NCBI GenBank assembly: GCA_043808325.1 | Contig: JAZDEY010000031.1 | Coordinates: 10,997-74,996, forward strand | Source of the DNA: Candidatus Eiseniibacteriota bacterium | GTDB taxonomy: Bacteria > Arandabacterota > Arandabacteria > Arandabacterales > Arandabacteraceae | Reading direction: 5' to 3' | DNA length: 64,000 nucleotides | Shown here: in pieces, positions 1 to 64,000 of the stretch | Position numbering within the stretch: position 1 is the stretch's first letter | Layout of the letters: each line of letters starts with the position of its first letter | The notes under the pieces: model-generated | Seen by the model: the letters and a program-made list of their open reading frames with translations, nothing else | What the model was told of the DNA's origin: nothing | Database searches by the model: none | Made by a program: the position numbers and the translations under genes

Positions 1-3000
1 GGTGAGTGGAATGCGACGTTGGACGGTGCTACGTATACTGGACAGTGGAAGGGCGTCGCACTGCTCGACTCCTCTCAACGCAGGATTGACCTAAGGGGGG
101 CAATATCGGGCGACCTGGTCGGTACCTGCGAAGGTTACATAGAGGAGTCTGCACCTGGAACGGGAATTTACAGCCAGTATCGGGCGAGCTGGGGGTTGAA
201 TAGCGTCGGCTCCGCTGCTGGTCCACGTGCTCTCGAGCTTAGTGGGGTTCTAGTCTACGACGGAGTGCGTGAGTCTCCAATTGCGCTCTCCATATACCAG
301 GGGCTGATGGAAGGGCAATTGCATGGCAGATACGCAGGACCGATGAATGCAATGGTGACGCGTGCCTGTGTGACCGATGGAAATGAGATGGAAGGGAAAG
401 GCTTCGCTGTGATCTCCTACAATTCCAGCCTGGGTTCTGGGCTCGGCTGGGGTTTTGTCGGCTCCTGTTCATCAATCCGAGGAGTGTGTGATGAACCGCT
501 CGCTGGGACGCTCTCCGCCTTTCTAGACACAGGGCAGTCGCCAGCAGAACTTCACGGCTTCATACACCGTGGCGATCCTGAGCAGTTTTTGCTGCCTGAT
601 CTACAGTTGACGATATGGGGGCCCGGCCGAGTTAGTCCGGGCCAGACAGTAGACTACCTCATCCAGTGCAGGAACGCTGGGTTGATGCCGACTGCAGATA
701 TCAGCATAGTCAGCAAGCTTCCCTATCTCGCAGAATATCTGACAAGCTCGAGTGGAGGTATCTATAATGTGGATGCTCAGGAACTCACATGGAACCTGGG
801 TAGCATACCTCCGACGTCGGTCAGACTGATGTCTTTTCGGGAGACAATGGCATGGGGCATCCCGGAGGGCAGTTCTGTTGAACACAGTGTTTACGCACCA
901 CTTGAGCGCACCGAGGTGCCAGTTGATTCAAATGTGACTGTCTCGTATGAGATTCTCGAAGAGAGCGAAGACTCTCTTGTAATCGAGGCGACTTTTTCCA
1001 GCAATACTGATAGCGGTAGCGTGCATCTGGCCCTCTCTGTTACCGACGTACCAGAGGAAGCAGAGCCACTTCTGAACGCTACTGAGATTCCTGGAGGCTT
1101 GGAATACCGTTGGGAATTCACCGTAGAAGGGCATTCGACGGACGTGATTAAGGCGGCTTTCGAGACATCGAGAGACGCTTCTGATATCACTGATCGATGG
1201 GTAGAGGTTCGGGATGCTAGAGTGGCTCAAGGAGAGCATCAAAGATTCCTGGACTGGCTTCGAGACGAAGGTCTAATCGGGCAGGAGACCCATTCAACCT
1301 ATACGTTCTGGAACGGCTTCAGGACCAGAATCCCTGTTATCCGTTGGCTTGTGAGTAGAGTGCCCAGATTTGGATGGATTGAAGGGTGGTTCCCAAAAGG
1401 CACCCCCTTTGGAAGCAGTTATGCCAACTCGATGTTGTGGGCCGAGATCTTGCCTAGTCTACAGTTCAAGTGGTATTCGGGCGAAATACCGTTTGAAGCC
1501 GATACCTTGGACAAATTGTATATGTTCTGGAAGCGAGAGATATCGTGTGGAACTGGCGATTGCGTTCATGATGCATCCTGGGCTGCCAGCACGATTACGA
1601 CTGCGCGCGATCCCAATATCAAGCATGGTCCTGCTGAAAGCATTCAGCCTGGTCAGACGTTGGAATATGAAATCGAATACGAGAATGAGGGAGAAGGTAT
1701 CGCATTCGGCGTTTACATCACAGACATTCTGGATGACGATCTTGATGAAACTAGTCTGACCATAGAAGATGGGGGCAGCTACGACGTCTCAACTCGCACG
1801 GTCACGTGGATGGTCGGACGAGTTGATCCTGGCCAGACGGGAACTGTCATCTTCAGCATCAACCTTAGGAGTAATGCGCTTCCTGGTACTGAGGTGATCA
1901 ACTATGCTACTGTGTACTTCCCTAGCGTCCCGGAGATCACGAGGACTAACGGCGTAGTATGCAGGGTCCCCGTGAACGAGCCGCCTATTGCAGATGCTGG
2001 GCCCGATCAGACAGTGGAATGCTCGTCCTGCGAAGGTGCTCAGGTGATCTTGGATGGATCGGGCTCAAGCGACCCCGACAACGACCCGCTGACCTTTGCC
2101 TGGTGTGAGAACGGCCACATCATCGCTGGCCCGATTGCCGACCCGATTTCTACTGTAGTACTTGCATGCGGCACCCACAACGTCGGGCTCACGGTCGACG
2201 ATGGTCAGGGCGAGAAGGACACCGATGAGGTCCTGATCAATGTGGTCGACACTACGCCACCGGTGATCACGGTTACTCTCAATCGGGATGTGCTCTGGCC
2301 GCCGAGCCACAAGCTGGCCGACATCATGGCCCACGTGGAAGTCAGGGACATCTGCGATCCGGCTCCAACCTTCGTGCTGGTTGCGATCACGAGCGACGAG
2401 CCGGACAACGGGCATGGAGACGGCGATACCCCGGGAGATGTTCAGGGTGCGGACTTTGGCACGCCGGACCTTGCCTTCCAGCTTCGGTCCGAGCGCAGCG
2501 GGGGCGGCGGCGGGCGGATCTACACGATCACCTACCTGGGCTTGGACCATTCCGGCAACTCGACCCCCGTCGAGGTCTATGTGCGTGTGCCGCACGATCA
2601 GTCCGGGATGGCGCTTGCCGCGCAGGGCTACAGCTCGGATGGCACTTGCTTTGATCCGGTGAGTGAGAGGTTTGCGGTTGTGATCCCATCGAGCGAGGCG
2701 GGGGCACTGGATGCCACCGGGATTGACCCCGCTAGAGCTTACATCGGGAACCTGAAGGGCGTCCTGGTCGCTCAGGATCACCTTGAGCTTGATGCCACCG
2801 ACGACGGCCTCAGGGATCTTGTGCTCTGGTATTCGCTGGTGGACGCTCAATGGCTGTTCGGATCCACGGTCATGAGTGCCGAGAATGCGTGGCTCCGCGT
2901 GGCGTTCGATCCCGAGGCGCCTGGCGCGCCCGTGGATCTAGGCGACCCGAGGGCGCCGTACGGTCCGGTCGGACTGCACTACGTGTGCGCTGACGGCATT

Positions 3001-3369
3001 GACTATCTTGTGCCGAACATCTTCCAGCTGGGAGTGCCGTTGCAGCTCGAGGGAGCAGTCAATGCTTCCGGTGTTGACGACCGGCCGATTCAGGGCACGG
3101 CGCTCTTGCCGATCCGTCCCAATCCTCTCCGCCAGACTACGATCATAGCTTTCAATCTGGCTGCGCCGGGATCGGTGAATCTTGACATCTACAATGTTCG
3201 GGGCATGCTCGTGCGAACGCTCGAAGACGGCGTGCTCACGGCCGGCGAGCACAGCTCGGCATGGGATGCCAGAGACTCGGTGGGGAGGCCCGTGGCCGCT
3301 GGGATCTATTTCGCGCGGTTCCGTGCAGGTGGCATCCAGACCATGCAGAAGATGTTGCTGGTGAGGTGA
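1..3369 (+). CDS. Large secreted/surface protein, T9SS cargo. Contains a DUF11-like conserved repeat, a PKD domain and Ig-like domains, and ends in a T9SS type-A (FlgD-Ig-like) C-terminal sorting domain. Probably 5'-partial: frame open to nt 1, first in-frame TTG at 19.
   Basis: ORF 19..3369 stays open upstream to nt 1. PKD-like segment 'ADAGPDQTVECSSCEGAQVILDGSGSSDPDNDPLTFAW'. C-terminus 'LPIRPNPLRQTTIIAFNLAAPGSVNLDIYNVRGMLVRTLEDGVLTAGEHSSAWDARDSVGRPVAAGIYFARFRAGGIQTMQKMLLVR' matches the T9SS/Por C-terminal sorting-domain pattern. Confidence 0.8.
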   Translation, partial: GEWNATLDGATYTGQWKGVALLDSSQRRIDLRGAISGDLVGTCEGYIEESAPGTGIYSQYRASWGLNSVGSAAGPRALELSGVLVYDGVRESPIALSIYQGLMEGQLHGRYAGPMNAMVTRACVTDGNEMEGKGFAVISYNSSLGSGLGWGFVGSCSSIRGVCDEPLAGTLSAFLDTGQSPAELHGFIHRGDPEQFLLPDLQLTIWGPGRVSPGQTVDYLIQCRNAGLMPTADISIVSKLPYLAEYLTSSSGGIYNVDAQELTWNLGSIPPTSVRLMSFRETMAWGIPEGSSVEHSVYAPLERTEVPVDSNVTVSYEILEESEDSLVIEATFSSNTDSGSVHLALSVTDVPEEAEPLLNATEIPGGLEYRWEFTVEGHSTDVIKAAFETSRDASDITDRWVEVRDARVAQGEHQRFLDWLRDEGLIGQETHSTYTFWNGFRTRIPVIRWLVSRVPRFGWIEGWFPKGTPFGSSYANSMLWAEILPSLQFKWYSGEIPFEADTLDKLYMFWKREISCGTGDCVHDASWAASTITTARDPNIKHGPAESIQPGQTLEYEIEYENEGEGIAFGVYITDILDDDLDETSLTIEDGGSYDVSTRTVTWMVGRVDPGQTGTVIFSINLRSNALPGTEVINYATVYFPSVPEITRTNGVVCRVPVNEPPIADAGPDQTVECSSCEGAQVILDGSGSSDPDNDPLTFAWCENGHIIAGPIADPISTVVLACGTHNVGLTVDDGQGEKDTDEVLINVVDTTPPVITVTLNRDVLWPPSHKLADIMAHVEVRDICDPAPTFVLVAITSDEPDNGHGDGDTPGDVQGADFGTPDLAFQLRSERSGGGGGRIYTITYLGLDHSGNSTPVEVYVRVPHDQSGMALAAQGYSSDGTCFDPVSERFAVVIPSSEAGALDATGIDPARAYIGNLKGVLVAQDHLELDATDDGLRDLVLWYSLVDAQWLFGSTVMSAENAWLRVAFDPEAPGAPVDLGDPRAPYGPVGLHYVCADGIDYLVPNIFQLGVPLQLEGAVNASGVDDRPIQGTALLPIRPNPLRQTTIIAFNLAAPGSVNLDIYNVRGMLVRTLEDGVLTAGEHSSAWDARDSVGRPVAAGIYFARFRAGGIQTMQKMLLVR

Positions 3370-3790
3370 GGGATCGTCCTCGATTCGGGGACAGGACCCG
3401 GCCGGGACTTAGGGCCCGGCCGCTCTAGGTTGCGAGCCTGGCCGCCTCGTCATGATCGATGAAGCAGCCAGGCTTCTTAGTAACCCTCTTTCTGGATGGG
3501 CGGGAACCAAGAGTCTTTGATGGTTGCTTTTCTCCCTGATGGGACCAGTGGGGTTGGTCCTGCCCATCCGACAGATGTCCTCCCACTCAGGTTGTCAAGG
3601 GGCTGACAATAGCCGGATGCGCGGAGGATGCCCCCACGAGGATTGCGCGATGGCGGAGCTTCCCCCCGTTGGTTGGACAGTTTCTGGGGTAGAATAAGCT
3701 AATTTTTGGTCGCTCGTCCACCTCCTTGTTCTGACTCCTTGGCGCCCCCGGAGTGGCGGACACACCACCCGAATTCTGACCCTCGGCACC

Positions 3791-4033
3791 TTGTTTGAGC
3801 CTCCTGCGACCACCGGCGACTGGGTCACCAACCACCAAAACGTGATCGTCACTGGCCCCACCGGCTGCGGCAAGACCTTTGTGGCCTGCGCCCTCGCACA
3901 CAAGGCGTGTCGGCAGGGCCATCGGGCCATCTACTTCTATGCACCCAAACTCTTCCGCAGCCTTACCCTCGCTCAGGCTGACGGCAGCCTACCCAGCCTC
4001 CTTAAGAAGATCGCCAACACCTCTACCTCCGTC
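3791..4033 (+). pseudogene. istB: Truncated IS21-family IstB (transposition helper ATPase) fragment. Only the Walker-A region survives; downstream ORF sequence is low-complexity and non-homologous.
   Basis: 'NVIVTGPTGCGKTFVACALAHKACRQGHRAIYFYAPKLFRSLTLAQADGSLPSLLKKIA' matches the IstB Walker-A/ATPase core. The N-terminal ~100 aa and C-terminal half are absent. The translation turns into S/T/P-rich low complexity after ~aa 80. Confidence 0.6.
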
Positions 4034-4276
4034 CTCGCCGTCCCTGCCAAATCCACCGCTTCCATCACCAACTCCCATCTCGCCCTGCACTCTAAACTAT
4101 CCTCGGTTCACTGTCTCACCATTATTGGCAGAGAGGGTCAGCAGGAAGCTATCACCTGCGGAGTCATAGGCAAGACGGGCTGCCTCATTGCGTCAACCTT
4201 GAACCGTGATGCTTCAGGCAGACCTCGGGGTCACATCCAACGCCCTATCACCTCGAGTGCGGTGACGCTCTGTTGC

Positions 4277-5269
4277 TCAGACTCTCCCGGATAAGTATCT
4301 CGCCATAAGGGGGAGCATTCGATTGAGGTTCCCTATCGTTCCCCCACGTTTGTCAGCTCTCCCCCCGAATTCTATGGGAAGATAGGTCTTCCAGACATCG
4401 AGCTCGAAATCATCCTCATCAGTAGCTTCGCTACCCACAAAGCTACTCAACAAGCGCCCCGTATCCTTGTCCTCGAAGAGGTGGTACAAGTCTGGGTGTT
4501 CCGAGATGAGGCCGCGCACTACCGACGGATAAGTTAGGAGGAACTGCCTGAGTCCATAGAAGTTCCTGTGAATGTGACCCTGCAGATTAGACTGGCCCAG
4601 AGCCCGGTCATAGACTACATCTGCTGCCTCTTCGGGTTGCTGCTGAAGCCATGTCTTGAAAGCTTCGTAGTCACCAAAACGGGGATTCATATCACGAGAA
4701 ACCTGAGGAATCCGGTCTTCCTGTGATACCGGTAGTTGTCTCCTCCTGCGCTCCCGCTGGTATCGCCGAACGCCAGCCCGGTGCTTCCGAACGTAATCGG
4801 AGAGTTCATCAAGGGTAGTGGCTCTCAGCCCCACTCTATAACCATCAAGCGCCTTCCTAAGCCGCTCCACCACTCTGAGGGATTTCGTCCGTTGGATGAC
4901 CTCATCCCCGCCACCAAAACCCCGAACGGAGAAATTGGAGCTTCCTACGAGCGCTTGAGCACTGCCTATGTAGACCTTTGCGTGTGCCAACGGACTGGTG
5001 TAGAGACTGACTCTGGTTCCAGCCTCTAAACAGCCCTGGAGCATCTCGAGAAGTGCGTCCGGAGCCACCAGCCCCTTCTTCCATTCATCTGGTGAGTCCA
5101 AGTCAAGTCTGCACATGAAGTTGAACCGTGCAGGCGTGAATCTTACTTTAGAGAATGCCCCTGTAGAGTAGAACCCGGTTGCGAAGTCGAGCCGTCCTCC
5201 GTCGAGCCCAATCCGTTCAAGGTCAAGAAAGGTGGGCCCCGCTATCAGGTCAAAGTCCCTCAGCCTCAT
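4277..5269 (-). CDS. PLD-superfamily (single HKD-like motif) protein, putative nuclease. The C-terminal ~200 aa are uncharacterised.
   Basis: HKD-like motif 'HAKVYIGSAQALVGSSNF' (HxK...GSxN) near the N-terminus. ATG at 5269 preceded by GGAGG 7 nt upstream on the minus strand. Divergent from the MTase gene. Confidence 0.55.
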   Translation of the reverse strand: MRLRDFDLIAGPTFLDLERIGLDGGRLDFATGFYSTGAFSKVRFTPARFNFMCRLDLDSPDEWKKGLVAPDALLEMLQGCLEAGTRVSLYTSPLAHAKVYIGSAQALVGSSNFSVRGFGGGDEVIQRTKSLRVVERLRKALDGYRVGLRATTLDELSDYVRKHRAGVRRYQRERRRRQLPVSQEDRIPQVSRDMNPRFGDYEAFKTWLQQQPEEAADVVYDRALGQSNLQGHIHRNFYGLRQFLLTYPSVVRGLISEHPDLYHLFEDKDTGRLLSSFVGSEATDEDDFELDVWKTYLPIEFGGRADKRGGTIGNLNRMLPLMARYLSGRV

Positions 5270-5480
5270 CTGGAACCTCCTCGAGAATCAACAGACAGCA
5301 TAAGCCTGCTATCGCCTGCTCACGCCTGAGTATATTCCAGCCTCCTCCCCACATCAACCCCGCCCCGCTGGTCTGGTCGTCAGTCCAGAATGAGATATTG
5401 CAGTCTCGGGCACAATGGAATACTATCTGCGTGACTTGTGTGGGATGAACGTGGCTTCTGCTTAGGGCTATGGTGACACC

Positions 5481-8321
5481 TTGTTCAGAGAAGAGGTAAT
5501 AAACGTCAAGATGGCAGAGCTCCTCTGCGATTACGGTCTTGACGCCATTCCCGAGACGATTACTCCACATAAGAAGCTGCCGGACGTCAGCATTCTGGTG
5601 CGAGGCACAAAGCTAATCCTTGAAGGTAGGAAAGCCTCTCAGAGAGCTCAGCTTGAGAAAGACGCCAAGGGCAGGATTGAGCAGGGATTGTGTGACATCA
5701 GTATGGCGATTGTGTATCACCCCGAGCTTTATGCCTGCACAACGACCGAGAAGCTGGCAGATAGCCTAAGAGTCTATTCCTACGGGGGTCGTCTCTTCTA
5801 TCAGACGAAGGAGGGAATCAAGCAAGAAACGCTTGCCGGGGTGGACATCGAGACTCTTGTAGCGTCGATTAATGCCGGGGTGAGCCTGCTTGTGGACAGT
5901 GACGTCCTCGCGGCGACAGTCGATGAAGTAAAGGGCAAATTGGAGCAGATAGTCGAGTATGCCTCGGCTGGCAGCTTCTGGTTCGACGAGACAGTAATCG
6001 CACGCCTTAAGGAAGCTCTCGGGCTTGAGGAAGAAGATGAAACAGAGAAATTCAAGAAAGACCTTATAAGGATAGCTATGTTCGTTCTGTTTGACGGGAT
6101 GGTCTTTCATGAGATGATAGCCAACTGCCGCATCAAGGTGGACTCGCTCACCCTTTGCTCAGAATCGCAAAAGCTATTCTTCGATGATGAGTGGAAAAGG
6201 ATTCTGAAGATAAACTATGAACCAATATTCAATCTCGCGTTCTGCATCCTCAGTGCGCTTCCAACGGGTAGCCCGGAAACCGAGAGTCTGCTGAAGAACT
6301 TGCGAGAACTGGCACTTCGAACCGTGGCGACAGGCATCCTCCGAAAACACGACTTCATGGGAAGGATATACCACAAGCTTCTGCTCAAGACCACGGGGAA
6401 GTATTACGCCACCAATTACACGGCAGTTCCGTCTGCCTACCTGTTGGCCTATCTGCTCTACAAGACTCCCAGCGACAGTCTGCCCCTGTCGAGCATGAGA
6501 GACTTGAAGGCAATGAGGATTATAGACCCGGCCTGTGGCTCGGGGACTCTGCTGTCAGCGAGCTATGTAGCGCTGAGAGACATTTATGCATGCGTGCTCA
6601 CGGCAGATGAGTTACCTGACTTTCACAAGACCCTTCTGCAGAAGACCATCTATGGATGGGATGTCCTGGACTATGCAACCCATCTGACGCTGACCGTTTT
6701 GGGGCTTCACAGCACACCCACCTTGGTCAGGAAGACCAATATGACCACGCTCGCCAATGGCGCCGATGATACGGGCACTTACTTGGGCAGCCTCTCATAC
6801 TTGAATCTTCACGCATCCCTTAAGGGGAAGACATGGGTGAAGCCTTCGAAGACCCAGTCTATGGACAAGGTGACCCAGACCTATAAGCCGATGAACATAC
6901 CACCGGGCACATTCAACGTAGTCATAATGAATCCGCCTTTCTCGAGGAGCGCTAAGCCGAACTGCAAGTTCGGATACAAGTCAGAGGTCATCAAGAAGAG
7001 GATGGCCGCAGAGCTGGCGAAAATCCTCGTCTACAGTGGACTGGATGGAACTGGCCAAGCGGGTCTAGGAGCCCCGTTCATCGGCCTCGCAGACAACCTC
7101 TTGAAGCCGGGCGGGCGATTAGGTGTCGTAATACCTCGTGCCATTCTGTCAGGTGTCTCATGGAAGAAAATCCGGGATCTCCTCCACAAAGACTACGAGA
7201 TTAGATACATAATCTCGAACCATGACCCTGGAGACCGGGCAAGTGGCGTGGAGCCCTGGAACTGGAGTGAGGATACTGACTTGGGCGAGGTTATGATTAT
7301 CGCTGAGAAGACCACTAAGCTTCCGGCAGACAGAGAAACGGTTTACGTCAACCTCTGGAACAAACCAAGAAATGAAGTTGACTCGATACTTATATCTCAT
7401 CAGATTGTTTCGAAGCGCCCCGAGGGACTCCTCAGCGAAGGCGTGTTTGAGACTTTGAAGATGAAGCGGGATGTGGAAGTGGGCACTTTCTACAGACTCC
7501 GGCAATCGGAGCTTGCTGATGGCTGGCTCGCTCCTTGCTTGTTTGCCAACCCCAGCCTTAACAGATTCACGATGGAGCTGAGGCAGATGTTGCCGACTGC
7601 CGGCATCCACGGCCTTCTGAAGACCTGGAGCTCAATGAACAAGACAGGTCCTGTGCGGTGCTTTGACGGTGTTGATATCAAGCAAGTGAAAACCGCCTTC
7701 GAGCAAACCTCGGTGCAAACAGAGTTCCCTATCCTGTGGGGGCAACAGTCGGCAATGAATCGGCTCTATCTCGGTGAGGATTTCATCGGATATGGCAGGG
7801 CCAAGTCTGCCGATTCCGCTCGATTGCACGAGATTAACAAGTCCTCGTTTATCCTATCTGAGCGGCCTCATCTTCATAATGATGCTCTGATAGCTTTCAG
7901 GACAGCAAGAGCGGTGCTCACTACGGCGTTCTGGGAGCTTGGGTTTCGAGATGCTGAGATAGAGCCTCTAATGCTCCTATGGTTTAATTCCACCTTCGGG
8001 TTGCTCCTATACCTGTCAGCCTCTACGAGCAGCATGGGCGAGATTTTCAAGACCAAGAAGGCCCAGATGAGCCTCATGAGGGTTATTGACCCTGGTAAGC
8101 TCAAGGAAGGGGCCTCCGTCAGGAGCGCCGAGTTATTCAAGGCTATCAATGAGAGGGAGTTCAGGGCGTTTCCCGAAGAGTTCGCGCTCGCTGCAAAGGG
8201 CGAGGGTCTAAGGGCCGAGGTTGACAAGTTCTTTAGCGACGAGCTCGAGCTTGCTTATGACTTAAGGCCATACTACGAGATGTTGGCAAACGAGCCCGCA
8301 CTGACACTCAAGCGCCTCTGA
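5481..8321 (+). CDS. Large gamma-class N6-adenine DNA methyltransferase fusion protein. Candidate single-chain Type IIG/IIL (MmeI-like) restriction-modification enzyme: N-terminal putative nuclease region, central MTase, C-terminal target-recognition region.
   Basis: SAM-binding motif I 'IIDPACGSGTLL' (~aa 355) and catalytic motif IV 'VIMNPPFSRS' (~aa 485). Order I then IV with ~130 aa spacing is typical of the gamma class. Size (946 aa) and domain order parallel MmeI/BpuSI-type enzymes. N-terminal 'LPDVSILVRGTKLILEGRK' is a possible degenerate PD-(D/E)xK. TTG start at 5481, alternative ATG at 5511. Confidence 0.6.
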   Translation: MFREEVINVKMAELLCDYGLDAIPETITPHKKLPDVSILVRGTKLILEGRKASQRAQLEKDAKGRIEQGLCDISMAIVYHPELYACTTTEKLADSLRVYSYGGRLFYQTKEGIKQETLAGVDIETLVASINAGVSLLVDSDVLAATVDEVKGKLEQIVEYASAGSFWFDETVIARLKEALGLEEEDETEKFKKDLIRIAMFVLFDGMVFHEMIANCRIKVDSLTLCSESQKLFFDDEWKRILKINYEPIFNLAFCILSALPTGSPETESLLKNLRELALRTVATGILRKHDFMGRIYHKLLLKTTGKYYATNYTAVPSAYLLAYLLYKTPSDSLPLSSMRDLKAMRIIDPACGSGTLLSASYVALRDIYACVLTADELPDFHKTLLQKTIYGWDVLDYATHLTLTVLGLHSTPTLVRKTNMTTLANGADDTGTYLGSLSYLNLHASLKGKTWVKPSKTQSMDKVTQTYKPMNIPPGTFNVVIMNPPFSRSAKPNCKFGYKSEVIKKRMAAELAKILVYSGLDGTGQAGLGAPFIGLADNLLKPGGRLGVVIPRAILSGVSWKKIRDLLHKDYEIRYIISNHDPGDRASGVEPWNWSEDTDLGEVMIIAEKTTKLPADRETVYVNLWNKPRNEVDSILISHQIVSKRPEGLLSEGVFETLKMKRDVEVGTFYRLRQSELADGWLAPCLFANPSLNRFTMELRQMLPTAGIHGLLKTWSSMNKTGPVRCFDGVDIKQVKTAFEQTSVQTEFPILWGQQSAMNRLYLGEDFIGYGRAKSADSARLHEINKSSFILSERPHLHNDALIAFRTARAVLTTAFWELGFRDAEIEPLMLLWFNSTFGLLLYLSASTSSMGEIFKTKKAQMSLMRVIDPGKLKEGASVRSAELFKAINEREFRAFPEEFALAAKGEGLRAEVDKFFSDELELAYDLRPYYEMLANEPALTLKRL

Positions 8322-8822
8322 GCAATGGTCGCCCCCGACAGGCTTGTGCAAGACCCTTCCCCTGTTTGCCGTCAGATGAAAGTGGACACGAGAGGGGTAT
8401 AATCTAAGCTGCACTTTGGAGGTCTTCTTGGCCTCAGCCCATTCCTTGTAACTGATTTTTTCACAATGGGTTAGGAGATTCTGCAATTGGCTTGGCGGTG
8501 TTCGTCTAATTGCTTCAATATCAACGAGATGCAGAAAACGAGACCAACGTGAAACCAATTCTACATTCGAGGCATCTTTCTGCCTTCTCGTCGCTTCTTC
8601 ATCTCTCGCTGTCTTCCTGGTTCTCCTCAGTCGCATTTGGGACAAACGAGTCGATAGTCCTCTCAATCAGATCACTTTCCTTTCGGATCGCGCAGACAGA
8701 TACGTAGCTAGTACCCGCAGAATGACCGGGGGGCGGATGTTGCCCATGGCGTTCTTTGGAGGTGCACACAATCCCGGGGAATTGCTGCTCATCTTCCGAG
8801 ATATAGGAACACGAAGGGTGGG

Positions 8823-11630
8823 GTGGTGCTCTCTCATGGGATGGTTGCCACCAGTTCGAACTCCACCACTGGTTGTATTGCGTCCACGGCATCGGCATGC
8901 CTGAGGAGGCAGGGGAAATCCGAGGATGCCCTGGCCCTCCTCGAGGGGCTGATCCCTTCGTTCGAGGGCCGCGGGAGACGCGACCTACTTGCCGAGAAGG
9001 CCACGCTACTTTGTCTTGTCGGTAGGTACGGCGAGGCCGGGGATATCTGTGAGATGGTTCAGCGGGAGGAATCCGTCAGTGAGCGCTGCAAGGATGCCGG
9101 TGTGTATCTCGTCCTCGGCCACGTCCTTTCGAGGCTCTGCAAGTGGAAGCAGGCAATTGCTTGTCTGGAGCATGCGGCCACTTTCGCCAGGATGTCCGGC
9201 GATGCAAGTGCTCTGGGGAACGCTCTCAACAATCTTGGAATCGTTTACAAGAATCTGTGCAGATTTGATGACTCGGCAAGGTTACTGCGGCGGGCAGTAC
9301 GGGTAGCTCGGCGCACGCGTGACGATGCGAGTCTTTCAGTGCGGCTCCTCAATCTCGCCACAACCCTCTTTAAGCAGGGTGAGATCCAAGAGGCCGATAG
9401 CGCAGTTTCCGAATGCATCAAGATCTCGTCGCTTCTCAGTCTTAGACGGACCCAGAGTCTGGCGACGATATGCAGGGCAAGGATTGAGAAGGTGCGGGGC
9501 AGGCTTGGGGAGGCGGTTAGCCTGCTCAAGCGGGTGATAGCTGAAGCCCAGTCGCTTGACGAGCCGAGAGTGGGGCTCCTGGCAGAGGAAACCCTGGGGG
9601 AAGTTCTCTGCGAACAGGGTGACCTCTCCCAGGCTCGGCGAGTGCTTGAAGAGTGTCTCGGGAAGGTCCCCGAGCATGCCAAGGACCTAGAGGCCGAAAT
9701 CAAGTGCCGGCTTGCGGAAGTCTATCTGGCGCTGGGGACGAAAGACCGGGCACGACGCTGCGGCACCGAGGCCCTGAAAGTTGCCGAGTCCACTGGTGAT
9801 CTCTATGAGGCCGCCAGGTGTCTTCGCGTGCTGGCGGGGACCGCGGCAACCCCGGCGGACGCAGCGAAGCTGCTTTCCAAGGCCGATCATACCTTCGCCC
9901 AAATGGGAGCCAGGCTGGAGCGCGCTCTGACTCTTGAGGCAAGGGCCGCCTTGGCCGGAGTCTTTGAGTCGACCCGGGCCAAGACGGTGGAAGAGGCCAT
10001 ATCGGTGCTTGAGATCTGCTGCGCTCACGGCAGATTGACGCGCGCCCTTTGTCTGGCAGCTTCGATCTATCTGGACGAGGGGCGGGATCATGACGCCATG
10101 ATGTCGCTCAAGAAAGCCGAGGACCTGGCAGGCGAGTCCACGCTCAAGCGCGCGGTCTCACAGGTGCGCGTGAAGCTCGACCGGCGCCTGTCAGAGAAAC
10201 TGGTGTGGCCTGCGGAGGCAGGCCTGGCTACCGCGCAAGAGGCCTTCGCTTTTCTGCGCACGAGGCTGGGTGCGACCGGCTTGATCCTGGGAAAACCGAG
10301 TGAGGATGGACCTCCCGAAGTGGTCACCGCCCTGGGGATAGATCCGGAGACCGCCGTCGGGTTGCTCAAAGCTGTCTCCGCGCGTGGTCCGGGTCCGGTG
10401 GTCTCGACCAACGTGACCGATCTGGCCCCCACTCTTGGGGCTCGCCCCGCCTTAAGGTCGCTCCTGGGCGTCAGCCTCGGCGCCGGCGCCTCAGATGCCC
10501 TCTGCTTGACATGCTGGCCGTCGGGCGGCAAACTGGGCCTTCATTCGGAAATCTCGTATCTCGTCGAGGCATATTATGAGATCCTCCGGCTCGCGCCTGT
10601 TCTTGAGCGAGCCATGTTGCCCGGTCGCGAATGCGTGGTGCCGATCTGCCTGGGTGGCATTCTGACTGCCGATCGGCGGCTGAAGGAAATCCTGTTGTCG
10701 CTTGCGAAGATCGCACGCACACGCGCCAACGTACTCGTCACCGGCGAGACCGGGACCGGCAAAGAGCTGGTAGCTCGAGTCATTCATGCCCTGAGCCCAA
10801 GGAAGCGTGAGCCTTTCGTCGTGCAGAACTGCGCCGCCTTGCCTGAGAGCCTCCTGGAGAGTGAGCTCTTTGGATACCGTCAGGGAGCTTTTACCGATGC
10901 CCGGACCGAAAAGCGTGGTCTCTTGGAGACCGCGAGCGGGGGTACCTTCTTTCTCGATGAGATCGGAGACATCTCTGCGTCGACACAGGCCAAGATGCTC
11001 AGGGCGATCGAGAGTGGAGAGATCAGGCGGCTCGGGGACACAGTGGCTCGTCCCGTAGATGTTCGTTTCATAAGTGCCACCAACAAGCAACTCGAGCAGG
11101 AGGTGGAGCGGGGGCAGTTCCGCCGCGACCTCTACTACAGACTGAATGTTGTCGCGCTCGCACTTCCACCCTTGAGGGACCGAAGAGGCGACATCGCTCT
11201 TCTGGCCAGGCTTTTCCTCAAACGCCTGGAAGGGCGGGGACGTAAGTGCTCCCTTCGGATTGATCCCGGGGCCATGCGCGCTCTCGCCAATTACACCTGG
11301 CCCGGCAACGTGAGGCAGCTTGAGAATGAGATCCAGCGGGCGGTCGCCATCCTTGGCTCCGATGATGTCGTCGGCGTGGGCTCACTCTCCCCATCGGTCA
11401 CCGGGCACGGGATCGGCGGCCAGGTGACCACCCTGAAGGATGAGGTTCGCCTTGTCGAGCGGTCGCGGATTCTTAGCGTGCTTGAGAGGTGTGCTTGGAA
11501 CAAGACCCATGCCGCCAAGATGCTCGGCGACCTCAGCCGTCCGGCCCTGATCGGCAAGATGAAGCGGCTTGGGATCCCGCTTGCCAGGCCTGACGCTCAG
11601 GGGCAGCGGCTCTCGCCTCTCGGCGGCTAG
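8823..11630 (+). CDS. Sigma-54-dependent transcriptional activator (bacterial enhancer-binding protein) with a long N-terminal TPR-like sensory region and a C-terminal Fis-type HTH.
   Basis: AAA+ sigma54-interaction domain: Walker A 'VTGETGTGKELVARVIH', 'GYRQGAFTDA' (GAFTGA variant), 'GTFFLDEIGD', 'RRDLYYRLNV', 'WPGNVRQLENEI'. C-terminal HTH 'HAAKMLGDLSRPALIGKMKRLGI'. Exact start uncertain (8823 or downstream). Confidence 0.85.
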   Translation: MVLSHGMVATSSNSTTGCIASTASACLRRQGKSEDALALLEGLIPSFEGRGRRDLLAEKATLLCLVGRYGEAGDICEMVQREESVSERCKDAGVYLVLGHVLSRLCKWKQAIACLEHAATFARMSGDASALGNALNNLGIVYKNLCRFDDSARLLRRAVRVARRTRDDASLSVRLLNLATTLFKQGEIQEADSAVSECIKISSLLSLRRTQSLATICRARIEKVRGRLGEAVSLLKRVIAEAQSLDEPRVGLLAEETLGEVLCEQGDLSQARRVLEECLGKVPEHAKDLEAEIKCRLAEVYLALGTKDRARRCGTEALKVAESTGDLYEAARCLRVLAGTAATPADAAKLLSKADHTFAQMGARLERALTLEARAALAGVFESTRAKTVEEAISVLEICCAHGRLTRALCLAASIYLDEGRDHDAMMSLKKAEDLAGESTLKRAVSQVRVKLDRRLSEKLVWPAEAGLATAQEAFAFLRTRLGATGLILGKPSEDGPPEVVTALGIDPETAVGLLKAVSARGPGPVVSTNVTDLAPTLGARPALRSLLGVSLGAGASDALCLTCWPSGGKLGLHSEISYLVEAYYEILRLAPVLERAMLPGRECVVPICLGGILTADRRLKEILLSLAKIARTRANVLVTGETGTGKELVARVIHALSPRKREPFVVQNCAALPESLLESELFGYRQGAFTDARTEKRGLLETASGGTFFLDEIGDISASTQAKMLRAIESGEIRRLGDTVARPVDVRFISATNKQLEQEVERGQFRRDLYYRLNVVALALPPLRDRRGDIALLARLFLKRLEGRGRKCSLRIDPGAMRALANYTWPGNVRQLENEIQRAVAILGSDDVVGVGSLSPSVTGHGIGGQVTTLKDEVRLVERSRILSVLERCAWNKTHAAKMLGDLSRPALIGKMKRLGIPLARPDAQGQRLSPLGG

Positions 11631-11729
11631 CCGCAAGATAGCGGGAGCACACTCGGCACGGAGACAGGGCGCACCAGCCGGGGGATGTTTCGCTTGACTT
11701 GCGCGTGTGAGCGACCATAGACTCAGGGC

Positions 11730-13034
11730 GTGAGCCCGGGAGAGAACGCGACACACACTAAGCCATTCGTTTTCAGGTATGGAAGGGGGGAGATCTCTCT
11801 TCGCCTGGACGGCGAGTGGCCGGTGAAGGTCGTGTCTCCTCGAGTGCCGGGGAGCGAGCCGGACCTTCCATCCCTGGTGCTCGACTCCCTCCAACGACCC
11901 ATTGCTACGCCGCCGCTGGCGACCCTTGCCGGGGATGCAAGAAGCGTCGTCATTTCAATCCCCGATGGCACGCGGCCGCCTGTTGCACGCACGATCCTGC
12001 CCCCGGTGATCGAGGAATTGCTGCGGGCCGGAGTGGACCTCGCAAAGATCAAGATCTTCATTGCCGCCGGTGTTCATGCCGGCACAACGCCCGAGGACCG
12101 TCGCCGCTTGGTGGGCGACGGCGTCTCACCGGCGATTGAGATCGTCGAGAACGATTGCCGCAAGGCCGCCGGTTTTGTGCCGGTGGGAAGGACACGGCGA
12201 GGCACACCCGTTGTGGTCAACCGCCTTGTCCGCGAGGCGGACCTCAATGTCGTAATCGCGCCCCTGGCTCTCCACTATTTCGCCGGCATGGGTGGCGGCA
12301 GGAAAATGATCGTGCCGGGCGCCTGCAATGCCGAGACCGCTCGCGCCAATCACCGCCTGACCTTGAGCGATCGTGGCGAGATTCACCCGATGTGCCGGAG
12401 CGGCGTGCTTGAGGATAACCCCGTGCATGAGGACATGGTCGAGGGGATGAGTTTCCTCAATAACATCTTCTTGATCAACGTGATTCTGGATGGCTGGGCC
12501 CGCCCCTGCGACATCGTCTCGGGCGATGCGGTCAAGTCCTACCTTGAAGCGGCTACCCGCGCCCGGGGCCTGCTTGAGGTCCCTGTGGGCCCGAGGTGTG
12601 ATCTGGCCGTTGCGGGCGCCGGAGGGCATCCCTTTGATACCAACGTGATCCAGGCCCACAAGTCGATCGATCACGCCGCCGCAAGCGTGAGGGACGGAGG
12701 GGTGGTGGTCGTGGCTGCGGAGTGCGCTGCCGGCATAGGTTCCGATACTTTCCTGCCGTGGTTCGGCCTGGGTGACGCGCGGGCTGTCTCCCGTAGGCTC
12801 CTTGCTCAGTATGAGCTCAACGGTCACACCGCGCTTGCTCTAATGCAGAAGCTGGAGCGATTGAAGATAATACTGGTCTCATCACTCGATCGATCTTTGG
12901 TCGAACGGATGGGAATGATCCTCGCACGAAGCCTCGATGAGGCTGTATCGCTTGCAGGGGCCTACGTGGGGAAGAAGCCGTTGACTTACATTCTCCCGAT
13001 GGCATGGGGCATCTTACCGGTGGCCGAGGGGTAA
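11730..13034 (+). CDS. LarA-like (DUF2088) nickel-pincer-cofactor-dependent racemase/epimerase family protein
   Basis: Size (~430 aa) and N-terminal architecture ('FRYGRGEISLRLDGEWPVKVVSP...ISIPDGTRP') resemble the lactate racemase LarA family. No larBCE in the window. GTG start. Confidence 0.45.
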   Translation: MSPGENATHTKPFVFRYGRGEISLRLDGEWPVKVVSPRVPGSEPDLPSLVLDSLQRPIATPPLATLAGDARSVVISIPDGTRPPVARTILPPVIEELLRAGVDLAKIKIFIAAGVHAGTTPEDRRRLVGDGVSPAIEIVENDCRKAAGFVPVGRTRRGTPVVVNRLVREADLNVVIAPLALHYFAGMGGGRKMIVPGACNAETARANHRLTLSDRGEIHPMCRSGVLEDNPVHEDMVEGMSFLNNIFLINVILDGWARPCDIVSGDAVKSYLEAATRARGLLEVPVGPRCDLAVAGAGGHPFDTNVIQAHKSIDHAAASVRDGGVVVVAAECAAGIGSDTFLPWFGLGDARAVSRRLLAQYELNGHTALALMQKLERLKIILVSSLDRSLVERMGMILARSLDEAVSLAGAYVGKKPLTYILPMAWGILPVAEG

Positions 13035-13036
13035 GC

Positions 13037-13594
13037 ATGGTGGCTCGACACCTCCGTCATGAACTGAGGAATGCCAGGGTGGTTTTGGCGCGGCTGGCTC
13101 CGTGGGCCTACGGGCAGTTGATTGCCCTTGCCGCGCTTCTGATTGTGGCGGGCTGCGCCGGCATGACGCCGGCACCGATCTTCACTGCACGAGAAGTACC
13201 GGTCGCAACCAGCCTCCCCGAGGTCGCCCGGGAGGACCTCTTGAATGAACTGAGCATGTATCATGGGGTGCCCTACCGCGAGGGTGGGGACTCCATGAAG
13301 GGCACCGACTGCTCCGGGCTTGTGATGCAGGTCTTCGGTCCCCTCGGCGTAAAGCTGCCGAGGACCGTTGCCCTACAATTTGAATCGGGCGTTTCGGTAG
13401 GAAGGCGGGATGTGAAGACCGGGGATCTGGTTTTTTTCGGTGGCGGTCGCATCCCCGATCATGTCGGGGTGGCCGTATCGAGCGACGAGATGGTCCATGC
13501 CTCATCCTCCAAGGGTGTGGTCCTGGAGAAGATCGATTCGTTCGCCGAGTCGGCCGAATTCCACGGCGCGAGAAGGGTCGTGAACCTGCGATAA
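13037..13594 (+). CDS. NlpC/P60 (C40) family cell-wall peptidase lipoprotein
   Basis: Lipobox 'LLIVAGCAG'. Catalytic Cys context 'GTDCSGLVMQVF' and downstream His ('IPDHVGVAV') are typical of NlpC/P60. Confidence 0.8.
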   Translation: MVARHLRHELRNARVVLARLAPWAYGQLIALAALLIVAGCAGMTPAPIFTAREVPVATSLPEVAREDLLNELSMYHGVPYREGGDSMKGTDCSGLVMQVFGPLGVKLPRTVALQFESGVSVGRRDVKTGDLVFFGGGRIPDHVGVAVSSDEMVHASSSKGVVLEKIDSFAESAEFHGARRVVNLR

Positions 13595-13633
13595 GAGGCA
13601 CGCGTCGGAAGTGCGGGAACAAGGAGTGCGAGC

Positions 13634-14935
13634 GTGAAGATTGCGATCATCGGTTCGGGCGGCAGAGAGCACGCCCTCGGCTGGAAGCTCGCGGGCGAGG
13701 AAGCTACCAACGAGATCACATTCTTGCCCGGCAACGGGGGGACCGCTGAGATCGGCACCAACGTCGAGATCGGTGCGACCGACGTCAAGGCGCTGACGGA
13801 CTTCGCAGTACGGGCGCGCCCCGATCTCATAATCGTAGGCCCCGAGGATCCGCTCGCCCTCGGGCTTGTGGATCGTCTTGCCGACCACGGCCTCACGGTC
13901 TTCGGGCCCACCCAGGCGTGCGCCAAGATCGAGACCAGCAAGATCTTCGCCAAGCAGCTGATGTCCAAGTTCGGAGTGCCGACGGCGCCCTACAAGGTCT
14001 TCACCTCCGAGGCGCGGGCGCACGCCTGGATCGAACGCGCCACAAAGCAGCTTGTGGTAAAGGCCGACGGACTCGCGAAGGGCAAGGGCGCGATCGTTAC
14101 CAAGGAGAGGGCCGACGCCCACAGAGCTGTGGAGATGATGCTGGCGGAAAAGGTCTTCGGGCCGGCCGGTGAGGCCATCTTGATTGAGGAACGCCTCACG
14201 GGCGAGGAAGTCTCGGTGCTCGCCATAACCGACGGCCACAGGTATGCGCTGTTGCCCCCTTCACAGGATCATAAGCCCATTTTTGACAAAGACCGGGGAC
14301 CCAACACCGGTGGGATGGGTGCATATTGTCCTGCTCCCCTGGTTGATCGTGATACCCTCGGTCGCATCGAGGACGTGATCATTAAGCGATTCCTGAAAGG
14401 CCTCGCCAAGCAAGGTCTCGCGTACCGAGGGGTCCTCTATGCTGGGCTGATGCTCAATGAGGACGGCGTCTATGTGATCGAGTTCAACGCGCGTTTCGGT
14501 GATCCCGAGACGCAATCGATCCTGCCGGCCATTGATGCCGACCTGGGCGGTCTCCTGGCGGATGCAGCTGCCGGGAATCTCAAGAAGACCCAAAGGATCA
14601 AGCCGTCGAGGTGGGCGGTCTGCGCGATCGCGGCATCGGGGGGTTATCCCGACGCTTACGAAACCGGCAAAGTGATCACGGGCATTGCCGAGGCGGCTCG
14701 GCCCGGCGAGGTGATCGTATTTCACGCCGGGACCAAGCGTCTCCCCGACGGGCGCCTGGTGACCTCGGGAGGTCGGGTGCTTGGAATTACAGGGGTGGGC
14801 ACGACGCTTCGTCAGGCGCGGCGAAGGGCCTATGAAGCAAGCCATATCGTGCGATTTGCAGGCATGCATACGCGCACCGACATCGGGCTCAAGGGCCTGA
14901 GAAGACTTCACAAGGCGGGGGTGATCCAAAGTTGA
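13634..14935 (+). CDS. purD: Phosphoribosylamine--glycine ligase (GAR synthetase)
   Basis: 'MKIAIIGSGGREHALGWKL' N-terminus, ATP-grasp core, ~430 aa. GTG start with AAGGAG 8 nt upstream. Confidence 0.95.
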   Translation: MKIAIIGSGGREHALGWKLAGEEATNEITFLPGNGGTAEIGTNVEIGATDVKALTDFAVRARPDLIIVGPEDPLALGLVDRLADHGLTVFGPTQACAKIETSKIFAKQLMSKFGVPTAPYKVFTSEARAHAWIERATKQLVVKADGLAKGKGAIVTKERADAHRAVEMMLAEKVFGPAGEAILIEERLTGEEVSVLAITDGHRYALLPPSQDHKPIFDKDRGPNTGGMGAYCPAPLVDRDTLGRIEDVIIKRFLKGLAKQGLAYRGVLYAGLMLNEDGVYVIEFNARFGDPETQSILPAIDADLGGLLADAAAGNLKKTQRIKPSRWAVCAIAASGGYPDAYETGKVITGIAEAARPGEVIVFHAGTKRLPDGRLVTSGGRVLGITGVGTTLRQARRRAYEASHIVRFAGMHTRTDIGLKGLRRLHKAGVIQS

Positions 14936-15393
14936 GCAGACCTGAGGTTGCAGTCTTGATGGGTAGCCAGTCTGACATGCCCGTTATGGAACGGGCCACC
15001 AAGATGCTTGACTACTTCGGGATTGGCTACAGAACCTTTGTGCTCTCGGCACATCGGAGCCCAAAGAAGACGCGTGAGTTCGCCCACACGGCGCGCAGGC
15101 AGGGTATCAAAGTCATAATCGCGGGCGCCGGCATGGCGGCTCACCTGCCGGGTGTCCTGGCGTCGGAGACGACCCTGCCGGTGATCGGGGTTCCGCTTGC
15201 GCGATCCGCGCTCGGTGGACTCGATTCGCTCCATTCGATAGTGCAGATGCCTTCGGGGGTGCCGGTCGCAACGATGGCAATCGGTGAGGCCGGGGCCGCC
15301 AATGCAGCGATTCTTGCCGCCGAGATTCTTGCGCTGTCCGATCGGCGCCTCGAGAAGAAGCTCCGTGCCTACAAGCGAACCCTCGCTCGTTAG
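14932..15393 (+). CDS. purE: N5-carboxyaminoimidazole ribonucleotide mutase
   Basis: 'VAVLMGSQSDMPVME...SAHRSPKKTREFA...KVIIAGAGMAAHLPGVLASETTLPVIGVP' is the canonical PurE pattern. TTG start overlaps the purD stop. Confidence 0.95.
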   Translation: MSRPEVAVLMGSQSDMPVMERATKMLDYFGIGYRTFVLSAHRSPKKTREFAHTARRQGIKVIIAGAGMAAHLPGVLASETTLPVIGVPLARSALGGLDSLHSIVQMPSGVPVATMAIGEAGAANAAILAAEILALSDRRLEKKLRAYKRTLAR

Positions 15394-15483
15394 CCGGTGT
15401 CCGCGCTCCGGCTTGGGGTGGTATGCTCGCAGGGAGAGGCTTAAGTTGCGTCGCGTTGCTTTGAGACTGCGGGGTCGAAGCCT

Positions 15484-16110
15484 GTGAAGGCAAAGCTCTT
15501 GAAGGTCACGCGCGAGCTCCCGGAGTGGAAAGCCATAGATGCTGCAGCCCAGGCCTTGACGCGCGGGGGCATCGTGGCATTTCCGACGGATACCACTTAC
15601 GGGCTCGCAGCAAGCATATACTGCGGGCCGGCGATCGAGCGCTTGCGTCGCATCAAGGGGAGAGCGCTTCGCGAACCCTTTGTGGTGCTCGCTGCAGATA
15701 CCGACTGGGTCGCCGAGCTTGCTTCCGGTATGACTGCCAGGCACGCGAGACTGATGGAGGCTTTCTGGCCGGGGCCGCTGACCATAGTCTTCAAAGCATC
15801 GGGGGCCGTTCCTCAGTATCTTAGGTGTCGCCAGGGGACGATCGCTCTTCGGGTTCCCGACGATACGCTGACCCAAGCGATTCTGAGGGCGTCCGGCGTC
15901 CCGCTGGCCGCACCCAGCGCAAATCCAAGAGGGAAGGCCCCGGCTGCTTCTGCCCGCGAAGTTATCGGTTATTTCTCGGAGGAGATCGATCTGGTCCTGG
16001 ACGGCGGGACAAGCGAGAACGTTGTGCCTTCAACGATCGTTGCCGTCGGCGGGCGCGGGGTTCGAGTCTTGCGGCAGGGAAGGCTCTCTATCGGGAGGGC
16101 GCATCCTTGA
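15484..16110 (+). CDS. tsaC: L-threonylcarbamoyladenylate synthase (YrdC/TsaC/Sua5 family)
   Basis: 'GGIVAFPTDTTYGLAA', 'PLTIVF', 'IALRVPDDTLTQAIL', 'PLAAPSANPRG' are YrdC-domain signatures. Confidence 0.85.
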   Translation: MKAKLLKVTRELPEWKAIDAAAQALTRGGIVAFPTDTTYGLAASIYCGPAIERLRRIKGRALREPFVVLAADTDWVAELASGMTARHARLMEAFWPGPLTIVFKASGAVPQYLRCRQGTIALRVPDDTLTQAILRASGVPLAAPSANPRGKAPAASAREVIGYFSEEIDLVLDGGTSENVVPSTIVAVGGRGVRVLRQGRLSIGRAHP

Positions 16111-16595
16111 AGAAGGACCTCTCCATTCTCTTTGTTTGCACGGGTAATACCTGTCGGAGCCCGCTGGCCGAGACGATATTGAAGGCCGAGCTTGTACGCC
16201 GGGAGATCGGCAACGTCACCGTATCCTCTGCCGGCACAGATGCCGGTGCCGGTACCGGCGTCTCCAGATATGCCGTGGCCGCGGCCAAACGGATGGGCCT
16301 GGTGCTGCGGGGGCGGCGCGCCAGAGCGCTCACGCGGGGCCGTACGGTGTCGGCCGATTTGATACTTACCATGACTGAGGCGCAGCGACAGACGGTGACC
16401 GATCTCTGGCCGGAGGCCGCAGGGAGAACCTTCGTGATCTCCGAGTTTTCAGGCACCCACCGCGGAGACGTCAGAGACCCCGTGGGCGGCTCGGAACAGG
16501 TCTACCTGGACTGTGCACAAGTGCTTGCGGGTGAGGTCAGGAAGATGATGCCGCGGCTTCGCGGCATCCTAAGGCAGAGGAGGGGCCGGAAATGA
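16107..16595 (+). CDS. Low-molecular-weight protein-tyrosine phosphatase (arsenate-reductase fold)
   Basis: P-loop 'ILFVCTGNTCRSPLAE' (CX5R) right after the proposed TTG start, which overlaps the tsaC stop (TTGA). The ORF-track ORF 15825..16595 contains a long unlikely N-terminal extension. Confidence 0.8.
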   Translation: MKKDLSILFVCTGNTCRSPLAETILKAELVRREIGNVTVSSAGTDAGAGTGVSRYAVAAAKRMGLVLRGRRARALTRGRTVSADLILTMTEAQRQTVTDLWPEAAGRTFVISEFSGTHRGDVRDPVGGSEQVYLDCAQVLAGEVRKMMPRLRGILRQRRGRK

Positions 16596-17041
16596 GAATC
16601 GCGTTGGGAAGCGACCACGCGGGGTTCGATCTCAAGGAGCGGATAAGACAACACCTGGAGACGAGGGCAATCGAAGTCAAGGACTTCGGCACCACCGGCA
16701 GGGAGTCCGTGGATTATCCCGACTTCGCTTTTGCCGTCGCCGAGGCGGTGGCATCCGGGGAGTACGATTACGGCATGATGGTTTGCTCGACCGGGATCGG
16801 AATGAGCATCGCCGCAAACAAAGTGAAGGGCATACGCGCGGCGTTGGTGTACAATGTCGACGTGGCAGCTCAGAGCCGCGCCCACCTCGACAGCAACATC
16901 CTGGTGTTAGGTCAGAAATACATGACTCCGGAGGAGGCAATCGCGGCTGTCGCAAGCTGGCTTGCCACTCCGTTTGAAGGCGGGAGACATGAAAGAAGGC
17001 TCCAGAAAATCGTCGCCTATGAAGCGAAAGCCGCGAGGTGA
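16592..17041 (+). CDS. rpiB: Ribose-5-phosphate isomerase B
   Basis: '[16 protein letters not shown]...[25 protein letters not shown]' is the RpiB/LacAB family. ATGA overlap with the upstream stop. Confidence 0.9.
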
Positions 17042-17480
17042 GCGTCCCGGCTGGGACGAGTACTTCATCTCGATCGCGACGCTGATCGCGGGCAGATCGA
17101 CCTGTCTTCGGCGGCACGTCGGTGCAGTGGTCGTGAAGGACAAGCGCGTCCTCGCCACCGGATATAACGGTGCTCCGCGAGGCTTCGCGCACTGCAGCGA
17201 AGTTGGGTGCATCCGGCAGGTGCGCGAAGTGCCTCCGGGTGAGCGGCACGAGCTGTGCCGCGGCATACATGCCGAACAGAATGCGATCGTGCAGGCCGCA
17301 GCTTTCGGTGTGAGCATCGCCGGTGCGGCGCTCTATTGCACCCATTTTCCTTGCGTGCTGTGCACCAAGTTGATCATCAACGCCGGGCTGACGCGTCTGG
17401 TCGCGGCGGGGACCTATCCCGATAGCCTCTCGAGGGCCATGCTTGAGGAGGCCTCGATCGAAATCGTGATAGTGGATTGA
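17019..17480 (+). CDS. dCMP deaminase (CMP/dCMP deaminase zinc-binding family, ComEB-like)
   Basis: '[18 protein letters not shown]', 'HAEQNAI', '[14 protein letters not shown]' zinc-binding motifs. Start at ATG 17019 (overlapping rpiB) or earlier in-frame ATG 16989. Confidence 0.85.
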
Positions 17481-17572
17481 AGAGATTTTGAGAAATATTG
17501 AGATTCGTTACCATCGGCTTACCCCCTTGCCTGTAGTTAAGTTCCGCCGCCCAGAACGACCCCAAAAAGAAC

Positions 17573-17625
17573 TTGACAACCCAATATCTTGGGTCTACCT
17601 TGTGCGCAGGCCCAATATATTGGAG
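17573..17625 (+). promoter_or_regulatory. Candidate nrd promoter. -35 TTGACA (17573-17578) followed by two tandem NrdR-box-like palindromes: box1 17579-17594 'acccaatatcttgggt', box2 17610-17625 'gcccaatatattggag'. Box centres are 31 bp apart.
   Basis: Core 'ccaatatattgg' is a perfect 12-bp palindrome. Box1 is a near-palindrome of the same word. The 31-bp centre-to-centre spacing (3 helical turns) and position directly upstream of nrdR/nrdD match the known NrdR operator arrangement. Confidence 0.6.
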
Positions 17626-17633
17626 TGTTGTCG

Positions 17634-18107
17634 GTGAGATGTCCGGCTTGTGCATATGAGGAAGACAAGGTCATAGACTCCCGATCCACCAAGGATGGGA
17701 CTGTCACCCGCCGCAGGAGGGAGTGCCTCAAGTGCGGGCACAGATACACCACTTATGAATACATCGAGCCGGCGCAGCTGGCCGTTGTGAAGAAGGATGG
17801 AAGGCGAGAGGATTTCGAGCGTAGGAAGGTTCTTGAAGGCATCATCAAAGCCTGTGAGAAGCGGCCGATTCCCAGACAGAGAATAGAAGAGGTGACCGAC
17901 TCGATCGTCTCCGAGATTCAGAACGAGTTCAGAACGGAGATTCCCTCGAGCGAGATCGGCGAGCGGGTGATGAAGCACCTGAGAGAACTGGACGACGTCG
18001 CCTACGTCAGGTTCGCATCGGTCTACCGGCACTTCGAAGACATAACCGAGTTCATGCAGGAACTGAGAACCCTAATCAGAGAAGCGAAAGCTGAGAAGTT
18101 AGGGTGA
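17634..18107 (+). CDS. nrdR: Transcriptional repressor NrdR (zinc ribbon + ATP cone)
   Basis: '(V)RCPACAYEEDKVIDSRSTKDGTVTRRRRECLKCGHRYTTYEYIE' is the canonical NrdR N-terminus. GTG start with GGAG 8 nt upstream. Confidence 0.95.
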   Translation: MRCPACAYEEDKVIDSRSTKDGTVTRRRRECLKCGHRYTTYEYIEPAQLAVVKKDGRREDFERRKVLEGIIKACEKRPIPRQRIEEVTDSIVSEIQNEFRTEIPSSEIGERVMKHLRELDDVAYVRFASVYRHFEDITEFMQELRTLIREAKAEKLG

Positions 18108-20617
18108 CATGGAGGTTACAGATGAAGCCAACGAAAGACGTGGCGGCCGCCGAGGAGGCGGACAAGTTTGTCTACCCTGATGCCGAGATAACGACTCTCC
18201 ACAATAAGTTGGCTTCCCAGCTTTTTCATTTGGTGAAGAAGCGCGACGGTCAGATTCTCAAGTTCGAACGCGAGAAGATCGTCAGCGCGATCTTCAAGGC
18301 TGCCGAATCGGTCGGGGGAAGCGACCGCTCGACCGCCGAGAGGCTCGCCGATGAAGTGATCCTGTATCTATTCGCCACGCGGGGATCGAAGCTTCCGGGA
18401 GTTGAGGAGATTCAAGATACGATCGAGAAGGTCTTGATCGAGCGGGGGCATGCCAGGACTGCAAAGGCATTCATCATCTACCGCCACGAACGGGCCAAGC
18501 GGCGCGGCAACGGCAAGACCAAGGCCGAGGCCGATGCCGAGAGCAAGGACTTGACCCTCGAGCCCGACCCGACCGATCTGGCTATCTTCGTGAGGACCTC
18601 GGACGACGACATGGCTCAGTGGGACAAGCAGCGTATGGTCAATGCGATGGTTCGGGAGGCCGGGGTGCCCGACGGCATAGCGCGGACCATCAGCGATGAA
18701 GTGGAAGAGGTGATCCTGGATTCCAGGGTGACCGTGATAACGGTATCGCTCTTGAGGGAGCTGGTGAACGCCAAGTTGATCGAGCACGGGCTTGAAGATG
18801 CAAGGAAGCGGCACGCCAGACTCGGCGTCCCCCTCTATGACGTCGAGAAGATAATCACCTCGCGCAACAGGGAAAACGCCAACATCCCGCATAATCCCGA
18901 AGCCACAAACATGACCCTGGCGGAATCGATCAACAAGCAGTACGCACTCCTGAGGGTTTTTTCCCAGGACGTTGCCGATGCTCACGCCCGGGGTGACATA
19001 CATCTGCATGATCTAGGATTCATAAATAGACCGTATTGCTCGGGCCAGTCGCTGGAATACGTGAAGAAGTTCGGACTGAATCTCCCCAACGCTCTTTCGA
19101 TCGCGAAGCCCGCGAAGTATCCCGAGACTCTGCTTGCGCACATGGTCAAGTTCTCGGCGGCGCTTCAGGGTCACTTCGCCGGCGCGATAGGGTGGGACGC
19201 AGTAAACATCTTCTTCGCACCGTTTCTTGTGGGCTTGAGCGAGAGGGAGATGAAGCAGATCGCGCAGATGATGGTGTTCGAGTACTCCCAGCAGAGTGTG
19301 GCCCGCGGCGGGCAGGCGATCTTCAGCGACATCAATATCTACTGGGAGGTACCGTCCCATTTCGAGAATGTGGAAGCTATCGGGCCGGGTGGGGTTCCGA
19401 CCGGCAAGACCTACAGCCATTTTGAGCCCGAGGCCCGCAAGTTTGCCTGGGCGCTGTTCGACGTCTTCATGGAAGGCGACGGCACCGGCAGACCTTTCTT
19501 CTTTCCCAAACCGCTGGTACATATCACGGATAAGTTCTTCAGGACCCCGGGGCACGAGGAGTTTTTGCACCACATAAGCGACGTCGCGGCGGAGAAGGGA
19601 AACACCTACTTTGTCTTCGACCGTGGAGAGACAGCGAAGATATCCGAATGCTGCAGGCTCTCCTTCAAGCTGGAAAAGGAAGACCTTGAGGACGCCAAGA
19701 TGCCCTGGAGAATGAGATACTGCGCGCTGCAGAACGTCACCTTGAATCTGCCGCGGGCAGGAATCATTGCCGCAGGCGATGACGCGAAGCTCTTCGCCAC
19801 GCTCGATGATTTCTTCGATCTTGCGATCAAGGCCCACATCCAGAAGAAGAACTTCATCCTGTCGCTGCTGAATCTGGGCAGCGAGGGCCCGCTGGCGCTC
19901 CTCACGATGAACAAGGACGGCGAGCCTTATCTCAGGACCAAGCGCGCAACCTATCTGGTCGGGCTCCTGGGCCTGAACGAGCTGGTCCAGGCACACATGG
20001 GAGTCGAGCTTCACCAAAGCGAAGAAGCCTTCAAGCTCGGGCTCAAGGTGACCGGCTACCTCAACCTTAAGGCCAAGGCGGCCTCTGAGAAGTACGGCAT
20101 GCGATTCGTGCTCGAGCAGACGCCTGCCGAGAGCGCTGCCTTCAGGCTCTCGCGGCTGGATCTGGACAGGTTTGGCGCTCGCGCCGAGGCGGTGGTAAAG
20201 GGCGATCTGGCCAAGCACCACGTCTACTACACCAACTCAACCTTCCTCAATATCGCCGAGGTCATGAACCCGATCGATCGGGTTCGCATGGAAGGCAAGT
20301 TCCATGACCTGATAGAGGCGGGAGCCATAACCCACCTGTGGATCGCCGATTCGAGGCCCTCTGCGGGATCGATCGCCAACTTCGTGCGGAAGACCTTCAA
20401 GCAGACCCGGAATGCCCAGATAGCCTTCTCACCTGAGTTCACCGCCTGTAACGCCTGCGACAGAGTGACCAGGGGCTTGAGTCAGACTTGCCCGCATTGT
20501 GGTTCCATGGATGTCGATGGAATCACGCGCGTGACCGGTTACTTCTCGAGAATCTCAGGCTGGAACAACGGCAAGCGGGCCGAGCTCAAGGACAGAGCGA
20601 GGAGCGGAATACTATGA
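18104..20617 (+). CDS. nrdD: Anaerobic ribonucleoside-triphosphate reductase (class III RNR)
   Basis: 837 aa. N-terminal ATP cone. C-terminal Zn-ribbon 'CNACDRV...CPHCGS' followed by glycyl-radical motif 'ITRVTGYFSRISGWNNGKRAELKDR'. Confidence 0.95.
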   Translation: MTWRLQMKPTKDVAAAEEADKFVYPDAEITTLHNKLASQLFHLVKKRDGQILKFEREKIVSAIFKAAESVGGSDRSTAERLADEVILYLFATRGSKLPGVEEIQDTIEKVLIERGHARTAKAFIIYRHERAKRRGNGKTKAEADAESKDLTLEPDPTDLAIFVRTSDDDMAQWDKQRMVNAMVREAGVPDGIARTISDEVEEVILDSRVTVITVSLLRELVNAKLIEHGLEDARKRHARLGVPLYDVEKIITSRNRENANIPHNPEATNMTLAESINKQYALLRVFSQDVADAHARGDIHLHDLGFINRPYCSGQSLEYVKKFGLNLPNALSIAKPAKYPETLLAHMVKFSAALQGHFAGAIGWDAVNIFFAPFLVGLSEREMKQIAQMMVFEYSQQSVARGGQAIFSDINIYWEVPSHFENVEAIGPGGVPTGKTYSHFEPEARKFAWALFDVFMEGDGTGRPFFFPKPLVHITDKFFRTPGHEEFLHHISDVAAEKGNTYFVFDRGETAKISECCRLSFKLEKEDLEDAKMPWRMRYCALQNVTLNLPRAGIIAAGDDAKLFATLDDFFDLAIKAHIQKKNFILSLLNLGSEGPLALLTMNKDGEPYLRTKRATYLVGLLGLNELVQAHMGVELHQSEEAFKLGLKVTGYLNLKAKAASEKYGMRFVLEQTPAESAAFRLSRLDLDRFGARAEAVVKGDLAKHHVYYTNSTFLNIAEVMNPIDRVRMEGKFHDLIEAGAITHLWIADSRPSAGSIANFVRKTFKQTRNAQIAFSPEFTACNACDRVTRGLSQTCPHCGSMDVDGITRVTGYFSRISGWNNGKRAELKDRARSGIL

Positions 20618-20922
20618 GGATAAGCGTATTCGGACGGAAGGACTGCGACGCCTGCAAATTGGCGCTCACCAAGTTGGAATACTTCTCCCAGAAGTGGGGG
20701 AAGACCGAGACCACGGCCATAGAATTCGTAGACATGGGGACCCCGGATGGGCTGGCCGAAGGCGCTTGGCGGGACGTCTACGATATTCCCACCGTGATCC
20801 TCGAGGACGGGGGCAGGGAACTGACGAGATGGGTCAAGCAGGTCCCCATATCTCGTGATTTCAAGAGGTATTTCCTCAGCGAAAACATAGATGAAGAGCC
20901 TCGAGATCAAGGGCTTTGTTGA
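20614..20922 (+). CDS. Small thioredoxin-fold / glutaredoxin-like protein encoded inside the nrdDG operon
   Basis: 'MRISVFGRKDCDACKLA' carries a CxxC redox motif. ATGA overlap with the nrdD stop. Start of the ORF-track ORF trimmed to the first ATG after nrdD. Confidence 0.6.
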   Translation: MRISVFGRKDCDACKLALTKLEYFSQKWGKTETTAIEFVDMGTPDGLAEGAWRDVYDIPTVILEDGGRELTRWVKQVPISRDFKRYFLSENIDEEPRDQGLC

Positions 20923-21637
20923 GGCATCGTTCTGCGATTGGGACGGCAGGGTCTCCTCGGTCGTATTTCTTCCGGGTTGTAACCTGCGATGCCCCTTCTG
21001 CCAGAATGGTGATCTGATCCTGCAACCTGAATCTATGACCTCCATTGATTTCGCATCTCTCCGTGCCTATCTCTCGCGCAACCGAGAATGGATCGACGGG
21101 GTCGTAGTGACCGGGGGCGAACCGACGATCTGGGATGACCTTCCCCAGCTCCTCCTTTGGATCAAGGACCTGGGCTTCCCCTTGAAGCTGGACACCAATG
21201 GCACAAGGCCCGACCTCCTGAAGTTGCTGGTGGATCGGGGTCTCGTGGACTACATAGCGATGGACCTTAAGGCTCCGCTGGATGCGAGATATGCTGTGGC
21301 GACCGGTGTCCATGTGGACCTTGGGGCGATCACCCGTTCGATCGAGATAGTGCGTTCCTGCCCGGGAGATGCTTACGAATTCAGGACAACGTTGGTTCCC
21401 GGGTTGGTGGGTGAGCAGGAGGTCGTGGAAATAGCCCGCTCGATTGAAGGTGCCGCGCGTTACGTTCTCCAACAATTTGTGCCCGGAAACTCGCTTGACA
21501 AGAGCCTCCGTCGAGCTATACCATACACGGACGATTTTGCCTTTCACCTGATCGGAAAGGCTAGGACCCACGTTAGGTTTTGCTTCTTCAGGGGAAGGGC
21601 CGGAACTTCGCCATCCTTGGGAGGGGGGCTCAGTTAG
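20891..21637 (+). CDS. nrdG: Anaerobic ribonucleotide reductase activating protein (radical SAM)
   Basis: 'SFCDWDGRVSSVVFLPGCNLRCPFCQN' carries the CX3CX2C radical-SAM cluster motif in the NrdG-typical context. Confidence 0.9.
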   Translation: MKSLEIKGFVEASFCDWDGRVSSVVFLPGCNLRCPFCQNGDLILQPESMTSIDFASLRAYLSRNREWIDGVVVTGGEPTIWDDLPQLLLWIKDLGFPLKLDTNGTRPDLLKLLVDRGLVDYIAMDLKAPLDARYAVATGVHVDLGAITRSIEIVRSCPGDAYEFRTTLVPGLVGEQEVVEIARSIEGAARYVLQQFVPGNSLDKSLRRAIPYTDDFAFHLIGKARTHVRFCFFRGRAGTSPSLGGGLS

Positions 21638-22971
21638 TGGCAAAGACCTTTGGTGGTGGTGTTCATGTCGCGGACTCCAAGTCTGCGACCTCAAGCAAAC
21701 CCATATCCGAGATCGCTCCGCCGCCCAGAGTCATAATCCCGCTCTCCCAACATATTGGAGCCCCTGCCACGCCCATCGTGAAACCTGGTGAGAAGGTTAG
21801 GATCGGATCGAAGATTGCCGAGGCGGACGGCTTTGTCTCCGTTCCGGTACATGCTTCAGTGGCGGGGACCGTGAAATCGATCGCGGAGTTTCCGCACCCG
21901 TTGGGACACTCGATGCCGGCGGTCGAGATCGAGAATGACGGCACCGACCTGTGGGTGGAGCCGGCCCGATCACGGGATCTTTCGGAAGCTCCCCCCGACA
22001 CAATCCGTGACGCGATCAGGGAGGCCGGTATCGTGGGTCTTGGTGGCGCTGCCTTTCCAACCCATGTTAAGCTATCGCCGCCGGAGGGTAAGAGGATCAC
22101 GACGGTCGTCCTCAATGGGGCTGAATGTGAGCCCTACTTGACCGGCGATCATCGCTTGATGGTGGAAAGTGCCATGGAGGTAGTAGAGGGCCTGAGAATC
22201 ATGATGCGGGTAGTTGGGGCGGAGCGCGGCGTAATAGGCGTGGAGCGGAACAAGGCCGACGCGGTCGGTCGACTCAAGGAGACCGTCCGTGGAGAGCAGG
22301 GGATTGACGTGATCGATCTCAAGGTCAAGTATCCGCAGGGGGCGGAGAAGCAGCTGATCCATGCCGTAACCGGTCGCGAAGTGCCGCGTGGCGGCCTTCC
22401 AATGGATGTCGGGTGCATCGTGCAGAATGTGGGCACCAGTCTGGCCGTCCATGACGCGGTGAAGTATGGCCGCCCGCTGGTGAGCCGTGTCCTGACGCTC
22501 GCCGGGAGCGCCGCCAATGGACCGGGAAATTTCAGGGTGAGAATCGGCACGCCCTTTAGCCACGTGATCGCCTCTGCCGGCGGCGCGAGCGATAACTGCC
22601 GCAAGATCGTGATGGGTGGCCCCATGATGGGGATAACTCAGACAACCGACGAGGTCCCGGTCGTGAAGGGAACCTCAGGTATAGTCCTCCTGGCAGACCA
22701 GGATATGTGTCTGGATGAACCCGGCCCTTGCCTCAGATGCGGCCGCTGTGTCGATCATTGTCCCATGCGGCTAATGCCCAACGAGCTTGCCAGATTCGTC
22801 GAGACAGGCATGGTCGACCGGGCTGAGGAGTATGGTGTGCTTGATTGTATTGAATGCGGTGTCTGTGCCTACGTTTGCCCTTCGAAGATCAGACATGTGC
22901 AATTGATGAAAGAGGGCAAAGCCGAGGTTCTGGCAAGGAGAAAAAGAGCTGAACAGACCAAGGACAAGTAA
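21637..22971 (+). CDS. rnfC: Rnf complex subunit C (NADH-binding, 4Fe-4S)
   Basis: N-terminus 'FGGGVHVADSK...RVIIPLSQHIGAPATPIVKPGEKV...FVSVPVHASVAGTV' matches the conserved RnfC start. 'LNGAECEPYLTGD'. Two ferredoxin motifs 'CLRCGRCVDHCP', 'CIECGVCAYVCP'. GTG at 21637 overlaps the nrdG TAG. Confidence 0.9.
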   Translation: MAKTFGGGVHVADSKSATSSKPISEIAPPPRVIIPLSQHIGAPATPIVKPGEKVRIGSKIAEADGFVSVPVHASVAGTVKSIAEFPHPLGHSMPAVEIENDGTDLWVEPARSRDLSEAPPDTIRDAIREAGIVGLGGAAFPTHVKLSPPEGKRITTVVLNGAECEPYLTGDHRLMVESAMEVVEGLRIMMRVVGAERGVIGVERNKADAVGRLKETVRGEQGIDVIDLKVKYPQGAEKQLIHAVTGREVPRGGLPMDVGCIVQNVGTSLAVHDAVKYGRPLVSRVLTLAGSAANGPGNFRVRIGTPFSHVIASAGGASDNCRKIVMGGPMMGITQTTDEVPVVKGTSGIVLLADQDMCLDEPGPCLRCGRCVDHCPMRLMPNELARFVETGMVDRAEEYGVLDCIECGVCAYVCPSKIRHVQLMKEGKAEVLARRKRAEQTKDK

Positions 22972-24018
22972 ATGAAGCAGATCCTTACCGTCTCCCCGTC
23001 GCCTCACATAAGAGATGGGCTCGACATAAGGGGCGTGATGTATGCCGTGGTGGTCGCGCTTCTGCCGGCGGCTGCAGGGTCGGTTTACTTCTTCGGAATG
23101 AAAGCCCTGCTCATAATATCGATCACGTGCCTCTCCGCCATTCTCACTGAGGCGGTCTGCCAGCGGGCGATCAAAAGGCCCATCACTATTGCCGACGGGA
23201 GTGCCCTGGTTACCGGAATGCTGCTGGCTTTCAATCTCCCTCCCGGTGTGCCTTATTGGCTGCCTGTGGTGGGGGCAGCCTTTGCGATCGGGATCGCCAA
23301 GATACCTTTCGGAGGACTTGGCTACAATCCCCTGAACCCTGCGCTTGCGGCCCGAGCTTTTCTTATGGCCTCATGGCCGGCCTACATGACGGCGGCGTGG
23401 GCCGCGCCATCACGCGGATCGCTCTCGGGGATCTCGGGAACAAATGCCATAACCACGGCCACACCCCTGGGCGTCTTCAAGACAGCCAATCAAGTCCTTG
23501 GTGATCCTTCCGCGTCGCTTCAAAGTGTGGCTCTCGCAAAGGACAATCTGAAGTACCTATATTCTACCGATTCGCTGAAAAACCTCTTCTTTGGCAATCG
23601 CGGCGGATGCATCGGAGAGACATCGGTGCTGCTCCTCGTGATAGGTGCCGCCTATCTGCTCTTAAGGCGGATCATATGCTGGAGGATTCCAGTCTCTTAT
23701 GTAGCTACGGTGGGGTTGCTGGGCTGGATAATGGGCGGACAGGGTCTGCTCCATGGTAATGCGCTGTTTCAGGTCCTCTCCGGCGGACTGATCCTGGGTG
23801 CTTTTTTCATGGCCACCGACATGGTGACGTCCCCGGTAACGCCTAGAGGCAAGTTGATCTTTGGGTTTGGATGTGGGATCATCACCAGCGTAATACGACT
23901 GAAGGGGGGATACCCGGAAGGCGTATCCTATTCAATCCTCATTATGAATATCACGGTTCCCCTGATTGACAAGTTCACGCGGCCCAGGATATTGGGCGAG
24001 GTGAAACCTGCCAAATGA
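22972..24018 (+). CDS. rnfD: Rnf complex subunit D
   Basis: Polytopic membrane protein with the NqrB/RnfD pattern including 'FFMATDMVTSPVT' (FMN-attachment Thr region). Confidence 0.9.
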   Translation: MKQILTVSPSPHIRDGLDIRGVMYAVVVALLPAAAGSVYFFGMKALLIISITCLSAILTEAVCQRAIKRPITIADGSALVTGMLLAFNLPPGVPYWLPVVGAAFAIGIAKIPFGGLGYNPLNPALAARAFLMASWPAYMTAAWAAPSRGSLSGISGTNAITTATPLGVFKTANQVLGDPSASLQSVALAKDNLKYLYSTDSLKNLFFGNRGGCIGETSVLLLVIGAAYLLLRRIICWRIPVSYVATVGLLGWIMGGQGLLHGNALFQVLSGGLILGAFFMATDMVTSPVTPRGKLIFGFGCGIITSVIRLKGGYPEGVSYSILIMNITVPLIDKFTRPRILGEVKPAK

Positions 24019-24938
24019 TGCTGAGACTGACGTTTGTGCTGGCACTGATATGTCTGGTTGCGGCTCTGGCCCTTGGATTCGTGTATCGCGGCACGGCTCC
24101 CATGATCGAGAAGCAGAAGATGATCATCGATGAACTGGCGAGGCGTTCCGTCCTGCCCGAGGCGCTTTGCGGCGCATTCGTGCCGGTTGAGACCAACGGT
24201 TTTGTCTACTATAAAGGTTACCGAAATGCCGACACAACCGGTCTGGTGGGTTACACCGTTACGGCCCGGGGCCGCGGCTACAGCAGCACTATCGAGACTA
24301 TCGTCGGCGTGGACTTAAGGGGTCGGATAACCGGCATGAGGATAACATCTGAGAAGGAGACTCCAGGCCTTGGCACCAGGATCGAGGAGGTGAAGAGCGC
24401 CAGGACCGTGCTCGATGCCCTGAAAGCGGTTGCCGGCAGAGACACTCCGAAGAAGCTGGTGGTGGAAATCGGTGGGGAGGGGAGCGCCCGCCACGCGGTT
24501 GAGGCCGAAATAAGGGATGCCGGCCTGTGCGCAGAGGTGGAAGAGGCGCTGGCCCGCGGCGATACGGCGGAAGTGACGGCTGTGGCTGCAAGAGCAATTG
24601 GAGTAACCGGCGCTGATGCGGCGATGGTCTTCGCCGATCCGGCGCTGACCTGCGAGTTGTGCGATAAGGTTATCAAGAGGCTCCGCTCGGAATCGACCCC
24701 CTGGTTTCAGTCTCAATTCGTGGGGAAGTCCCGGGCCGAACTGGTGCTTGCCGGGCAGGCCACCGATAAGCCACCTGAGGCCACGTCAGGCGCAACGCCA
24801 CAGTCGCAGAAGACCTGGAAGCCGATTCAGGCGATTGCCGGGGCTACCATATCGTCAAGGGCGGTTGCAGAATCGGTGAGAAATGCTATAGTAGAGCTTG
24901 ACAAGGCGACAAGTGGTTTTCAGGAGGTCACGGAGTGA
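24015..24938 (+). CDS. rnfG: Rnf complex subunit G (FMN-binding), with a ~100-aa internal/C-terminal extension
   Basis: N-terminal TM segment. 'GRGYSSTIETIVGVDLRGRITGMRITSEKETPGLG' is the FMN_bind domain. C-terminal flavinylation-type motif 'IAGATISSRAV'. 307 aa versus ~200 aa typical. Confidence 0.8.
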   Translation: MMLRLTFVLALICLVAALALGFVYRGTAPMIEKQKMIIDELARRSVLPEALCGAFVPVETNGFVYYKGYRNADTTGLVGYTVTARGRGYSSTIETIVGVDLRGRITGMRITSEKETPGLGTRIEEVKSARTVLDALKAVAGRDTPKKLVVEIGGEGSARHAVEAEIRDAGLCAEVEEALARGDTAEVTAVAARAIGVTGADAAMVFADPALTCELCDKVIKRLRSESTPWFQSQFVGKSRAELVLAGQATDKPPEATSGATPQSQKTWKPIQAIAGATISSRAVAESVRNAIVELDKATSGFQEVTE

Positions 24939-25537
24939 GCCTCGGACGAGAGTTCACAAAAGGGCTCTACAGCGAGATGCCGGTGTTCCGCATTGTGCTG
25001 GGCGTATGCCCGACACTTGCCGTATCGACTGCTCTCAAGAACGGGGTCGGTATGGGTATCGCAGCAACCTTTGTCCTGGTCGGGTCAAACGTGTTCGTCT
25101 CATTGATCCGCGGCGTGATTCCACCGAAAATAAGGATACCCTGTTACATAGTTGTGATTGCCAGCTTTGTAACAATTGTCGATCTGGTGATGGCCGGATA
25201 CACTCCGGAGCTTCACAAGAATCTCGGCATATTCATACCGCTGATTGTCGTCAACTGCATCATACTTGGGCGAGCAGAGGCCTTCGCGGGCAAGAACGGC
25301 GTTGTGGCGTCGCTCATGGATGGGCTTGGAATGGGGATCGGCTTCACCTTCGCCCTGTCAATCGTGTCGACCATACGGGAGATAATTGGCTCCGGCAAGA
25401 TCTGGAACTTGGTGGTCTTGGGCCAGCACTACAATCCGGTTCTCGCGGTCGTGCTCGCGCCGGGTGCCTTCATCACGCTTGGATTGGTGATCGGTTTCTT
25501 CAATCTCCTGGACATTAGGAGGAGAGGACAAGGTTAG
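24935..25537 (+). CDS. rnfE: Rnf complex subunit E
   Basis: 'FRIVLGVCPTLAVSTALKNGVGMG' and overall RnfE/NqrD topology. GTG start overlaps the rnfG stop. Confidence 0.9.
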   Translation: MSLGREFTKGLYSEMPVFRIVLGVCPTLAVSTALKNGVGMGIAATFVLVGSNVFVSLIRGVIPPKIRIPCYIVVIASFVTIVDLVMAGYTPELHKNLGIFIPLIVVNCIILGRAEAFAGKNGVVASLMDGLGMGIGFTFALSIVSTIREIIGSGKIWNLVVLGQHYNPVLAVVLAPGAFITLGLVIGFFNLLDIRRRGQG

Positions 25538-25540
25538 CCT

Positions 25541-26128
25541 ATGGACCTAGGCAAACTCCTGGCAATTGCGATAGGCGCCATCCTGATCAACAATTTCGTG
25601 CTTGCCCGATTCCTTGGACTGTGTCCGTTTCTCGGTGTCTCCAAGCAGTTGGATTCGGCTGTAGGAATGGGTTTCGCGGTGATATTCGTCATGACCATGG
25701 CATCGATGGTCTGCTTTGGGGTGTATCAGTACGTGCTCACTCCCCTTCACATCCAGTACTTGAGGACTATCGCCTTCATCCTTGTGATTGCCGCGCTGGT
25801 TCAGTTCGTCGAAATGGTGCTTGAGAAATCGTCACCAGGTCTTTACAAGGCGCTGGGCATATATCTGCCGCTGATTACCACCAATTGCGCAGTCCTGGGC
25901 GTTGCGGTCCTGAACGTGGACAAGTCCTATGGCTTCATTCAAACCACGGTTCATGGCTTCGCTGGGGGCCTAGGTTTCATGGTTGCCATGATCTTGATGG
26001 CGGGCCTGAGAGAACGGATTGAGCTCGGGCCGATACCGGAGTCTCTCAAGGGCTTTCCTATTGCCTTCATAATGACCGGGCTGATGGCTCTCGCTTTTCT
26101 CGGTTTCGCCGGTCTGATAACTGAGTGA
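25541..26128 (+). CDS. rnfA: Rnf complex subunit A
   Basis: 'NNFVLARFLGLCPFLGVSKQLDSAVGMG' is the RnfA/NqrE signature. Confidence 0.9.
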   Translation: MDLGKLLAIAIGAILINNFVLARFLGLCPFLGVSKQLDSAVGMGFAVIFVMTMASMVCFGVYQYVLTPLHIQYLRTIAFILVIAALVQFVEMVLEKSSPGLYKALGIYLPLITTNCAVLGVAVLNVDKSYGFIQTTVHGFAGGLGFMVAMILMAGLRERIELGPIPESLKGFPIAFIMTGLMALAFLGFAGLITE

Positions 26129-26157
26129 CTAAGGCTATCTATAAGGAGGTGCTCAAA

Positions 26158-27027
26158 ATGAGGATCTCGGTGGGGTTGTTGCTTCTGGGTATGATCTTCT
26201 ACCTGGGTTGTGGGGGCAAGACGACGGTCTCCACGATGTCTGAGCCCGTGCGACTGGCCTACAAAGACGTGGGCGGCCGGTCGATGCAATACAAGATGAC
26301 GTCCAGTGTTACGGTAAACGTGGGAGGCTCGACCAGTACGTGGGTCAGCGATATTACCTATTCCGCCAAGGTGGAGAGCATCTACTCGGAGGGTACGATA
26401 GCGAGAAGGATAACCTTTGACGACTTCTCAATAAGTACCATATCCGGCGGTAGGCCCGAACCCGATGAAGCGGCGGCCGGATACAAGGGACAGTATCTGT
26501 GGCTGAAGCTCGGACCTGCCGGCCAGATCGTTGACTGGAAGGGGCTGGACAAGCTCAGCAGTTATACTGCGGAAGATCGTAACTTGAGGGACGTACTGGT
26601 TCAGCAGATGGCAGCCCTTTTCCAGCCGCTTCCCGCCGACCCCGTCAATATCGGCAGCAAGTGGCAGTCGACGGTCGAGATACCGGTGACGATCAGGGGC
26701 GGCGACTTCAAACAGACGGTGAAGACGGACTACGAGGTCTCGGGTTTCGGTCTGCGTTCGGGCAGAAACTGCGCGAAGATTGCCGTTGTCGCGGCGGTGG
26801 AGGGCGAGGGTAGCGGTACGCGCGGAGCCGACAGGAAATTCTGGGTGGAAGCTTCGGGGCTTGGCAAGGGCGAGATGTGGTTCGATTATGAGAATGGTCT
26901 GCTGGTCGATTACGGCGTGGGCGTTACCGCTGACCAGACCATTAACTACGAGAGAGCCGGCAAGGCCGATGTTGCGACCGAAGTCGCAACGATTGACAGC
27001 CAGTCCAAAATAAGGTTAGTGAAGTAG
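26158..27027 (+). CDS. Hypothetical secreted lipoprotein inserted between rnfA and rnfB
   Basis: AAGGAGG RBS 7 nt upstream of ATG 26158. Signal peptide and lipobox 'LLLGMIFYLGCGG'. No recognisable catalytic motif. Predicted beta-rich. Confidence 0.55.
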   Translation: MRISVGLLLLGMIFYLGCGGKTTVSTMSEPVRLAYKDVGGRSMQYKMTSSVTVNVGGSTSTWVSDITYSAKVESIYSEGTIARRITFDDFSISTISGGRPEPDEAAAGYKGQYLWLKLGPAGQIVDWKGLDKLSSYTAEDRNLRDVLVQQMAALFQPLPADPVNIGSKWQSTVEIPVTIRGGDFKQTVKTDYEVSGFGLRSGRNCAKIAVVAAVEGEGSGTRGADRKFWVEASGLGKGEMWFDYENGLLVDYGVGVTADQTINYERAGKADVATEVATIDSQSKIRLVK

Positions 27028-27038
27028 GAGACTATCGG

Positions 27039-28037
27039 TTGTCCGACGTGGTTCTCTATTCAGCCTTGAGTCTCACGACGATGGGCGCGGCATTCGGTGT
27101 GTTGCTTGCGCTTGCTGCCAAGAAGTTCGCCGTGGCTCGGGATGAGCGTGTTGAGAGGATCCAGGCGATCCTGCCCGGGGCCAATTGCGGCGGTTGCGGC
27201 TACGCCGGGTGTGAAGGCTTTGCCAAAGCGCTCTTGGCGGGCAAGGTCGATGCCGGCCTGTGTAGCTCCATGGGCGGCGAAACCGCACTCAGGATGGCCG
27301 AGATCCTCGGCCGGGAGGTCACTGAGAAAACTCGGCGGGTCGCCTTTGTCGGCTGCAAAGGCGGCAGTCGCGTCAGGCCCAGGGTCGACTACCGGGGAGT
27401 GCGTTCATGCACGGCTTTGGTGCTCTTGACGGAGAACCTCAGAGAGTGCCGCTACGGCTGCATCGGGCTCGGAACCTGTGTCGAAGCTTGTCACTTCGAC
27501 GCCATCGCCATGGTCGACGGCTGTGCGGTGGTTGATGATTCCAGGTGCACGGGCTGCGGCGCTTGCGTCAAGGCCTGTCCCAAGAGGATCATCTCCCTCG
27601 TGCCCGGACCTAAGAAAGTGAGGGTCGCCTGCAGCTCTCACTACGTGAGCAAGGACGTCAGAGCGGTTTGCGACGTCGGATGCATAGCCTGCGCAATCTG
27701 TCGTAAGAACTGTCCCGTCAAGTGTATTGAAATCAGGGCCGACCTCGCCGCCTTGGACCACGAGAAGTGCATAAACTGCGGCATCTGCGCGGCCTTGTGC
27801 CCGACCGGCACCATCGTGGACAGGGTAGCCGCAAGGCCCAAGACTTTCATTGGAACCTCGTGCTCGGGTTGCGGCGAGTGCGTCAAGGTATGCCGGCTCA
27901 AGGCGATTGAAGGAAAGATCGGGAGCAAGCACGCCGTGATTCTCGAGAAGTGCATCGGCTGTGGGCTCTGCATTGATGTCTGCGGTGAGAGGGCCATAAC
28001 GATGGTGGGAGCCCTTGGTCATCAGCGGGACGAGTAG
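27039..28037 (+). CDS. rnfB: Rnf complex subunit B (poly-ferredoxin)
   Basis: N-terminal TM. 'ILPGANCGGCGYAGCEGFAKALLAG' is the RnfB-specific cluster motif. Multiple 4Fe-4S ferredoxin CxxCxxCxxxCP repeats follow. Confidence 0.85.
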   Translation: MSDVVLYSALSLTTMGAAFGVLLALAAKKFAVARDERVERIQAILPGANCGGCGYAGCEGFAKALLAGKVDAGLCSSMGGETALRMAEILGREVTEKTRRVAFVGCKGGSRVRPRVDYRGVRSCTALVLLTENLRECRYGCIGLGTCVEACHFDAIAMVDGCAVVDDSRCTGCGACVKACPKRIISLVPGPKKVRVACSSHYVSKDVRAVCDVGCIACAICRKNCPVKCIEIRADLAALDHEKCINCGICAALCPTGTIVDRVAARPKTFIGTSCSGCGECVKVCRLKAIEGKIGSKHAVILEKCIGCGLCIDVCGERAITMVGALGHQRDE

Positions 28038-28093
28038 CAGGCCTCCTCAAGGCCGGAAGCTTGCTCGGTGTGTTCCCGGGGCGATCGTTTCCT

Positions 28094-28858
28094 ATGGGTG
28101 AGACGCGCGAGAGGCAGATGACATTCATCGAGCATCTTGAAGAGCTCAGGTGGGTGATCATCTGGATAGTGATCGCGACGGTCGCGGGCAGTGTGGCCGG
28201 GTGGTACGTGTCGGATCGGGTGATAGAGTTCGTCAGCGGCGATCTGGCGAAAATTCTCACCAGGATCTACGGCCCTGGAGTTGAATACAACCTGCATGTC
28301 TTCGAGGTCTCCGAGGCCCTGACTACCAAACTCAAGATCGCCCTTCTTGTTGGGCTCCTCCTGGCACTCCCCTTTAACATCTATAAGATATGGCAGTTCG
28401 TTTCTCCAGGCCTGTTCTCGCGCGAGAAGCGGACCGTGGGGCCCCTGGTGCTGCTGTCGATCGTGCTCTTCTACGCGGGGGTTGTCTTCGCCTATCTGGT
28501 GATGGTGAAGATGACCGTGGCATTTCTCTTTAAGGTGAAACCTGGGCCGGTAGTCGCCACGGTGAGACTGGGCAGCTATACCTCGTTTGTCGCCAAGTTC
28601 GTTCTGACCTTCGGTCTGATCTTCCAGTTGCCGCTGGTGATGGCGGTCCTGGCCTGGGCCGGCATAATTCCCACCAGGATTATGAGAACAGGTTGGAGGT
28701 ATGCGGTGGTAGGAATCCTCGTGGTCGCGGCGATCCTGACCCCACCGGACGTGGTATCCCAGACAATGATGGCAGTGCCTATGCTGCTGCTGTACTGGCT
28801 TGGCTATCTTCTGGCCAAAGTCTTTGAGAGAAAGCGGCGGCAGCGAGATTCGCCTTGA
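28094..28858 (+). CDS. tatC: Twin-arginine translocase subunit TatC
   Basis: 'MTFIEHLEELRWVII' N-terminus and 6-TM TatC pattern. Start chosen at in-frame ATG 28094; ORF-track start is 28061. Confidence 0.85.
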   Translation: MGETRERQMTFIEHLEELRWVIIWIVIATVAGSVAGWYVSDRVIEFVSGDLAKILTRIYGPGVEYNLHVFEVSEALTTKLKIALLVGLLLALPFNIYKIWQFVSPGLFSREKRTVGPLVLLSIVLFYAGVVFAYLVMVKMTVAFLFKVKPGPVVATVRLGSYTSFVAKFVLTFGLIFQLPLVMAVLAWAGIIPTRIMRTGWRYAVVGILVVAAILTPPDVVSQTMMAVPMLLLYWLGYLLAKVFERKRRQRDSP

Positions 28859-28963
28859 CAGCCTCCGCCGGCCCGGTTAGGATAACCAGGGTTGCCTCTG
28901 TGCTCGATCCGCAGAGGCAATTTCTTTGGCTGGTTCCTGGCTGGTTCTTTGCCGAGGGAGACG

Positions 28964-29533
28964 ATGCATCAAGCCGATCCGCATCCCGAGAAAGTCTGCG
29001 TTGCCCAGTTCCTTGACGAGGTTGAGAGCCAGAGCGGCGAGAAGGTCAGGGTCTGCTACCAGTGCGGCAAGTGCTCCGCAGGTTGCCCTGTCGGCTACGC
29101 GATGGATCTGCTTCCCAACCAGGTGATGAGGCTGGTGCAGCTCGGGCTCAAGCATGAGGTCCTGGGCTCTTCCAGCATCTGGCTTTGCGCCTCGTGTGAG
29201 ACCTGCGCTACACGTTGCCCGCGAGAGATAGAAATCGTAAAGGTAATGGATTTCCTGAGGCAGAAGGCCCGGCTCGAGGGATACACCCACGCCGCGAGGG
29301 AGGTCCCCATATTCATACACGCCTTCACCAATAACCTGAAACGCTTTGGGAGGCTCTACGAAGCCGTGCTTGTCGGTTCATATAATCTCACCAGCGGCCA
29401 TCTCACCAAGGACATGGACAAGGCGCCCGCGATGATTCTCAAGCGTAAGATTGCCCTCCTGCCAACCAGGGCCAAAGGCATGGGTAGGGTCAGAGAGATC
29501 ATCAAAAACATCGAGGATTCGAGGAGCCGATGA
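28964..29533 (+). CDS. hdrC: Heterodisulfide reductase subunit C-like (two 4Fe-4S)
   Basis: 'CYQCGKCSAGCPV' and 'CASCETCATRCP' cluster motifs with HdrC spacing. Confidence 0.8.
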   Translation: MHQADPHPEKVCVAQFLDEVESQSGEKVRVCYQCGKCSAGCPVGYAMDLLPNQVMRLVQLGLKHEVLGSSSIWLCASCETCATRCPREIEIVKVMDFLRQKARLEGYTHAAREVPIFIHAFTNNLKRFGRLYEAVLVGSYNLTSGHLTKDMDKAPAMILKRKIALLPTRAKGMGRVREIIKNIEDSRSR

Positions 29534-30405
29534 AGTTCGCTTTCTATCCCGGGTGCTCCCTCGAGTCATCCGCCACGGAGTACCGGGCCTCGACCGAGCT
29601 TGTGACCCGTACACTTGGAATCGAGCTTGAAGAGATTCCGGGCTGGATATGCTGCGGTTCGACCCCGGTTCACATGTCGGACAAACTCCTGGGAATAGCA
29701 CTTCCGGCGGATTCGCTGCTTCAGGCTGAGAGAATGAAGACCGACGGGGTGCTGGTGAGCTGTGCCTCGTGCTACAGCAGGCTAAAGGCCGCCAATCACG
29801 CCATCAAGACCAATGAGCGGATTCGCCACGAGGTTGGTCAGGCTTTGGGGGTGGATTATCAGGGTAACGTGCCCGTATATCACATGTTGGAGATCGCGGC
29901 CAAGGCCGCGGCCGCGCCCGACTTCGAAGCCAAGATAAAGCGCAAACTCAAAGGTCTCAAGGTTGCGAGCTACTATGGATGCCTGCTTGTCCGCCCGCCT
30001 GAGATCACGGGTTTTGATGACCCGGAAGATCCCCAGTCGCTGGACAGGATTGTCGCAGCTCTGGGGGCCGAGCCCATCAAGTGGCGGTCCAAGGTGGAGT
30101 GCTGCGGTGCAGCCCTGGCTTTCACTCATGCCGACATTGTGCTCAAACTCTCCGGCGAGATTCTCGAAGATGCCAAGGATAGTGGCGCGGATGTGGTCAT
30201 TGCGGCGTGCCCTCTCTGCCATTCCAACCTGGACTTGAGACAGCGCAGCATCGAGAAGTACCTCGGGGTTGATCTTGAGGTCCCGGTGCTTTACTTCACC
30301 CAGCTTCTGGGCCTCGCGTTTGGATACTCGGCCGGCCAACTGGGGCTCGGCAAGCACATGGTCAGCCCGGTCCCGGTCTTGAAGAGACGCGGCATTCATG
30401 TCTGA
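29530..30405 (+). CDS. hdrB: Heterodisulfide reductase subunit B-like (two CCG domains)
   Basis: 'FYPGCSLESS...WICCGSTP' and second 'YYGCLLVRP...VECCGAAL' CCG-domain cysteine patterns. Confidence 0.8.
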   Translation: MKFAFYPGCSLESSATEYRASTELVTRTLGIELEEIPGWICCGSTPVHMSDKLLGIALPADSLLQAERMKTDGVLVSCASCYSRLKAANHAIKTNERIRHEVGQALGVDYQGNVPVYHMLEIAAKAAAAPDFEAKIKRKLKGLKVASYYGCLLVRPPEITGFDDPEDPQSLDRIVAALGAEPIKWRSKVECCGAALAFTHADIVLKLSGEILEDAKDSGADVVIAACPLCHSNLDLRQRSIEKYLGVDLEVPVLYFTQLLGLAFGYSAGQLGLGKHMVSPVPVLKRRGIHV

Positions 30406-30414
30406 GGGGTATAG

Positions 30415-32406
30415 ATGGCGCGAATAGGCGTTTTCATCTGCTGGTGCGGCTCTAACATCGCCGCCACCGTTGACGTAAAAGCGGTGGCAGAGGCCGCTCG
30501 GAGCTTTCCCGGGGTGGCGCACTCGGTCGAATACAAGTACATGTGCTCCGATCCCGGCCAGGGAATGATCAAGCAGGCAATTCAAGATAAGCACCTGACC
30601 GGCGTGGTGGTCGCCGCCTGCTCACCGCGGATGCATGAGACCACCTTCAGGCGGCTCGCTCTGGCGAGCGGACTCAATCCCTACCTGGTTGAGATGGCGA
30701 ACATAAGGGAGCACTGCTCCTGGGTTCATGAGGACAGGCGGCTGGCAACCGCCAAGGCGATCGAGACGGTGCAGATGCTGGTCGAGAAAGTGAAGCGCAA
30801 CGTCCCTCTTGAGGAGATCAGAGTGCCGGTAAAGCGGAGAGCGCTGGTCGTGGGTGGCGGCGTCGCCGGAATCCAGGCCGCACTTGACATCGTAAATGCA
30901 GGGATCGACGTAGTCCTGGTGGAGCGTTCCCCATCGATTGGCGGGCACATGGCGCAGTTGGACGAGACCTTCCCCACGCTGGATTGCTCCCAGTGCATTC
31001 TCACGCCTAAGATGGTAGACCTGGCCCAGAATCGGCGGGCCAAGATCTACACGTATGCCGAGGTCGAAAGTGTGAAAGGCTTCGTGGGTAATTTCAAGGT
31101 CACCATTCGGCAGAAGGCGAAGACCGTCGATCCCTCCAAGTGCACAGGCTGCGGTCTTTGCGTGGAGAAGTGTCCCACCAGTCTTGCGAGCGAGTTCGAC
31201 TGCGGGCTCGCCAAGCGCACGGCGATCTACGTTCCTTTTCCTCAAGCAGTTCCCAATAAGCCGGTGATCGACCGGTCGACCTGTCTGTGGTTCACCAAGG
31301 GGCGGTGCAAGGTGTGCGAGAAGGTCTGCCCTGCCGGGGCCGTCGACTTCGCGGACAAGGATCGTCTCGTCGAAGAGGAGGTGGGGGCGATCGTGGTCGC
31401 CACGGGTTATGACCTGATTGATCGCGGCCTCTACGGTGAATACGGGTACGGCAAGATCCCCGACGTGATCGATGGGCTGCAGTTCGAGCGCATGCTCAGC
31501 GCCTCGGGGCCTACCGGCGGGCGCCTGGTCAAGCCCTCGACCGGAGAGACGCCCAAGACCGTCGTTTTTATTCAGTGCGTGGGCTCCAGGGACGACTCCA
31601 AGGGCCTGCCCTATTGCTCGAGAATCTGCTGCATGTACACGGCCAAGCACGCGATGCTCTTCAAGCACAAGGTCAAAGACGGGAGGGCCTACATCTTCTA
31701 TATTGATATCCGAGCGGGCGGCAAGGGCTACGAGGAATTTGTCAAGCGCGCCGTCGATGAGGACCGCGTGGTCTATCTGAGAGGACGCGTCTCACGAATC
31801 TATGAGAAGAACGGCAGTGTGATAGTCAAAGGAGCCGACACGCTCTCGGGCCAGCAGGTGGAGATAAAGGCCGATCTGGTGGTGCTTGCCACCGGGATCA
31901 CTGCCTCTCAGGGCGCCAAGGAACTTGCCCAGAAGCTGCGGGTAGGTTTCGATCAGTATGGCTTCTTGACCGAGGCGCATCCGAAGCTGCGGCCGGTCGA
32001 GACCAATACGCCGGGCATCTTTCTTGCGGGCGCTTGCCAGGCTCCGAAGGATATCCCAGACACGGTCTCTCAGGCCGGCGCCGCCGCGAGCAAAGTGCTG
32101 GGGCTCTTGTCGGCGAGCGAGCTGGTCCGCGAGCCCCTTGTTGCAGAGGTCGATGAGGCGGTCTGCATCGGTTGTTTCGCCTGTGAGAGCACCTGTCCCT
32201 ATGGCGCAGTCGAACACACGACGCGCAAGGATGCCGAGACCGGAGCCGAAGTGGAAGTTGCCACGGTGAATCCCGGAGTCTGTGAGGGCTGTGGCGCCTG
32301 CATCCCGGTATGCAGGCCGAAAGCCGTGGATCTTGAAGGTTTCAGTGAAGAGCAAATCTATCGTGAAATCAATGCCTTATCAGATACGATTAAAGTAAAG
32401 GAATAA
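30415..32406 (+). CDS. hdrA: Heterodisulfide reductase subunit A-like flavoprotein (FAD + multiple Fe-S)
   Basis: N-terminal 'IGVFICWCGSNIA'. FAD-binding 'ALVVGGGVAGIQAALD'. Ferredoxin motifs 'CTGCGLCVEKCP', 'CIGCFACESTCP', 'CEGCGACIPVC'. Confidence 0.85.
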   Translation: MARIGVFICWCGSNIAATVDVKAVAEAARSFPGVAHSVEYKYMCSDPGQGMIKQAIQDKHLTGVVVAACSPRMHETTFRRLALASGLNPYLVEMANIREHCSWVHEDRRLATAKAIETVQMLVEKVKRNVPLEEIRVPVKRRALVVGGGVAGIQAALDIVNAGIDVVLVERSPSIGGHMAQLDETFPTLDCSQCILTPKMVDLAQNRRAKIYTYAEVESVKGFVGNFKVTIRQKAKTVDPSKCTGCGLCVEKCPTSLASEFDCGLAKRTAIYVPFPQAVPNKPVIDRSTCLWFTKGRCKVCEKVCPAGAVDFADKDRLVEEEVGAIVVATGYDLIDRGLYGEYGYGKIPDVIDGLQFERMLSASGPTGGRLVKPSTGETPKTVVFIQCVGSRDDSKGLPYCSRICCMYTAKHAMLFKHKVKDGRAYIFYIDIRAGGKGYEEFVKRAVDEDRVVYLRGRVSRIYEKNGSVIVKGADTLSGQQVEIKADLVVLATGITASQGAKELAQKLRVGFDQYGFLTEAHPKLRPVETNTPGIFLAGACQAPKDIPDTVSQAGAAASKVLGLLSASELVREPLVAEVDEAVCIGCFACESTCPYGAVEHTTRKDAETGAEVEVATVNPGVCEGCGACIPVCRPKAVDLEGFSEEQIYREINALSDTIKVKE

Positions 32407-32414
32407 GACGTCCC

Positions 32415-32879
32415 ATGGCCGACTTCAAGCCCCGCATAATCGCTTTTCTGTGCAACTGGTGCTCCTACGCCGGGGCGGATCTGGCGGGAACCACGCGCGT
32501 CAAGCACCGGGCTGATGTCCGGGTGATCAGGGTCCCATGTTCCGGCCGGATCGATCCCAGTTTCGTCCTGAAGGCCTTCGAACGTGGGGCGGACGGGGTG
32601 ATCGTCGGAGGTTGTCATCCGGGTGACTGTCACTATGTGAAAGGCAATCTGAACGCGCGACGACGCTTCCTGCTCCTCAGGCACCTTCTGGGTTTTCTGG
32701 GTATCGCCCCGGAGCGCTTCCAGGTCACCTGGTGCTCGGCGGCCGAAGGCGGTAAGTGGGCAGGTGTGGTCAATGATGTATGTGAGGCCGTGGAGAAGCT
32801 CGGGCCTCTGGAGGGCCTGAGGGAGATGTCGGGTTCAATCAGGGCCCCCGATAAGGAGATAGATCTCAGTGCCGAGTGA
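32415..32879 (+). CDS. flxD: MvhD/FlxD-like hydrogenase delta-subunit-type 2Fe-2S protein
   Basis: 'IIAFLCNWCSYAGADLAG...RVIRVPCSGRIDPSFVLKAFERGADGVIVGGCHPGDCHY' is the MvhD domain. Confidence 0.8.
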   Translation: MADFKPRIIAFLCNWCSYAGADLAGTTRVKHRADVRVIRVPCSGRIDPSFVLKAFERGADGVIVGGCHPGDCHYVKGNLNARRRFLLLRHLLGFLGIAPERFQVTWCSAAEGGKWAGVVNDVCEAVEKLGPLEGLREMSGSIRAPDKEIDLSAE

Positions 32880-33753
32880 TGCGGAGTCGATCTTGAGGGA
32901 ACGGGCCAGGGACCTGCTTGCCAAGGGACAGGTGAGACTTGTCCTGGGTTACGGCAAGACTCACTCGGGCGAAGGTGTGCGGCCCCAACTGGTCGAGAAG
33001 CCCGAGGAGGCCGCGAGTCTGGTCTGGAACGCCGGGTGTGTGCAGAACCTTTCGACCTATCTCACGCGGGAGCCCAGTCTAGGCATAATCCAGAAGGGTG
33101 GCAGAGTCGCAGTGGTGGCCAAGGGCTGCGACGCCCGGGCGATAGTCGGGCTGATCCAGGAAAAGCAGCTCAAGCGGGAAGCGGTCGTGGTGCTCGGGAT
33201 GGTGTGTGACGGAGTGGTGACAGGGGAGGCCGGTGGGGCCGGCGTGCCCTCGAAGTGCCGCCAGTGTGAGTGGCACACACCTCCCATCTTCGATGAACTG
33301 ATTGGAGACAAGGCTGCCACAAGATCCAAAGAAGGCGATCCCCTGGCCGACATCAAGCGGATCGAGCAGATGTCGGAGGCGAAGCGGTGGGCATTCTGGA
33401 CCTCGGAACTCTCCAGGTGCATCAAGTGCTATGCGTGTCGCCAGGCCTGTCCGATGTGCTACTGCAAGGAGTGCATCACCGAGAAGTCACGACCCCAGTG
33501 GATAGAGAAGTCATCGTCGCTCCGAGGCAATCTCGCATACCACTTCATCCGCGCTATGCATCTCGCCGGCAGATGCATTGCCTGTGAGGAATGCCGGCGT
33601 GCTTGTCCGATGGGCATACCGGTGGATCTGCTCTCGCGATTCCTTTCCGCGAAAGCGGAGGAGGCCTTCGGCTACAAGCCGGGCTCCGATCCCAAGGCTG
33701 AGCCCTTCTTTGTGACATCTAAAGACAGTGATCCGGATGACTTCATAAGGTAA
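32869..33753 (+). CDS. flxC: Iron-sulfur cluster-binding protein (FlxC-like)
   Basis: Cys-rich motifs 'CRQCEW', 'CIKCYACRQACPMCYCKEC', 'CIACEECRRACP'. Positioned between the flxD-like and flxB-like genes. Confidence 0.55.
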   Translation: MPSDAESILRERARDLLAKGQVRLVLGYGKTHSGEGVRPQLVEKPEEAASLVWNAGCVQNLSTYLTREPSLGIIQKGGRVAVVAKGCDARAIVGLIQEKQLKREAVVVLGMVCDGVVTGEAGGAGVPSKCRQCEWHTPPIFDELIGDKAATRSKEGDPLADIKRIEQMSEAKRWAFWTSELSRCIKCYACRQACPMCYCKECITEKSRPQWIEKSSSLRGNLAYHFIRAMHLAGRCIACEECRRACPMGIPVDLLSRFLSAKAEEAFGYKPGSDPKAEPFFVTSKDSDPDDFIR

Positions 33754-33760
33754 AGATAAG

Positions 33761-34807
33761 GTGAAGGTGATGGCGTCTAAGGAAGACATCTTGGGAATCG
33801 TCGATGCTGCCCGAGGCAAAGGCTACGCGGTTTTTGCCCCGGTCAAGCGGGACAACCTGGTGTTCCTGGCCAGAGTTGACGATACTGCCTCGATCGATTT
33901 CGATCATGTGCTCACCGTGACGAGCCTCAAGGATGTTCTGCTGCCGAGGTGTGAAGCGGTGGCAAAGCTGGACCTGGACGAGGCAAGCGCGGCGCCGCCC
34001 GAGGAGGCCCGAGAGGCGACCCTCATCTTCGGCTCGCGGCCGTGCGATGCGGCCGGAGCGAGCATCCTGGACGCGATCCTCTTGGGGCCGATAGGCGACG
34101 CGCACTATGCGCGGCGGCGCGAGAGAACCGTTATCGTGACTCTCGCCTGCTCCAGGTCCGACCAGGCTTGCTTCTGCTGGTCGATGGGTTACGGTCCGCA
34201 TGACCCTACGGGGAGCGACGTCCTCATATTGCCGGCGGGTGGCCGGTTCGAAGTGAAGGCGATCACCGGGAAGGGCAAAGCGTTTCTTGAGGGAATCGGT
34301 TTCGCGGATAAGGATCTAGAGCGAGGCGGCGGCAGTGTCGGCGCTGTGGATGCGCCCCCTACCCTGAGCCGTAAAGTTGAGATAACGGAACTCAAGGCTT
34401 GGCTCGATTGCAATTTCGATAGTCCCTTGTGGCGGGCGGTGTCCGAGAACTGTGTCAGTTGCGGGACCTGTTATTACCTTTGTCCCACCTGCCACTGTTT
34501 CGATATCGTCGATGAGACCGGTCTCTCCAAGGGTGATCGAATGAGAATCTGGGATTGCTGTTCCTTCTCGGGTTTCACCAAGATGGCGGGCCATCAGCCG
34601 CGGCTCGGTAGACACGCGAGGTACCGGCAGCGGGTGATGCACAAGTTTAGTTATTGCGTCGATAATGTCGGCAAGGTGGCGTGCGTTGGGGACGGCAGGT
34701 GCATCCGGCATTGTCCTTATGGCGTGGATATCTGCGAAGTGCTGGAGGACCTGGCCGGGGGGCATAGGAAAGAAGCGGGCGGCGGTAGCCAGGGAACCGG
34801 GAAGTAG
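33761..34807 (+). CDS. flxB: AsrA/HydB-like Fe-S oxidoreductase subunit (FlxB-like)
   Basis: N-terminus 'KEDILGIVDAARGKGYAVFAPV' and C-terminal 'CVSCGTCYYLCPTCHCFD' resemble anaerobic sulfite reductase subunit A / sulfhydrogenase beta. Confidence 0.6.
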   Translation: MKVMASKEDILGIVDAARGKGYAVFAPVKRDNLVFLARVDDTASIDFDHVLTVTSLKDVLLPRCEAVAKLDLDEASAAPPEEAREATLIFGSRPCDAAGASILDAILLGPIGDAHYARRRERTVIVTLACSRSDQACFCWSMGYGPHDPTGSDVLILPAGGRFEVKAITGKGKAFLEGIGFADKDLERGGGSVGAVDAPPTLSRKVEITELKAWLDCNFDSPLWRAVSENCVSCGTCYYLCPTCHCFDIVDETGLSKGDRMRIWDCCSFSGFTKMAGHQPRLGRHARYRQRVMHKFSYCVDNVGKVACVGDGRCIRHCPYGVDICEVLEDLAGGHRKEAGGGSQGTGK

Positions 34808-34813
34808 GAAGAG

Positions 34814-35653
34814 GTGGAGCGCGTGCAAGAGGATCTCGTACCCAAGATCGTGCGCGTCATAGAGGTGAGGCAGGAGACGCCTGACATAAGGTCGGTGAAA
34901 CTTGCCCTCGAGAACTCCGGCCGGCAGGCCCATTTCACCTTCAAGCCGGGACAGTTCTGCCTGGTCTCGGTCTTGGGCACGGGGGAATCGGCTTTCTGTA
35001 TTGCATCGCCTCTTTCCGAGACGGATTCGATCGAGATAAGCGTCAAGAAGGTGGGGACAGTGACCGCGGCGGTGCATGACCTCGAGGTCGGAGATAAGGT
35101 CGGCCTGCGTGGCCCATATGGCAACTGGTTTCCGTTCGATGCGATGCTTGGCCGGGATGTGGTCTTTGTGGGTGGTGGGATCGGGCTTGCGCCCCTGAGA
35201 CCTTTGATCTGGCAGACGCTGGCTGCGAGAGATAGGTTCAAAGGCGTTTACATCATATACGGTGCCAGGACCGCCGCGGACCAGGTCTATAAGAACGAGA
35301 TTGCCGACTGGGGCAAGCGCAAGGACATCAAACTCACCAAGACAGTCGACCCCGGAGGGGAGAATCCCGGTTGGGACGGTGAGGTCGGGCTTGTACCCAA
35401 GGTGCTCGAGAAAGTGAACCCTCCGCCGGATGCGGTCCTCATAACCTGTGGCCCACCGATCATGATCAAGTTTGTAATAATCGCGGCGACCGGGCTTGGT
35501 TTCAAGCCCGAGGATGTCGTTACCACGCTCGAAATGAAGATGAAGTGCGGCGTCGGCCTTTGCGGACGATGCAACATCGGCAGACGCTACGTCTGCAAGG
35601 ATGGACCGGTCTTCACTCTCAAAGAGATTCAGTCTCTTCCCGATGAGTTCTAA
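34814..35653 (+). CDS. flxA: AsrB/HydG/PyrK-like FAD/NAD(P)H-binding 2Fe-2S oxidoreductase subunit (FlxA-like)
   Basis: FNR-like fold ('FKPGQFCLV', 'VFVGGGIGLAPL') and C-terminal cluster 'CGVGLCGRCNIGRRYVCKDGPVF'. Confidence 0.65.
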   Translation: MERVQEDLVPKIVRVIEVRQETPDIRSVKLALENSGRQAHFTFKPGQFCLVSVLGTGESAFCIASPLSETDSIEISVKKVGTVTAAVHDLEVGDKVGLRGPYGNWFPFDAMLGRDVVFVGGGIGLAPLRPLIWQTLAARDRFKGVYIIYGARTAADQVYKNEIADWGKRKDIKLTKTVDPGGENPGWDGEVGLVPKVLEKVNPPPDAVLITCGPPIMIKFVIIAATGLGFKPEDVVTTLEMKMKCGVGLCGRCNIGRRYVCKDGPVFTLKEIQSLPDEF

Positions 35654-35658
35654 GCCTG

Positions 35659-36588
35659 ATGACGTCTGAGGCTCGCCGGCCCGCCCGCCCGGCAAGGCTC
35701 GGCCTGTGGCTTCGCGCCCTAAGAGCACCCTTCCTCACGGCATCGGGAATCCCTGTTCTGGTCGGTGCGTCTGCCGCCTTCTGGAAGACCGGGGATTTCG
35801 ATCTCATGCGTCTGGCGCTGGCGCTCGGAGGCGTGCTCGCCCTCCACCTGGGCGCCAATCTGGCAAACGATTACTTCGACTGGCGCACAGGCTGCGACCA
35901 GCTTAACCCCGAGCCTACTCCGTTCTCGGGAGGCAGCCGCGTGATTCAGGAGGGACTTATCTCTTCGGCGGCGATCCTGGCCGTCTCATGCCTCTTTTTC
36001 GGGCTGGGGGCGGTTCTCGGTCTCGTGCTCAATACCATGGTCGCGGGCAACAGGGTCCTGTGGCTGGGGGTTGCCGGCGTCGCAGGCGGATTCGCATACT
36101 CTGCGGCGCCCTTTAAGCTCAGCTACCGTGGGATTGGGGAGCCGGTGGTGTTCGCCCTGTTCGGTCCTCTGGCTGTTGCGGGCAGCTATCTGGTCCAAAC
36201 AGGGACCCTGTCCGGTTTCGCGCTGCTGGCGTCTCTGCCCTCCGGGCTGATGGTGCTCGCGATTCTCCTGGTGAACGAGGTCTTGGACGTCAAATGGGAT
36301 CGCGAAGCCCACAAGCGGACGCTGGTGGTGGCGCTCGGCGAGCGGCGCGGCTACTTGCTCTTTCTTGCGGTGTATCTTGCGGCTTATGGATCGCTCGCGG
36401 TCGGACTCTTGACGAAGGTATTCCCGCCGGTGGCAGGACTGGGATTCTTGCCGGTCGCCGTCTGGGTGAGAGCGCTGCTGCCTCGTAACGCCCTGAGTGA
36501 CCGCGCGCACACCATCGGCGCGAGCCGGGCTGCCATCGTCTCACATACGGCGAGCGGTATCGCGATCGCAATCGCCTACCTCGTCTGA
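35659..36588 (+). CDS. UbiA-family prenyltransferase, MenA-like (1,4-dihydroxy-2-naphthoate polyprenyltransferase)
   Basis: Polytopic membrane protein with 'LANDYFDWRTG' and the 'DxxxD'-type second motif region. ~300 aa. Confidence 0.7.
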   Translation: MTSEARRPARPARLGLWLRALRAPFLTASGIPVLVGASAAFWKTGDFDLMRLALALGGVLALHLGANLANDYFDWRTGCDQLNPEPTPFSGGSRVIQEGLISSAAILAVSCLFFGLGAVLGLVLNTMVAGNRVLWLGVAGVAGGFAYSAAPFKLSYRGIGEPVVFALFGPLAVAGSYLVQTGTLSGFALLASLPSGLMVLAILLVNEVLDVKWDREAHKRTLVVALGERRGYLLFLAVYLAAYGSLAVGLLTKVFPPVAGLGFLPVAVWVRALLPRNALSDRAHTIGASRAAIVSHTASGIAIAIAYLV

Positions 36589-36625
36589 CCCAAGGGCCCA
36601 GCCTCAAGATCGCCCATCCCTTCGT

Positions 36626-36654
36626 TTGACAAAACGCGAGGGCGGTATTAGGAT
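36626..36654 (+). promoter_or_regulatory. Candidate sigma70-type promoter upstream of the polyprenyl synthase gene (TTGACA-17 bp-TAGGAT)
   Basis: 'TTGACAaaacgcgagggcggtatTAGGAT'. Perfect -35, 17-bp spacer, weak -10. By-eye motif match only. Confidence 0.3.
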
Positions 36655-36673
36655 TTGGCAAACGAGGGCGACG

Positions 36674-37630
36674 ATGGCTGCAACCGTGGCAATTGGCGAA
36701 CAGATACGAGCTCCGATCCGTCAGGAGCTGGACGCGCTTGAGCAGGAGCTTGATCGGGCCTTCGCCTCCGAGATCGGGCTTGTCTCCGCCATCGGACGGC
36801 ATCTGGCCACGATGAAGGGCAAGCGCCTCAGACCCGCGATGGCCCTACTTGCGGCGAAGATCGGCGCTTGCGAGACCTCGGTCGCCGTCAAGGTGGCAAC
36901 TGCCGTGGAGATCGTGCACACGGCGACTCTTTTGCACGATGACTCGATTGACCGAAGCCACCTCAGGCGAGGGCTTCCCACCGTCAACAGGCTGTGGAAC
37001 GATCAGGTCTCGGTGATCATGGGAGATCATCTCTTCTGCAAAGCCTTCCGGATTCTCCATGAGGCTGGACTCTTCGACGTTGCATCGGTGCTGTCCGCAG
37101 GTTCCGACAGCATGACCTACGGTGAGATGTTTCAGATGGATCTGCGCGGCAAGTATGACATCTCCGAAGACACGTATCTTGCGATGGTGAAACACAAGAC
37201 CGCTTCGCTCTTTGCTTCAGCCTGCGAGGCGGGCGCAATAGTGGGAGGGCTTACCGCAGAGGAAAGGTCCGACCTTAAGGCCTACGGCGAGAACCTCGGC
37301 ATTGCCTTTCAGATAATCGATGACATCCTTGACTTCATAGGAGACGTGACCCTGATGGGTAAGCCCGTGGGGAATGATCTCAGGGACGGCCGTGTCACTT
37401 TGCCCCTGATCGTGGCCCTTAGAAATGGTGGGAGTGCCGACGAGATCAGGCGCGCCGAGTGGGCCGATGTGGTGCGCTTGGTCGAAGACAGCGGCGGTGT
37501 GGAGTATTCCCGGCGACTGGCCGAGAGCTTTGCGGCGCTGGCCAAAGAGCACTTAGCCGGCCTGAGGTCCTGCCCTGCGGCCAATTCCCTCAGACTTGTT
37601 GCCGATCATGTTGTGCTGCGAAAAAAGTAA
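36674..37630 (+). CDS. Polyprenyl diphosphate synthase (IspB/HepT-type, trans-isoprenyl diphosphate synthase)
   Basis: First and second Asp-rich motifs 'LLHDDSIDRS' and 'FQIIDDILD'. 318 aa from ATG 36674. Confidence 0.85.
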   Translation: MAATVAIGEQIRAPIRQELDALEQELDRAFASEIGLVSAIGRHLATMKGKRLRPAMALLAAKIGACETSVAVKVATAVEIVHTATLLHDDSIDRSHLRRGLPTVNRLWNDQVSVIMGDHLFCKAFRILHEAGLFDVASVLSAGSDSMTYGEMFQMDLRGKYDISEDTYLAMVKHKTASLFASACEAGAIVGGLTAEERSDLKAYGENLGIAFQIIDDILDFIGDVTLMGKPVGNDLRDGRVTLPLIVALRNGGSADEIRRAEWADVVRLVEDSGGVEYSRRLAESFAALAKEHLAGLRSCPAANSLRLVADHVVLRKK

Positions 37631-37642
37631 GCTCGAACATCG

Positions 37643-38626
37643 ATGAAGAAGTATGGATATATCCTCCCCGCCGCGATCATCCTTGTAATTCTCGGCATCT
37701 CGCTTGCGAAGACCCTCCAGCGGGAGAAACAGCTCCATTCGGATTCGGCCCTATTGATGGACACGCTTGTCGAGGTCAGTGTGTGGGGCGAAGGCAGAGT
37801 CTCGGCCGAGGCGGGTGTCGATTCGGCGCTCGCTGCGATCGCGCGGATCGATACCCTTCTGGGCGATGCCCGCGTCGACACCAAGAGCGACCGGAGAATC
37901 GTCGAGTCGTCCGAGTTTCGTGAGATCATGGCAGTGGCTGGGAAGGTCTGCAGGTTGACCGGCGGCCTTTTTGACCCCACGGTCGGCAGCGTCACCAGGC
38001 TATGGAACTTCGGCGAGAGTGTGGTGCCACCCGAGCCCGACTCGATAAGAGCCGCGCTCACCCACGTCGGTCTGGCCCGATTCCTGGCCGCAGGTGATTC
38101 CGAGAGATTCATTCTTGATCTTGGCGGGGTTGCCAAGGGCTATGCCGTCGATCTGGCTGCACGGAAGCTGGTCGCACTGGGATTCACGTCGGCGATCGTC
38201 GTGGGTGGCGGCGACATGAGGCTCGTGGGCAAGCGCCCTGACGGAAAACCGTGGCGCATAGCGATCCGGCACCCGCGTCGGCCGGGAATCTTCATCGGGT
38301 ATCTTGATCTCGAGGACACCGCAGTTGCGACCTCCGGAGACTACGAACGGTGCTTCATCTACCAGGGTAGACGCTATCATCATATCCTTGACCCGAGAAC
38401 TGGGATGCCCAGCGGGGCTTCGACCAGTGTCACGGTGGTAGCACCCAGCGGCGCTCTTTGCGACGCCCTTGCCACCGGGCTTTTCCTCCTGGGCCCACAG
38501 GCAGGGCTCGAGCTTGCCGGGTCCCTGGACGATGTGAACGCGGTCTTCGTGTATGCCGACGGTGAAAGCCTGGTGGTGACACCGGGACTTGCCGGCAGAT
38601 TCGAGAGGGCTTCCCTTGAGCCATGA
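37643..38626 (+). CDS. apbE: FAD:protein FMN transferase (ApbE/Ftp family)
   Basis: Signal/TM N-terminus, 'LLMDTLVEVSVWG', 'GGVAKGYAVD'. This family flavinylates RnfG/RnfD-type subunits. Confidence 0.8.
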   Translation: MKKYGYILPAAIILVILGISLAKTLQREKQLHSDSALLMDTLVEVSVWGEGRVSAEAGVDSALAAIARIDTLLGDARVDTKSDRRIVESSEFREIMAVAGKVCRLTGGLFDPTVGSVTRLWNFGESVVPPEPDSIRAALTHVGLARFLAAGDSERFILDLGGVAKGYAVDLAARKLVALGFTSAIVVGGGDMRLVGKRPDGKPWRIAIRHPRRPGIFIGYLDLEDTAVATSGDYERCFIYQGRRYHHILDPRTGMPSGASTSVTVVAPSGALCDALATGLFLLGPQAGLELAGSLDDVNAVFVYADGESLVVTPGLAGRFERASLEP

Positions 38627-38654
38627 GTCGCGCCACAGCATCACCCTCTGGGAC

Positions 38655-38993
38655 ATGGTTCTCGCGGTCGCGACGGTTGCCCTCGGAGTAGCTTTCGTGG
38701 CTTTCGGGGAGGCCCACGTATCGGGCACGCAGGTGGCGATCACCAGTCCCGGCGGTAAGGTCCTGACCTTCGACCTCGGGCAGTCAAGGACTATGGAGGT
38801 GGAGGGGCTCAAGGGCCGAACCGTAGTCAGTCTCGACGGAGGGTCGGTCCGTTTTGTCTCTTCCCCCTGTCCACATAAGGACTGCGTCAGGCGGGGCCGG
38901 ATTTCAAGGAGTGGAGAATGGATTGCATGCGTACCCAATCGTGTGGTGGCAACAATCACAGGCGAACGAACCTATGACGGCATCACACCCTGA
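38655..38993 (+). CDS. NusG domain II-containing small membrane-anchored protein
   Basis: N-terminal TM then 'GEWIACVPNRVVATITG'-type C-terminal beta domain. Typical companion of ApbE/Gx transporter. Start uncertain (ATG 38655 chosen). Confidence 0.5.
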   Translation: MVLAVATVALGVAFVAFGEAHVSGTQVAITSPGGKVLTFDLGQSRTMEVEGLKGRTVVSLDGGSVRFVSSPCPHKDCVRRGRISRSGEWIACVPNRVVATITGERTYDGITP

Positions 38994-39522
38994 CCGAGGG
39001 CGCCCTGCGCGGGCTACATCGCTTGCGCGCCTCGGGCTGCTTTCCGCCTGCGCGGTGGCCGTCTACGTTTTTGAAGGGCTGATGCCCATGCCTATTCCCT
39101 GGGCACGGCTGGGGCTTTCCAATGTGGTAATTGTGGTGTCGCTCTTTGGCTACGGCCTCGGGGATGCCTTGATCGTCAACCTGGTTCGGATCGTTGCGGG
39201 TAACCTGCTGCTGGGTATGCTCTTCAGTCCCGCCTTCGTGTTCTCTCTGGTCGGCAGTGTGTCCGCTCTTGCGGCGATGGCCGCGGCCCGCTGGAAGCTG
39301 GTGCCTCCGCTGTCGGTCGTGGGAACCAGCTTGATCGGGGCCGTCACCAATAATGTCGTGCAGGTTGTGCTATTCACCGCAATGTTTTCCGCCTCCGGCG
39401 CCGCGCCGAGCCTGCTTGGCGGCTTCATCTTGCTGGGCGTGGGTGTGGGCCTGGCGACGGGAGTGATAGCGGCCAGAATCCTTGATAAGGTAGCGCTTGC
39501 AACCCCTAGAAGCTTCAATTAG
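38974..39522 (+). CDS. Gx transporter family (Hpre_diP_synt_I-type) membrane protein
   Basis: Multi-TM with G-rich helices 'LGLSNVVIVVSLFGYGLGDALIVNLVRIVAGNLLLG'. Conserved neighbourhood with NusG-II and ApbE. Confidence 0.55.
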   Translation: MTASHPDRGRPARATSLARLGLLSACAVAVYVFEGLMPMPIPWARLGLSNVVIVVSLFGYGLGDALIVNLVRIVAGNLLLGMLFSPAFVFSLVGSVSALAAMAAARWKLVPPLSVVGTSLIGAVTNNVVQVVLFTAMFSASGAAPSLLGGFILLGVGVGLATGVIAARILDKVALATPRSFN

Positions 39523-39534
39523 AGTATTGCCAGC

Positions 39535-39984
39535 ATGAGGAACACGGGATACGTGGTCAATACCAGGGGCAATGTTGCCGAAGTAGTGCTCGGGGAGCAA
39601 GCCGACTGCACCCGCTGCGGAGCCTGCTTGGCGATCGTCGACCGCAAGCAGCATGCGATCCGCGCAGCGAACGAAATAGGAGCCAGAGTCGGACAGAAGG
39701 TGGAAATAGAGATCGCGCCCGGAAGAGCCGTTTTAGCTTCGTTCTCATTCTTCATATTGCCTCTGGTTGTGACCTTTGGCGGCGCCATCCTGGGTTATCA
39801 CCTGGCGCGCCGCGCGGTGCTCCCACCTCTATTGGGCGCCGCGATCCTTGGCGGCGGTCTCCTGGTGGTTTATTTTCTGAGCTTGCACCATCTTCACGTG
39901 GCCGACCTGGGAGCGACCTCTGTCACTGTGGTCCGGCTTCATCAGGGACCGAGCGAAGAGCAATCATCCGAGAGGGGGTGCTAG
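39535..39984 (+). CDS. RseC/MucC-family (SoxR-reducing system-type) membrane protein
   Basis: 'GYVVNTRGNVAEVVLGEQADCTRCGACL' N-terminal domain followed by two TM helices. RseC is frequently linked with rnf/rsx. Confidence 0.6.
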   Translation: MRNTGYVVNTRGNVAEVVLGEQADCTRCGACLAIVDRKQHAIRAANEIGARVGQKVEIEIAPGRAVLASFSFFILPLVVTFGGAILGYHLARRAVLPPLLGAAILGGGLLVVYFLSLHHLHVADLGATSVTVVRLHQGPSEEQSSERGC

Positions 39985-40361
39985 TGGCTGCTTTGACGCC
40001 CAAGAACTTGGCGAAAACCTGTTGTGATATTGCCCTCGAGAAGAGGGCCGAAGATGTACTGATTATCGACCTCAGGAAACTCAGCGCCCCGACCGATTAT
40101 TTCGTGATCTGTAGCGGCACCGGTGAGAGACACGTCCGGGCGGTCGCCGACGGCATCGTTGAAGGGCTCCTGAAACAGGGTGTCCGCCCCTGGCACGTGG
40201 AAGGTATCACGGCCCGGAAGTGGATCCTGGTGGACTACGTCAACGTTGTTGTTCACGTCTTTAACAACGAGACAAGGAAGTTCTACTCGCTTGAGACTCT
40301 GTGGGGAGACGCCCCTTCGGAGAAGGTCAGGCCAAGGACCCGGAGGACGCGGAAGGCGTGA
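39984..40361 (+). CDS. rsfS: Ribosomal silencing factor RsfS (Iojap)
   Basis: 'LEKRAEDVLIIDLRKLSAPTDYFVICSGTGERHVRAV...WILVDYVNVVVHVF' is the canonical RsfS. Confidence 0.85.
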   Translation: MAALTPKNLAKTCCDIALEKRAEDVLIIDLRKLSAPTDYFVICSGTGERHVRAVADGIVEGLLKQGVRPWHVEGITARKWILVDYVNVVVHVFNNETRKFYSLETLWGDAPSEKVRPRTRRTRKA

Positions 40362-42439
40362 CAATCAGGGAAGAGATGGAGGGTGTTCTCAGGACGGCTT
40401 TGGAGCTCGAGTACCCCGCGCTCGGCCACCTCAAATTTGAGGTTTTCAAGTCCCACGGAAAGGCCTTCGGCGATTTCGCGAGCAACGTGGCCATCCTGGC
40501 CGGTAAAGCCCTTGAGGGCGATCCCATGGCGCTGGCGGAGACGCTGGGCCGGAGAGCCAGGACCTCCTCTCGAACGATCGCCGCGATCGAGACTGCCCGG
40601 CCCGGATTCATAAATATCTCCGTTACGAGCGAGGCCTATCTCGCCAAACTCGGGGAGATCGTCGCCTGGAGCGACGATGAGACTTACGGCTCCTGCTCCC
40701 TCGGTGAGGGCAAGCTGGTTCAGGTGGAATTCGTCAGTGCCAACCCGACCGGGCCTCTCAACGTAGTAAGCGCGCGGGCAGCGGCTGTGGGCGACTCTCT
40801 GGTGAGGCTGCTCCGGCGAATCGGATTCGATGCGCGGAGCGAGTTCTACGTCAACGATGCCGGGACCCAGATTGAAATGCTCGGGAATTCGCTCGAGGCC
40901 CGTCTGCGCGAAATCCTGGGCGAAGGTGTTGAAATCCCCGAAGGCGGCTATCCCGGCGAATACTTGAAAGCGGTGGCCCAGAAGGTGAAGGGGCTTGCCG
41001 ACTGGGCAGACCGGCAGCTGGAGGCCGACCGCGATCAGGCTGAACTCCCGCCCGCCGAAGAGGCCGGCATCATAGAGGATTTCTTGGCGCGGGAGGCGCT
41101 CCCCGGCCAGGCCGGATCCGGAGAGATCAGGGATTGTCTTGCCGAGTACCGCAGCTTCAAACAGGCGCTTCCACCCGATCAAGGCGATTGGTGGGCGGCG
41201 CTCTATATTTGCAATCTCTCCGGCAGGTCTCTTGGGACAGACGATCTGACGGCCAGATTGGTCTGGCTGGACCGATACCGCAGCTTCTTGCGTGCGACCC
41301 GCAGAGGCGAAGGGACAGGTTATTCACGGGTTTCGACTCCCGCGGCGCGTGTGTTCACGGGAGAAGCAACGCCCGGGCGGCGTTTCGACTTCAGCAGGTT
41401 CGCAATTGAGAGAATTGTTGAGGGGCAACGGACATCGCTCCAAAGATTCGGCAGGCGCCCTGAGGGAGGCCTCACGTTCGATGCCTGGGTGAGGGAATCC
41501 TCGCTTGAGGATCTCCTCGGCGAGGTTTCGGCAAGGCTGGTCTCGGATCGCCGCTTCGTCTATGAAAAGGATGGAGCGGTATGGCTCAAGGATGAGGAAT
41601 CCCAGGGCCAAGATCGAGATGCGGGCGGGGGAGAGGAGAGCGATGAAAGAGACGAGTGGGTGATACGGCGCAGAACAGGCAAGCCCACCTATTTCTTGAC
41701 TGACATAACCTATCACATTGACAAGCGCCGGCGCGGCTTCGAGCGCGTTATAGATATATGGGGTCCCGACCACCACGGCCATGTGGGCCGAATGAAAACG
41801 GCAATGGCAATCGTCTCCCGCGTAATGCCGGAGCTGGCAATCGGGGACGACTGGCTTGAGGTCTTGATTGCCCAGCAGGTCAACCTGGTGCGGGAAGGCA
41901 AGCGCGTCCAGATGTCCAAGCGGGCAGGGGAATACGTCACGCTGGACGATGTCGTGACTGAAGTGGGGGCTGACGCCGCACGCTTCTTCTTCCTAATGCG
42001 GAGATCAAACAGCCACCTGGATTTTGACCTGGACCTTGCCAAGAGAACCTCCGAGGAGAACCCGGTATACTACATTCAGTATGCCCATGCGAGAATATGC
42101 AGCATCCTGGAATTCGCCGGACAGAACGGTTTCGACCGGCTACCTCCGCCCGGGGCCGGACTCTCGCTGCTCGTATCTCCCGAGGAGATGGATCTCGTCA
42201 AGGGGCTCGGCGACTTTGAGGACGTGGTGAGAGCCAGTGCCCTGGCGCATGAGCCCCACAGGATTGTGGGATACCTCGTCGATCTTGCCGGACGATTCCA
42301 CAGGTTCTACCATAACCACCGGGTGGTGACCGAAGATAGGCCCCTCTCGGAAGCCAGGCTCTGCCTTTGCTGGGCGATGCGGACCATCTTGCGAAGCGCG
42401 CTTTCCTTGATCGGCGTATCCGCCCCGGCGTCGATGTGA
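40358..42439 (+). CDS. argS: Arginine--tRNA ligase homolog with a degenerate HIGH motif and a ~130-aa insertion
   Basis: 'FVSANPTGPLNVVSARAAAVGD' (E. coli ArgS has ...PLHVGHGRGAA...). 'VQMSKRAGEYVTLDD'. C-terminal DALR anticodon-binding 'ENPVYYIQYAHARICSILE'. 693-712 aa versus ~580 aa typical. GTG 40358 overlaps the rsfS stop; alternative ATG 40376. Confidence 0.75.
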   Translation: MTIREEMEGVLRTALELEYPALGHLKFEVFKSHGKAFGDFASNVAILAGKALEGDPMALAETLGRRARTSSRTIAAIETARPGFINISVTSEAYLAKLGEIVAWSDDETYGSCSLGEGKLVQVEFVSANPTGPLNVVSARAAAVGDSLVRLLRRIGFDARSEFYVNDAGTQIEMLGNSLEARLREILGEGVEIPEGGYPGEYLKAVAQKVKGLADWADRQLEADRDQAELPPAEEAGIIEDFLAREALPGQAGSGEIRDCLAEYRSFKQALPPDQGDWWAALYICNLSGRSLGTDDLTARLVWLDRYRSFLRATRRGEGTGYSRVSTPAARVFTGEATPGRRFDFSRFAIERIVEGQRTSLQRFGRRPEGGLTFDAWVRESSLEDLLGEVSARLVSDRRFVYEKDGAVWLKDEESQGQDRDAGGGEESDERDEWVIRRRTGKPTYFLTDITYHIDKRRRGFERVIDIWGPDHHGHVGRMKTAMAIVSRVMPELAIGDDWLEVLIAQQVNLVREGKRVQMSKRAGEYVTLDDVVTEVGADAARFFFLMRRSNSHLDFDLDLAKRTSEENPVYYIQYAHARICSILEFAGQNGFDRLPPPGAGLSLLVSPEEMDLVKGLGDFEDVVRASALAHEPHRIVGYLVDLAGRFHRFYHNHRVVTEDRPLSEARLCLCWAMRTILRSALSLIGVSAPASM

Positions 42440-42457
42440 TCGAACGGACGGCCAATC

Positions 42458-44080
42458 ATGAGTGACGCCAACAAGCCCGATAGACTGTGGATGGCAATCC
42501 TCGCGGGCTACTGTATCTACGCGGCGCTCTTCATCCTGAGAACCAGCTTCGTACTTGACGGTGAGAGGTATTTCTCTCTCTTCGACGATGCCATGATCTC
42601 AATGACCTACGCCAGGAACCTTGCCCACGGGCAGGGTCTGGTCTGGAATCCGGGTGGCGAAAGGGTAGAGGGAATCACCAATCTCGCCTGGACCCTCTAC
42701 ATGGCATTGCTCCATCTGATCCCGCTTGCCAAGTCGAAGATTAGCCTGCTGGTTCAGGCGACGAGTGCGGTGCTGCTGCTTGTGAGCCTGGTCTTCATCA
42801 AACGCATAGCCCAGGCGATCTCCGAGGGTTCAAGGTTTGTCTGGGTTGGAGCCGTAGTCCTTTCGGCATTCTACATGCCCACCAACAACTGGAGCCTCCA
42901 GGGGATGGAGGTCGGGCTGCTGATTCTGCTGGTCGGCCTCGCAGTCGACCGCACCATACGGGCGATCCAGTCCGGACGATTCTCGCTCGTGCCCTATGCG
43001 ATTCTGGCCCTGGCAATGCTTGTGAGATTGGACATGGCCGTACCTTTTGCAGTCGTGCTGGTCTTTATGGCGGCCACCGACCGAGAGAACAGGAAGAAAC
43101 ACATCACCTTCGGTCTCGCTTTCTTTGGAGTCGCAGTCGCCTCCCAGACTATCTTCCGGGTCTTGTACTACGGCGACCTCCTGCCAAACACCTATTATCA
43201 GAAGCTGACGGGCTACCCCTTCCTCTGGAGGATCACCCGCGGTCTTTATGTAACCTTCGTCTTCATATGGCGAATGAATTGGATCTTCTTCCTGGTGCCC
43301 GTAAGCCTCCTCTTCATGAGGCGGAGCCGACCGGAGAGGCTCCTGGCCTGCGTGGTAGGCGGCCAACTTGCGTACAGCATATTTGTGGGAGGCGATGCCT
43401 GGGAGAACTGGGGTGGAGCCAACCGCTATGTCTGTATTGCCATGCCCTGTTTCTTCATCCTGTTCTGCCGCGGCCTCGATACGATCGGCGAGCGCATCAA
43501 GACCTACCTCACCAAGTGCCGGCCCGGGCTACCGGCCGAGATTGGCGCAAGATACATCCGGCGCGCCGCAGTTGCACTCGTCCTTGTAAGCCTGGCCAGC
43601 TTCAATGCGATCTATGGGCCCGCCGCGCTTACACAGTTGCTCTTGCTTAAGAGACCGGTTCACGCGGATGATAACGAGAGAATGGCGGCAAGGGGCCTGG
43701 CGATTGCCAAGATCACCGGCCAACGGGCGCGCGTTGCGGTTGTGTGGGACGGGGCGATTCCTTATTTCTCGGAACGATACGCCATCAGCATCCTGGGAAA
43801 AAACGACCGCAAGATAGCCCACGAGCCCATGAAGACCTTCTCCGGACCGAAGAAGCTGGTCGCTTTCTACCCGGGTCATCTCAAGTGGGACTACACCTAT
43901 TCGATAGGGCAACTGAAGCCTGATGTGGTGGCGCAGCTCTGGCAGAATCCGGAGACCGCGGCGCCCTATCTCAAAACGGACTATCTGCAGGTGCGGGTCG
44001 GCGGCTTCGGCATGCACCTCAAGAGCGGCTCCCCTAACATCCGCTGGGACAAGGTCTCCACCCTATCGCCCAATGGATGA
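42458..44080 (+). CDS. Polytopic membrane protein, possibly GT-C-type (ArnT/PMT-like) glycosyltransferase
   Basis: ~11 predicted TM helices in the N-terminal 350 aa. 'LFDDAMISMTYARNL' acidic motif in the first loop. Soluble C-terminal domain. Confidence 0.4.
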   Translation: MSDANKPDRLWMAILAGYCIYAALFILRTSFVLDGERYFSLFDDAMISMTYARNLAHGQGLVWNPGGERVEGITNLAWTLYMALLHLIPLAKSKISLLVQATSAVLLLVSLVFIKRIAQAISEGSRFVWVGAVVLSAFYMPTNNWSLQGMEVGLLILLVGLAVDRTIRAIQSGRFSLVPYAILALAMLVRLDMAVPFAVVLVFMAATDRENRKKHITFGLAFFGVAVASQTIFRVLYYGDLLPNTYYQKLTGYPFLWRITRGLYVTFVFIWRMNWIFFLVPVSLLFMRRSRPERLLACVVGGQLAYSIFVGGDAWENWGGANRYVCIAMPCFFILFCRGLDTIGERIKTYLTKCRPGLPAEIGARYIRRAAVALVLVSLASFNAIYGPAALTQLLLLKRPVHADDNERMAARGLAIAKITGQRARVAVVWDGAIPYFSERYAISILGKNDRKIAHEPMKTFSGPKKLVAFYPGHLKWDYTYSIGQLKPDVVAQLWQNPETAAPYLKTDYLQVRVGGFGMHLKSGSPNIRWDKVSTLSPNG

Positions 44081-44147
44081 ACGAACCCGCCGGTTCTCCC
44101 GAGGGCTTTTTGCTTGATAGCCGGTCGGAGTTGTGGTATGATTCGAC

Positions 44148-44864
44148 GTGGCAAACAGCCCTCTGGAGGCGAGTTTGGCGTTACAGCGTGACGTTCCTGA
44201 AGAAAAAATCAAACGGGCGATCGCCTCGCTGCCCGATGTGCAGTCCTGCAATGTCGAGTTCAACCCTGACGGTTCGATCTCAGCCATCCACATAGTCTCC
44301 TCCACCAAGAGATCACCCAAGCAGATTGTGCGGGATGTCGAGTCCGTGTTGCTTGCCGACTTCGAAATAAAGATCGACCATAGGAAGGTGTCAATCGCCC
44401 GAGTGGAGGACAAGGCTGCCCGACGAGCCGAGCGGCATCTGCGTCCCAAACTGGTGGCGATCAAGCTGGCTATATCCGGAGGCAAAGGCAGTGTGGAGGT
44501 GGTGCTGGAGAGGGCCGGGTTTACCGTTACCGGCGAGGCCGGAGGTGTTGCGGAGAGGGGCGGGAATCTGAGGCTTGTCGCGAGGGCGACCTTCCGCGCC
44601 CTGGAGAAGATGGTTGGGCCGGAGGCCGCCTTTGAGCTCCTGGACGTAATACGGATCCAAAGCGGCGAGAGAAAGGCCGTGGTGGTGCTTGCCGGTTTTG
44701 CGTCTCCCAGCGAGATCAAGAGCCTCGCCGGGTGCGTGCAATTTCATGATGATGAACAGAAGGCCGTTGCGCTTGCCGCACTTGACGCCTCAAACCGCAT
44801 CGTCGAGATTCTGGAGCAGCCTGAGCAGACCGAGTATGAGGTAACACCCTTTCCTGAAGACTGA
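44148..44864 (+). CDS. Hypothetical protein with internal repeat architecture
   Basis: GTG start. Two similar ~80-aa segments ('SISAIHIVSS...IVRDVESVLLADFEI' / 'SVEVVLERAGFTVTGE...'). No motif recognised. Confidence 0.4.
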   Translation: MANSPLEASLALQRDVPEEKIKRAIASLPDVQSCNVEFNPDGSISAIHIVSSTKRSPKQIVRDVESVLLADFEIKIDHRKVSIARVEDKAARRAERHLRPKLVAIKLAISGGKGSVEVVLERAGFTVTGEAGGVAERGGNLRLVARATFRALEKMVGPEAAFELLDVIRIQSGERKAVVVLAGFASPSEIKSLAGCVQFHDDEQKAVALAALDASNRIVEILEQPEQTEYEVTPFPED

Positions 44865-45006
44865 GGTGTCCCCAGATTTACACCGCCGTTCATATTCCTA
44901 CACCTCGCTTTAGAAGTGTGTTGAGTAAGTTTGCGGTTAATAGCAGAATGCTTCAGTGTCTTGATGGCACGCCTGATGCAATATTAGGAGGCCGGCAGAG
45001 GTGGGG

Positions 45007-46011
45007 ATGAAGCGAATCACTTATAGCCAATCCGGGGTCGATCTGGACCGATATGACGGCCTGGTCAAGGTCATCAAACAGATCCTCACTCGTTCGAGTC
45101 GATCAAGCGGCAGCGGCCACTTCGCAGGAATGATCGAGCTCGGCGGCAGGACCGGCCAGATCCTGGTGGCCAGCGTCGACGGCGTGGGCACCAAGGTTAA
45201 GGTTGCGGCCCAGTACGGCCGGTATCGCGGATTGGGAAGAGACATAGTGGGCCACTGCGTCAACGACATTCTGTGCATAGGAGCACGGCCGATAGGCTTT
45301 CTCGACTACATCGCTTTTGACAAACTGAATGTGAAGGCCTTCAAGGAGATTCTCTCCGGGCTGGCTTCGGAGTGCAGGAGGTGCGGTATTCAGCTGATCG
45401 GCGGCGAAACCGCCGAGATGCCAGGGGTCTATCGACGCGGGGAATGCGATCTCGCGGGATTCATTATCGGACTCACCACCAGATCGACTATGCTCGATGG
45501 AACAAGAATCAGCAAAGGCGACCTGGTGGTGGGGCTCCCTTCAAACGGTTTGCACACCAACGGGTTTAGCCTTGCAAGGCGGGTACTGCTCGAACGGCGC
45601 GGCATGGATCTCCATCGCCCTCCCACTGGTTGGCGCGAGCCTCTGGGCAGGGTGCTCCTCAGGCCGCACACCAACTATCTCGAGTCGGTCTATCCGCTCG
45701 TCCAACGAAGGCTCCTCACGGGCGTTGCCCATATCACCGGTGGAGGGATTGCCGGTAATCTCGAAAGGATACTGCCGAGGAACCTGGATGCCACTCTGAA
45801 GAGATCCCTGTGGCGTGTGCCCAAGATATTCGATCTGATTGCCGAGAGCGGCCCGGTGGACGAGGCCGAGATGTTTCGGGTCTTCAACATGGGCCTCGGC
45901 ATGCTGCTTGTTGTTCCTGAGCGGAACCTCCCTGCCGTAATGAAACAGACTGAGGATTCGAGGGTTGTGGGGGAGATTGTGGAAGGTGTGGGGAAAGTAA
46001 TCGTCAGCTGA
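45007..46011 (+). CDS. purM: Phosphoribosylformylglycinamidine cyclo-ligase (AIR synthetase)
   Basis: 'ITYSQSGVDLDRYDGLVKVI', 'VASVDGVGTKVKVAAQ', 'ITGGGIAGNL' are PurM signatures. Confidence 0.95.
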   Translation: MKRITYSQSGVDLDRYDGLVKVIKQILTRSSRSSGSGHFAGMIELGGRTGQILVASVDGVGTKVKVAAQYGRYRGLGRDIVGHCVNDILCIGARPIGFLDYIAFDKLNVKAFKEILSGLASECRRCGIQLIGGETAEMPGVYRRGECDLAGFIIGLTTRSTMLDGTRISKGDLVVGLPSNGLHTNGFSLARRVLLERRGMDLHRPPTGWREPLGRVLLRPHTNYLESVYPLVQRRLLTGVAHITGGGIAGNLERILPRNLDATLKRSLWRVPKIFDLIAESGPVDEAEMFRVFNMGLGMLLVVPERNLPAVMKQTEDSRVVGEIVEGVGKVIVS

Positions 46012-46030
46012 CCCGCAGCAGATTCTAACC

Positions 46031-46984
46031 ATGAAAAGCGGCGATGTCGTCTTTCGAAGCAAAGAGATGGAGCTTGCGATCAGGACGGCGCAGATGGTTG
46101 CGCCGGCCTCCAGTCCGGTCTTGATCGAGGGCGAAAGCGGTACCGGCAAGGAACTGATAGCCAGGTTGGTTCACTCCGCAAGTCCGCGGCGGCATAAGCC
46201 GTTCGTTGCCGTCAACTGCGGCGCGATCCCGGAGACCCTTTTTGAGAGCGAACTCTTCGGTCATATCGCAGGATCATTCACCGGCGCCTTTCGTGACAAA
46301 CCCGGAATCTTCGAGGTCGCCAACGGCGGTGTCCTCTTCCTCGACGAAATAGGTGATCTCTCGCTGCCGATACAGGCCAAACTCCTGAGGGTGCTGCAGG
46401 AGAGCGAATTTAGACGCCTGGGTGACACTCGGACAAGTCGAATCGACGTAAGAGTGATTTCCGCCACCAACAAGGATCTCGAAAACGAAATGAAGCACCG
46501 GCGGTTCCGGGAGGATCTCTTCTTCCGAATCAGCGTCCTCAGGGTCTACGTGGAGCCTCTGAGGCGCAGGCGGGAAGACGTGCCCGTGCTCGCCGATCAC
46601 TTCGCCGCCAAGTATGCGGCACTCCTGGGGAAAGAGAAGCCCGAGATTGCCGAGGAGGTCCTGCACCTGTTCGACGCTTATGCCTGGCCCGGAAACGTCC
46701 GGGAGCTCGAGAATGAAATCCAGCGGTTGATCGCCCTCTCACCGGACGGGACGCTGGCGGCGCATCAGGTCTCCAAACGGATTAAGGACAGTCTGTGGAG
46801 AGACCTCGACCGGCGCGTGGTGGGTGGCCTCAAGGAAAGGCTTGCGGTCTTTGAACGGGAGATAATCAAAGAAACACTCGAGAAATACCAGTGGAACAAG
46901 AGCGAGACTGCACGGCACCTGGGACTCACGCGGCAGGGCCTGCATCGCAAAGTGCACCGGCTGGGTATCCTGAGAGAGCACTGA
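46031..46984 (+). CDS. Stand-alone sigma-54 interaction-domain activator (AAA+ plus HTH, no N-terminal sensory/receiver domain; PspF-like architecture)
   Basis: 'LIEGESGTGKELIARLVH', 'GHIAGSFTGA' (GAFTGA variant), 'GVLFLDEIGD', 'WPGNVRELENEIQRL'. C-terminal HTH 'ETARHLGLTRQGLHRKVHRLGI'. Confidence 0.85.
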   Translation: MKSGDVVFRSKEMELAIRTAQMVAPASSPVLIEGESGTGKELIARLVHSASPRRHKPFVAVNCGAIPETLFESELFGHIAGSFTGAFRDKPGIFEVANGGVLFLDEIGDLSLPIQAKLLRVLQESEFRRLGDTRTSRIDVRVISATNKDLENEMKHRRFREDLFFRISVLRVYVEPLRRRREDVPVLADHFAAKYAALLGKEKPEIAEEVLHLFDAYAWPGNVRELENEIQRLIALSPDGTLAAHQVSKRIKDSLWRDLDRRVVGGLKERLAVFEREIIKETLEKYQWNKSETARHLGLTRQGLHRKVHRLGILREH

Positions 46985-47011
46985 AGCGGCGCCCGCAGCC
47001 AACAAATGGAG

Positions 47012-47040
47012 TTGACGCGGCCCGGCAGGTTGTGTATTTT
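47012..47040 (+). promoter_or_regulatory. Candidate sigma70-type promoter upstream of apgM (TTGACG-17 bp-TATTTT, with upstream TGTG)
   Basis: 'TTGACGcggcccggcaggttgtgTATTTT' 25 nt upstream of the AAGGAGGG RBS and GTG start of apgM. Confidence 0.35.
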
Positions 47041-47064
47041 GTCGACGACCAAGGAGGGACCAGC

Positions 47065-48264
47065 GTGTACGACCGCCTTCTCGAGCGGATAGTGAAGCCC
47101 GGCGATTCGAAGATTCTCCTGATTGTAGTGGACGGCCTGGGTGGACTTCCCTCACCTGATACCGGGAAGACCGAACTGGAGACTGCCGTCAAACCCGAGA
47201 TAGACAAGCTCGCCCAGAGGTCAGCCTTGGGCGTTACCGATCCCATCGCCCCCGGCATCACACCCGGCAGCGGCCCCGCTCATCTGGCTATCTTCGGCTA
47301 CGATCCCGTCAAATGGGAGATTGGCCGAGGTATCTTAAGCGCGCTCGGGATAGGCTTCCCGGTCGAGCGGAGCGACCTCACGGCCAGAGGCAACTTTGCC
47401 AGTGTGGATGCCGGCGGAATCGTTACCGATCGTCGAGCCGGCAGGATTTCAACCGAGAAGAGCACCGAGCTGTGCGGGTTGCTTGACGGGATGAGGATCG
47501 GCGATACCCAAGTCTTCGTGAGGCCCGAGAAAGAACACCGTTTCGCGGTGATCTTTAGAGGGCGCGGGTTCTCCGATCGATTGACCGACTCCGATCCTCA
47601 AGTTGCAGGACAGAAGCCTCGGCAAGTGGAAGCTAAGGAAGCGGCCGCCGCCGAGACCGCACGGATCGTGAACACCTTCCTAGACCAAGCGATCGAGGCC
47701 CTCAAAGGGAAGTCGCCCGCCAATGCGATTCTCTTGAGGGGTTTTGCCAAACATCCCGAGTTGCCGTCCTTCTCATCACGATACAAGATCAAAGCCTGCG
47801 CGATCGCTGCCTATCCCATGTACAAAGGGCTGGCGCGCCTGGTGGGGATGAGCGTGATCGATGGCCTTGAGTCACTTGACTCGCAGGTTGATGCTCTCGC
47901 GAAGGCATGGCACGACTTCGATTTCTTCTATTTCCACTATAAGAAACCTGACTCACGCGGTGAAGACGGCGATTTCGCCGGCAAGGTGAAGGCCATTGAA
48001 GAGCTTGACCGGTATCTTCCCCGAGTGATCAAGCAGTCTCCGGACGTGCTTGTCCTCACCGGAGATCATTCGACGCCGAGCGTCTTGAAGATGCATAGCT
48101 GGCATCCGGTGCCGCTCCTTGTGTGGTCAAGGTGGATCATTGCCGACGGCCTTCCCCTCAACGAGAGAACCTGCGCGAGGGGCGGCCTCGGTAGGCTCAG
48201 GGCGGTTGAGGTTCTCCCCCTTATGATGGCGAACGCCCTCAGGCTTGAGAAGTTCGGTGCGTAG
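47065..48264 (+). CDS. apgM: 2,3-bisphosphoglycerate-independent phosphoglycerate mutase, archaeal-type (ApgM, metalloenzyme superfamily)
   Basis: 'ILLIVVDGLGGLP', 'VLTGDHSTPS...HSWHPVPLL'. GTG start 7 nt after AAGGAGGG. Confidence 0.85.
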   Translation: MYDRLLERIVKPGDSKILLIVVDGLGGLPSPDTGKTELETAVKPEIDKLAQRSALGVTDPIAPGITPGSGPAHLAIFGYDPVKWEIGRGILSALGIGFPVERSDLTARGNFASVDAGGIVTDRRAGRISTEKSTELCGLLDGMRIGDTQVFVRPEKEHRFAVIFRGRGFSDRLTDSDPQVAGQKPRQVEAKEAAAAETARIVNTFLDQAIEALKGKSPANAILLRGFAKHPELPSFSSRYKIKACAIAAYPMYKGLARLVGMSVIDGLESLDSQVDALAKAWHDFDFFYFHYKKPDSRGEDGDFAGKVKAIEELDRYLPRVIKQSPDVLVLTGDHSTPSVLKMHSWHPVPLLVWSRWIIADGLPLNERTCARGGLGRLRAVEVLPLMMANALRLEKFGA

Positions 48265-49810
48265 GGTCCGTCTCCATCGGTCGGTTGCTGCTTCGATCGT
48301 CTGCCTGTCCTCGGGCCTGTCGATCGGTTTCTGCTTCTGGCCTTACCGTACCGGCCTACTTGCCTACTTCCTTCTGGTTCCCTTCATCGTTGTGAGCGGA
48401 CTTAGGGATGGGCGCGGGCGATTTCTGCTCAATAGCTACATCTTTGGCTTCGGTTATTTCATGGGAAGCCTCTACTGGATCGCGATGCTCCAGAAGGATC
48501 AGATCACCCTGCCGTGGTTGAGGCTGCCGGCAGCGGTCCTGCTGTGCCTTTATCTCGCGCTCTTCATGCTGCTCGTGGGTTACCTCTCGCGCCGGCTCGT
48601 GCTCCTGCGTGTGCCCTACGAGATAGCCCTGGCCATCGCCTGGGGCGGTGTGGAGTATCTGCGATCGCTTGGACCGCTCGGGTTCCCCTGGGCATCGCTG
48701 GGTTACTCCCAGGTACCATATCCGCCGGTGATCCAGCAAGCCGCGGTGGTCGGGACCTATGGGCTCTCGGCCTGGATCGTGCTCGTCAATGGACTCCTGG
48801 CAAGGCTGGCACTTTCGCGGAGAGCATGGCTTGGGGTGGTGGTGGCCGCGGTGTTCGGTCTTCCGGTCCTGGGTGGCGCGCTTGTCCTCTCCCATGCACG
48901 AAGCGAGACCGATCTTCGGGTGGCCCTGGTCCAGCCCAATATCTCGGGCGCAGTCAAGTGGGATGAAGCCTATCGGGACAGCACGATGGAGGTGCTCACG
49001 GAGATGACTCTCAAGACCCGGGGGGCCGACATGATAGTCTGGCCTGAAACCGCGGTCCCGCTTTACGCCAAGCATGAGCCGTCATACCTGCAGGGTGTCA
49101 CGGGACTCGCCCGTGCCACGGGCTCTTACCTCCTGACCGGTTTCCCCGATTATGAACGCACGCTGGACGGCATCGAGTACTATAATGCGGCGATGCTGGT
49201 CTCCCCCGCGGGCGAGATCGTGGGTGAATACCGCAAGATCCATCTTGTGCCTTTTGGAGAGATGATACCGTTCGAGGATAGGATACCGCTCTTGAGGGAG
49301 ATCAACTTTGGGGAAGGCGATTTCTCACCCGGCACCTCCTACGACGTTTTCGAGGTCGGCGCCAAACGGTTCGGCGTGGCTATCTGTTTTGAGTCGATCT
49401 ATCCATCGCTGGTACGGAAGTTTGTCGGAAATGGGGCCGACTTCGTCGTCAATATAACCAATGACGAATGGTTCGGCCCTAGCGCGGGCCCTTTCCAGCA
49501 CGCGGAGATGGCGGTAATGAGATGCGTCGAATGCCGGGTGGGGCTGGTGCGATGCGCCAACACAGGGGTATCGATGCTGGTAGATCCTTACGGGCGAGTC
49601 ACCGAGCGAACCCGCATTTTCTCGAGGGAGGTACTGGTCGGTCGCGTGGCAACCGCCGGTCACGGAACGCCCTATCTACGATGGGGTTATATCGGTGAGC
49701 TCATCCTAATTCTAACACCAGTTACGCTGGCGGTGCTCTCCTATCTGCCGGGCTTGCGCCGCGGGAAGCGATCGGGGCAGAAGCCTTTGACAGCGGCCGG
49801 TCCGGAGTGA
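48245..49810 (+). CDS. lnt: Apolipoprotein N-acyltransferase
   Basis: N-terminal multi-TM region plus CN-hydrolase domain ('RVALVQPNISGAVKWDE', 'VWPETAVP', 'YRKIHLVPFGEMIPF', 'GVAICFESIYP'). TTG start overlaps the apgM end; GTG 48257 also possible. Confidence 0.85.
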   Translation: MRSSVRRVRLHRSVAASIVCLSSGLSIGFCFWPYRTGLLAYFLLVPFIVVSGLRDGRGRFLLNSYIFGFGYFMGSLYWIAMLQKDQITLPWLRLPAAVLLCLYLALFMLLVGYLSRRLVLLRVPYEIALAIAWGGVEYLRSLGPLGFPWASLGYSQVPYPPVIQQAAVVGTYGLSAWIVLVNGLLARLALSRRAWLGVVVAAVFGLPVLGGALVLSHARSETDLRVALVQPNISGAVKWDEAYRDSTMEVLTEMTLKTRGADMIVWPETAVPLYAKHEPSYLQGVTGLARATGSYLLTGFPDYERTLDGIEYYNAAMLVSPAGEIVGEYRKIHLVPFGEMIPFEDRIPLLREINFGEGDFSPGTSYDVFEVGAKRFGVAICFESIYPSLVRKFVGNGADFVVNITNDEWFGPSAGPFQHAEMAVMRCVECRVGLVRCANTGVSMLVDPYGRVTERTRIFSREVLVGRVATAGHGTPYLRWGYIGELILILTPVTLAVLSYLPGLRRGKRSGQKPLTAAGPE

Positions 49811-49859
49811 TATAGTCTCGTCGGCCGTGTGGCCGGCAGGGGACACACATGGAGGGCAG

Positions 49860-50873
49860 GTGGCTGAGTTGCCGCAGAAGAGCCGGGCTGTTTCGATCGT
49901 GGGAGCCACAGGGCTCGTGGGAAGTGAGATCGCGAAGCTTCTTTTCCTTCGCAAGTTCCCGCTCGGGGAGCTCTCGCTCTTTTCGTCGGGCCGCACCAGC
50001 GAGCGCAGGGCCACCATAGCAGGTAAGGAATTTCCGATCCGCCCCTTCAGTCTGGGCGCGCTTGGCGAGCCCGGGTTTTGTTTTCTTGCGGCCGGCGGCG
50101 AGACCAGCCGGCAGCACGCGCACGCAATCGCCGATCTCGGCCACGTTGTCATAGACAATAGCAGCGCCTTCAGGATGCATCCGGACGTGCCGCTGGTGGT
50201 CCCCGAGGTCAACGCCGGAGACCTTCGGTGTCACAGGGGGATCATAGCCAATCCCAATTGCTCCACGATTCAGATGGTAGTGGTGCTAGCGCCTCTTCAC
50301 CGGCTCTGGGAGCTTAAGCGCGTGATCGTCTCCACCTACCAGTCGGTTTCAGGGGCAGGCCTTCAGGCCACCGGCGAGCTTGCTACTCATTCCTCGGCTG
50401 CCCTGGAGGGCAGGACGCTTGCCCCCCGTGCCTTCGCTGATCAGATCGCTTTCAATGTGATCCCTCGGATCGATGTCTTCGACTCCGAGGGTTGGACCGG
50501 CGAGGAGCGAAAGCTGATGAATGAGACAAGGAAGATCCTGGGCGACGGGTCGATCGAGGTCGTGGCCACGGCGGCGAGGGTGCCGGTCTTCCGATGTCAC
50601 TCCGAGTCGGTCTACGCCGAATTCGGCCGCGAGCTCGACCTTGCGGTCGTGAGGCAGGTGCTTGCGTGTGCTCCCGGCGTCAAGGTGGTCGATGATCCCG
50701 CATCGGGCAAGTATCCAATGCCCGTCAACTGTGTGGGACAAGAGAGTACCTTTGTCGGACGGCTGAGGCTGGGTCCGGCATCGGCTAAGGCGCTCAGCAT
50801 GTGGATAGTGAGCGACAATGTCTGGAAGGGTGCGGCCTTGAACGCAGTACAGATAGCTGAGGAATTGCTGTAG
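49860..50873 (+). CDS. asd: Aspartate-semialdehyde dehydrogenase
   Basis: 'VSIVGATGLVGSEI', 'IANPNCSTIQMVVVLAPL', 'VSTYQSVSGAG'. GTG start chosen to match the conserved Asd N-terminus. Confidence 0.9.
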   Translation: MAELPQKSRAVSIVGATGLVGSEIAKLLFLRKFPLGELSLFSSGRTSERRATIAGKEFPIRPFSLGALGEPGFCFLAAGGETSRQHAHAIADLGHVVIDNSSAFRMHPDVPLVVPEVNAGDLRCHRGIIANPNCSTIQMVVVLAPLHRLWELKRVIVSTYQSVSGAGLQATGELATHSSAALEGRTLAPRAFADQIAFNVIPRIDVFDSEGWTGEERKLMNETRKILGDGSIEVVATAARVPVFRCHSESVYAEFGRELDLAVVRQVLACAPGVKVVDDPASGKYPMPVNCVGQESTFVGRLRLGPASAKALSMWIVSDNVWKGAALNAVQIAEELL

Positions 50874-50877
50874 CGAG

Positions 50878-51648
50878 ATGGCATTTGGGGCACGACAGAG
50901 CTTCGGACGTTACATAGCCGTCCAATCTCATCTGCATCTACTTGATCCCCTGGTCAAGATCCTGGGCTTTGCGCTTGTCATGATCTCGATTTTCTCCTCG
51001 GCAAGCTGGCTTGCCATAGCCGCGGTCATGGGCTACGTGATCTTGCTTGGGCGGGCCTCACGGGTGAGATTAGGGTTCTATCTTGAGAGCCTCAAGTACT
51101 TCGCCTGGATGTTTGCCCTGTCCTTTGCGATCAACGTGATCTTCCCCCGAGACAGCACGGTCGGGGCCTTTAGCCCCCAGGCACTCGCGCTGGCGGGCAT
51201 ATTTGCGTCGAGGCTGGCTCTTATGATCTTTGTTGCCGCCATATTCACGGTGGTCACCTGTCCATCGGAGATCGGGGAAGCCCTGATGGTTCTTTCACGA
51301 GTCAGAGGCCGTGTCGGGCGGAGGGCGGCGGAGGCGGCAGCGGTGCTTTCGATGGCGCTACGCTTTGTGCCTGTCATGTTCGAGGAGGCGGAACGAATAC
51401 GAGCTGCGCAGATCTTGCGGGGTCGACGGCCAAGAGGCCTCACGGGGCGGGTGCGGTCGGTGGTCGAGGTGATAGTGCCTCTGATGGAATCATCGCTTCG
51501 GCGGGCCGGGAATCTCGGGTTTGCGCTGGAGGCACGGTGCTACGGTTACAGGGTGCCTGCCTCGCGCGGTGTGAGCCTCGGCCGGGATGAGGTCGCGTTC
51601 CTGGCGAGCGTGATTGGTTTGCTTTTGGTCGTGATCCGATTAAGATAA
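50878..51648 (+). CDS. ecfT: Energy-coupling-factor transporter transmembrane (T) component (EcfT/CbiQ family)
   Basis: CbiQ-like TM pattern and the conserved 'ARxxRG'-type coupling region 'RIRAAQILRGRRP'. Followed by truA as in the conserved ecfT-truA arrangement. No ecfA genes present here. Confidence 0.75.
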   Translation: MAFGARQSFGRYIAVQSHLHLLDPLVKILGFALVMISIFSSASWLAIAAVMGYVILLGRASRVRLGFYLESLKYFAWMFALSFAINVIFPRDSTVGAFSPQALALAGIFASRLALMIFVAAIFTVVTCPSEIGEALMVLSRVRGRVGRRAAEAAAVLSMALRFVPVMFEEAERIRAAQILRGRRPRGLTGRVRSVVEVIVPLMESSLRRAGNLGFALEARCYGYRVPASRGVSLGRDEVAFLASVIGLLLVVIRLR

Positions 51649-51651
51649 ATT

Positions 51652-52401
51652 ATGCATGGAAGCGGTCTCAGTGTGAAGAACACCAGGTTGGTGATCGAAT
51701 ACGACGGCAGTGATTTCTGTGGGTGGCAGAGGCAGCCTAAGGTCAGAACCGTCGAGGGGGAGCTGCTTGAAATCCTATCACCCTTGCTGGGAGCGGAGCC
51801 GGAGCTCATAGCGGCTGCGAGGACCGACTCGGGGGTGCACGCGCTGGGCCAGATTGTCAACTTCAGTTCGTTGTCACCGATGGAGCCCGACGAGATCCGG
51901 TCGGCGCTCAACACGCTCCTGCCCGAGGACATAAGGATCGTCGGTGCCGAGGACGTGCCGCTGGCGTTCAATGCCAGGTACGATGCCAGGCAACGCAGGT
52001 ACACCTACCTGGTCTCCACGAGGCCGACAGCCGTCTGGAGGCGCCATCGATGGTGTGTCAAGTGGAAACTCGACGTTGGAGCGATGAGTGAAGCGGTCCA
52101 GGCTGTGATCGGCGACCACGATTTCTCGGCCTTCACCTGTAAGGAGGAACGTCGCAGCCCCCGGATAAGCATGTACGAGGCTTCGGTTGAGGAGATCGAA
52201 CCGGAGGTGGTGGCAATCACGCTCGCGGGCAGCCGGTTCCTGAGGAAGATGGTGAGAACCCTGGTCGGTACCTTCGTTGAGATCGGTAGGGGGCGGATCA
52301 AACCCTCCGACGTATGTGATATACTCTCCAGCCGGGATAGGAAACGAGCAGGACCGTGTGCCCCGCCACACGGGCTCTATCTTGTGCGGGTCGATTACTG
52401 A
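51652..52401 (+). CDS. truA: tRNA pseudouridine(38-40) synthase
   Basis: 'LVIEYDGSDFCGWQRQP', 'ARTDSGVHALGQIVNF' carry the catalytic Asp motif. Confidence 0.9.
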   Translation: MHGSGLSVKNTRLVIEYDGSDFCGWQRQPKVRTVEGELLEILSPLLGAEPELIAAARTDSGVHALGQIVNFSSLSPMEPDEIRSALNTLLPEDIRIVGAEDVPLAFNARYDARQRRYTYLVSTRPTAVWRRHRWCVKWKLDVGAMSEAVQAVIGDHDFSAFTCKEERRSPRISMYEASVEEIEPEVVAITLAGSRFLRKMVRTLVGTFVEIGRGRIKPSDVCDILSSRDRKRAGPCAPPHGLYLVRVDY

Positions 52402-52416
52402 AAAGGAGGAAGCCGA

Positions 52417-53073
52417 ATGAAGTTCTTCATAGACACGGCGAACATCGATGAGATAGCCGAGGCCAAGACGCTCGGCATTCTCGATGGTGTGACAACCAAC
52501 CCGACGCTACTGGCGCGTGAGAAAGGCAAGGGCGACTTCAAGGAAATCCTAAAGAAGATCTGTGAGATCGTTCAGGGGCCGGTCAGTGCCGAGGTCGTGG
52601 GCAACGACGCCGACACCATGGTCGAGGAGGCCGGGAAACTCGTCAAGATAGACAAGCACATCGTGGTCAAGGTCCCTCTGACGCGGGAGGGGCTGAAGGC
52701 GATAGGCCGGCTTAAGGCCGAGGGCGTCAGGACCAATGCGACTCTGGTCTTTAGCGCCAACCAGGCGATCCTTGCGGCCAAGGCCGGAGCGTCCTACCTG
52801 AGTCCCTTCGTGGGTAGGCTGGATGATGCCACTCACTACGGCATGGATCTTATCCGGCAGATAGTCACCATCTACGATAACTATGACTTCGAAACCGAGA
52901 TCATTGTCGCAAGCGTGCGCAATCCTCTCCACGTGATAGAGGCAGGGCTTGCCGGTGCAGATGTGGTGACGATTCCCTTCAAGGTGATAGAGCAAATGAT
53001 CAGGCATCCTCTGACCGACTGCGGCGTCAAGGCGTTTCTTGAAGATTGGCAGAAGCTGGGGGCCAAGATCTGA
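52417..53073 (+). CDS. tal: Transaldolase / fructose-6-phosphate aldolase (short Fsa/TalC type)
   Basis: '[13 protein letters not shown]', '[13 protein letters not shown]', 'VVKVPLT'. 218 aa. Confidence 0.9.
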
Positions 53074-53081
53074 GGTGTAGT

Positions 53082-54254
53082 ATGAAGATCGTAATCGCGA
53101 TTGTGATTTCGGCTCTGGTCGGGCTTGCGATTGCGCTTGTCACTTACCTGCCGGGCCTCAATTCCGGCGAGAAGAAAGCCGGGGAGGAACTCCGCCAGGA
53201 GGCGGCGCCCGCTGATGAGATAACCGGTTCGCGCCGAACCGCAATCGTGCGGGCAGCCGAGGAGGTCGGCCCCGCGGTGGTATCGGTCAGTGTGACGCAG
53301 TCCAGGGTGGTGAGGGCCTCGCCCTACATGCCTTTTCGAGATCAGTTCTTCGACGATTTCTTCAGGAATTTCTTCGGCGGGCGTGAGTACGTGGAGCAGG
53401 TGGCGAGCCTGGGTTCCGGTGTGATCATAAGCAAAGACGGACTTGTGGTCACGAACGAGCATGTGGTGAGAGACGCAAGCGAAATAAAGGTGACCTTGAC
53501 CGACGCCCGTGAATTCGCCGGCACCGTGATGGCAAGCGAGCCCGAATACGACCTCGCTCTTGTCAAACTGGACGCCAGGGATCTGCCCACCGCCAAATTG
53601 GGTGACTCCGACCAGATGATAATCGGGGAATGGGCGATAGCAATCGGAAACCCCTTCGGCTTTCTCCTGGAGGACACTCATCCCTCGGTTACAGTCGGCG
53701 TGATAAGCGCTCTGCACCGGTCGATCAAGACGGGCGGGGGAACCGAAGGCGTTTACAAGGACATGATCCAGACCGATGCCGCGATCAACCCGGGCAACAG
53801 CGGCGGTCCTCTTGTGAACTCCCTGGGGGACGTTATCGGGATCAATACCTTCATCATCTCGGGTAGCGGCGGCTCAATGGGAGTGGGGTTTGCGATTCCC
53901 GTCAATCGCGTTAAGCACATAGTGGATGAGGTCGCGCAGTACGGCCACATAAGACAGATCTGGATAGGGTTCCTGCTCCAGGAGATGACACCTCTGCTTG
54001 CGCGATCGCTGGGGCTGGAGGATACCCGCGGTGTGATCGTGACCCAGGTCGTCAAGGACAGCCCCGCCGATGCGGCCGGCATAAAGAGGGGAGACGTGAT
54101 CATCGAAGTCAACAACGAACCGGTGAGAAACATCGAGTCGGCGCAGAAAGCGATCTTCGGAGCTGAGGTCGGAGACCGGCTTGATTTCAAGGTACTCCGG
54201 CAGGGCAAGGAAAAGAAACTGGCGGTCACGGTCGAGGAATTGCCTGCCAAGTAG
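53082..54254 (+). CDS. htrA: Periplasmic serine endoprotease HtrA/DegP-like (trypsin-like domain + one PDZ)
   Basis: Catalytic triad contexts 'VVTNEHVV', 'DLALVKLD', 'DAAINPGNSGGPLVN'. C-terminal PDZ 'GVIVTQVVKDSPADAAGIKRGDVIIEVN'. Confidence 0.9.
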   Translation: MKIVIAIVISALVGLAIALVTYLPGLNSGEKKAGEELRQEAAPADEITGSRRTAIVRAAEEVGPAVVSVSVTQSRVVRASPYMPFRDQFFDDFFRNFFGGREYVEQVASLGSGVIISKDGLVVTNEHVVRDASEIKVTLTDAREFAGTVMASEPEYDLALVKLDARDLPTAKLGDSDQMIIGEWAIAIGNPFGFLLEDTHPSVTVGVISALHRSIKTGGGTEGVYKDMIQTDAAINPGNSGGPLVNSLGDVIGINTFIISGSGGSMGVGFAIPVNRVKHIVDEVAQYGHIRQIWIGFLLQEMTPLLARSLGLEDTRGVIVTQVVKDSPADAAGIKRGDVIIEVNNEPVRNIESAQKAIFGAEVGDRLDFKVLRQGKEKKLAVTVEELPAK

Positions 54255-54264
54255 GAGGCGAGGC

Positions 54265-55602
54265 TTGATAGATCGGTACACTCTCCCCGAGATCGGGACG
54301 ATCTGGAGTGAGGACAATAAGCTTCGGACCTGGCTCAGGGTGGAGCTCGCGATCGTGGATGCGCTGGCCAAAGAGGGTAAGGTACCCAGGGCCGCTGCCG
54401 CAAGGATCAGAAAGAAGGCGCGGTACGACGTTCGAAGGGTGGCCAGGCTTGAGAGAAGGATCCGGCACGACCTCCTGGCCTTCGTCGAATCCGTGTGCGA
54501 CGGCCTGGGCCCCGACAGCAGATACTTCCACATGGGAGTTACCTCGTCCGATATCGTGGATACCTCGACCGCACTCTTGCTGCGGGATGCCAATCGGCTG
54601 GTCTTGAAGGAGCTCGCGGATCTCAGGCGGACGATCGCCATACTCGCAAGAGCTCACCGGGACACCCTTGTGGTCGGCCGAACCCATGGCATGCACGCGG
54701 AACCTACGACGCTGGGGCTCAAGTTCGCAGTCTGGTATAACGACGTGGGGCGCGCGATCTCGCGCCTGGAAGAAACCGGCGCCGCGGTGGAGGTGGGCAA
54801 AGTATCGGGTGCCGTAGGCAACTACTCTCATCTTGCGCCCCGCACTGAAGAGCGGGCGCTCAAGTCGCTGGGACTCAAGCCCGAGCGGCCGGCTACTCAG
54901 GTGGTGCAGCGCGACAGGCACGCGGATTACGTGTCATGTCTTGCTCTTGCGGGCGCAACGATGGAGCGTATCGGGGTCGAGCTGAGGAGTCTCCAGCGCA
55001 CCGAGATCGCCGAGATGGAGGAGCCCTTTGCGCGTGGCCAGAAAGGTTCCTCGTCGATGCCTCACAAGCGTAATCCCATCGTACTCGAACGAATCTGCGG
55101 CCTGGCGAGGCTCGTCAGGGGTTATGCCACGGCTGCCCTGGAGAATGTTGCCCTGTGGCACGAACGCGACATAAGTCATTCCTCGGTCGAGCGAGTGATC
55201 CTGCCGGATGCGACCATCGTCGTTCACTACATGGCGCGGCAATTGAGAACCGTGCTCGAGGGCATTCGGATTGACAGATCGAGGATGAGCCGGAACCTTG
55301 AAATCACCAAGGGCCGCATCTACTCTCAGAGGCTGATGCTTGCTCTCGCGGAGGCCGGATGGGAACGCAAGCGTGCCTACGAGCGGGTCCAGCATCTTGC
55401 CGGTGCTGCGGAGGCCCAGGATCGACACCTCTCCGAGCTTGCCCGCAAGGATCGTGAAATCATAGAGCTCGTGGGCAGGGCCGGGATAGATCGGATCTTT
55501 GACCCTCACTTCTACGGAAGATATACCGGCCAGATATTGCGAGAGTTAGGGATACTATCGGGGGCGGGCGTTGATCGTAAGAATAGAAGGAAGCGAGTCT
55601 GA
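54265..55602 (+). CDS. purB: Adenylosuccinate lyase
   Basis: 'IDRYTLPEIGTIWSEDNKLRTWLRVE', signature 'GSSSMPHKRNPI'. TTG start after AGGAGG. Confidence 0.9.
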   Translation: MIDRYTLPEIGTIWSEDNKLRTWLRVELAIVDALAKEGKVPRAAAARIRKKARYDVRRVARLERRIRHDLLAFVESVCDGLGPDSRYFHMGVTSSDIVDTSTALLLRDANRLVLKELADLRRTIAILARAHRDTLVVGRTHGMHAEPTTLGLKFAVWYNDVGRAISRLEETGAAVEVGKVSGAVGNYSHLAPRTEERALKSLGLKPERPATQVVQRDRHADYVSCLALAGATMERIGVELRSLQRTEIAEMEEPFARGQKGSSSMPHKRNPIVLERICGLARLVRGYATAALENVALWHERDISHSSVERVILPDATIVVHYMARQLRTVLEGIRIDRSRMSRNLEITKGRIYSQRLMLALAEAGWERKRAYERVQHLAGAAEAQDRHLSELARKDREIIELVGRAGIDRIFDPHFYGRYTGQILRELGILSGAGVDRKNRRKRV

Positions 55603-57904
55603 GATAGAGGATCGACTCAAGAGCGCCGGTGTGCACCTGTCTGCCGAGGAGGCACACCGCATAAAGAGCCTGGTGGGTCGTGATCCATCCCTGGCGGAGC
55701 TCTTCATCTTCGACATAATGTGGAGCGAACACTGCTCCTATAAGAGCAGCAGGCATGTCCTCAAGCAGTACCTTCCCACCGAAGGCAGCCGCGTCGTCAT
55801 AGGGCCGGGCGAGGATGCAGGCGTGGTGAGACTCGCCCGGGTGGACGGCGTCTCGTATGTCCTGGTGGTTGCCCATGAGAGCCACAACCATCCGTCGCAG
55901 ATACTCCCGGTTGAAGGGGCGGCGACCGGCATCGGCGGCATCGTCAGAGACGTCTACTGCATGGGTGCCGATGTGGTGGGAGTGATGAACGCGCTCCGTT
56001 TCGGAGATCCGTCGGGACCGAAAGCCGAGACTGTAAAAGAAATATGTGCAGGCGTGGTCCGGGGCATATGGGAATACGGCAACGCGCTCGGGGTGCCTAA
56101 TGTCGGGGGCGATGTCTTCTTTGACAAAGGGTATGACGATAACTGTCTTGTCAACGTGATTGCCATCGGTGTGGCCCGAGAGGACGAGATAATCAGGAGC
56201 CGTGTGCCCGGCGTGGCGGCAACCGAGCCCTATGATATCATCATTGTCGGCAAGCCGACCGACATGAGCGGATTGGGGGGCGCCACCCTTGCGTCGAGGA
56301 TTCTTGATGTCGGAGGGGACTCCAAGCTGAGTGAGGTGCAGCTGCCTGATCCATTTCTCAAGCGAGTCTTGACCGAGGCCACCAAGGCGGTGCTCGCGTT
56401 TCTGCGGGAAGCAGGAGTGGAGTTGGGATATAAAGACCTGGGCGCGGGCGGGATCGCGTGTGCGGTCAGTGAGGTGGTGGGCGCCGGTGGGTTCGGTGCG
56501 GACATCGACCTGGGGAGCGTCCACACTGCTTCGGACTCGATGGAGGCCTACGGGATTGCGTGCTCTGAGACTCAGGAGAGATACTGCCTGGCCGTGCCGT
56601 CGCGCCTGAGCGGGGAGGTGCTCACGATCTACAACGAGGATTACGAGCTGCCCCATATCTACCGGGGTGCAAGAGCGTCGGTCGTGGGCAAGGTTACCCG
56701 CGCCACCGATCTTGTGATGCGCCATCGCGGCCAGGTGGTCGTGAACCTTCCCGTGGAGATCGTGAACCGCGGGATCTCCTACGAGCGTGAGATGAGGCGG
56801 CGACCGGCGGTGACCCCGGCGGCGGAAGAGCGCGACGTCACCGACATCAAGGCGGCTGCACTCGGTGTGCTGGGGCTTCTCTCCAACTGCTCCAAACAGT
56901 ACGTCTACAGACATTACGACAGCGAGGTCAAAGGGCTCTCGGTCTTGAAACCGGGGGAAGCCGACGCCTGCGTAGTATGCATAGCCGGCACCAGTGTCGG
57001 GATTGCCACCTCGGTTGATGGGAACCCCCGTTACTCAAGGGTCAATCCCTATCTGGGCGCGATCCACGCGGTATGCGAAAGCGTGCGCAACGTCGCCGCG
57101 GTCGGAGCGATTCCCGTGACCCTGACCGACTGCCTCAATTTCGGCAACCCCGAAGATGCCTATGTCTTCCAGGACTTCGTGGACACGGTCAAAGGCATCG
57201 GCGATGCGGCGAGAGGCCTGCGCTCGCACGATACAGGGGAATCGATCCCCATCACCTCGGGCAACGTAAGCTTCTATAATGAATCCAGGGGAGGAGCAGC
57301 GGTCCCGCCCTCACCCATAATCGCATGTTACGGCGTGCTCGCCGACTACTCCGTGGCGGTCGGCATTTGCCTCAAAGAGGCCGGCAGCGAGCTGGTGCTC
57401 CTTGGCGAGCGAAAGCCGGGACTTGCCGGCTCGGCCCTATGGGCCAGCATGGGCATCGAAACTCCCGGCATGCTACCGGAGGTGGATCTCGACGAGGAGA
57501 ATCGCGCGATACATGCAGTGACCGAGATCATCGACAGGCGTCTTGCCCTGGCAAGCCACGACATCTCCGAGGGAGGTCTCGTTACCGCCCTCGCGGAAAT
57601 GGTGATCGGTGGCTGGGGCGCGGGTACGTTGGGCGCCGATGTGAGCCTTGATTTTGCCCGAGGCCGCCGACTTGAGGATCTTCTCTTCTCCGAGAGCGGC
57701 GGGTTCGTGCTTGAGGTTCCGCCGGGCCAGGTGGGGGAGGCAATCGCGATCTGCGAGAAACTCGGCGTCAAGGCTCACAGGCTGGGCCGGACCGTTCGCG
57801 AGCATCGCTTGGCGGTAACGAGCGCGGGCCGCACCGTGCTCTGCCTCGACGGCAGTGAGATGCGCCAGGCGTTCTTTGAAACCTACGAGAAGTCGACAAG
57901 GTGA
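55571..57904 (+). CDS. purL: Phosphoribosylformylglycinamidine synthase subunit PurL (FGAM synthase II)
   Basis: 'LFIFDIMWSEHCSYKSS', AIRS/AIRS_C repeats. Start ambiguous: TTG 55571 (overlapping purB by 32 nt) or GTG 55631. Confidence 0.85.
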   Translation: MIVRIEGSESEIEDRLKSAGVHLSAEEAHRIKSLVGRDPSLAELFIFDIMWSEHCSYKSSRHVLKQYLPTEGSRVVIGPGEDAGVVRLARVDGVSYVLVVAHESHNHPSQILPVEGAATGIGGIVRDVYCMGADVVGVMNALRFGDPSGPKAETVKEICAGVVRGIWEYGNALGVPNVGGDVFFDKGYDDNCLVNVIAIGVAREDEIIRSRVPGVAATEPYDIIIVGKPTDMSGLGGATLASRILDVGGDSKLSEVQLPDPFLKRVLTEATKAVLAFLREAGVELGYKDLGAGGIACAVSEVVGAGGFGADIDLGSVHTASDSMEAYGIACSETQERYCLAVPSRLSGEVLTIYNEDYELPHIYRGARASVVGKVTRATDLVMRHRGQVVVNLPVEIVNRGISYEREMRRRPAVTPAAEERDVTDIKAAALGVLGLLSNCSKQYVYRHYDSEVKGLSVLKPGEADACVVCIAGTSVGIATSVDGNPRYSRVNPYLGAIHAVCESVRNVAAVGAIPVTLTDCLNFGNPEDAYVFQDFVDTVKGIGDAARGLRSHDTGESIPITSGNVSFYNESRGGAAVPPSPIIACYGVLADYSVAVGICLKEAGSELVLLGERKPGLAGSALWASMGIETPGMLPEVDLDEENRAIHAVTEIIDRRLALASHDISEGGLVTALAEMVIGGWGAGTLGADVSLDFARGRRLEDLLFSESGGFVLEVPPGQVGEAIAICEKLGVKAHRLGRTVREHRLAVTSAGRTVLCLDGSEMRQAFFETYEKSTR

Positions 57905-57912
57905 GACAGTGA

Positions 57913-58740
57913 ATGAAGCCTAAGATGGCCATAATCCAGTTCCCCGGCGTCAACTGCGAGTATGAAACCGCCCTTGCGCTCGGGAAGGCCGGCATGGATG
58001 CGGCGATCGTGCGCTGGAACCAGCCGGTCCGTGAACTCGCACGGTACGATGGTTTTGTCTTGCCGGGAGGGTTCTCCTATGAAGATCGGGTGCGTGCCGG
58101 CGCGATAGCTGCTGCCGACGATGTGGTGGCAGCTATAGTGGACGAGGCCGATCGCGGCAAGCCGGTGGTCGGCATCTGTAACGGTGCCCAGGTGTTGGTC
58201 GAGGCGGGCTTGGTGCCCGGTCTCAAGCGCGGGTCGATAGATCTTGCGCTCGCGCCCAACCAAGGTATGGGCCGGGATGGCTATTATGCCAACTGGGTCT
58301 TTGTCCGGGTCTCCTCTAGCCCGCGGCGAAACCTCCTCACCTATGGTCTCGAGCCCGGTGAGGTGGTCCCGATTCCGGTCGCCCACTCTCAGGGGCGATT
58401 CACGTCATCCGATAGCGGCATTTTCGACCGGCTGGACCAAAGTGGACAGATCGTACTCAAGTACTGTACGAGCGACGGCCGGGTGCCTGACGGCTTTCCT
58501 GATGATCCAAACGGATCGGCGAGGTGCGCTGCCGCAATCTCGAATCCCCGTGGAAACGTGGTGGCGATCATGCCCCATCCCGAGCGCGCGACTTGGCTCA
58601 GGCAGGTCCCGGACCAGCTGAATTCTCCCTGGTCGCGACGGCGGCTCGAGGGCCGGGCCTCGTGGTCGGCACTGGAAGAGGATGGCCCCTGCGCACGAAT
58701 GTTTCAGTCAGTCAGAGCGTACATAGAGGAGCATCCATGA
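57913..58740 (+). CDS. purQ: Phosphoribosylformylglycinamidine synthase subunit PurQ (glutaminase)
   Basis: 'KMAIIQFPGVNCEYETALALGKAG', nucleophile context 'GICNGAQVLVEAGL', C-terminal 'MPHPER'. Confidence 0.9.
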   Translation: MKPKMAIIQFPGVNCEYETALALGKAGMDAAIVRWNQPVRELARYDGFVLPGGFSYEDRVRAGAIAAADDVVAAIVDEADRGKPVVGICNGAQVLVEAGLVPGLKRGSIDLALAPNQGMGRDGYYANWVFVRVSSSPRRNLLTYGLEPGEVVPIPVAHSQGRFTSSDSGIFDRLDQSGQIVLKYCTSDGRVPDGFPDDPNGSARCAAAISNPRGNVVAIMPHPERATWLRQVPDQLNSPWSRRRLEGRASWSALEEDGPCARMFQSVRAYIEEHP

Positions 58741-59312
58741 CGGCGGTCGAGGTCCTGGTGCGACTTACGGGAACGGATCCTTGGAGTTTCACGGTGTTCG
58801 ATACCCTCAAGCGCAAGTTCTCGCTCGGTGAGTTGGTCGGGGTCACACGGATGAAATCCTGGCAGCTCAGCTTCGGCCTGGAGAACGCGGAAGATGCGCT
58901 GGACGTGGTGGCGCTCCTGCTCAGAGACACTGCATTGCTGGCAAATCCCAACAAGGAGGTCTGGTCGATCCGCGGCGCGCGGCAGGATAGCGCAGGCCGG
59001 AACTTCTGGAGGAAATCCCCGGGTTCGGCCGATGCCTTTGTCGTCAAGGTGACCGACATCGATGACATAATCGGGAAGTCGCTGCTTAAGGTCCTGCGAG
59101 GCAGGCTCGGCATCCGGGAGATCGCCGATGCTCGTTTTTCCTCGGTTTGGGTGCTGGAGCTATCCGAATGTGGCCCGCGGTCCAGGGCGGTCGCCGGGGA
59201 TGTCGCGGTGTCACGCTCCTGGAGGCGCGGGCTGCTTTCCAATCCCCATTTTCAAAGTGCGGAGATCTTCAAGGCGGAGGAGTATCTGCCGCCGAGTGAG
59301 GACATGGTCTAA
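58737..59312 (+). CDS. purS: PurS-like protein, apparent tandem duplication (two PurS-like halves in one 191-aa polypeptide)
   Basis: 'MTAVEVLVRLTGTDPWSFTVFDTLKR...GVTRMKSWQLSF' (PurS-like) and a second similar half 'FVVKVTDIDDIIGKSLLKVLRGRLGI...FSSVWVLELS'. ATGA overlap with the purQ stop. Confidence 0.55.
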   Translation: MTAVEVLVRLTGTDPWSFTVFDTLKRKFSLGELVGVTRMKSWQLSFGLENAEDALDVVALLLRDTALLANPNKEVWSIRGARQDSAGRNFWRKSPGSADAFVVKVTDIDDIIGKSLLKVLRGRLGIREIADARFSSVWVLELSECGPRSRAVAGDVAVSRSWRRGLLSNPHFQSAEIFKAEEYLPPSEDMV

Positions 59313-59314
59313 TC

Positions 59315-60733
59315 ATGAATGTAGGACATAATTGCGGACTCTTTGGCGTGTGCGGCTCGCCAAGTGCCTCAAGACCTGTCTATATGGGGCTCTACGCGCT
59401 TCAGCACCGCGGCCAGGAGAGCGCCGGCATAATTACCTCCGACGGGACCTGCTTCCACGGATACAAGGCTCTCGGACTTGTGGTCGAATGCTTCGATGAA
59501 GATACCCTTGCCGATCTCACGGGGCATCTCGCCGTGGGCCACAACCGCTACTCCACCACGGGTTCCACCAGGTCATCCAACATCCAACCGCTGGTCGTGG
59601 ACATCAGGGGTGTGCCGGTTGCCATCGCCCACAACGGCAATCTCGTGAACGCTCGCGAGCTCCGGACCGGAATGGAGAAGCAGGGGTCGATCTTTCAGTC
59701 CACGATGGACAGTGAAGTGGTCCTGCACCTGATGGCGAGGGCCGGCACCGAAGACATCCCCGACATGATCGAGAAGGCCTTGCATTCGATCCGTGGGGCC
59801 TATTGCCTCCTCGTGCTTACCCCGGACTCCGTGATCGCGGTCCGCGACCCGTTCGGTTTCAGGCCTCTGTGCTATGGGCATACCGGGCGGGATCTCTTCT
59901 TCTCGTCGGAAACCTGTGGACTGGATGTGGTGGGCGCCGCCTACCAGAGGGAGATCATGCCGGGAGAGATGGTGATCGCCAAGGACGGCAAGGTCACCTC
60001 CAAGATCATAGCGCCTTCCGAGCGGCGGGCCTATTGCGTGTTTGAACTCATATACTTCTCCAGGCCCGACAGCGTGGTTTTCGGAGTGTCCGTCGATGCG
60101 GTAAGAAAAGCCCTGGGCCGCAGGCTTGCCCGGGAGTACCCGGCCTCGGCGGACCTTGTGATCTCGATTCCCGACTCCAGCAATGCGGCGGCTCTCGGCT
60201 ACTCGATGGAGTCGGGGATTCAGCTGGAGCTGGGCCTGATACGCAACCATTATGTCGGTAGGACCTTCATCTATCCCACCAAAGAGCTCAGGGATAACCG
60301 CGTAAGAATAAAGTTCAATCCCGTCAGGGAGCTGGTCCGCGGCAAGCGGGTGGTGGTGGTTGACGATTCCATCGTCAGAGGAACCACCTCCAAGAAATTG
60401 ATGCAGATGCTCCGCGGGTGCGGGGTCAAGGAGATTCACCTGAGGATCAGTTCGCCTCCGATTACCTTCCCGTGTTTCTACGGCATCGATACGCCGGACC
60501 GCGACGAGCTGATCGCCGCCAATTGCAGCGTTGAGGAGATACGGCAGTATCTCGAGGTCGACTCTCTGGGCTATCTTTCCGTCGAAGGTCTTCTGGGATC
60601 GACGGGACTTCCGCCCGAGGATTTCTGTGTGGCTTGCTTTACGGGAGACTATCCTGTAAAGTTTACTCAAGCGCCGACGAAGCTGGCGCTTGAGTCGAAG
60701 AGAAGCCGTCCCCGTGCCGGCGCGAAGCCGTGA
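59315..60733 (+). CDS. purF: Amidophosphoribosyltransferase
   Basis: Short propeptide then 'CGLFGV' (Ntn Cys). PRTase motif 'VVVVDDSIVRGTTS'. Confidence 0.9.
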   Translation: MNVGHNCGLFGVCGSPSASRPVYMGLYALQHRGQESAGIITSDGTCFHGYKALGLVVECFDEDTLADLTGHLAVGHNRYSTTGSTRSSNIQPLVVDIRGVPVAIAHNGNLVNARELRTGMEKQGSIFQSTMDSEVVLHLMARAGTEDIPDMIEKALHSIRGAYCLLVLTPDSVIAVRDPFGFRPLCYGHTGRDLFFSSETCGLDVVGAAYQREIMPGEMVIAKDGKVTSKIIAPSERRAYCVFELIYFSRPDSVVFGVSVDAVRKALGRRLAREYPASADLVISIPDSSNAAALGYSMESGIQLELGLIRNHYVGRTFIYPTKELRDNRVRIKFNPVRELVRGKRVVVVDDSIVRGTTSKKLMQMLRGCGVKEIHLRISSPPITFPCFYGIDTPDRDELIAANCSVEEIRQYLEVDSLGYLSVEGLLGSTGLPPEDFCVACFTGDYPVKFTQAPTKLALESKRSRPRAGAKP

Positions 60734-60802
60734 GAACGGGGAGCGGGTCTTAAGAAACGAGTTGCCTCCTCTGAGTGGGGTGGGGAGCTTGGGTTGGTGG
60801 GG

Positions 60803-61486
60803 GGATCACTCATGAGAATAGATCAGATGCCTCTTGAAGACAGGCCTCGAGAGAGGTTGAAAGCCCTTGGGGTCGAGGTGCTCTCAGTGAGAGAACTGGT
60901 GGCGCTAGTGATAGGAACGGGTGGACCGGCCAGGGGTACGATGGAGATCGCCGAGGATCTGATATCGGGCCTGGGCTCGGTCAGGGACCTTGCGGGCGCC
61001 AGCGTGGAGAAGCTGGCCAGGACCAACGGGATAGGTCCGGCTAAGGCCTGCCGCCTCAAAGCAGCAATCGAGCTGGGTCGTCGCGTCCTTAAGGCTTCAC
61101 GGGGTGAGGTCCGGACCATAAGGTGCCCTGAGGACGCCGCGGGCCTGGTGATCGACGATATGAAGAACCTCGATCGGGAGCACTTCGCTGTGATGTTGCT
61201 GGATTCCAAGAACGCAGTGATAAGCATTGAACGGGTCTCAGTGGGAACGGTCAATTCCTCCATCGTTCATCCAAGGGAGGTCCTGAAGCCGGCTCTCGAA
61301 AAAAGCGCGACCTCAATCATTTTGGTTCACAATCATCCCACAGGCAACGTCTCACCCAGCCGCGAGGACATAATGATAACCAGGAGATTCGAGAAGTGCG
61401 GGCGGATACTGGGGATTGAAGTGATCGACCACATAATTGTAGGAGACGGCAACTACAGGAGTATGAAAGAAAGCGGATACCTCTAG
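60803..61486 (+). CDS. radC: RadC-like JAB-domain protein (UPF0758)
   Basis: N-terminal HhH 'RPRERLKALGVEVLSVRELVALVIGTG'. JAMM motif 'SIILVHNHPTGNVSPSREDIMIT'. Confidence 0.85.
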   Translation, partial: GSLMRIDQMPLEDRPRERLKALGVEVLSVRELVALVIGTGGPARGTMEIAEDLISGLGSVRDLAGASVEKLARTNGIGPAKACRLKAAIELGRRVLKASRGEVRTIRCPEDAAGLVIDDMKNLDREHFAVMLLDSKNAVISIERVSVGTVNSSIVHPREVLKPALEKSATSIILVHNHPTGNVSPSREDIMITRRFEKCGRILGIEVIDHIIVGDGNYRSMKESGYL

Positions 61487-61495
61487 GAGGAAGCG

Positions 61496-62539
61496 ATGGG
61501 TTTCAGGCTCAACAAGATATTCACAAACGACATTGCGATAGATCTCGGCACCGCGAACACGTTGGTCTGCGTGAGGGGCAAAGGCATCGTCCTGGATGAA
61601 CCGTCGGTGGTTGCCGTGGAACGGAGCACGAACAAGGTTCTGGCGGTAGGGAGACAGGCCAAAGAGATGCTGGGTCGGACCCCCGCGGAGATTGTCGCCA
61701 TCCGCCCCATGAAGGACGGCGTGATCGCCGATTTTGAGATCAGCGAGATAATGTTGCGCGAATTCATCTGGCGCGTCATGGGGAACCGCTTCCTCTCCAA
61801 GGTTGTTCGGCCTCGCGTCATAATATCAGTTCCCTCAGGCATAACCGAAGTGGAACGCAGGGCAGTCCGCGATTCGGCCGAGCACGCGGGTGCGCGTGAG
61901 GTCTATCTTATCGCCGAGCCGATCGCCGCCGCGATCGGGGTGGGCCTGCCGATCGACAAGCCGGCAGGCAACATGATCATCGACATAGGGGGAGGAACCA
62001 CCGAGATCGCGGTGATCGCCCTGAACGGCATCGTCGACGTCACCAGCATCCGGATAGGCGGCGACGAGATGGATGAGGTCATAATGCAGCGCATCAAGCG
62101 GAATTATGGCGTCCTGATAGGTGAGCAGACCGCCGAGAGGATAAAGATCTCCATAGGTGCGGCCCAGGTGATCGGCGATGATGAGTTCGAGGTGAGGGGA
62201 AGAGACCTGGTAAAGGGCGTGCCGCGGATCGTCAAGATTTCGCAACGGGAAGTCGTGGAGGCCCTACAGGAGCCCATAGGCCAGATCATCGAGGCCCTTA
62301 AACTCTCGCTGGAAAAGACTCCGCCCGAGCTGGCCGCGGATATCGTGGACAAGGGCATCCTGATGACCGGTGGGGGTTCCCTCCTCAGAGGTTTCGATGA
62401 ACTGCTGAGACAGGAAACCAATCTTCCGATCTACGTTGTGGAGGATCCTCTCAAATCGGTGGTGCTCGGCGCCTATAAAGCCCTCGAGAACCCCGAGAAG
62501 TATGAGAAGCTCCTAATGAAGTCGAGAAGGATATGGTAG
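61496..62539 (+). CDS. mreB: Rod shape-determining protein MreB
   Basis: '[14 protein letters not shown]', '[11 protein letters not shown]', '[14 protein letters not shown]' are actin-like ATPase motifs. Confidence 0.95.
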
Positions 62540-62542
62540 TTG

Positions 62543-63379
62543 ATGAGAGTTCCATGGAAGGCGCTGTGGCAGAAGGATTCCCCGGTCTTCATCATCCTGG
62601 TGGTGATCTCCCTCGGCATTATGGCGCTGGGTAAGGTCGCCGGCGTCAACCCCGTTTCCAACGCGCTCGGGTACGTCTTCCTTCCCTTCGAAGCCCTTTC
62701 ATACAAGATGATGAATCTTGCCTTTGTCTACCAGGAGAATCACCTGCTTCGCGGGCGACTCACGGAGGTCTCGAATGAGAACATGATGCTGCGGGAGCAG
62801 GTTCACGAAATCGACCGTCTGAGGACTCTGCTTGGTTTCCGCGATGCCTCGCCCTTGCCGCTTAAGGCTGCGAAGGTAGTTGCCGACGTGGATGAACGTC
62901 TGGGCGGAGGCATCATAATAGACAAGGGCTATGATCAGGGTCTCGCGCGAAACATGACGGTTGTGTCCCCCCAGGGTCTTGTCGGACTTGTGATCAGAGC
63001 GCAAGAGGGCGCATCGGCCGTCAAGCGGATCGTCGATCCCGGCAGCCGCGTGAGCGCCTGCCTCCAGTACGGCAGGACCTCCGGTATCCTCAGAGCGCGG
63101 ACGGACGGTCGGCTCTTCATGGAATGGGTAGCGCCTGATGCCGAGGTTGAGCCGGGAGATACGGTGATATCTTCGGGGCTCGGTTCGGTGGTCCCCAAAG
63201 GAATCCTGATCGGCAAGGTCAGAGAAATCCAAGAAGACCCGGACAAGTTCTCACTCTCCCTCGAGGTGGGCGCCTTCGTCGATTTCGACCGCCTTGAGGA
63301 AGTATTCGTGCTGATGGTAAGACCTTCGGAATCGGGCATAGTTCCCGAGGATATCGGAAGCGTGGAGGTCGGCCGCTGA
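62543..63379 (+). CDS. mreC: Rod shape-determining protein MreC
   Basis: N-terminal TM, coiled-coil 'LTEVSNENMMLREQVHEIDRLRTLL', C-terminal beta domain 'GDTVISSGLGSVVPKGILIGKV'. Confidence 0.85.
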   Translation: MRVPWKALWQKDSPVFIILVVISLGIMALGKVAGVNPVSNALGYVFLPFEALSYKMMNLAFVYQENHLLRGRLTEVSNENMMLREQVHEIDRLRTLLGFRDASPLPLKAAKVVADVDERLGGGIIIDKGYDQGLARNMTVVSPQGLVGLVIRAQEGASAVKRIVDPGSRVSACLQYGRTSGILRARTDGRLFMEWVAPDAEVEPGDTVISSGLGSVVPKGILIGKVREIQEDPDKFSLSLEVGAFVDFDRLEEVFVLMVRPSESGIVPEDIGSVEVGR

Positions 63380-63855
63380 TGCGCAGAACTTTCCTGTGGC
63401 TCTTCCTGTTCGTTGCGCTGGTCCTCGACGTGACGGTCTTGAGCAAGGCCGAGATACTTGGTGCCAGAGCCGACGCAGTGCTTATCGTCCTGGTCTACAT
63501 ATCGCTGACTTTCGGTGCGGTAGTCGGTTCGATCACGGGGTTTATGGTGGGTCTGGCCCAGTTCGCAATAATATCGACCACGGTGGCTTCACTGCCGCTT
63601 GCGGGGACCGTGGTGGGATTCCTGGTAGGGCGGTACGGCACCAAGATCATGTACGAGAGCTATCTTGTCCAGGTCCTGATCATCTTCGTCAGTGTCGTCG
63701 TCTTCGACACCATCAATCTCCTGTGGTCGGTCCCGGCGGAATTCTTAACCGACCTCTTGCGTTGGTCGCTTCCGGGGGCGCTCTATACAGCTCTTGCGGG
63801 CGTCGGGCTTGTTATTGTCTTTGAGCGGATATTCGGCCTAAGGTTGGTTCTTTAA
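63379..63855 (+). CDS. mreD: Rod shape-determining protein MreD
   Basis: Small 5-TM protein immediately after mreC (ATGA-type overlap), MreD-like. Confidence 0.75.
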   Translation: MRRTFLWLFLFVALVLDVTVLSKAEILGARADAVLIVLVYISLTFGAVVGSITGFMVGLAQFAIISTTVASLPLAGTVVGFLVGRYGTKIMYESYLVQVLIIFVSVVVFDTINLLWSVPAEFLTDLLRWSLPGALYTALAGVGLVIVFERIFGLRLVL

Positions 63856-63856
63856 T

Positions 63857-64000
63857 ATGCGCGGCCCGGGCGAGGGATTCACAGCGGCGCCGATCAAGAT
63901 GGCATCCCTGCTCACGATCGGAGTATTCATAGTCCTGGCCGGTGGACTGTTCTATCTTCAGATCATAAGAGGGGCGCACTACACCAAGCTATCCAAGCAG
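63857..64000 (+). CDS. mrdA: Penicillin-binding protein 2 (peptidoglycan D,D-transpeptidase MrdA), 5' fragment running off the window
   Basis: ATG 2 nt after the mreD stop. 'MASLLTIGVFIVLAGGLFYLQIIRGAHYTKLSKQ' is a PBP2-like N-terminal anchor. Open to the window end. Confidence 0.6.
   Translation, partial: MRGPGEGFTAAPIKMASLLTIGVFIVLAGGLFYLQIIRGAHYTKLSKQ

What the first reader, a model, noticed from the sequence alone, without database searches (positions are those of the whole stretch)
3370..8822. AT-richer accessory island with an IS21 remnant and a restriction-modification-like gene pair inserted between a T9SS cargo gene and a sigma54 activator
By eye, the DNA from ~3.4 to ~8.8 kb is markedly less GC-rich than the flanks (e.g. 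'gaagaggtaataaacgtcaagatggcagagctc', long A/T runs at 8400-8720). It contains a truncated istB (IS21 helper) fragment with no intact istA, a divergently transcribed PLD-family nuclease-like gene and a 946-aa N6-adenine MTase fusion. It ends in ~500 bp of non-coding AT-rich DNA before the sigma54 activator. This is the signature of a horizontally acquired defense islet. It is the only place in the window where gene orientation breaks.
Basis: partly seen in the sequence, partly recalled or inferred. Interest (0 to 1): 0.7.

Follow-up and report, generated by a model that had tools for sequence, protein, structure and literature searches.

The report
Strain-specific restriction-modification islet with extra nuclease
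A roughly 5-kb lower-GC DNA segment in an uncultured Eisenbacteria genome carries a restriction-modification enzyme and an unnamed companion nuclease; it replaced three native genes and cut off the start of a neighbouring regulator gene, so it is an ordinary kind of defence islet with one unusual component.

Summary
GC drops to 0.529 over 4034-8884, against 0.596±0.014 for same-size windows elsewhere. However, 3370-4033 has native GC (about 0.61). A 70-codon internal IstB (IS21) fragment sits at 3812-4021, with no istA and no terminal repeats.

The minus-strand gene 4277-5269 is a PLD/HKD-fold nuclease with a conserved helical C-terminal domain that no library names. The gene 5481-8321 encodes a single chain with Type IIG-like architecture: a PD-(D/E)xK-fold N-terminal domain, a helical linker, a gamma-class N6-adenine methyltransferase (DPACGSG, NPPF) and a C-terminal region.

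A 98.5%-identical contig and two more distant relatives lack the islet. At that position they carry mntP, a minus-strand flippase gene, a ~100-aa gene and an intact activator. The islet therefore replaced native DNA, and its right edge (~8885) lies inside the sigma54-activator gene, removing 69 conserved codons.

Across other genomes the methyltransferase unit usually occurs without the PLD gene. The PLD family, in contrast, always sits beside a methyltransferase-containing R-M module, mostly Type III Mod/Res with an SNF2 helicase. It is best read as an accessory nuclease.

Verdict: a horizontally acquired R-M islet. The kind is known; the PLD companion is a new variant.

The parts
3370..3811 (.). 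Unassigned spacer after the cargo gene stop. GC is native-like (0.61) and no gene is recognisable.
   Evidence: GC. Six-frame translation shows only short open stretches. No Pfam hit on any segment or ORF. No Rfam or tRNA match.
3812..4021 (+). Internal fragment of an IS21-family IstB helper ATPase. About 70 codons with Walker A (GPTGCGKT); the N-terminal part, Walker B and the C-terminal part are missing. It lies inside the chance read-through ORF 3791-4294.
   Evidence: Pfam IstB_IS21 1.1e-17, profile positions 85-154 of 238. NCBIfam IS21_help_AAA 7e-21, 75 bits against a cutoff of 200. GC 0.62 and GC3 0.80. No istA and no terminal repeats. No other IS21-like sequence elsewhere in the window.
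4034..4276 (.). Left junction zone: unassigned DNA between the IstB fragment and the stop codon of the PLD gene. GC starts to fall here (0.57).
4277..5269 (-). 330-aa PLD/HKD-superfamily nuclease-fold protein with one HKD unit (H96, K98, G109-S110-x-N112, E123; motif at nt 4987-4928). It also has a highly conserved all-helical C-terminal domain (aa ~150-330; GHIHRNFYG at nt 4579-4553, GNLNRMLP at nt 4333-4310). It is full length relative to its homologs.
5270..5480 (.). 211-bp divergent intergenic region between the PLD gene and the R-M fusion gene. Presumed to hold the promoters of both genes.
   Evidence: ORF map. One weak sigma70-like match on the minus strand at 5357-5329, no better than the shuffled expectation.
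5481..8321 (+). 946-aa single-chain R-M-type enzyme with a TTG start (MFREEVIN matches the N-termini of homologs). Aa 1-~125 (nt 5481-5855) form a PD-(D/E)xK-fold domain with E5, P34-D35, E48-G-R50-K51. Aa ~125-270 form a helical linker. The gamma-class N6-adenine methyltransferase has motif I DPACGSG (nt 6525-6545) and motif IV NPPF (nt 6930-6941). Aa ~600-946 form a conserved C-terminal region, presumed to recognise the target.
8322..8884 (.). Right-hand tail of the islet: 563 bp, GC 0.512, no recognisable gene or RNA. It holds a sigma70-like match at 8376-8403 and the GTG at 8823 that could restart the truncated activator.
   Evidence: No similarity to any fetched locus.
8885..11630 (+). 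Native DNA resumes here. This is the sigma54-dependent activator (TPR + AAA+ + HTH_8) lacking its first 69 conserved codons. The junction with the islet is at ~8885-8888.
   Evidence: blastn: L005 2733-9446 equals window 8885-15598 at 98.5% identity, and nothing upstream aligns. N-terminal alignment with P0241-P0257. Sequences across the junction. Pfam domains.

Best explanation
Window ~4034-8884 is a strain-specific, horizontally acquired restriction-modification islet in a Candidatus Eisenbacteria genome.

It did not simply insert. It replaced at least 2.7 kb of ancestral DNA (mntP, a minus-strand Wzx/MurJ-type flippase gene, a ~100-aa gene and the first 69 codons of the sigma54 activator). 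Only an internal scrap of an IS21 istB gene remains at its left edge.

The cargo is a two-gene module.

(a) The 946-aa protein has the architecture of Type IIG/IIL enzymes such as BpuSI, DrdV and MmeI: an N-terminal PD-(D/E)xK nuclease domain, a helical linker, a gamma-class N6-adenine methyltransferase and a C-terminal target-recognition region. By inference it binds a short asymmetric site, methylates adenine on host DNA and cuts unmethylated incoming DNA near the site.

(b) The divergently transcribed 330-aa protein has one HKD unit. By inference it forms a homodimer with a metal-independent nuclease site, as Nuc and BfiI do. It also has a conserved helical C-terminal domain. By inference it is an accessory or second nuclease of the R-M module, comparable in role to DrmC in DISARM, and not the sole restriction subunit.

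Shown here: composition, domain folds, motifs, absence from relatives, truncation of the activator, and gene-neighbourhood statistics. Inferred: all enzymatic activities, the target site, the role of the PLD protein, and the involvement of IS21 in the rearrangement.
For: Composition: GC 0.529 against 0.596±0.014.

Organism and intactness: the 946-aa and 330-aa proteins are identical to NCBI entries from a Candidatus Eisenbacteria MAG contig of 81,230 bp. Both are full length relative to their homologs.

Synteny: L005 is 98.5% identical from window 8885 onward and has flippase, a 103-aa gene and an intact 983-aa activator upstream. L006 and L007 show the same arrangement. Those genes are absent from the whole window. 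The window's activator lacks the conserved 69 N-terminal residues.

Methyltransferase: Eco57I and N6_Mtase above the Pfam cutoffs, with motifs DPACGSG and NPPF invariant.

PLD linkage: it lies within 0-179 bp of this methyltransferase family in the window, L003, L024/L025, L037, L118 and L119, in co-directional, convergent and divergent orientations. The other 17 informative PLD loci sit inside or beside Type III Mod/Res operons, often with a DrmD-like SNF2 helicase. No informative PLD locus lacks a methyltransferase.
Against: No enzymatic activity, methylation motif or phage or plasmid restriction has been measured.

The canonical lysine of the PD-(D/E)xK motif is R in the window (E48-G-R50-K51) and varies across the family (K, R, E, W), so nuclease activity of the N-terminal domain is not assured.

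The PLD motif has S103 in the window (G/S across the family) where the canonical HxK(x)4D has aspartate.

The left boundary of the islet cannot be fixed, because no close relative covers it. The cargo gene is not demonstrably the ancestral neighbour.

There is no integrase, tRNA, direct repeat or IS end, so the acquisition mechanism is unknown.

The GC difference is moderate (about 7 points), and part of the neighbouring cargo gene is equally low.

The contig comes from a metagenome assembly, and read support for the two junctions was not available.
Confidence: 0.72

Rival explanations
1. Classical two-gene Type II-like R-M system. The PLD protein is the only restriction endonuclease, as in BfiI or the R-proteins of NgoAVII and CglI. 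The N-terminal PD-(D/E)xK-like domain of the methyltransferase is catalytically dead and serves as a DNA-binding or coupling domain.
Against: 76 of 80 genome loci of the methyltransferase family have no PLD gene within 6 kb, yet keep the N-terminal domain fused or adjacent. The unit therefore works without PLD in most lineages. D35 and E48 are invariant, and a basic residue is always present at position 44 or 50. The idea that ExR variants need PLD fails, because L119 has ExK together with PLD. The same PLD family also sits in Type III operons that already encode a Res nuclease.
Confidence: 0.17
2. Not a defence system. The 946-aa protein is an orphan, regulatory (epigenetic) methyltransferase, and the PLD protein is an unrelated neighbour, for example a phospholipid or nucleic-acid housekeeping enzyme.
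For: No activity data exist. The PLD superfamily includes lipid enzymes. PLDc_2 scores below the Pfam gathering threshold.
Against: The PLD fold matches nucleases best (NucT, SauUSI, Nuc). Weak matches to the defence PLD models DpdK, ZacB and DrmC occur in 25-43 of 44 family members. The PLD gene lies next to a DNA methyltransferase in every informative locus. Neighbours in other loci are defence genes: EcoRII plus a C5 methyltransferase in L002, GmrSD in L119 and an integrase in L003. The methyltransferase always comes with a nuclease-fold domain.
Confidence: 0.05
3. Assembly artefact. The junction at ~8885, and/or the one near 4030, is a chimeric join in the metagenome assembly, so the islet and the truncated activator are not contiguous in any real genome.
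For: The contig comes from a MAG. The left junction coincides with an IS fragment, which is a typical place for misassembly. No coverage data were available.
Against: A graph chimera needs a shared k-mer. Left of 8885 the window shares nothing with L005 or with the rest of the window. No repeat sits at 8885. The reading frame stays open from 8712 through the junction. No second IS21 copy is present in the window.
Confidence: 0.06

Closest known systems
Type IIG / IIL single-chain R-M enzymes (BpuSI, DrdV, MmeI, Eco57I family)
   Different: Sequence similarity is confined to the methyltransferase motifs (E ~1e-8). MmeI_Mtase scores just below its cutoff. The catalytic lysine position is R here. 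In most relatives the nuclease domain is a separate ~200-aa protein, giving a split form. A PLD companion gene is not part of the known Type IIG systems named here (from my own knowledge of the field).
DrmC, the PLD nuclease of DISARM (and DpdK of the Dpd system)
   Different: The helical domain is C-terminal here, but N-terminal in DrmC. There is no DrmA or DrmB (DUF1998) partner in the window or in the loci inspected. HMM scores are far below family level (best ~1e-7).
PLD-family restriction endonucleases BfiI and R.NgoAVII / R.CglI
   Different: Their second domain is a B3-like beta-barrel that reads the DNA sequence, whereas here it is all-helical. NgoAVII and CglI need an ATPase N-protein, and none is present in the window.
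IS21 family insertion sequences
   Same: A 70-residue stretch matches IstB at E 1e-17 to 7e-21.
   Different: It is only an internal fragment. There is no istA, no Walker B, no ends and no target duplication. It is not a functional or delimitable IS.

Membership tests
Genomic island acquired by horizontal transfer | Base composition differs from the host genome | tested here: met
   GC 0.529 over 4034-8884, against 0.596±0.014 (minimum 0.568) for same-size windows. GC3 is 0.59-0.64, against ~0.70-0.77 for most native genes sampled (range 0.65-0.77).
Genomic island acquired by horizontal transfer | Absent from the orthologous position in close relatives | tested here: met
   L005 (98.5% nucleotide identity), L006 and L007 have mntP, flippase and a ~100-aa gene there, and no methyltransferase or PLD gene.
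Genomic island acquired by horizontal transfer | Mobility signatures: integrase or transposase, tRNA target, flanking direct repeats | tested here: not met
   Only an internal IstB fragment is present. There is no tRNA in 1-14000, no significant direct or inverted repeats and no integrase.
IS21 insertion sequence | Intact istA transposase and istB helper, bounded by terminal inverted repeats | tested here: not met
   IstB profile positions 85-154 of 238 only. NCBIfam gives 75 bits against a cutoff of 200. No istA appears in any frame. No inverted repeats.
Type IIG/IIL R-M enzyme | Gamma-class N6-adenine methyltransferase core with an AdoMet motif followed by NPPF/NPPY | tested here: met
   DPACGSG at aa 349-355 and NPPF at aa 484-487, invariant in 41 homologs. 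Eco57I scores 33.7 bits (cutoff 25.3) and N6_Mtase 31.4 bits (cutoff 20.4).
Type IIG/IIL R-M enzyme | Nuclease domain in the same polypeptide with an intact PD-(D/E)xK catalytic site | tested here: inconclusive
Type IIG/IIL R-M enzyme | Sequence-specific cleavage at a fixed distance from the site and methylation of the same site | not testable with these tools
   Requires biochemistry or a methylome.
PLD (HKD) superfamily nuclease | HxK(x)4D(x)6GSxN motif and the PLD fold | tested here: met
DISARM (DrmC) | Co-occurrence with DrmA helicase and DrmB (DUF1998) | tested here: not met
   The islet has no helicase or DUF1998 gene. The window's PLD protein has no PADLOC DrmC hit at E <= 0.01. Family members reach only weak hits.
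MADS (MAD2 methyltransferase) | Score above the NCBIfam equivalog cutoff, and the other mad genes nearby | tested here: not met
   49.1 bits against a cutoff of 720. No other mad genes are in the islet.
BREX (PglX) | PglX-level similarity plus PglZ, BrxC and related neighbours | tested here: not met
   28.3 bits against a cutoff of 500. The islet has only two genes.
Type III R-M | Mod (beta-class N6_N4 methyltransferase) plus Res helicase-nuclease | tested here: not met
   Neither is in the window. They are present next to PLD homologs elsewhere, in L004, L014, L016, L021, L026 and L027.

The most novel reading that the evidence does not exclude
The 330-aa PLD protein with its helical C-terminal domain belongs to an unnamed, widespread family. 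This family may be a dedicated plug-in nuclease for R-M systems whose known members act on asymmetric sites. It sits beside Type III Mod/Res operons with a DrmD-like SNF2 helicase, and beside split or fused Type IIG-like enzymes. It would then be a DrmC-like third component that adds a second, metal-independent DNA-degrading step or a backup against anti-restriction. This would define a composite 'R-M plus PLD' class not covered by PADLOC v2, Pfam or NCBIfam.
Probability: 0.3. Interest if true: 0.6.

Novelty: new variant of a known kind. Interest (0 to 1): 0.42.

Why it matters
For this genome, the finding gives a concrete recent event. A defence islet overwrote a manganese exporter gene, a polysaccharide flippase gene and the start of a sigma54 activator, so defence gain came with loss or rewiring of native functions.

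More generally, the companion PLD protein matches no named model at family level in the defence and family libraries searched. Yet it sits next to a DNA methyltransferase in every informative locus examined, across two mechanistically different R-M classes. If it is a functional third component, R-M annotation pipelines are missing a recurrent part of these systems.

The methyltransferase family also offers natural split and fused versions of a Type IIG-like enzyme, many of them in Bathyarchaeia and other uncultured lineages. These are useful for studying how nuclease and methyltransferase are coupled.

Tried and rejected
1. Exact-sequence look-ups of the window's 946-aa and 330-aa proteins found no record. 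The homology search then identified them.

2. A genome-contig scan with the activator N-terminus found no relative. Synteny was obtained instead from homologs plus contig look-ups.

3. Hypothesis: PLD compensates for a dead N-terminal nuclease, so ExR variants carry PLD and ExK variants do not. At first 4 of 9 ExR loci and 0 of 72 other loci had PLD (Fisher p = 8e-5). I rejected it as a rule. L119 has ExK with PLD. L034, L038 and L046 have ExR without PLD. The signal is also confounded by phylogeny.

4. The search for IS21 ends and target duplications gave only short matches at chance level.

5. No istA remnants appeared in any frame.

6. A strand-calling script based on GC phase was too noisy; it did not even flag the PLD gene. 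I discarded it.

7. PLD and methyltransferase families were scanned in viral contigs: 0 and 4 hits. There is no evidence that phages carry the module.

8. The afdb50 fold library was unavailable.

9. The tail 8322-8884 and the spacer 3370-3811 match nothing in Pfam, NCBIfam, Rfam or the fetched loci.

10. MANTIS/Gao_RL and the BREX-related systems in recent papers were read and do not describe this module. A 2025 R-M review does not mention such a PLD partner.


Full report
**Source.** The 946-aa and 330-aa proteins of the region are 100% identical to NCBI entries from a Candidatus Eisenbacteria MAG, on a contig of 81,230 bp.

**Composition.** The window as a whole has GC 0.590. The block 4034-8884 has GC 0.529. 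Same-size windows elsewhere average 0.596 (sd 0.014, minimum 0.568) (profiles).
- By gene, GC is 0.544 for the PLD gene (GC3 0.59) and 0.522 for the methyltransferase gene (GC3 0.64). The native genes sampled have GC3 of about 0.65-0.77.
The stretch 3370-3790 has GC 0.606, and the IstB fragment has GC 0.62 and GC3 0.80, which is native-like.
- Low GC is not unique to the islet. The first 2 kb of the cargo gene has GC 0.531 and GC3 0.549.

**IS21 remnant.** ORF 3791-4294 matches IstB (Pfam 1.1e-17; NCBIfam IS21_help_AAA 7e-21).
- The match covers only residues 8-77, which correspond to profile positions 85-154 of 238 and include Walker A (GPTGCGKT). The Walker B region that should follow is unrelated sequence.
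- No frame of 3370-3811 shows IstB N-terminal or IstA similarity.
- No terminal inverted repeats or target duplications were found.
- No second IS21-like sequence exists in the window.
- It is an internal scrap of ~210 bp, not a delimitable element.

**The PLD gene (4277-5269, minus strand).** Pfam gives only a sub-threshold PLDc_2 hit, but the family is large: 120 listed homologs of 317-350 aa.
- H96, K98, G109, S110, N112 and E123 are invariant.
- The C-terminal half is even better conserved (GHIxRNFYGLRQ, WKTYLP, GGTIGNLNRMLPL).
- The AlphaFold model is confident (pLDDT 96.3).
- PADLOC, Pfam and NCBIfam have no model for the family. Members give only weak DpdK, ZacB and DrmC matches.

**The 946-aa gene (5481-8321).** Eco57I and N6_Mtase score above their Pfam cutoffs.
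- Motif I (DPACGSG, aa 349-355) precedes motif IV (NPPF, aa 484-487), followed by a long conserved C-terminal region. This is the gamma-class order.
- Profile search of the PDB finds PglX/BrxX, BpuSI and BsaXI through the methyltransferase core only.
- Homologs come in two lengths: ~940-960 aa, and ~750 aa lacking the first ~190 residues.
- In L003 those residues are a separate 200-aa gene directly upstream of the short methyltransferase (38% identity, E 1e-41).
- An exhaustive search with the domain found 244 clusters, mostly stand-alone ~190-200-aa proteins, the rest fused.
- The modelled domain (pLDDT 89) has the alpha-beta-beta-beta-alpha-beta core of restriction endonucleases. E5 lies in helix 1, P34-D35 at the start of strand 2, and E48-G-R50 in strand 3.
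- D35 and E48 are invariant. The lysine position is K, R, E or W, and a basic residue is always present at position 44 or 50.
- The protein therefore has the architecture of a Type IIG/IIL R-M enzyme. Whether the nuclease site is active cannot be decided here.

**Is the pair a unit?**
- From the methyltransferase side, 281 relatives were found in 185,579 species genomes. In the 80 loci fetched, the N-terminal domain is fused or adjacent in all except three cut loci. A PLD homolog lies within 6 kb in only one of them, L037 from Elusimicrobia.
- From the PLD side, 26 metagenome loci plus look-ups were examined. The PLD gene lies 0-179 bp from this methyltransferase family in the window, L003, L024/L025, L037, L118 and L119. 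Orientations are co-directional (overlapping or ~15 nt apart), convergent and divergent.
- In the other 17 informative loci the PLD gene lies inside or beside a Type III-type operon. That operon has a Mod gene (PADLOC MTase_III 3e-206) and a Res gene (REase_III 2e-216), often with a DrmD-like SNF2 helicase (3e-186).
- No informative PLD locus lacks a methyltransferase.
- So the methyltransferase unit is self-sufficient in most lineages, and the PLD protein is a recurrent add-on to complete R-M modules. This favours an accessory or second nuclease over a sole restriction subunit.
- A tempting correlation (PLD only with ExR variants, Fisher p = 8e-5) fell when L119 showed ExK with PLD.

**Synteny and boundaries.** The sigma54 activator has a 99%-identical ortholog (P0241, 983 aa) on contig L005.
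- blastn aligns L005 2733-9446 to window 8885-15598 at 98.5% identity, and nothing upstream aligns.
- L005, L006 (58% amino-acid identity) and L007 (62%) share the same order: mntP, a minus-strand Polysacc_synt flippase, a ~100-aa gene, the activator (~975 aa), larA, an NlpC/P60 gene, purD, purE.
- mntP, the flippase gene and the small gene are absent from the whole window.
- The window's activator lacks the 69 N-terminal residues (MHDPRQP...LGDLCLAVGNL...) that are conserved in eleven orthologs. Its first 21 residues from GTG 8823 are unrelated (sequences).
- The islet's right edge is therefore at ~8885, inside the activator gene. The event was a replacement of at least 2.7 kb, not a simple insertion.
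- The left edge cannot be fixed. No close relative covers it, and the window's cargo gene shares only the C-terminal sorting domain with L006's cargo gene.
- A minus-strand gene (the flippase) is ancestral at this position, so an orientation break here predates the islet.

**Other checks.** There are no tRNA genes in 1-14000 and no Rfam matches in 3300-9000. Promoter and terminator matches are at the shuffled expectation. The PLD family is absent from 2.9 million viral contigs, and the methyltransferase family occurs in four.

**Literature.** Papers on BREX-related systems, MANTIS and YprA/DISARM, and a 2025 R-M review, do not describe this PLD partner. The YprA preprint notes that DrmC combines a PLD domain with a Cas11-like helical bundle. 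That is the closest analogy to the domain pair seen here.

**Verdict.** This is a real, strain-specific R-M islet of a known general kind. It was acquired with collateral loss of native genes and truncation of a regulator. Its enzyme is a new member of the Type IIG-like architecture. The conserved, unnamed PLD companion is the only element that goes beyond routine.

Noticed in passing
window 19-2000 (5' part of the cargo gene, which runs off the window start): This part has GC 0.531 and GC3 0.549. The 3' part (2001-3369) has GC 0.624 and GC3 0.739. The gene looks compositionally mosaic, so the variable region may extend left of the islet.
   Followed up: partly
window 8823-11630: The sigma54 activator is 5'-truncated by 69 conserved codons, which include the first TPR-like helix. 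The frame stays open back to 8712. GTG 8823 with a GAAGGG-like upstream sequence could restart translation, and a sigma70-like match lies at 8376-8403. It is unknown whether the gene is still expressed or functional.
   Followed up: partly
L075:1975-7738 and L076:1512-7302: Two full-length fused methyltransferase genes of the family lie in tandem in Desulfococcaceae and Desulfobacterales MAGs. They may be paralogs with different specificities.
   Followed up: no
N-terminal domain, window aa 42-51 (nt ~5604-5633) and homologs in L034-L113: The basic residue appears to migrate. When position 50 is E, position 44 is always R (GLRxxIEGE). When position 44 is S, T, N or F, position 50 is K. This suggests a relocated catalytic Lys/Arg in this PD-(D/E)xK family.
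   Followed up: partly
L014, L016, L021, L026, L027 (PLD homolog loci): A recurrent operon contains a DrmD-like SNF2 helicase, a Type III Mod gene, the PLD-family gene and a Type III Res gene. PADLOC v2 has no model for its PLD member. L027 additionally carries a gene matching PADLOC Orf5/HEC-06/SspE-type models (E 6.6e-192 to Orf5).
   Followed up: partly
L002, L119, L003, L001: Family members sit in defence or mobile contexts. L002 has EcoRII, a C5 methyltransferase and MazE. L119 has GmrSD next to the PLD gene. L003 has a tyrosine integrase. L001 has a VapE-like primase and an Enc34-type ssDNA-binding protein.
   Followed up: no
L039-L078 (genome-contig hits): A large share of the closest genome hits for the methyltransferase family are archaeal MAGs (Bathyarchaeia, Njordarchaeota, Brockarchaeota, Nitrososphaerales). 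Most have the split form with an ExK motif.
   Followed up: no
L005:9447-9606 against window ~15599 onward: The 98.5% alignment between L005 and the window stops about 160 nt before the end of L005. This may be a second strain difference downstream of purE.
   Followed up: no

Follow-up and report, generated by a model that had tools for sequence, protein, structure and literature searches.

The locus analysed here raises the question of what a small gene lying head-to-head with a DNA methyltransferase gene contributes, and whether the two products belong to the same machinery. The window, i.e., the whole 64,000-nucleotide stretch of DNA considered in this work, had been given a first-pass annotation in which the gene was described as encoding a possible restriction nuclease or companion defense effector; the predicted phospholipase D (PLD) fold of its product and the co-localization of its homologs with methyltransferase genes, both described below, are in favor of this suggestion. 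The elements of the locus are the following:

4277..5269, minus strand: PLD gene, coding for a 330-aa two-domain protein (predicted PLD nuclease domain plus a conserved helical C-domain)
5270..5480: divergent intergenic region of 211 bp between the PLD gene and the methyltransferase gene
5481..8321, plus strand: partner methyltransferase gene (946 aa, TTG start), with an N-domain, a gamma-class N6-adenine methyltransferase and a C-terminal region
3812..4021, plus strand: fragment of an IS21 IstB ATPase at the left edge of the low-GC islet (Pfam IstB_IS21, E = 1.1e-17, profile positions 85-154 of 238)

Both the head-to-head arrangement across about 210 bp and the placement in an AT-rich islet, as originally described, were borne out: the intergenic region separates the PLD gene from the 5481-8321 ORF by 211 bp, and the GC content is 0.49-0.55 over approximately 4.0-9.0 kb versus 0.60-0.65 on both sides. 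Neither flanking repeats nor a tRNA were found at the borders of the islet. The scan for promoters and terminators retrieved sites at chance level, and the sigma-70-like site on the minus strand of the intergenic region (5357-5329) is no more than expected by chance. A tblastn search of the whole window did not retrieve any SNF2, Mod, or Res homolog, and no helicase or DUF1998 ORF appeared in the ORF list for positions 1-12 kb, four of these ORFs having been run against Pfam. The module of the window is a minimal one, composed of the PLD gene and of a single gene with N-domain, methyltransferase and (putative) TRD, on a low-GC islet beside an IS remnant.

The PLD ORF is real and intact; it begins with an ATG, covers 330 codons on the minus strand and is preceded by a GGAGG Shine-Dalgarno sequence about 7 nt upstream of the start. 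It is not a chance ORF, since its family comprises 122 full-length homologs (E from 1e-43 to 1e-100). According to the alignment of 43 of them, the window protein retains all 35 family-invariant residues, and its AlphaFold model has a pLDDT of 96.2 and a pTM of 0.92. The family is rare, and no homolog was found in IMG/VR viral contigs or in PLSDB plasmids.

The N-terminal part of the protein contains the following features:

4820..5269, minus strand: PLD-fold catalytic domain, residues ~1-150 (Foldseek versus PDB, weak Pfam PLDc_2 match)
4931..4984, minus strand: single HKD-type motif HAKVYIGSAQALVGSSNF, residues 96-113, with Ser103 at the canonical Asp position
4901..4903, minus strand: codon of Glu123, an invariant alignment column
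4688..4819, minus strand: basic helical linker, residues ~151-194 (12 Lys/Arg in 45 residues; helix 153-176 in the model)

The single HKD-like motif with a replaced acidic position, which had been noticed beforehand, is indeed HAKVYIGSAQALVGSSNF at residues 96-113. Compared with the pattern HxK(x)4D(x)6GSxN, it keeps H96, K98, G109, S110, and N112, while the Asp position is occupied by Ser103. The five conserved residues, together with E123, are invariant among the 43 aligned homologs; position 103 varies within the family (S/H/R/N/A/D/G). In Nuc-type enzymes, the role of the HKD Asp is a structural and not a catalytic one, and the spacing of Glu123 is, presumably, that of the Glu supporting the catalytic His in the Nuc structure. 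A second HKD was not detected in the protein by alignment or in the AlphaFold model, and its second half does not adopt a PLD fold.

The search with Foldseek against the PDB resulted in 30 matches at E ≤ 1e-3, all of them belonging by name to the PLD superfamily except for the TrmBL2 chains (ranks 8, 10, 21, 25, and 26). The top names are those of the nucleases SauUSI (1.8e-6), NgoAVII (1.8e-5), PLD4, and BfiI (2.3e-4), with a probability of 1.0 each for SauUSI, NgoAVII, and BfiI, and the structural matches also include NucT and Zucchini. On the sequence side, Pfam PLDc_2 matches the window protein with E = 2.7e-5 and 24.4 bits, under the 27-bit gathering cutoff, which is exceeded by more distant family members; it is found in 43 out of 43 aligned members at E ≤ 1 (best 2.5e-7). 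Moreover, RE_NgoFVII weakly matches 37 of the 43 members at E up to 1. A sequence search against solved structures, with the single protein as well as with the 43-sequence profile, retrieved no significant match (NucT, E = 0.63); against solved structures, the PLD relationship is visible by fold comparison only. PADLOC and NCBIfam did not return any above-threshold match for the protein. Residues 1-150 are thus predicted to fold as a PLD nuclease with one HKD, in which the His/Lys/Ser/Asn/Glu set is intact, in line with the earlier comparison to Nuc/BfiI-type PLD nucleases, and the gene product is probably a DNA-cutting enzyme of the phospholipase-D type.

The remaining part of the protein had been considered as about 200 aa without any recognizable domain, followed by an acidic stretch at the C-terminus. 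The former statement holds with regard to Pfam, which matched the C-terminal part neither in the window protein nor in any of the 43 members; yet this region is a conserved helical domain without a detectable relative. The latter does not hold, in that ATDEDDFELD is one of the conserved motifs within this domain and does not form a tail:

4280..4687, minus strand: core of the helical C-domain, residues ~195-330, with 23 of the 35 invariant columns of the family
4538-4579, minus strand: motif GHIHRNFYGLRQFL
4397-4426, minus strand: motif ATDEDDFELD, residues 282-291, with A282 and E285 invariant
4307-4345, minus strand: motif GGTIGNLNRMLPL

Everything beyond the HKD domain is all-alpha in the pLDDT-96 model, and a separate model of residues 150-330 reached a pLDDT of 92. 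The isolated C-domain did not match any PDB structure with Foldseek (best E = 5.2), nor any entry in BFVD. Its invariant polar and aromatic residues are R222, H232, R241, Q242, Y262, E285, W293, Y296, and N314. In eight fusion proteins, the C-domain precedes an HNH_2 nuclease, which replaces the PLD domain; the closest relatives of the HNH_2 part are equally long SRA-HNH proteins, many of which bear the annotation "putative restriction endonuclease". SRA-HNH proteins are modification-dependent type IV enzymes. These fusions put the C-domain where the related type IV enzymes carry the SRA methyl-base reader, and therefore, by analogy, we read it as a putative targeting module. It is unlikely to encode sequence specificity, given its all-alpha fold and its high conservation among loci whose methyltransferases differ.

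As to the partner methyltransferase, its recognizable parts are the following:

5481..6080, plus strand: N-terminal domain of ~200 aa, a separate overlapping gene in some homologs
5580-5633, plus strand: PD-(D/E)xK-like motif P34-D35-x12-E48-G-R50
6525-6554, plus strand: motif I, DPACGSGTLL
6930-6941, plus strand: motif NPPF

Pfam assigned to this protein Eco57I (5e-8), N6_Mtase (1.7e-7), and, over 68 residues, MmeI_Mtase with 26.7 bits versus a 27-bit cutoff. The C-terminal region, domain-free in the searches, we take to be a TRD by its position. The enzyme had been called MmeI-like, and this holds for its layout only: it shares with MmeI-type (type IIL/IIG) enzymes a PD..ExK-like N-domain, a gamma-class N6A methyltransferase with NPPF, a C-terminal region and a length of ~950 aa. 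Unlike MmeI, however, it lacks the MmeI N, helical, TRD, and C Pfam domains (MmeI_Mtase alone being close to its cutoff), the catalytic Lys position is not conserved, and the N-domain is a gene of its own in some homologs (L004, L010, and L041). The invariant residues of the N-domain are N8, P34, D35, G42, E48, R65, and Y79, and the "K" position of the motif is occupied by R in 31 homologs, by W in 13, and by K in 9. The replacement of Lys by Arg was considered as a marker of the partnership with PLD, and no clean correlation emerged, Arg being present in the PLD-less L038 and in most of the family. Pfam did not find any consistent family, nor any nuclease family, in the N-domain of 19 members, and the PDB profile matches were weak (Hjc, AF1548, and ST1444; E 0.3-1.3). 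Membership of the partner in MADS/BREX was rejected, the matches with MAD2 and PglX being weak (49 bits versus a 720-bit cutoff). In three out of three sampled long contigs, the methyltransferase family occurs without a PLD gene; therefore, the latter is dispensable for this methyltransferase family.

In order to place the pair in a broader context, the loci harboring PLD homologs were inspected. A DNA amino-methyltransferase is clustered with the PLD gene in 27 out of the 28 distinct loci with usable flanks. The co-occurrence of the homologs with methyltransferases is thus confirmed; it is not specific to the partner found in the window, the commonest context being that with SNF2 and a type III-like Mod/Res. 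Indeed, 13 loci share SNF2, PLD, a type III-like Mod (PADLOC PDLC03646), and Res (PDLC03654); the SNF2 neighbor of most family members matches the PADLOC DrmD profile PDLC02619 (E = 2.8e-201). Seven loci harbor a type III-like Mod of ~650 aa beside the PLD gene. Helicase, DUF4391, PLD, Mod, and Res are all present in the contig of P0004 and in L025, RE_endonuc having been detected on the Res of L025. The order Mod, unclassified ORF, PLD was observed in L019 and L020. One locus type combines PLD with an N6_N4 methyltransferase and PglZ, and one locus an OLD-ATPase/UvrD with PLD and a methyltransferase. DUF1998 was absent from four fully scanned proteins of related loci (the L002 SNF2, the Res of L002 and L025, and the L025 helicase fragment), and no literature combining DUF4391 with restriction and a helicase was found.

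The pairing with a methyltransferase of the window type recurs as well, in five loci including the window (the others being L004, L010, L026/27, and L041); the comparison of the lists of PLD and methyltransferase homologs suggested five further pairings. It spans 40-55% identity in PLD and 37-57% in the methyltransferase, occurs in three orientations (divergent, convergent, and tandem), and the pairwise divergences of the two proteins are correlated with r = 0.58. Regarding the linkage with Mod, the two genes overlap by 4 nt in L002 and L006; the PLD gene lies between Mod and Res in L016/L017 and follows Mod in L012, a locus cut short by the end of its contig before any Res is reached. The different partner types are interleaved on the PLD tree, and the family apparently swaps its methyltransferase partners.

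The comparison with known systems revealed several partial likenesses. DrmC of DISARM is likewise a small PLD-superfamily nuclease encoded in methylation-based defense operons with SNF2/DrmD-like helicases, and an accessory-effector role is plausible for both DrmC and the PLD family; by definition, the core of DISARM consists of DrmA and DrmB. The DrmC profile of PADLOC, however, matches the window protein with only E = 0.068 over 25 residues. DrmC has an N-terminal four-helix bundle (10.1101/2025.09.15.676423), whereas the PLD family has a C-terminal helical domain of ~135 aa without any fold match. DpdK of the Dpd systems is similar in the HKD core alone (PADLOC E = 1.4e-4; NCBIfam 18.2 bits versus a 100-bit equivalog cutoff); DpdK and the HKD domain that some BrxL proteins of BREX carry as a fusion can be grouped with DrmC as likenesses. 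MANTIS/Gao_RL and BREX-related systems were discarded, the architectures described for them being different from the PLD/methyltransferase pair.

BfiI and NgoAVII share with the window protein an N-terminal single-HKD PLD fold (2c1l, 2.3e-4, and 4rct, 1.8e-5, respectively), a two-domain layout and separate methyltransferases. In these two enzymes, sequence-specific recognition is carried out by a C-terminal beta-barrel of the B3-like type, whereas the C-terminal domain of the PLD family is all-helical, not B3-like and devoid of a PDB match. SauUSI, an ATP-dependent type IV enzyme with PLD, helicase and SRA-like parts, is the best match of the PLD domain (7clg, E = 1.8e-6) and likewise joins a PLD nuclease to a recognition module; with respect to its chains of 838 and 806 aa, the window protein is a helicase-free chain of 330 aa, with an identity of ~15%. 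SauUSI is a modification-dependent enzyme. With SRA-HNH type IV enzymes, the likeness lies in the position of the reader domain, taken by the C-domain in the eight HNH fusions; the window protein differs in using PLD instead of HNH and in its reversed order, with the nuclease first. The resemblance to Nuc/NucT is limited to the fold (sequence profile E = 0.63), since the NucT chains are single-domain proteins of 158-162 aa, whereas the window protein has an extra conserved domain. By eye, its N-terminus is not hydrophobic and shows no obvious signal peptide. Among the literature matches listed, none of the titles or abstracts describes a PLD nuclease as the partner of a type IIG enzyme.

On these grounds, the most likely role of the PLD protein is that of a nuclease effector linked to discrimination by methylation, as an arm of a restriction-like phage defense. 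The narrower statement that it is a restriction-type nuclease effector working together with the adjacent DNA methyltransferase is advanced tentatively, as somewhat short of evenly balanced. We counted in its favor the fold and the catalytic residues, the census, the tight linkage, the recurrence, the interchangeable nuclease, the partner swapping and the integrity of the gene. Counted against it were the replaced HKD Asp, the PLDc_2 score below the cutoff, the existence of the partner family also without PLD, and the fact that the target of the C-domain would be common to beta-class and gamma-class systems. We also counted against it the case of the analogous DrmC, which in the DISARM study was reportedly not needed against the phages tested. 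Moreover, we judge the protein to be a partner-agnostic co-effector (a second nuclease) and not a sequence-specific enzyme, because one and the same conserved protein serves methyltransferase systems of at least four unrelated architectures, and some of these possess a Res nuclease of their own.

In principle, the PLD protein might instead act as the R subunit, and hence as the only restriction endonuclease, of an RM system with two or three components, its neighbor providing only methylation and recognition with an inactive N-domain. This is rather unlikely in our opinion; it would agree with the non-conserved "Lys" of the partner N-domain, with the lack of a Pfam nuclease match in that domain and of RE_endonuc in the type A Res of L002, and with the divergent, convergent, or tandem arrangement of the two genes according to the locus, a variable orientation being typical of separately regulated R and M genes. 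A PLD-less methyltransferase homolog also adjoins an NmeDI_C protein according to a precomputed annotation, which Pfam did not reproduce. However, fused methyltransferase homologs stand without a recognizable nuclease neighbor in L036 and L038, and the partner N-domain keeps N8, D35, E48, R65, and Y79 invariant; by eye, the order of its elements seems to be alpha-beta-beta-beta-alpha-beta, as in PD-(D/E)xK enzymes, the weak Hjc-type matches falling at the motif. In addition, PLD and a Res carrying RE_endonuc coexist in L025 (Mod ~650 type); therefore, a PLD of this family is not, as a rule, the sole nuclease. Doubtful as well is the alternative of a type IV-like nuclease that depends on DNA modification; its C-domain would read a modified base or an unusual DNA state, and it would add a complementary layer against phages with modified DNA. 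The eight C-domain/HNH_2 proteins, whose nuclease is nearest to SRA-HNH, and the rank of SauUSI among the structural matches point in this direction, and the invariant polar and aromatic residues of the C-domain may resemble a ligand pocket more than a protein interface. Against this, translational coupling with Mod and the position inside Mod/Res operons suggest one machine, and a context-independent m6A/m4C reader beside an amino-methyltransferase would attack the host DNA.

The IS21 IstB fragment beside the 3' end of the PLD gene, the low-GC islet carrying the pair, and the lack of SNF2, Mod, and Res homologs in the window would be expected if the gene were a functionless, decaying remnant of a larger SNF2/Mod/Res system, moved beside an unrelated methyltransferase by an IS-mediated rearrangement. 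We consider this very improbable, given that the ORF is full-length with all 35 invariant residues and a good Shine-Dalgarno sequence, and that the same pairing is present in four other sequenced loci, with five more suggested. Scarcely credible is a lipid or small-molecule phosphodiesterase (cardiolipin or phosphatidylserine synthase-like) unrelated to DNA. Phosphatidylserine synthases and PLD2 do appear further down the Foldseek list, and the automatic annotation of one JGI homolog reads cardiolipin synthase-like enzyme; nevertheless, the protein has only one HKD and an N-terminus that is not hydrophobic by eye, nucleases are the top fold matches, RE_NgoFVII is found in most members, and the informative loci contain methyltransferases, helicases and Res genes. 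In the Pfam, alignment and model data, neither a second HKD nor membrane or lipid-enzyme features were found, in disfavor of a phospholipid-metabolism PLD.

If the PLD protein is a nuclease effector acting with its methyltransferase, the following mechanism may be depicted. Two copies would dimerize to form one active site, as in other one-HKD PLD nucleases, and the cleavage of DNA would be metal-independent, with a covalent phospho-histidine intermediate. The role of the C-domain would be to deliver the nuclease or to license it, either through recognition of a DNA feature or through docking onto the methyltransferase complex, and DNA without the mark of the neighboring methyltransferase would be degraded. 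A bolder proposal, which we regard as distinctly unlikely, is that the C-domain represents a new portable module coupling interchangeable nucleases (PLD and HNH) to any DNA amino-methyltransferase system, by context-independent methylation reading or by docking on the methyltransferase catalytic core; in the former case it could be, for instance, a reader of m6A/m4C or of unmethylated/hemimethylated DNA. Were this true, the PLD family would be a generic plug-in nuclease for methylation-based immunity, and the C-domain possibly a new class of DNA-modification reader.

The contribution of the PLD nucleases that recur in DISARM, Dpd, and BREX variants is poorly understood, and the present family offers a clean handle on it: a small two-domain PLD protein attaches to at least four unrelated methyltransferase-based systems, and its two-gene version in the window is minimal and directly clonable. 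If the C-domain were merely structural, the family would be a modest extension of the known PLD restriction nucleases. If, instead, it is a reader or an adaptor, it would account for the recruitment of accessory nucleases in methylation-based defense and would add a DNA-recognition fold without a known relative.

The two head-to-head genes described in the first-pass annotation, and the AT-rich islet in which it placed them (GC 0.49–0.55 across about 4–9 kb versus 0.60–0.65 on both sides), were all recovered. The following features are relevant here:

3791–4294, plus strand: truncated IS21 IstB ATPase fragment, IstB-like at 3812–4021 (Pfam E = 1.1e-17)
4277–5269, minus strand: PLD gene, 330 aa, ATG start, with an upstream GGAGG ribosome-binding site
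5481–8321, plus strand: partner methyltransferase gene, 946 aa, TTG start at 5481, 211 bp from the PLD ORF
8823–11630, plus strand: sigma-54 activator, 935 aa, with a long N-terminal TPR region

The IstB fragment, which covers only profile positions 85–154 of 238, adjoins the 3' end of the PLD gene at the left border of the islet; no IstA or further IS parts were recognised near it, and neither a tRNA gene nor a flanking repeat was found at the islet borders. The sigma-54 activator, directly to the right of the islet, appears to be unrelated to the PLD finding.

Judging from sequence comparison, the PLD gene is evidently real and belongs to a protein family: 122 homologs, nearly all of 315–345 aa, match over their full length (E from 1e-43 to 1e-100), and a protein identical to that of the window has been recorded from a Candidatus Eisenbacteria MAG. 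The family is rare: among 185,579 representative species genomes four carry it, each of them a MAG (Rariloculaceae, Terriglobales, Elusimicrobia, and one unclassified bacterium), and it is present on 25 contigs of the JGI metagenomes. Viral contigs of IMG/VR and plasmids of PLSDB yielded no homologs.

The AlphaFold2 model, the nucleases matched by Foldseek and the invariant residues show the predicted fold of a PLD nuclease, in which the catalytic set is intact. In the model (built with the family alignment; pLDDT 96.2, pTM 0.92), residues 1–150 form an alpha/beta domain followed by a long basic helix, the remainder being helical; the basic stretch (residues 151–195) contains 12 Lys/Arg. Foldseek retrieved 30 PDB matches at E ≤ 1e-3, all PLD-superfamily by name except five TrmBL2 chains, the best being SauUSI (7clg, 1.8e-6), NgoAVII (4rct, 1.8e-5), PLD4, BfiI (2c1l, 2.3e-4), NucT, and Zucchini. 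At the sequence level the tie to the superfamily is weak: Pfam PLDc_2 scores 24.4 bits on the window protein, below its 27-bit cutoff, and a family-profile search of PDB sequences gave no significant match; at E ≤ 1, PLDc_2 matches 43/43 family members and the NgoFVII restriction-enzyme PLD domain 37 of them.

The alignment of these 43 sequences has 35 invariant columns, 23 of which fall in the C-terminal half, while those of the N-terminal half include H96, K98, G109, S110, N112, and E123. In spacing, the five invariant residues H96, K98, S110, N112, and E123 appear to be almost equal to the catalytic set of Salmonella Nuc (H94, K96, S109, N111, and E122). The HKD-like motif HAKVYIGSAQALVGSSNF spans residues 96–113 and, as had been noticed from the sequence, its acidic residue is replaced (Ser103 at the usual Asp position); this position is not constant across the family. 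A second HKD is absent, in agreement with the single-HKD reading.

The helical C-terminal region (C-domain, residues ~195–330) represents a conserved, portable second domain. The acidic stretch previously reported at the C-terminus does exist; it is not a tail, being the conserved motif A-x-D/N-E-x-x-F within this domain. Probing 1.84 billion cluster representatives exhaustively (phmmer) with the C-terminal half matched 69 clusters, almost all with the PLD plus C-domain layout; among them is a distant subgroup, at ~30% identity, in which the PLD domains score above the Pfam cutoff. There are two exceptions. In protein P0288 the C-domain is N-terminal and 220 unassigned residues come after it; in the P0269 family (P0269 and P0297–P0303, eight proteins of 285–302 aa) it lies at residues ~5–148 (hhalign probability 98.5%, E = 1.9e-15; family-profile hmmsearch 8/8, E from 1e-11 to 6e-21) and precedes an HNH_2 nuclease. 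The closest relatives of this HNH half are SRA-HNH proteins of ~292 aa, many annotated as "putative restriction endonuclease", and the C-domain is absent from all of them. The C-domain therefore stands where a known DNA-modification reader is otherwise placed, and it pairs with two different nuclease chemistries, PLD and HNH, as would be expected if a targeting module were joined to an effector.

Such a protein would act in the manner of the accessory PLD nucleases found in DISARM, Dpd, and BREX variants, and of BfiI and NgoAVII, which are PLD restriction enzymes. The window protein belongs to none of these. Its C-domain, unlike that of BfiI/NgoAVII, is not B3-type, and SauUSI has a helicase, whereas the window protein has none. 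Membership of DrmC or DpdK was ruled out, since the profiles fail; no DrmA or DrmB gene was seen on inspection of the window. Among the titles and abstracts listed by the literature searches, none describes a type IIG-like enzyme that has PLD as its partner, or the C-domain.

The linkage of the family to DNA methyltransferase clusters is near-obligate: the co-localisation seen in the window recurs, in that of 28 distinct loci whose flanks were usable, 27 include a DNA amino-methyltransferase in the cluster. The loci are organized as follows:

Group A, 13 loci: SNF2 helicase (not in L001/L007), PLD, type III-like Mod of ~1086 aa, Res of ~1071 aa
Group B, 5 loci: PLD and window-type methyltransferase
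Group C, 7 loci: type III-like Mod of ~650 aa
Group D1, 1 locus (L013/L015): PLD, 929-aa N6_N4 methyltransferase, PglZ protein
Group D2, 1 locus (L011): OLD-type ATPase, UvrD helicase, 232-aa ORF, PLD, N6_N4 methyltransferase
Cut locus, 1 (L039/L040): Res, PLD, DUF4062, Schlafen-type ATPase; the contig stops at a possible Mod position

In group A the helicase matches PADLOC DrmD PDLC02619 (E = 2.8e-201), Mod matches PDLC03646, and Res PDLC03654; PLD and Mod overlap by 4 nt in some loci (L002, L006). Between SNF2 and PLD in L006 (9597–9920) there are short fragments, one resembling the N-terminus of Mod (71% over 58 aa) and others the C-terminus of SNF2, which look like a recombination scar within the operon. 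Mod and Res flank the PLD gene in L016/L017; the order is Mod, PLD, contig end in L012. In L019 and L020, both of group C, it is Mod, unclassified ORF, PLD. The full set of helicase, DUF4391, PLD, Mod, and Res occurs on the contig of homolog P0004 and in L025 (group C), the latter being the only group C locus where RE_endonuc is shown on Res. In both, the DUF4391 protein is encoded between helicase and PLD (L025 1695–2450, Pfam E = 3.6e-68); our literature search found no paper tying DUF4391 to restriction. Group D1 (L013 3089–6767, L015 1120–6860) forms a BREX-like trio, with no further BREX genes recognisable on its contig. In L011 (5541–12982) the PLD and methyltransferase genes lie directly downstream of the OLD-type ABC ATPase/TOPRIM and UvrD helicase genes, a pair resembling Gabija. 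Group B genes are divergent in the window, convergent in L004 and L026/27, and tandem in L010 and L041. On the neighbour-joining PLD tree, proteins with different partner types intermingle; the PLD gene has therefore moved between systems.

The window methyltransferase bears gamma-class motifs (DPACGSGTLL, then NPPF). Its Pfam matches are modest (Eco57I, N6_Mtase; MmeI_Mtase just below cutoff), and its best defence-library matches, MAD2, PglX, and type IIG, are all far under their cutoffs. The family has at least 344 members in two forms, a fused one of ~950 aa and one of ~750 aa that lacks the 200 residues at the N-terminus, the latter accounting for about half of the best 120 homologs. The encoding of this N-domain varies, representing recurrent gene fission or fusion:

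Window 5481–6080: N-domain of ~200 aa, fused
L004 7468–8070, L010 7010–7726, L041 298–918: separate gene, upstream of and overlapping the methyltransferase gene

Its invariant residues are N8, P34, D35, G42, E48, R65, and Y79, and it has a PD-x12-E-G-x motif (residues 34–51, nt 5580–5633); the N-domain sequence, judged by eye, seems to follow the PD-(D/E)xK nuclease order. Pfam gave no match to the N-domain; Hjc, AF1548, and ST1444 nucleases match weakly at the motif (E 0.3–1.3). At the "Lys" position, 31 of 53 homologs have R, 13 have W, and 9 have K, which is odd for an active PD-(D/E)xK nuclease. No PLD gene adjoins three fused homologs on long contigs, which share 41–47% identity with the window protein; the methyltransferase family is therefore independent of PLD. 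One PLD-less homolog lies in a dense defence island (L037 6811–15255) together with a C5 methyltransferase, an EcoRII-like enzyme, an EVE-domain protein, and a protein that the precomputed annotation alone calls NmeDI_C. Across the five loci of group B, the divergence of PLD is moderately correlated with that of the methyltransferase (r = 0.58, 10 pairs), and contigs of identical length in the two homolog lists suggest five further candidate pairings.

According to these data, we tentatively favour, at a little under even confidence, a partner-agnostic co-effector, because a single conserved protein serves methyltransferase systems that are not related to each other, and L025, at least, brings a Res nuclease of its own, with RE_endonuc. 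As a co-effector, the PLD protein would form a dimer and cleave DNA via a phospho-histidine intermediate, the C-domain targeting or licensing the nuclease. That it is instead the only endonuclease of the two-gene module in the window is rather unlikely, although the unconserved "Lys" of the partner N-domain and the variable, R/M-like gene orientation speak for it. Equally doubtful is a type IV-like modification-dependent enzyme: the replacement of the SRA domain by the C-domain points to it, but its coupling within operons and the danger of attack on the host's own DNA make it less likely. A relic gene is very improbable, and a lipid enzyme scarcely credible.

On computational grounds, the first-pass interpretation as a possible restriction nuclease or defense effector holds, and the PLD protein varies a known theme, here with an uncharacterised domain worth follow-up.

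What the first reader, a model, noticed from the sequence alone, without database searches (positions are those of the whole stretch)
5481..8321. 946-aa gamma-class N6-adenine methyltransferase fusion with MmeI-like (Type IIL/IIG) architecture, a candidate single-chain RM enzyme
Motif I (IIDPACGSGTLL) at ~aa 355 and motif IV (NPPF) at ~aa 485 sit in the middle of a ~950-aa polypeptide. That leaves a ~350-aa N-terminal region and a ~400-aa C-terminal region. This matches the nuclease-helical spacer-MTase-TRD layout of MmeI (919 aa) and BpuSI. The N-terminus contains 'LPDVSILVRGTKLILEGRK', a possible divergent PD-(D/E)xK. No separate specificity or restriction subunit genes are adjacent. It could alternatively be an orphan PglX/BREX-type MTase. 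The specificity and cleavage behaviour would be novel either way.
Basis: partly seen in the sequence, partly recalled or inferred. Interest (0 to 1): 0.6.

Follow-up and report, generated by a model that had tools for sequence, protein, structure and literature searches.

The report
Nuclease–methylase fusion with PLD nuclease neighbour

Summary
The 946-aa ORF (5481-8321, +) and all three quoted motifs are real. A confident AlphaFold model (pLDDT 86, pTM 0.90) shows four parts. The N-terminal domain has a PD-(D/E)xK nuclease fold whose closest solved relatives are archaeal Hjc resolvases. A helical connector follows, then a gamma-type N6-adenine methyltransferase, then a C-terminal recognition region. 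The best whole-chain structural match is the Type IIG enzyme BpuSI. MmeI, BREX PglX and MADS MAD2 membership tests all fail.

The family is large: 281 loci in species genomes, nearly all MAGs, from bacteria and archaea. It usually has no conserved neighbour. About half the loci carry the roughly 200-aa nuclease module as a separate upstream gene. The catalytic Asp35 and Glu48 are invariant. The canonical Lys is present in most members but is Arg50 in this protein.

ORF 4277-5269 (-) encodes a 330-aa PLD/HKD protein related to NgoFVII-type endonucleases. Its homologues flank this methylase family in at least five independent loci, in three orientations. Elsewhere they sit in DrmD + Type III RM cassettes.

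Verdict: a Type IIG-like restriction-modification enzyme of an uncharacterised family, with an optional PLD accessory nuclease. Cleavage activity and specificity are untested. Interest is moderate.

The parts
5481..8321 (+). 946-aa nuclease-connector-methyltransferase-TRD fusion gene (TTG start, stop included)
   Evidence: ORF list and translation. P0001 is 100% identical and annotated 'N-6 DNA methylase', Candidatus Eisenbacteria MAG. AF2 model has pLDDT 86.2 and pTM 0.90. Best PDB match is BpuSI.
5481..5846 (+). N-terminal PD-(D/E)xK (Hjc-like) nuclease domain, aa 1 to about 122
   Evidence: Secondary structure is H4-17, E22-27, E36-40, E43-51, H52-67, E73-79. Foldseek top hits are archaeal Hjc, E about 4e-4, probability 1.0. 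Invariant residues are N8, P34, D35, G42, E48, R65 and Y79. No Pfam family matches.
5577..5633 (+). PD-x12-E-x-R motif (LPDVSILVRGTKLILEGRK, aa 33-51); Arg50 occupies the canonical Lys position
   Evidence: hhalign against Sso Hjc 1hh1 pairs PD34-35 with PD41-42, E48 with E55 and R50 with K57. Position 50 is K in most of 96 family N-domains, and R or E in sub-clades.
5847..6344 (+). all-helical connector, aa about 123-288; the fusion/split junction lies at about aa 195-205
   Evidence: Helices 123-284 in the model. In 45 of 96 loci the gene is split here into a roughly 200-aa gene and a roughly 750-aa gene. This corresponds to the BpuSI connector 175-289 (PMC3185434).
6345..7235 (+). gamma-type N6-adenine methyltransferase domain, aa about 289-585
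   Evidence: Pfam N6_Mtase scores 31.4 bits and Eco57I 33.7 bits, both above cut-off. This is the most conserved region of the family, 52% mean pairwise identity.
6519..6554 (+). motif I, AdoMet binding (IIDPACGSGTLL, aa 347-358)
   Evidence: Position. D349, C352, G353, S354, G355, T356, L357 and L358 are invariant in 36 homologues.
6930..6941 (+). motif IV, catalytic NPPF (aa 484-487)
   Evidence: Position. M483, N484, P485 and P486 are invariant; position 487 is F or Y.
7236..8318 (+). C-terminal target-recognition-like region (alpha/beta, aa about 586-824) plus terminal helical bundle (aa about 825-946)
   Evidence: Confidently modelled, with most blocks at pLDDT 90 or above. The MTase and C-terminal region aligns with CamA, target-normalised TM about 0.65, and with M.BseCI, BpuSI and DrdV. 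The target sequence is unknown.
4277..5269 (-). 330-aa PLD/HKD nuclease-like gene, divergently transcribed; candidate accessory nuclease of the system
   Evidence: Pfam PLDc_2 scores 24.4 bits, below the cut-off of 27. Of 33 family members, 31 hit PLDc_2 and 14 hit RE_NgoFVII. Homologues adjoin the MT family in L008/L013, L110, L120 and L121.
4931..4984 (-). single HKD catalytic motif (HAKVYIGSAQALVGSSNF, aa 96-113)
   Evidence: H96, K98, G109, S110 and N112 are invariant in 33 homologues. Position.
4277..4672 (-). conserved C-terminal domain of the PLD protein (aa about 200-330, ...GTIGNLNRMLPL...), no known family
   Evidence: Invariant residues include R222, G225, H232, R241, Q242, W293, Y296, P298 and G313-N316. 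No Pfam hit even at E of 10 or less. No PDB sequence match.
5270..5480 (.). 211-bp divergent intergenic region between the PLD gene and the fusion gene
   Evidence: Sequence. One weak promoter-like site on the minus strand at 5357-5329, no more than chance would give.
3791..4294 (+). IS21 IstB helper-ATPase fragment at the edge of the low-GC island
   Evidence: The IstB_IS21 / NF038214 match covers only profile positions about 83-153 of 232. Island 3370-8822 has GC 0.538, against 0.595 for the rest of the window.

Best explanation
The ORF encodes a Type IIG-like restriction-modification enzyme of an uncharacterised family.

Proposed mechanism:
- The C-terminal recognition region and the gamma-type N6-adenine methyltransferase clamp a specific DNA sequence.
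- Host sites are methylated with AdoMet.
- At unmodified sites, the N-terminal Hjc-like PD-(D/E)xK domain cuts DNA. The helical connector tethers it, and it probably pairs with the same domain of a second molecule, as proposed for MmeI and BpuSI.
- In this locus and a minority of relatives, the adjacent PLD/HKD protein acts as an accessory second nuclease of the same system.
- The two genes arrived together on a small low-GC island next to an IS21 remnant.

Shown: the domain architecture, the folds, conservation of the MTase and acidic nuclease residues, the family's solitary gene context, the fused and split forms, and the recurrent PLD linkage.

Inferred: actual cleavage, AdoMet dependence, dimerisation, the target sequence, and any physical or functional coupling with the PLD protein.
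For: - Architecture: AF2 pLDDT 86, pTM 0.90. The best PDB match is BpuSI (E 3.7e-20, 1057 alignment columns), followed by CamA, BrxX/PglX, DrdV, BsaXI and M.BseCI. Domain boundaries of about 1-122, 123-288, 289-585 and 586-946 parallel BpuSI 6-174/175-289/293-579/580-876 (PMC3185434) and MmeI 1-155/156-300/301-620/621-919 (PMC4833311).
[quoted passage not shown] Hjc resolvases are the top structural hits. hhalign pairs PD/E/R50 with Hjc PD42/E55/K57. D35 and E48 are invariant in 36 and in 96 sequences, although the domain is only 37% identical on average.
- MTase: motifs I and IV are invariant.
- Self-sufficiency: about 90 loci share no conserved neighbour, and the contexts are defence islands or mobile elements.
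- Modularity: the nuclease module is always kept, fused in 50 loci or as the immediately upstream gene in 45. The N-domain profile finds 691 clusters. The 150 best listed are either short proteins (mostly about 190-215 aa) or the N-terminus of 900-1100-aa proteins, plus a few intermediate lengths.
- PLD partner: the HKD residues are invariant. Family members match RE_NgoFVII/PLDc_2. The gene adjoins the MT family in five independent loci in divergent, co-directional and convergent orientations. MT-linked PLDs fall into two groups.
Against: - In this protein and its nearest clade, the residue at the canonical catalytic Lys position is Arg50. Some close homologues have Trp, and one clade has Glu. 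PD-(D/E)xK catalysis is therefore unproven here.
- No member of the family has been characterised, and no methylome or cleavage data exist.
- The PLD partner is absent from most family loci: none of the roughly 75 loci outside the Arg50 clade has it.
- In most of its own loci the PLD partner sits in DrmD + Type III cassettes, so its role here is inferred from adjacency alone.
- The two full-length homologues found in cultured hosts lie on plasmids among establishment-type genes. That would also suit an orphan protective methylase.
Confidence: 0.6

Rival explanations
1. This is a two-gene system in which the PLD/HKD protein is the real DNA-cutting effector. The fusion protein supplies sequence recognition and self-methylation. 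Its Arg50-variant PD-(D/E)xK domain is catalytically weakened and acts as a DNA-binding, sensing or adaptor module that licenses the PLD nuclease.
For: - All five PLD-linked loci carry Arg at position 50, and none of the roughly 75 loci with Lys or Glu at that position has a PLD neighbour. In the set collected through the MT gene alone, 2 of 10 against 0 of 75 gives Fisher p = 0.013.
- The HKD catalytic residues are invariant.
- PLD-type restriction endonucleases are established (BfiI, NgoFVII; PMC4081073).
- The same PLD family accompanies other methyltransferase-guided systems.
Against: - Most Arg50-clade loci (L001, L002, L003, L005, L009, L012, L014, L022) have no PLD gene, so the fusion protein must work without it.
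- E4/E5, D35 and E48 stay strictly conserved in the PLD-linked members. That argues for a working metal site.
- Arg keeps the positive charge, and invariant R65 on the second core helix could also supply it. Lys migration to that helix is documented (PMC3424549).
Confidence: 0.2
2. This is an orphan (solitary) N6-adenine methyltransferase with a vestigial nuclease-like N-terminus. It would serve epigenetic regulation, or protect a mobile element from host restriction, and would not restrict DNA.
For: - No partner gene is conserved in about 90 loci.
- The plasmid homologues in Aminobacter and Sulfuricystis lie among leading-region-type genes: a zincin/ArdC-like peptidase, DUF5710, DUF3560 and PRTRC.
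- The C-terminal two thirds resemble the orphan methylase CamA.
- The canonical Lys is missing here.
Against: - The nuclease module is retained in every one of 96 loci, even where it is a separate gene that could easily be lost.
- Its D35, E48, N8, R65 and Y79 are invariant across bacteria and archaea.
- The genes lie in defence islands or next to integrases, and here next to a PLD nuclease.
Confidence: 0.12
3. This is a BREX PglX-type or MADS MAD2-type methyltransferase, that is, one component of a larger multi-gene defence system whose other genes lie elsewhere.
For: Weak local matches of the MTase motifs: PADLOC mad2 at 5e-12 and PglX at 1e-6. BrxX/PglX structures are among the Foldseek hits.
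Against: - NCBIfam MAD2 scores 49 bits against a cut-off of 720. BREX-1 PglX scores 28 against 500.
- The matches cover only motifs I to IV.
- PADLOC scans of the gene's immediate neighbours and of ten large ORFs further along (18-61 kb) gave no BREX or MADS component. Pfam shows ordinary metabolic and regulatory genes there.
- No such genes recur in about 90 related loci.
- PglX has no PD-(D/E)xK N-domain of this kind.
Confidence: 0.02

Closest known systems
RM.BpuSI (Type IIG/IIS/IIC restriction-modification enzyme, PDB 3S1S)
   Same: The domains come in the same order with nearly the same boundaries: N-terminal PD-(D/E)xK nuclease, helical connector, gamma N6A MTase, C-terminal TRD. It is the best whole-chain structural match (PMC3185434).
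   Different: - Sequence identity is only about 12%. The family profile matches BpuSI only over the MTase motifs (E 7e-8).
- The BpuSI nuclease is FokI-like with PD-x15-ExK. Here it is Hjc-like with PD-x12-ExR.
- The BpuSI operon has two extra methyltransferase genes. This locus has none, and has a PLD nuclease gene instead.
MmeI family (Type IIL), including DrdV
   Same: A solitary gene with no companion methyltransferase. The five-part layout includes a terminal helical bundle after the TRD (PMC4833311). DrdV is among the structural hits.
   Different: - Pfam MmeI_Mtase scores below its cut-off and is partial. No other MmeI-named Pfam family is hit.
- The family profile scores MmeI 5hr4 at E 0.93, and MmeI is not in the top 50 Foldseek hits.
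- One-strand methylation and 20/18 cleavage are untested.
Archaeal Holliday junction resolvase Hjc (e.g. S. solfataricus 1HH1/4TKK)
   Same: The N-terminal domain shares its fold. The catalytic pattern has identical spacing: E5...D35-x12-E48-x-R50 against E12...D42-x12-E55-x-K57.
   Different: - Here it is a tethered or partnered module of a methyltransferase, not a free dimeric resolvase.
- Lys is replaced by Arg in this protein.
- The Pfam scan of the N-domains returned no nuclease or Hjc family.
PLD-type restriction endonucleases (BfiI, NgoFVII/NgoAVII) and DISARM DrmC
   Same: The neighbour protein has one HKD motif per chain in an N-terminal PLD domain followed by a second domain. Family members match Pfam RE_NgoFVII and PLDc_2. 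Like DrmC, it is a PLD protein riding with a methyltransferase-based defence system.
   Different: - The C-terminal domain matches no known family. The Pfam scans returned no hit of any kind, and so no B3-type DNA-binding domain.
- PADLOC DrmC models do not match. Only weak DpdK and ZacB hits appear.
- Its partner here is a Type IIG-like fusion, not a separate Type II methylase or the DrmA/DrmB pair.
Proposed split Type IIG of Haloferax volcanii (HVO_A0006 + HVO_A0237; PMC4389544)
   Same: It is a precedent for a Type IIG nuclease-plus-connector fragment encoded apart from the MTase-TRD protein. About half of this family shows the same split.
   Different: - It is a different family (PD-x14-EAK).
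- There the fragments are dispersed and were seen as decay products.
- Here the split genes are adjacent and conserved in 45 loci, in all three frame relations.

Membership tests
Type IIG restriction-modification enzymes (definition in PMC4081073) | DNA-cleavage domain and gamma-class MTase domain in one protein chain | tested here: met
   PD-(D/E)xK fold at aa 1-122 and N6A MTase at aa 289-585, with motif I before motif IV and the recognition region at the C-terminus, in one 946-aa ORF.
Type IIG restriction-modification enzymes | Specificity module shared by R and M, either C-terminal or a separate S subunit | tested here: met
   The confidently modelled C-terminal alpha/beta region aligns with the DNA-recognition parts of BpuSI, CamA, M.BseCI and DrdV. 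No HsdS-like gene is adjacent. This is fold-level evidence only; the target sequence is unknown.
Type IIG restriction-modification enzymes | Complete nuclease catalytic site | tested here: inconclusive
   E4/E5, D35 and E48 are present and invariant. The canonical Lys is Arg50 in this protein, Lys in most of the family.
Type IIG restriction-modification enzymes | AdoMet-stimulated or AdoMet-dependent DNA cleavage | not testable with these tools
   Needs biochemistry.
MmeI family / Type IIL | Sequence membership (Pfam MmeI_Mtase and the other MmeI domain families; similarity to MmeI itself) | tested here: not met
   MmeI_Mtase scores 26.7 bits against a cut-off of 27 and covers profile positions 16-82 of 259. 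No other MmeI-named family is reported at E of 0.01 or less. The family profile scores 5hr4 at E 0.93.
MmeI family / Type IIL | Single protein, no companion methyltransferase | tested here: met
   No second MTase gene in the island. No conserved neighbour in about 90 loci.
MmeI family / Type IIL | Methylation of one strand only; cleavage about 20/18 nt downstream; two sites needed | not testable with these tools
   Needs methylome and cleavage mapping.
BREX PglX (BrxX) | Scores above the NCBIfam BREX MTase cut-off | tested here: not met
   NF033452 scores 28.3 bits against 500. NF033454 scores 14.4 against 900.
BREX PglX (BrxX) | Linked BREX genes (PglZ, BrxC, BrxL and others) | tested here: not met
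   PADLOC scans of the gene's immediate neighbours and of ten large ORFs at 18-61 kb gave no BREX component, and Pfam shows ordinary metabolic and regulatory genes there. No such gene recurs in related loci.
MADS MAD2 methyltransferase | Scores above the NCBIfam equivalog cut-off | tested here: not met
   NF047738 scores 49.1 bits against 720. PADLOC mad2 matches only aa 266-581.
PD-(D/E)xK nuclease superfamily (N-terminal domain) | [quoted passage not shown] | tested here: met
   Topology. Structural hits to Hjc, RecU, I-Ssp6803I and HincII. Residue pairing with Hjc. Caveat: Lys is replaced by Arg in this member.
PLD/HKD nucleases (neighbour gene 4277-5269) | HxK...GSxN catalytic motif | tested here: met
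   H96, K98, G109, S110 and N112 are invariant in 33 homologues.
PLD/HKD nucleases (neighbour gene 4277-5269) | Scores above the Pfam PLDc_2 gathering cut-off | tested here: not met
   The window protein scores 24.4 bits against 27. Of 33 homologues, 31 match PLDc_2 and 14 match RE_NgoFVII at E of 0.01 or less.
DISARM (DrmC / DrmMI pair) | Matches to DrmC and DrmMI models, with DrmA/DrmB present | tested here: not met
   PADLOC gives no DrmC hit for the PLD protein, only DpdK at 1.4e-4. No DrmMI hit appears among the 25 listed of 40 matches, and no DrmA/DrmB genes are nearby.

The most novel reading that the evidence does not exclude
The PLD/HKD protein, with its unclassified C-terminal domain, is a portable 'second nuclease' that docks onto methyltransferase-guided restriction machines of unrelated types. 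These include DrmD + Type III systems and this Type IIG-like family. In the Arg50 clade, the resident PD-(D/E)xK domain would have been demoted from cutter to sensor or adaptor that hands unmodified DNA to the PLD nuclease. Together with the repeated fusion and fission of the nuclease module, the family would then be a natural series of intermediates between one-chain and multi-subunit restriction systems.
Probability: 0.15. Interest if true: 0.65.

Novelty: new variant of a known kind. Interest (0 to 1): 0.42.

Why it matters
If active, this enzyme represents a large, untouched family of combined restriction-modification enzymes. The nuclease-domain profile finds 691 clusters at 50% identity, and species genomes hold 281 loci, spread across uncultured bacteria and archaea. 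Type IIG enzymes change cutting and methylating specificity together, so new families are a source of new specificities and of engineering scaffolds.

The family also offers two natural experiments. One is the nuclease module encoded as a fused domain or as a separate subunit, about half and half. The other is the catalytic Lys replaced by Arg, Trp or Glu in whole clades.

The recurrent PLD neighbour also rides with DrmD + Type III cassettes. It points to an unrecognised accessory nuclease shared between different methylation-based defence systems. None of this overturns current understanding; it extends a known theme.

Tried and rejected
- **BREX/PglX and MADS/MAD2 membership.** Rejected on curated cut-offs and the absence of partner genes.
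- **MmeI-family membership.** Rejected.
- **A conserved partner gene across the family.** I clustered all ORFs of 90 aa or more within 4 kb of the gene in about 90 loci. Only generic families recurred: ABC ATPases, response regulators, MiaB-like proteins and glycosyltransferases.
- **Programmed frameshift as the cause of the split forms.** Rejected. The downstream gene lies in frame +1 (20 loci), +2 (19) or 0 with a stop codon (6).
- **Island boundaries.** No tRNA gene in the window. No convincing flanking direct or inverted repeats. Promoter and terminator scans were at chance level.
- **Sequence-only searches.** The single sequence against the PDB gave only marginal MTase-motif hits. Neither the PLD protein nor its family profile found a solved relative. 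The PLD C-terminal domain has no Pfam hit even at E of 10 or less. PHROGs was uninformative.
- **BFVD viral search.** It returned only generic giant-virus and phage adenine methylases.


Full report
**1. The observation**

The ORF at 5481..8321 (+) is real. It encodes 946 aa from a TTG start. Homologues begin at the same M-FREEV, and the deposited protein P0001 is identical over 946 aa. P0001 is annotated 'N-6 DNA methylase' from a Candidatus Eisenbacteria MAG.

- IIDPACGSGTLL at aa 347-358;
- NPPF at aa 484-487;
- LPDVSILVRGTKLILEGRK at aa 33-51.

One statement is wrong. Just 211 bp upstream, on the other strand, ORF 4277..5269 encodes a 330-aa PLD/HKD nuclease-like protein.

**2. Anatomy of the protein**

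By sequence, only aa 290-580 match known families. Pfam Eco57I and N6_Mtase score above their cut-offs, and MmeI_Mtase just below.

A 36-sequence alignment (A1) gave a confident AlphaFold model, with mean pLDDT 86.2 and pTM 0.90. The model has five parts:
- an alpha/beta domain, aa 1 to about 122;
- an all-helical region, about 123-288;
- the Rossmann-type methyltransferase, about 289-585;
- an alpha/beta region, about 586-824;
- a terminal helical bundle, about 825-946.

Foldseek against the PDB ranks the Type IIG enzyme BpuSI first, at E 3.7e-20 with an alignment across the whole chain. CamA, BrxX/PglX, DrdV, BsaXI and M.BseCI follow. The boundaries mirror published ones: BpuSI 6-174/175-289/293-579/580-876 (PMC3185434) and MmeI 1-155/156-300/301-620/621-825/826-919 (PMC4833311). 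Motifs I and IV are invariant in the family, so the methyltransferase looks competent.

**3. The N-terminal domain is a PD-(D/E)xK nuclease fold**

- The secondary structure is H4-17, E22-27, E36-40, E43-51, H52-67, E73-79. [quoted passage not shown]
- A separate model of aa 1-205 (pLDDT 88) finds archaeal Hjc Holliday-junction resolvases as its best PDB matches, at E about 4e-4 and probability 1.0. RecU, I-Ssp6803I and HincII rank lower.
- Profile comparison with S. solfataricus Hjc pairs P34-D35 with P41-D42, E48 with E55, and R50 with the catalytic K57. I confirmed that the Hjc sequence used is PDB 1HH1.
- The E5-to-D35 distance of 30 residues equals E12-to-D42 in that sequence. That Hjc's catalytic residues are E12, D42, E55 and K57 is my recollection of the literature.
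- N8, P34, D35, G42, E48, R65 and Y79 are invariant in 36 close homologues and conserved in nearly all of 96 N-domains (one search shows single exceptions at N8 and P34), although the domain averages only 37% identity.
- No Pfam family matches the domain.

The caveat is position 50. It is Lys in most of the family (PD-x12-EGK). It is Glu in one clade, and Arg in this protein and its nearest clade. Some close homologues have Trp. Lys migration to the second core helix is documented in this superfamily (PMC3424549), and the invariant R65 lies on that helix. Whether the Arg50 form cuts DNA is nevertheless unknown.

**4. The family**

- The word-indexed search scored 344 homologues.
- One-genome-per-species collections hold 281 loci. 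Nearly all are MAGs: Bathyarchaeia and other archaea, Chloroflexota, Planctomycetota, Desulfobacterota, Armatimonadota and others. Four loci lie in viral contigs.
- The N-domain profile finds 691 clusters at 50% identity among 1.84 billion representatives. The 150 best are either short proteins (mostly about 190-215 aa) or the N-terminus of proteins of about 900-1100 aa, plus a few of intermediate length.
- In 50 loci the gene is fused, as here. In 45 loci the first roughly 200 aa (nuclease plus the start of the connector) are a separate gene immediately upstream of a roughly 750-aa MTase-TRD gene.
- The downstream gene lies in frame +1, +2 or 0 relative to the upstream one (20, 19 and 6 loci). 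These are true separate genes, not a conserved frameshift site.
- A split Type IIG has been proposed before, in Haloferax (PMC4389544).
- Clustering all flanking ORFs in about 90 loci shows no conserved partner. Contexts are defence islands, integrases, prophage-like regions or housekeeping genes.
- The only full-length homologues found in cultured organisms are plasmid-borne, at 28% identity: Aminobacter sp. MSH1 pUSP4 and Sulfuricystis multivorans pSTJ1.

**5. The PLD neighbour**

The 330-aa protein belongs to a family of about 84 proteins of 315-350 aa.
- **N-terminal half.** It carries a single HKD motif, with H96, K98, G109, S110 and N112 invariant. Of 33 members, 31 match Pfam PLDc_2 and 14 match RE_NgoFVII. 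PLD-type restriction endonucleases such as BfiI and NgoFVII are well established (PMC4081073).
- **C-terminal half.** It is strongly conserved (...GTIGNLNRMLPL...) but matches no Pfam family and no solved sequence.

Homologues lie next to the methylase family in five independent loci:

| Locus | Relative orientation | MT form |
|---|---|---|
| Window | divergent | fused |
| L007/L008/L013 (Elusimicrobia) | co-directional, downstream | split |
| L110/L111 | convergent | fused |
| L120 | convergent | split |
| L121/L122 | convergent | fused |

The methylases in these loci are 35-44% identical to the window protein. Adjacency kept through rearrangement and divergence argues for a functional link.

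The link is optional, however. Most family loci lack the PLD gene. All PLD-linked members belong to the Arg50 clade. In the set collected through the MT gene alone, the association is 2 of 10 against 0 of 75, Fisher p = 0.013.

In 14 of 26 loci recovered through the PLD protein itself, it sits in a cassette made of a DrmD-like SNF2 helicase, a long Type III Mod and a Type III Res. A rough NJ tree, without support values, places the MT-linked PLDs in two groups interleaved with Type III-linked ones. The PLD protein therefore behaves like a portable accessory nuclease of methylation-based restriction systems, comparable in role to DISARM DrmC. It does not match the DrmC models.

**6. Local setting**

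The two genes form a low-GC island: 0.538 for 3370-8822 against 0.595 for the rest of the window. The island is bordered by an IS21 IstB fragment at 3791-4294. It lies between a large secreted DUF11/PKD protein and a sigma-54 activator. The large ORFs scanned across the rest of the window are ordinary metabolic, biosynthetic and regulatory genes with no BREX or other defence components. No tRNA gene or boundary repeats were found.

**7. Explanation and rivals**

- **Best explanation (confidence 0.6).** This is a Type IIG-like restriction-modification enzyme. The TRD and MTase read and methylate a specific site. The tethered Hjc-like nuclease cuts unmodified DNA, probably as a dimer of two enzyme molecules as argued for MmeI (PMC4833311). 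The PLD protein is an accessory second nuclease.
- **Rival A (0.2).** In the Arg50 clade the PD-(D/E)xK domain is attenuated, and the PLD protein is the true effector.
- **Rival B (0.12).** An orphan or protective methylase with a vestigial nuclease domain. The universal retention of the nuclease module, even as a separate gene, and its invariant acidic residues weigh against this.
- **Rival C (0.02).** A BREX or MADS component. This is refuted on cut-offs and on context.

**8. Comparison and novelty**

The protein works like BpuSI and MmeI and meets the structural definition of Type IIG (PMC4081073). It is not a member of the MmeI family, of PglX or of MAD2. Three things are new:
- an unclassified Hjc-like nuclease module;
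- the roughly even fused/split dimorphism;
- the optional PLD partner shared with DrmD + Type III cassettes.

I rate it a new variant of a known kind, of moderate interest. A restriction-enzyme specialist would recognise the gene as a putative Type IIG at once. The PLD linkage and the Lys-to-Arg clade are the parts worth an experiment.

Noticed in passing
window 3791-4294 (+), and 3370-8822 overall: An IS21 IstB helper-ATPase fragment covers only profile positions about 83-153 of 232. The 3' end of the PLD gene overlaps it by 18 nt. The surrounding roughly 5.4-kb stretch has GC 0.538, against 0.595 elsewhere. This looks like a small horizontally acquired island with a decayed IS.
   Followed up: partly
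L095, L100-L109, L112, L113, L116 (e.g. L102 390-10256): The same PLD family sits in a four-gene cassette: a DrmD-like SNF2 helicase (PADLOC DrmD, E 8e-203), the PLD protein, a roughly 1030-aa Type III Mod and a roughly 955-aa Type III Res. It has no DrmA or DrmB, so it is not DISARM as defined. I did not find it named in the papers searched.
   Followed up: partly
L051 1975-4833 and 4850-7738; L052 1512-4361 and 4378-7302: Two full-length fused paralogues of the methylase family lie head to tail in Desulfobacterales MAGs. This may be a pair with different specificities.
   Followed up: no
L015, L017, L022, L032, L050, L086 (junction about 600 nt into the match): In six split loci the nuclease ORF and the MTase ORF are in the same frame, separated by a single stop codon. 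I did not examine read-through or recent fission.
   Followed up: no
L123 (Aminobacter sp. MSH1 pUSP4) 5983-8826; L124 (Sulfuricystis multivorans pSTJ1) 5980-8895: The only full-length homologues found in cultured hosts are on mobilizable plasmids. They lie among establishment-type genes: a zincin/ArdC-like peptidase, DUF5710, DUF3560, a PRTRC system and a small N-6 methylase. These strains could provide methylome data.
   Followed up: partly
L001 6811-7940 and 12941-15255: A close fused homologue (P0008) lies in a defence island with an EVE-domain gene, an NmeDI_C-domain gene, an EcoRII-like endonuclease plus C5 methylase, and RecQ/DEAD helicases.
   Followed up: no
window 8823-11630 (+): A 935-aa protein has a long TPR N-terminus followed by a sigma-54 AAA+ activator and a Fis-type HTH. 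It hits the PADLOC 'RtcR_PspF2' model (E 6e-99), but only through the AAA+/HTH part. It is probably an ordinary enhancer-binding protein.
   Followed up: no
window 19-3369 (+): A 1116-aa protein with DUF11, PKD, FlgD_ig and a weak Por_Secre_tail match, which looks like a T9SS-sorted surface protein. It runs right up to the island.
   Followed up: no
P0036, P0062, P0064, P0065 (L009 8001-11324): Some family members are about 1100-1130 aa, roughly 150 aa longer than the rest, while still covering 99% of the query. I did not locate the extra segment.
   Followed up: no
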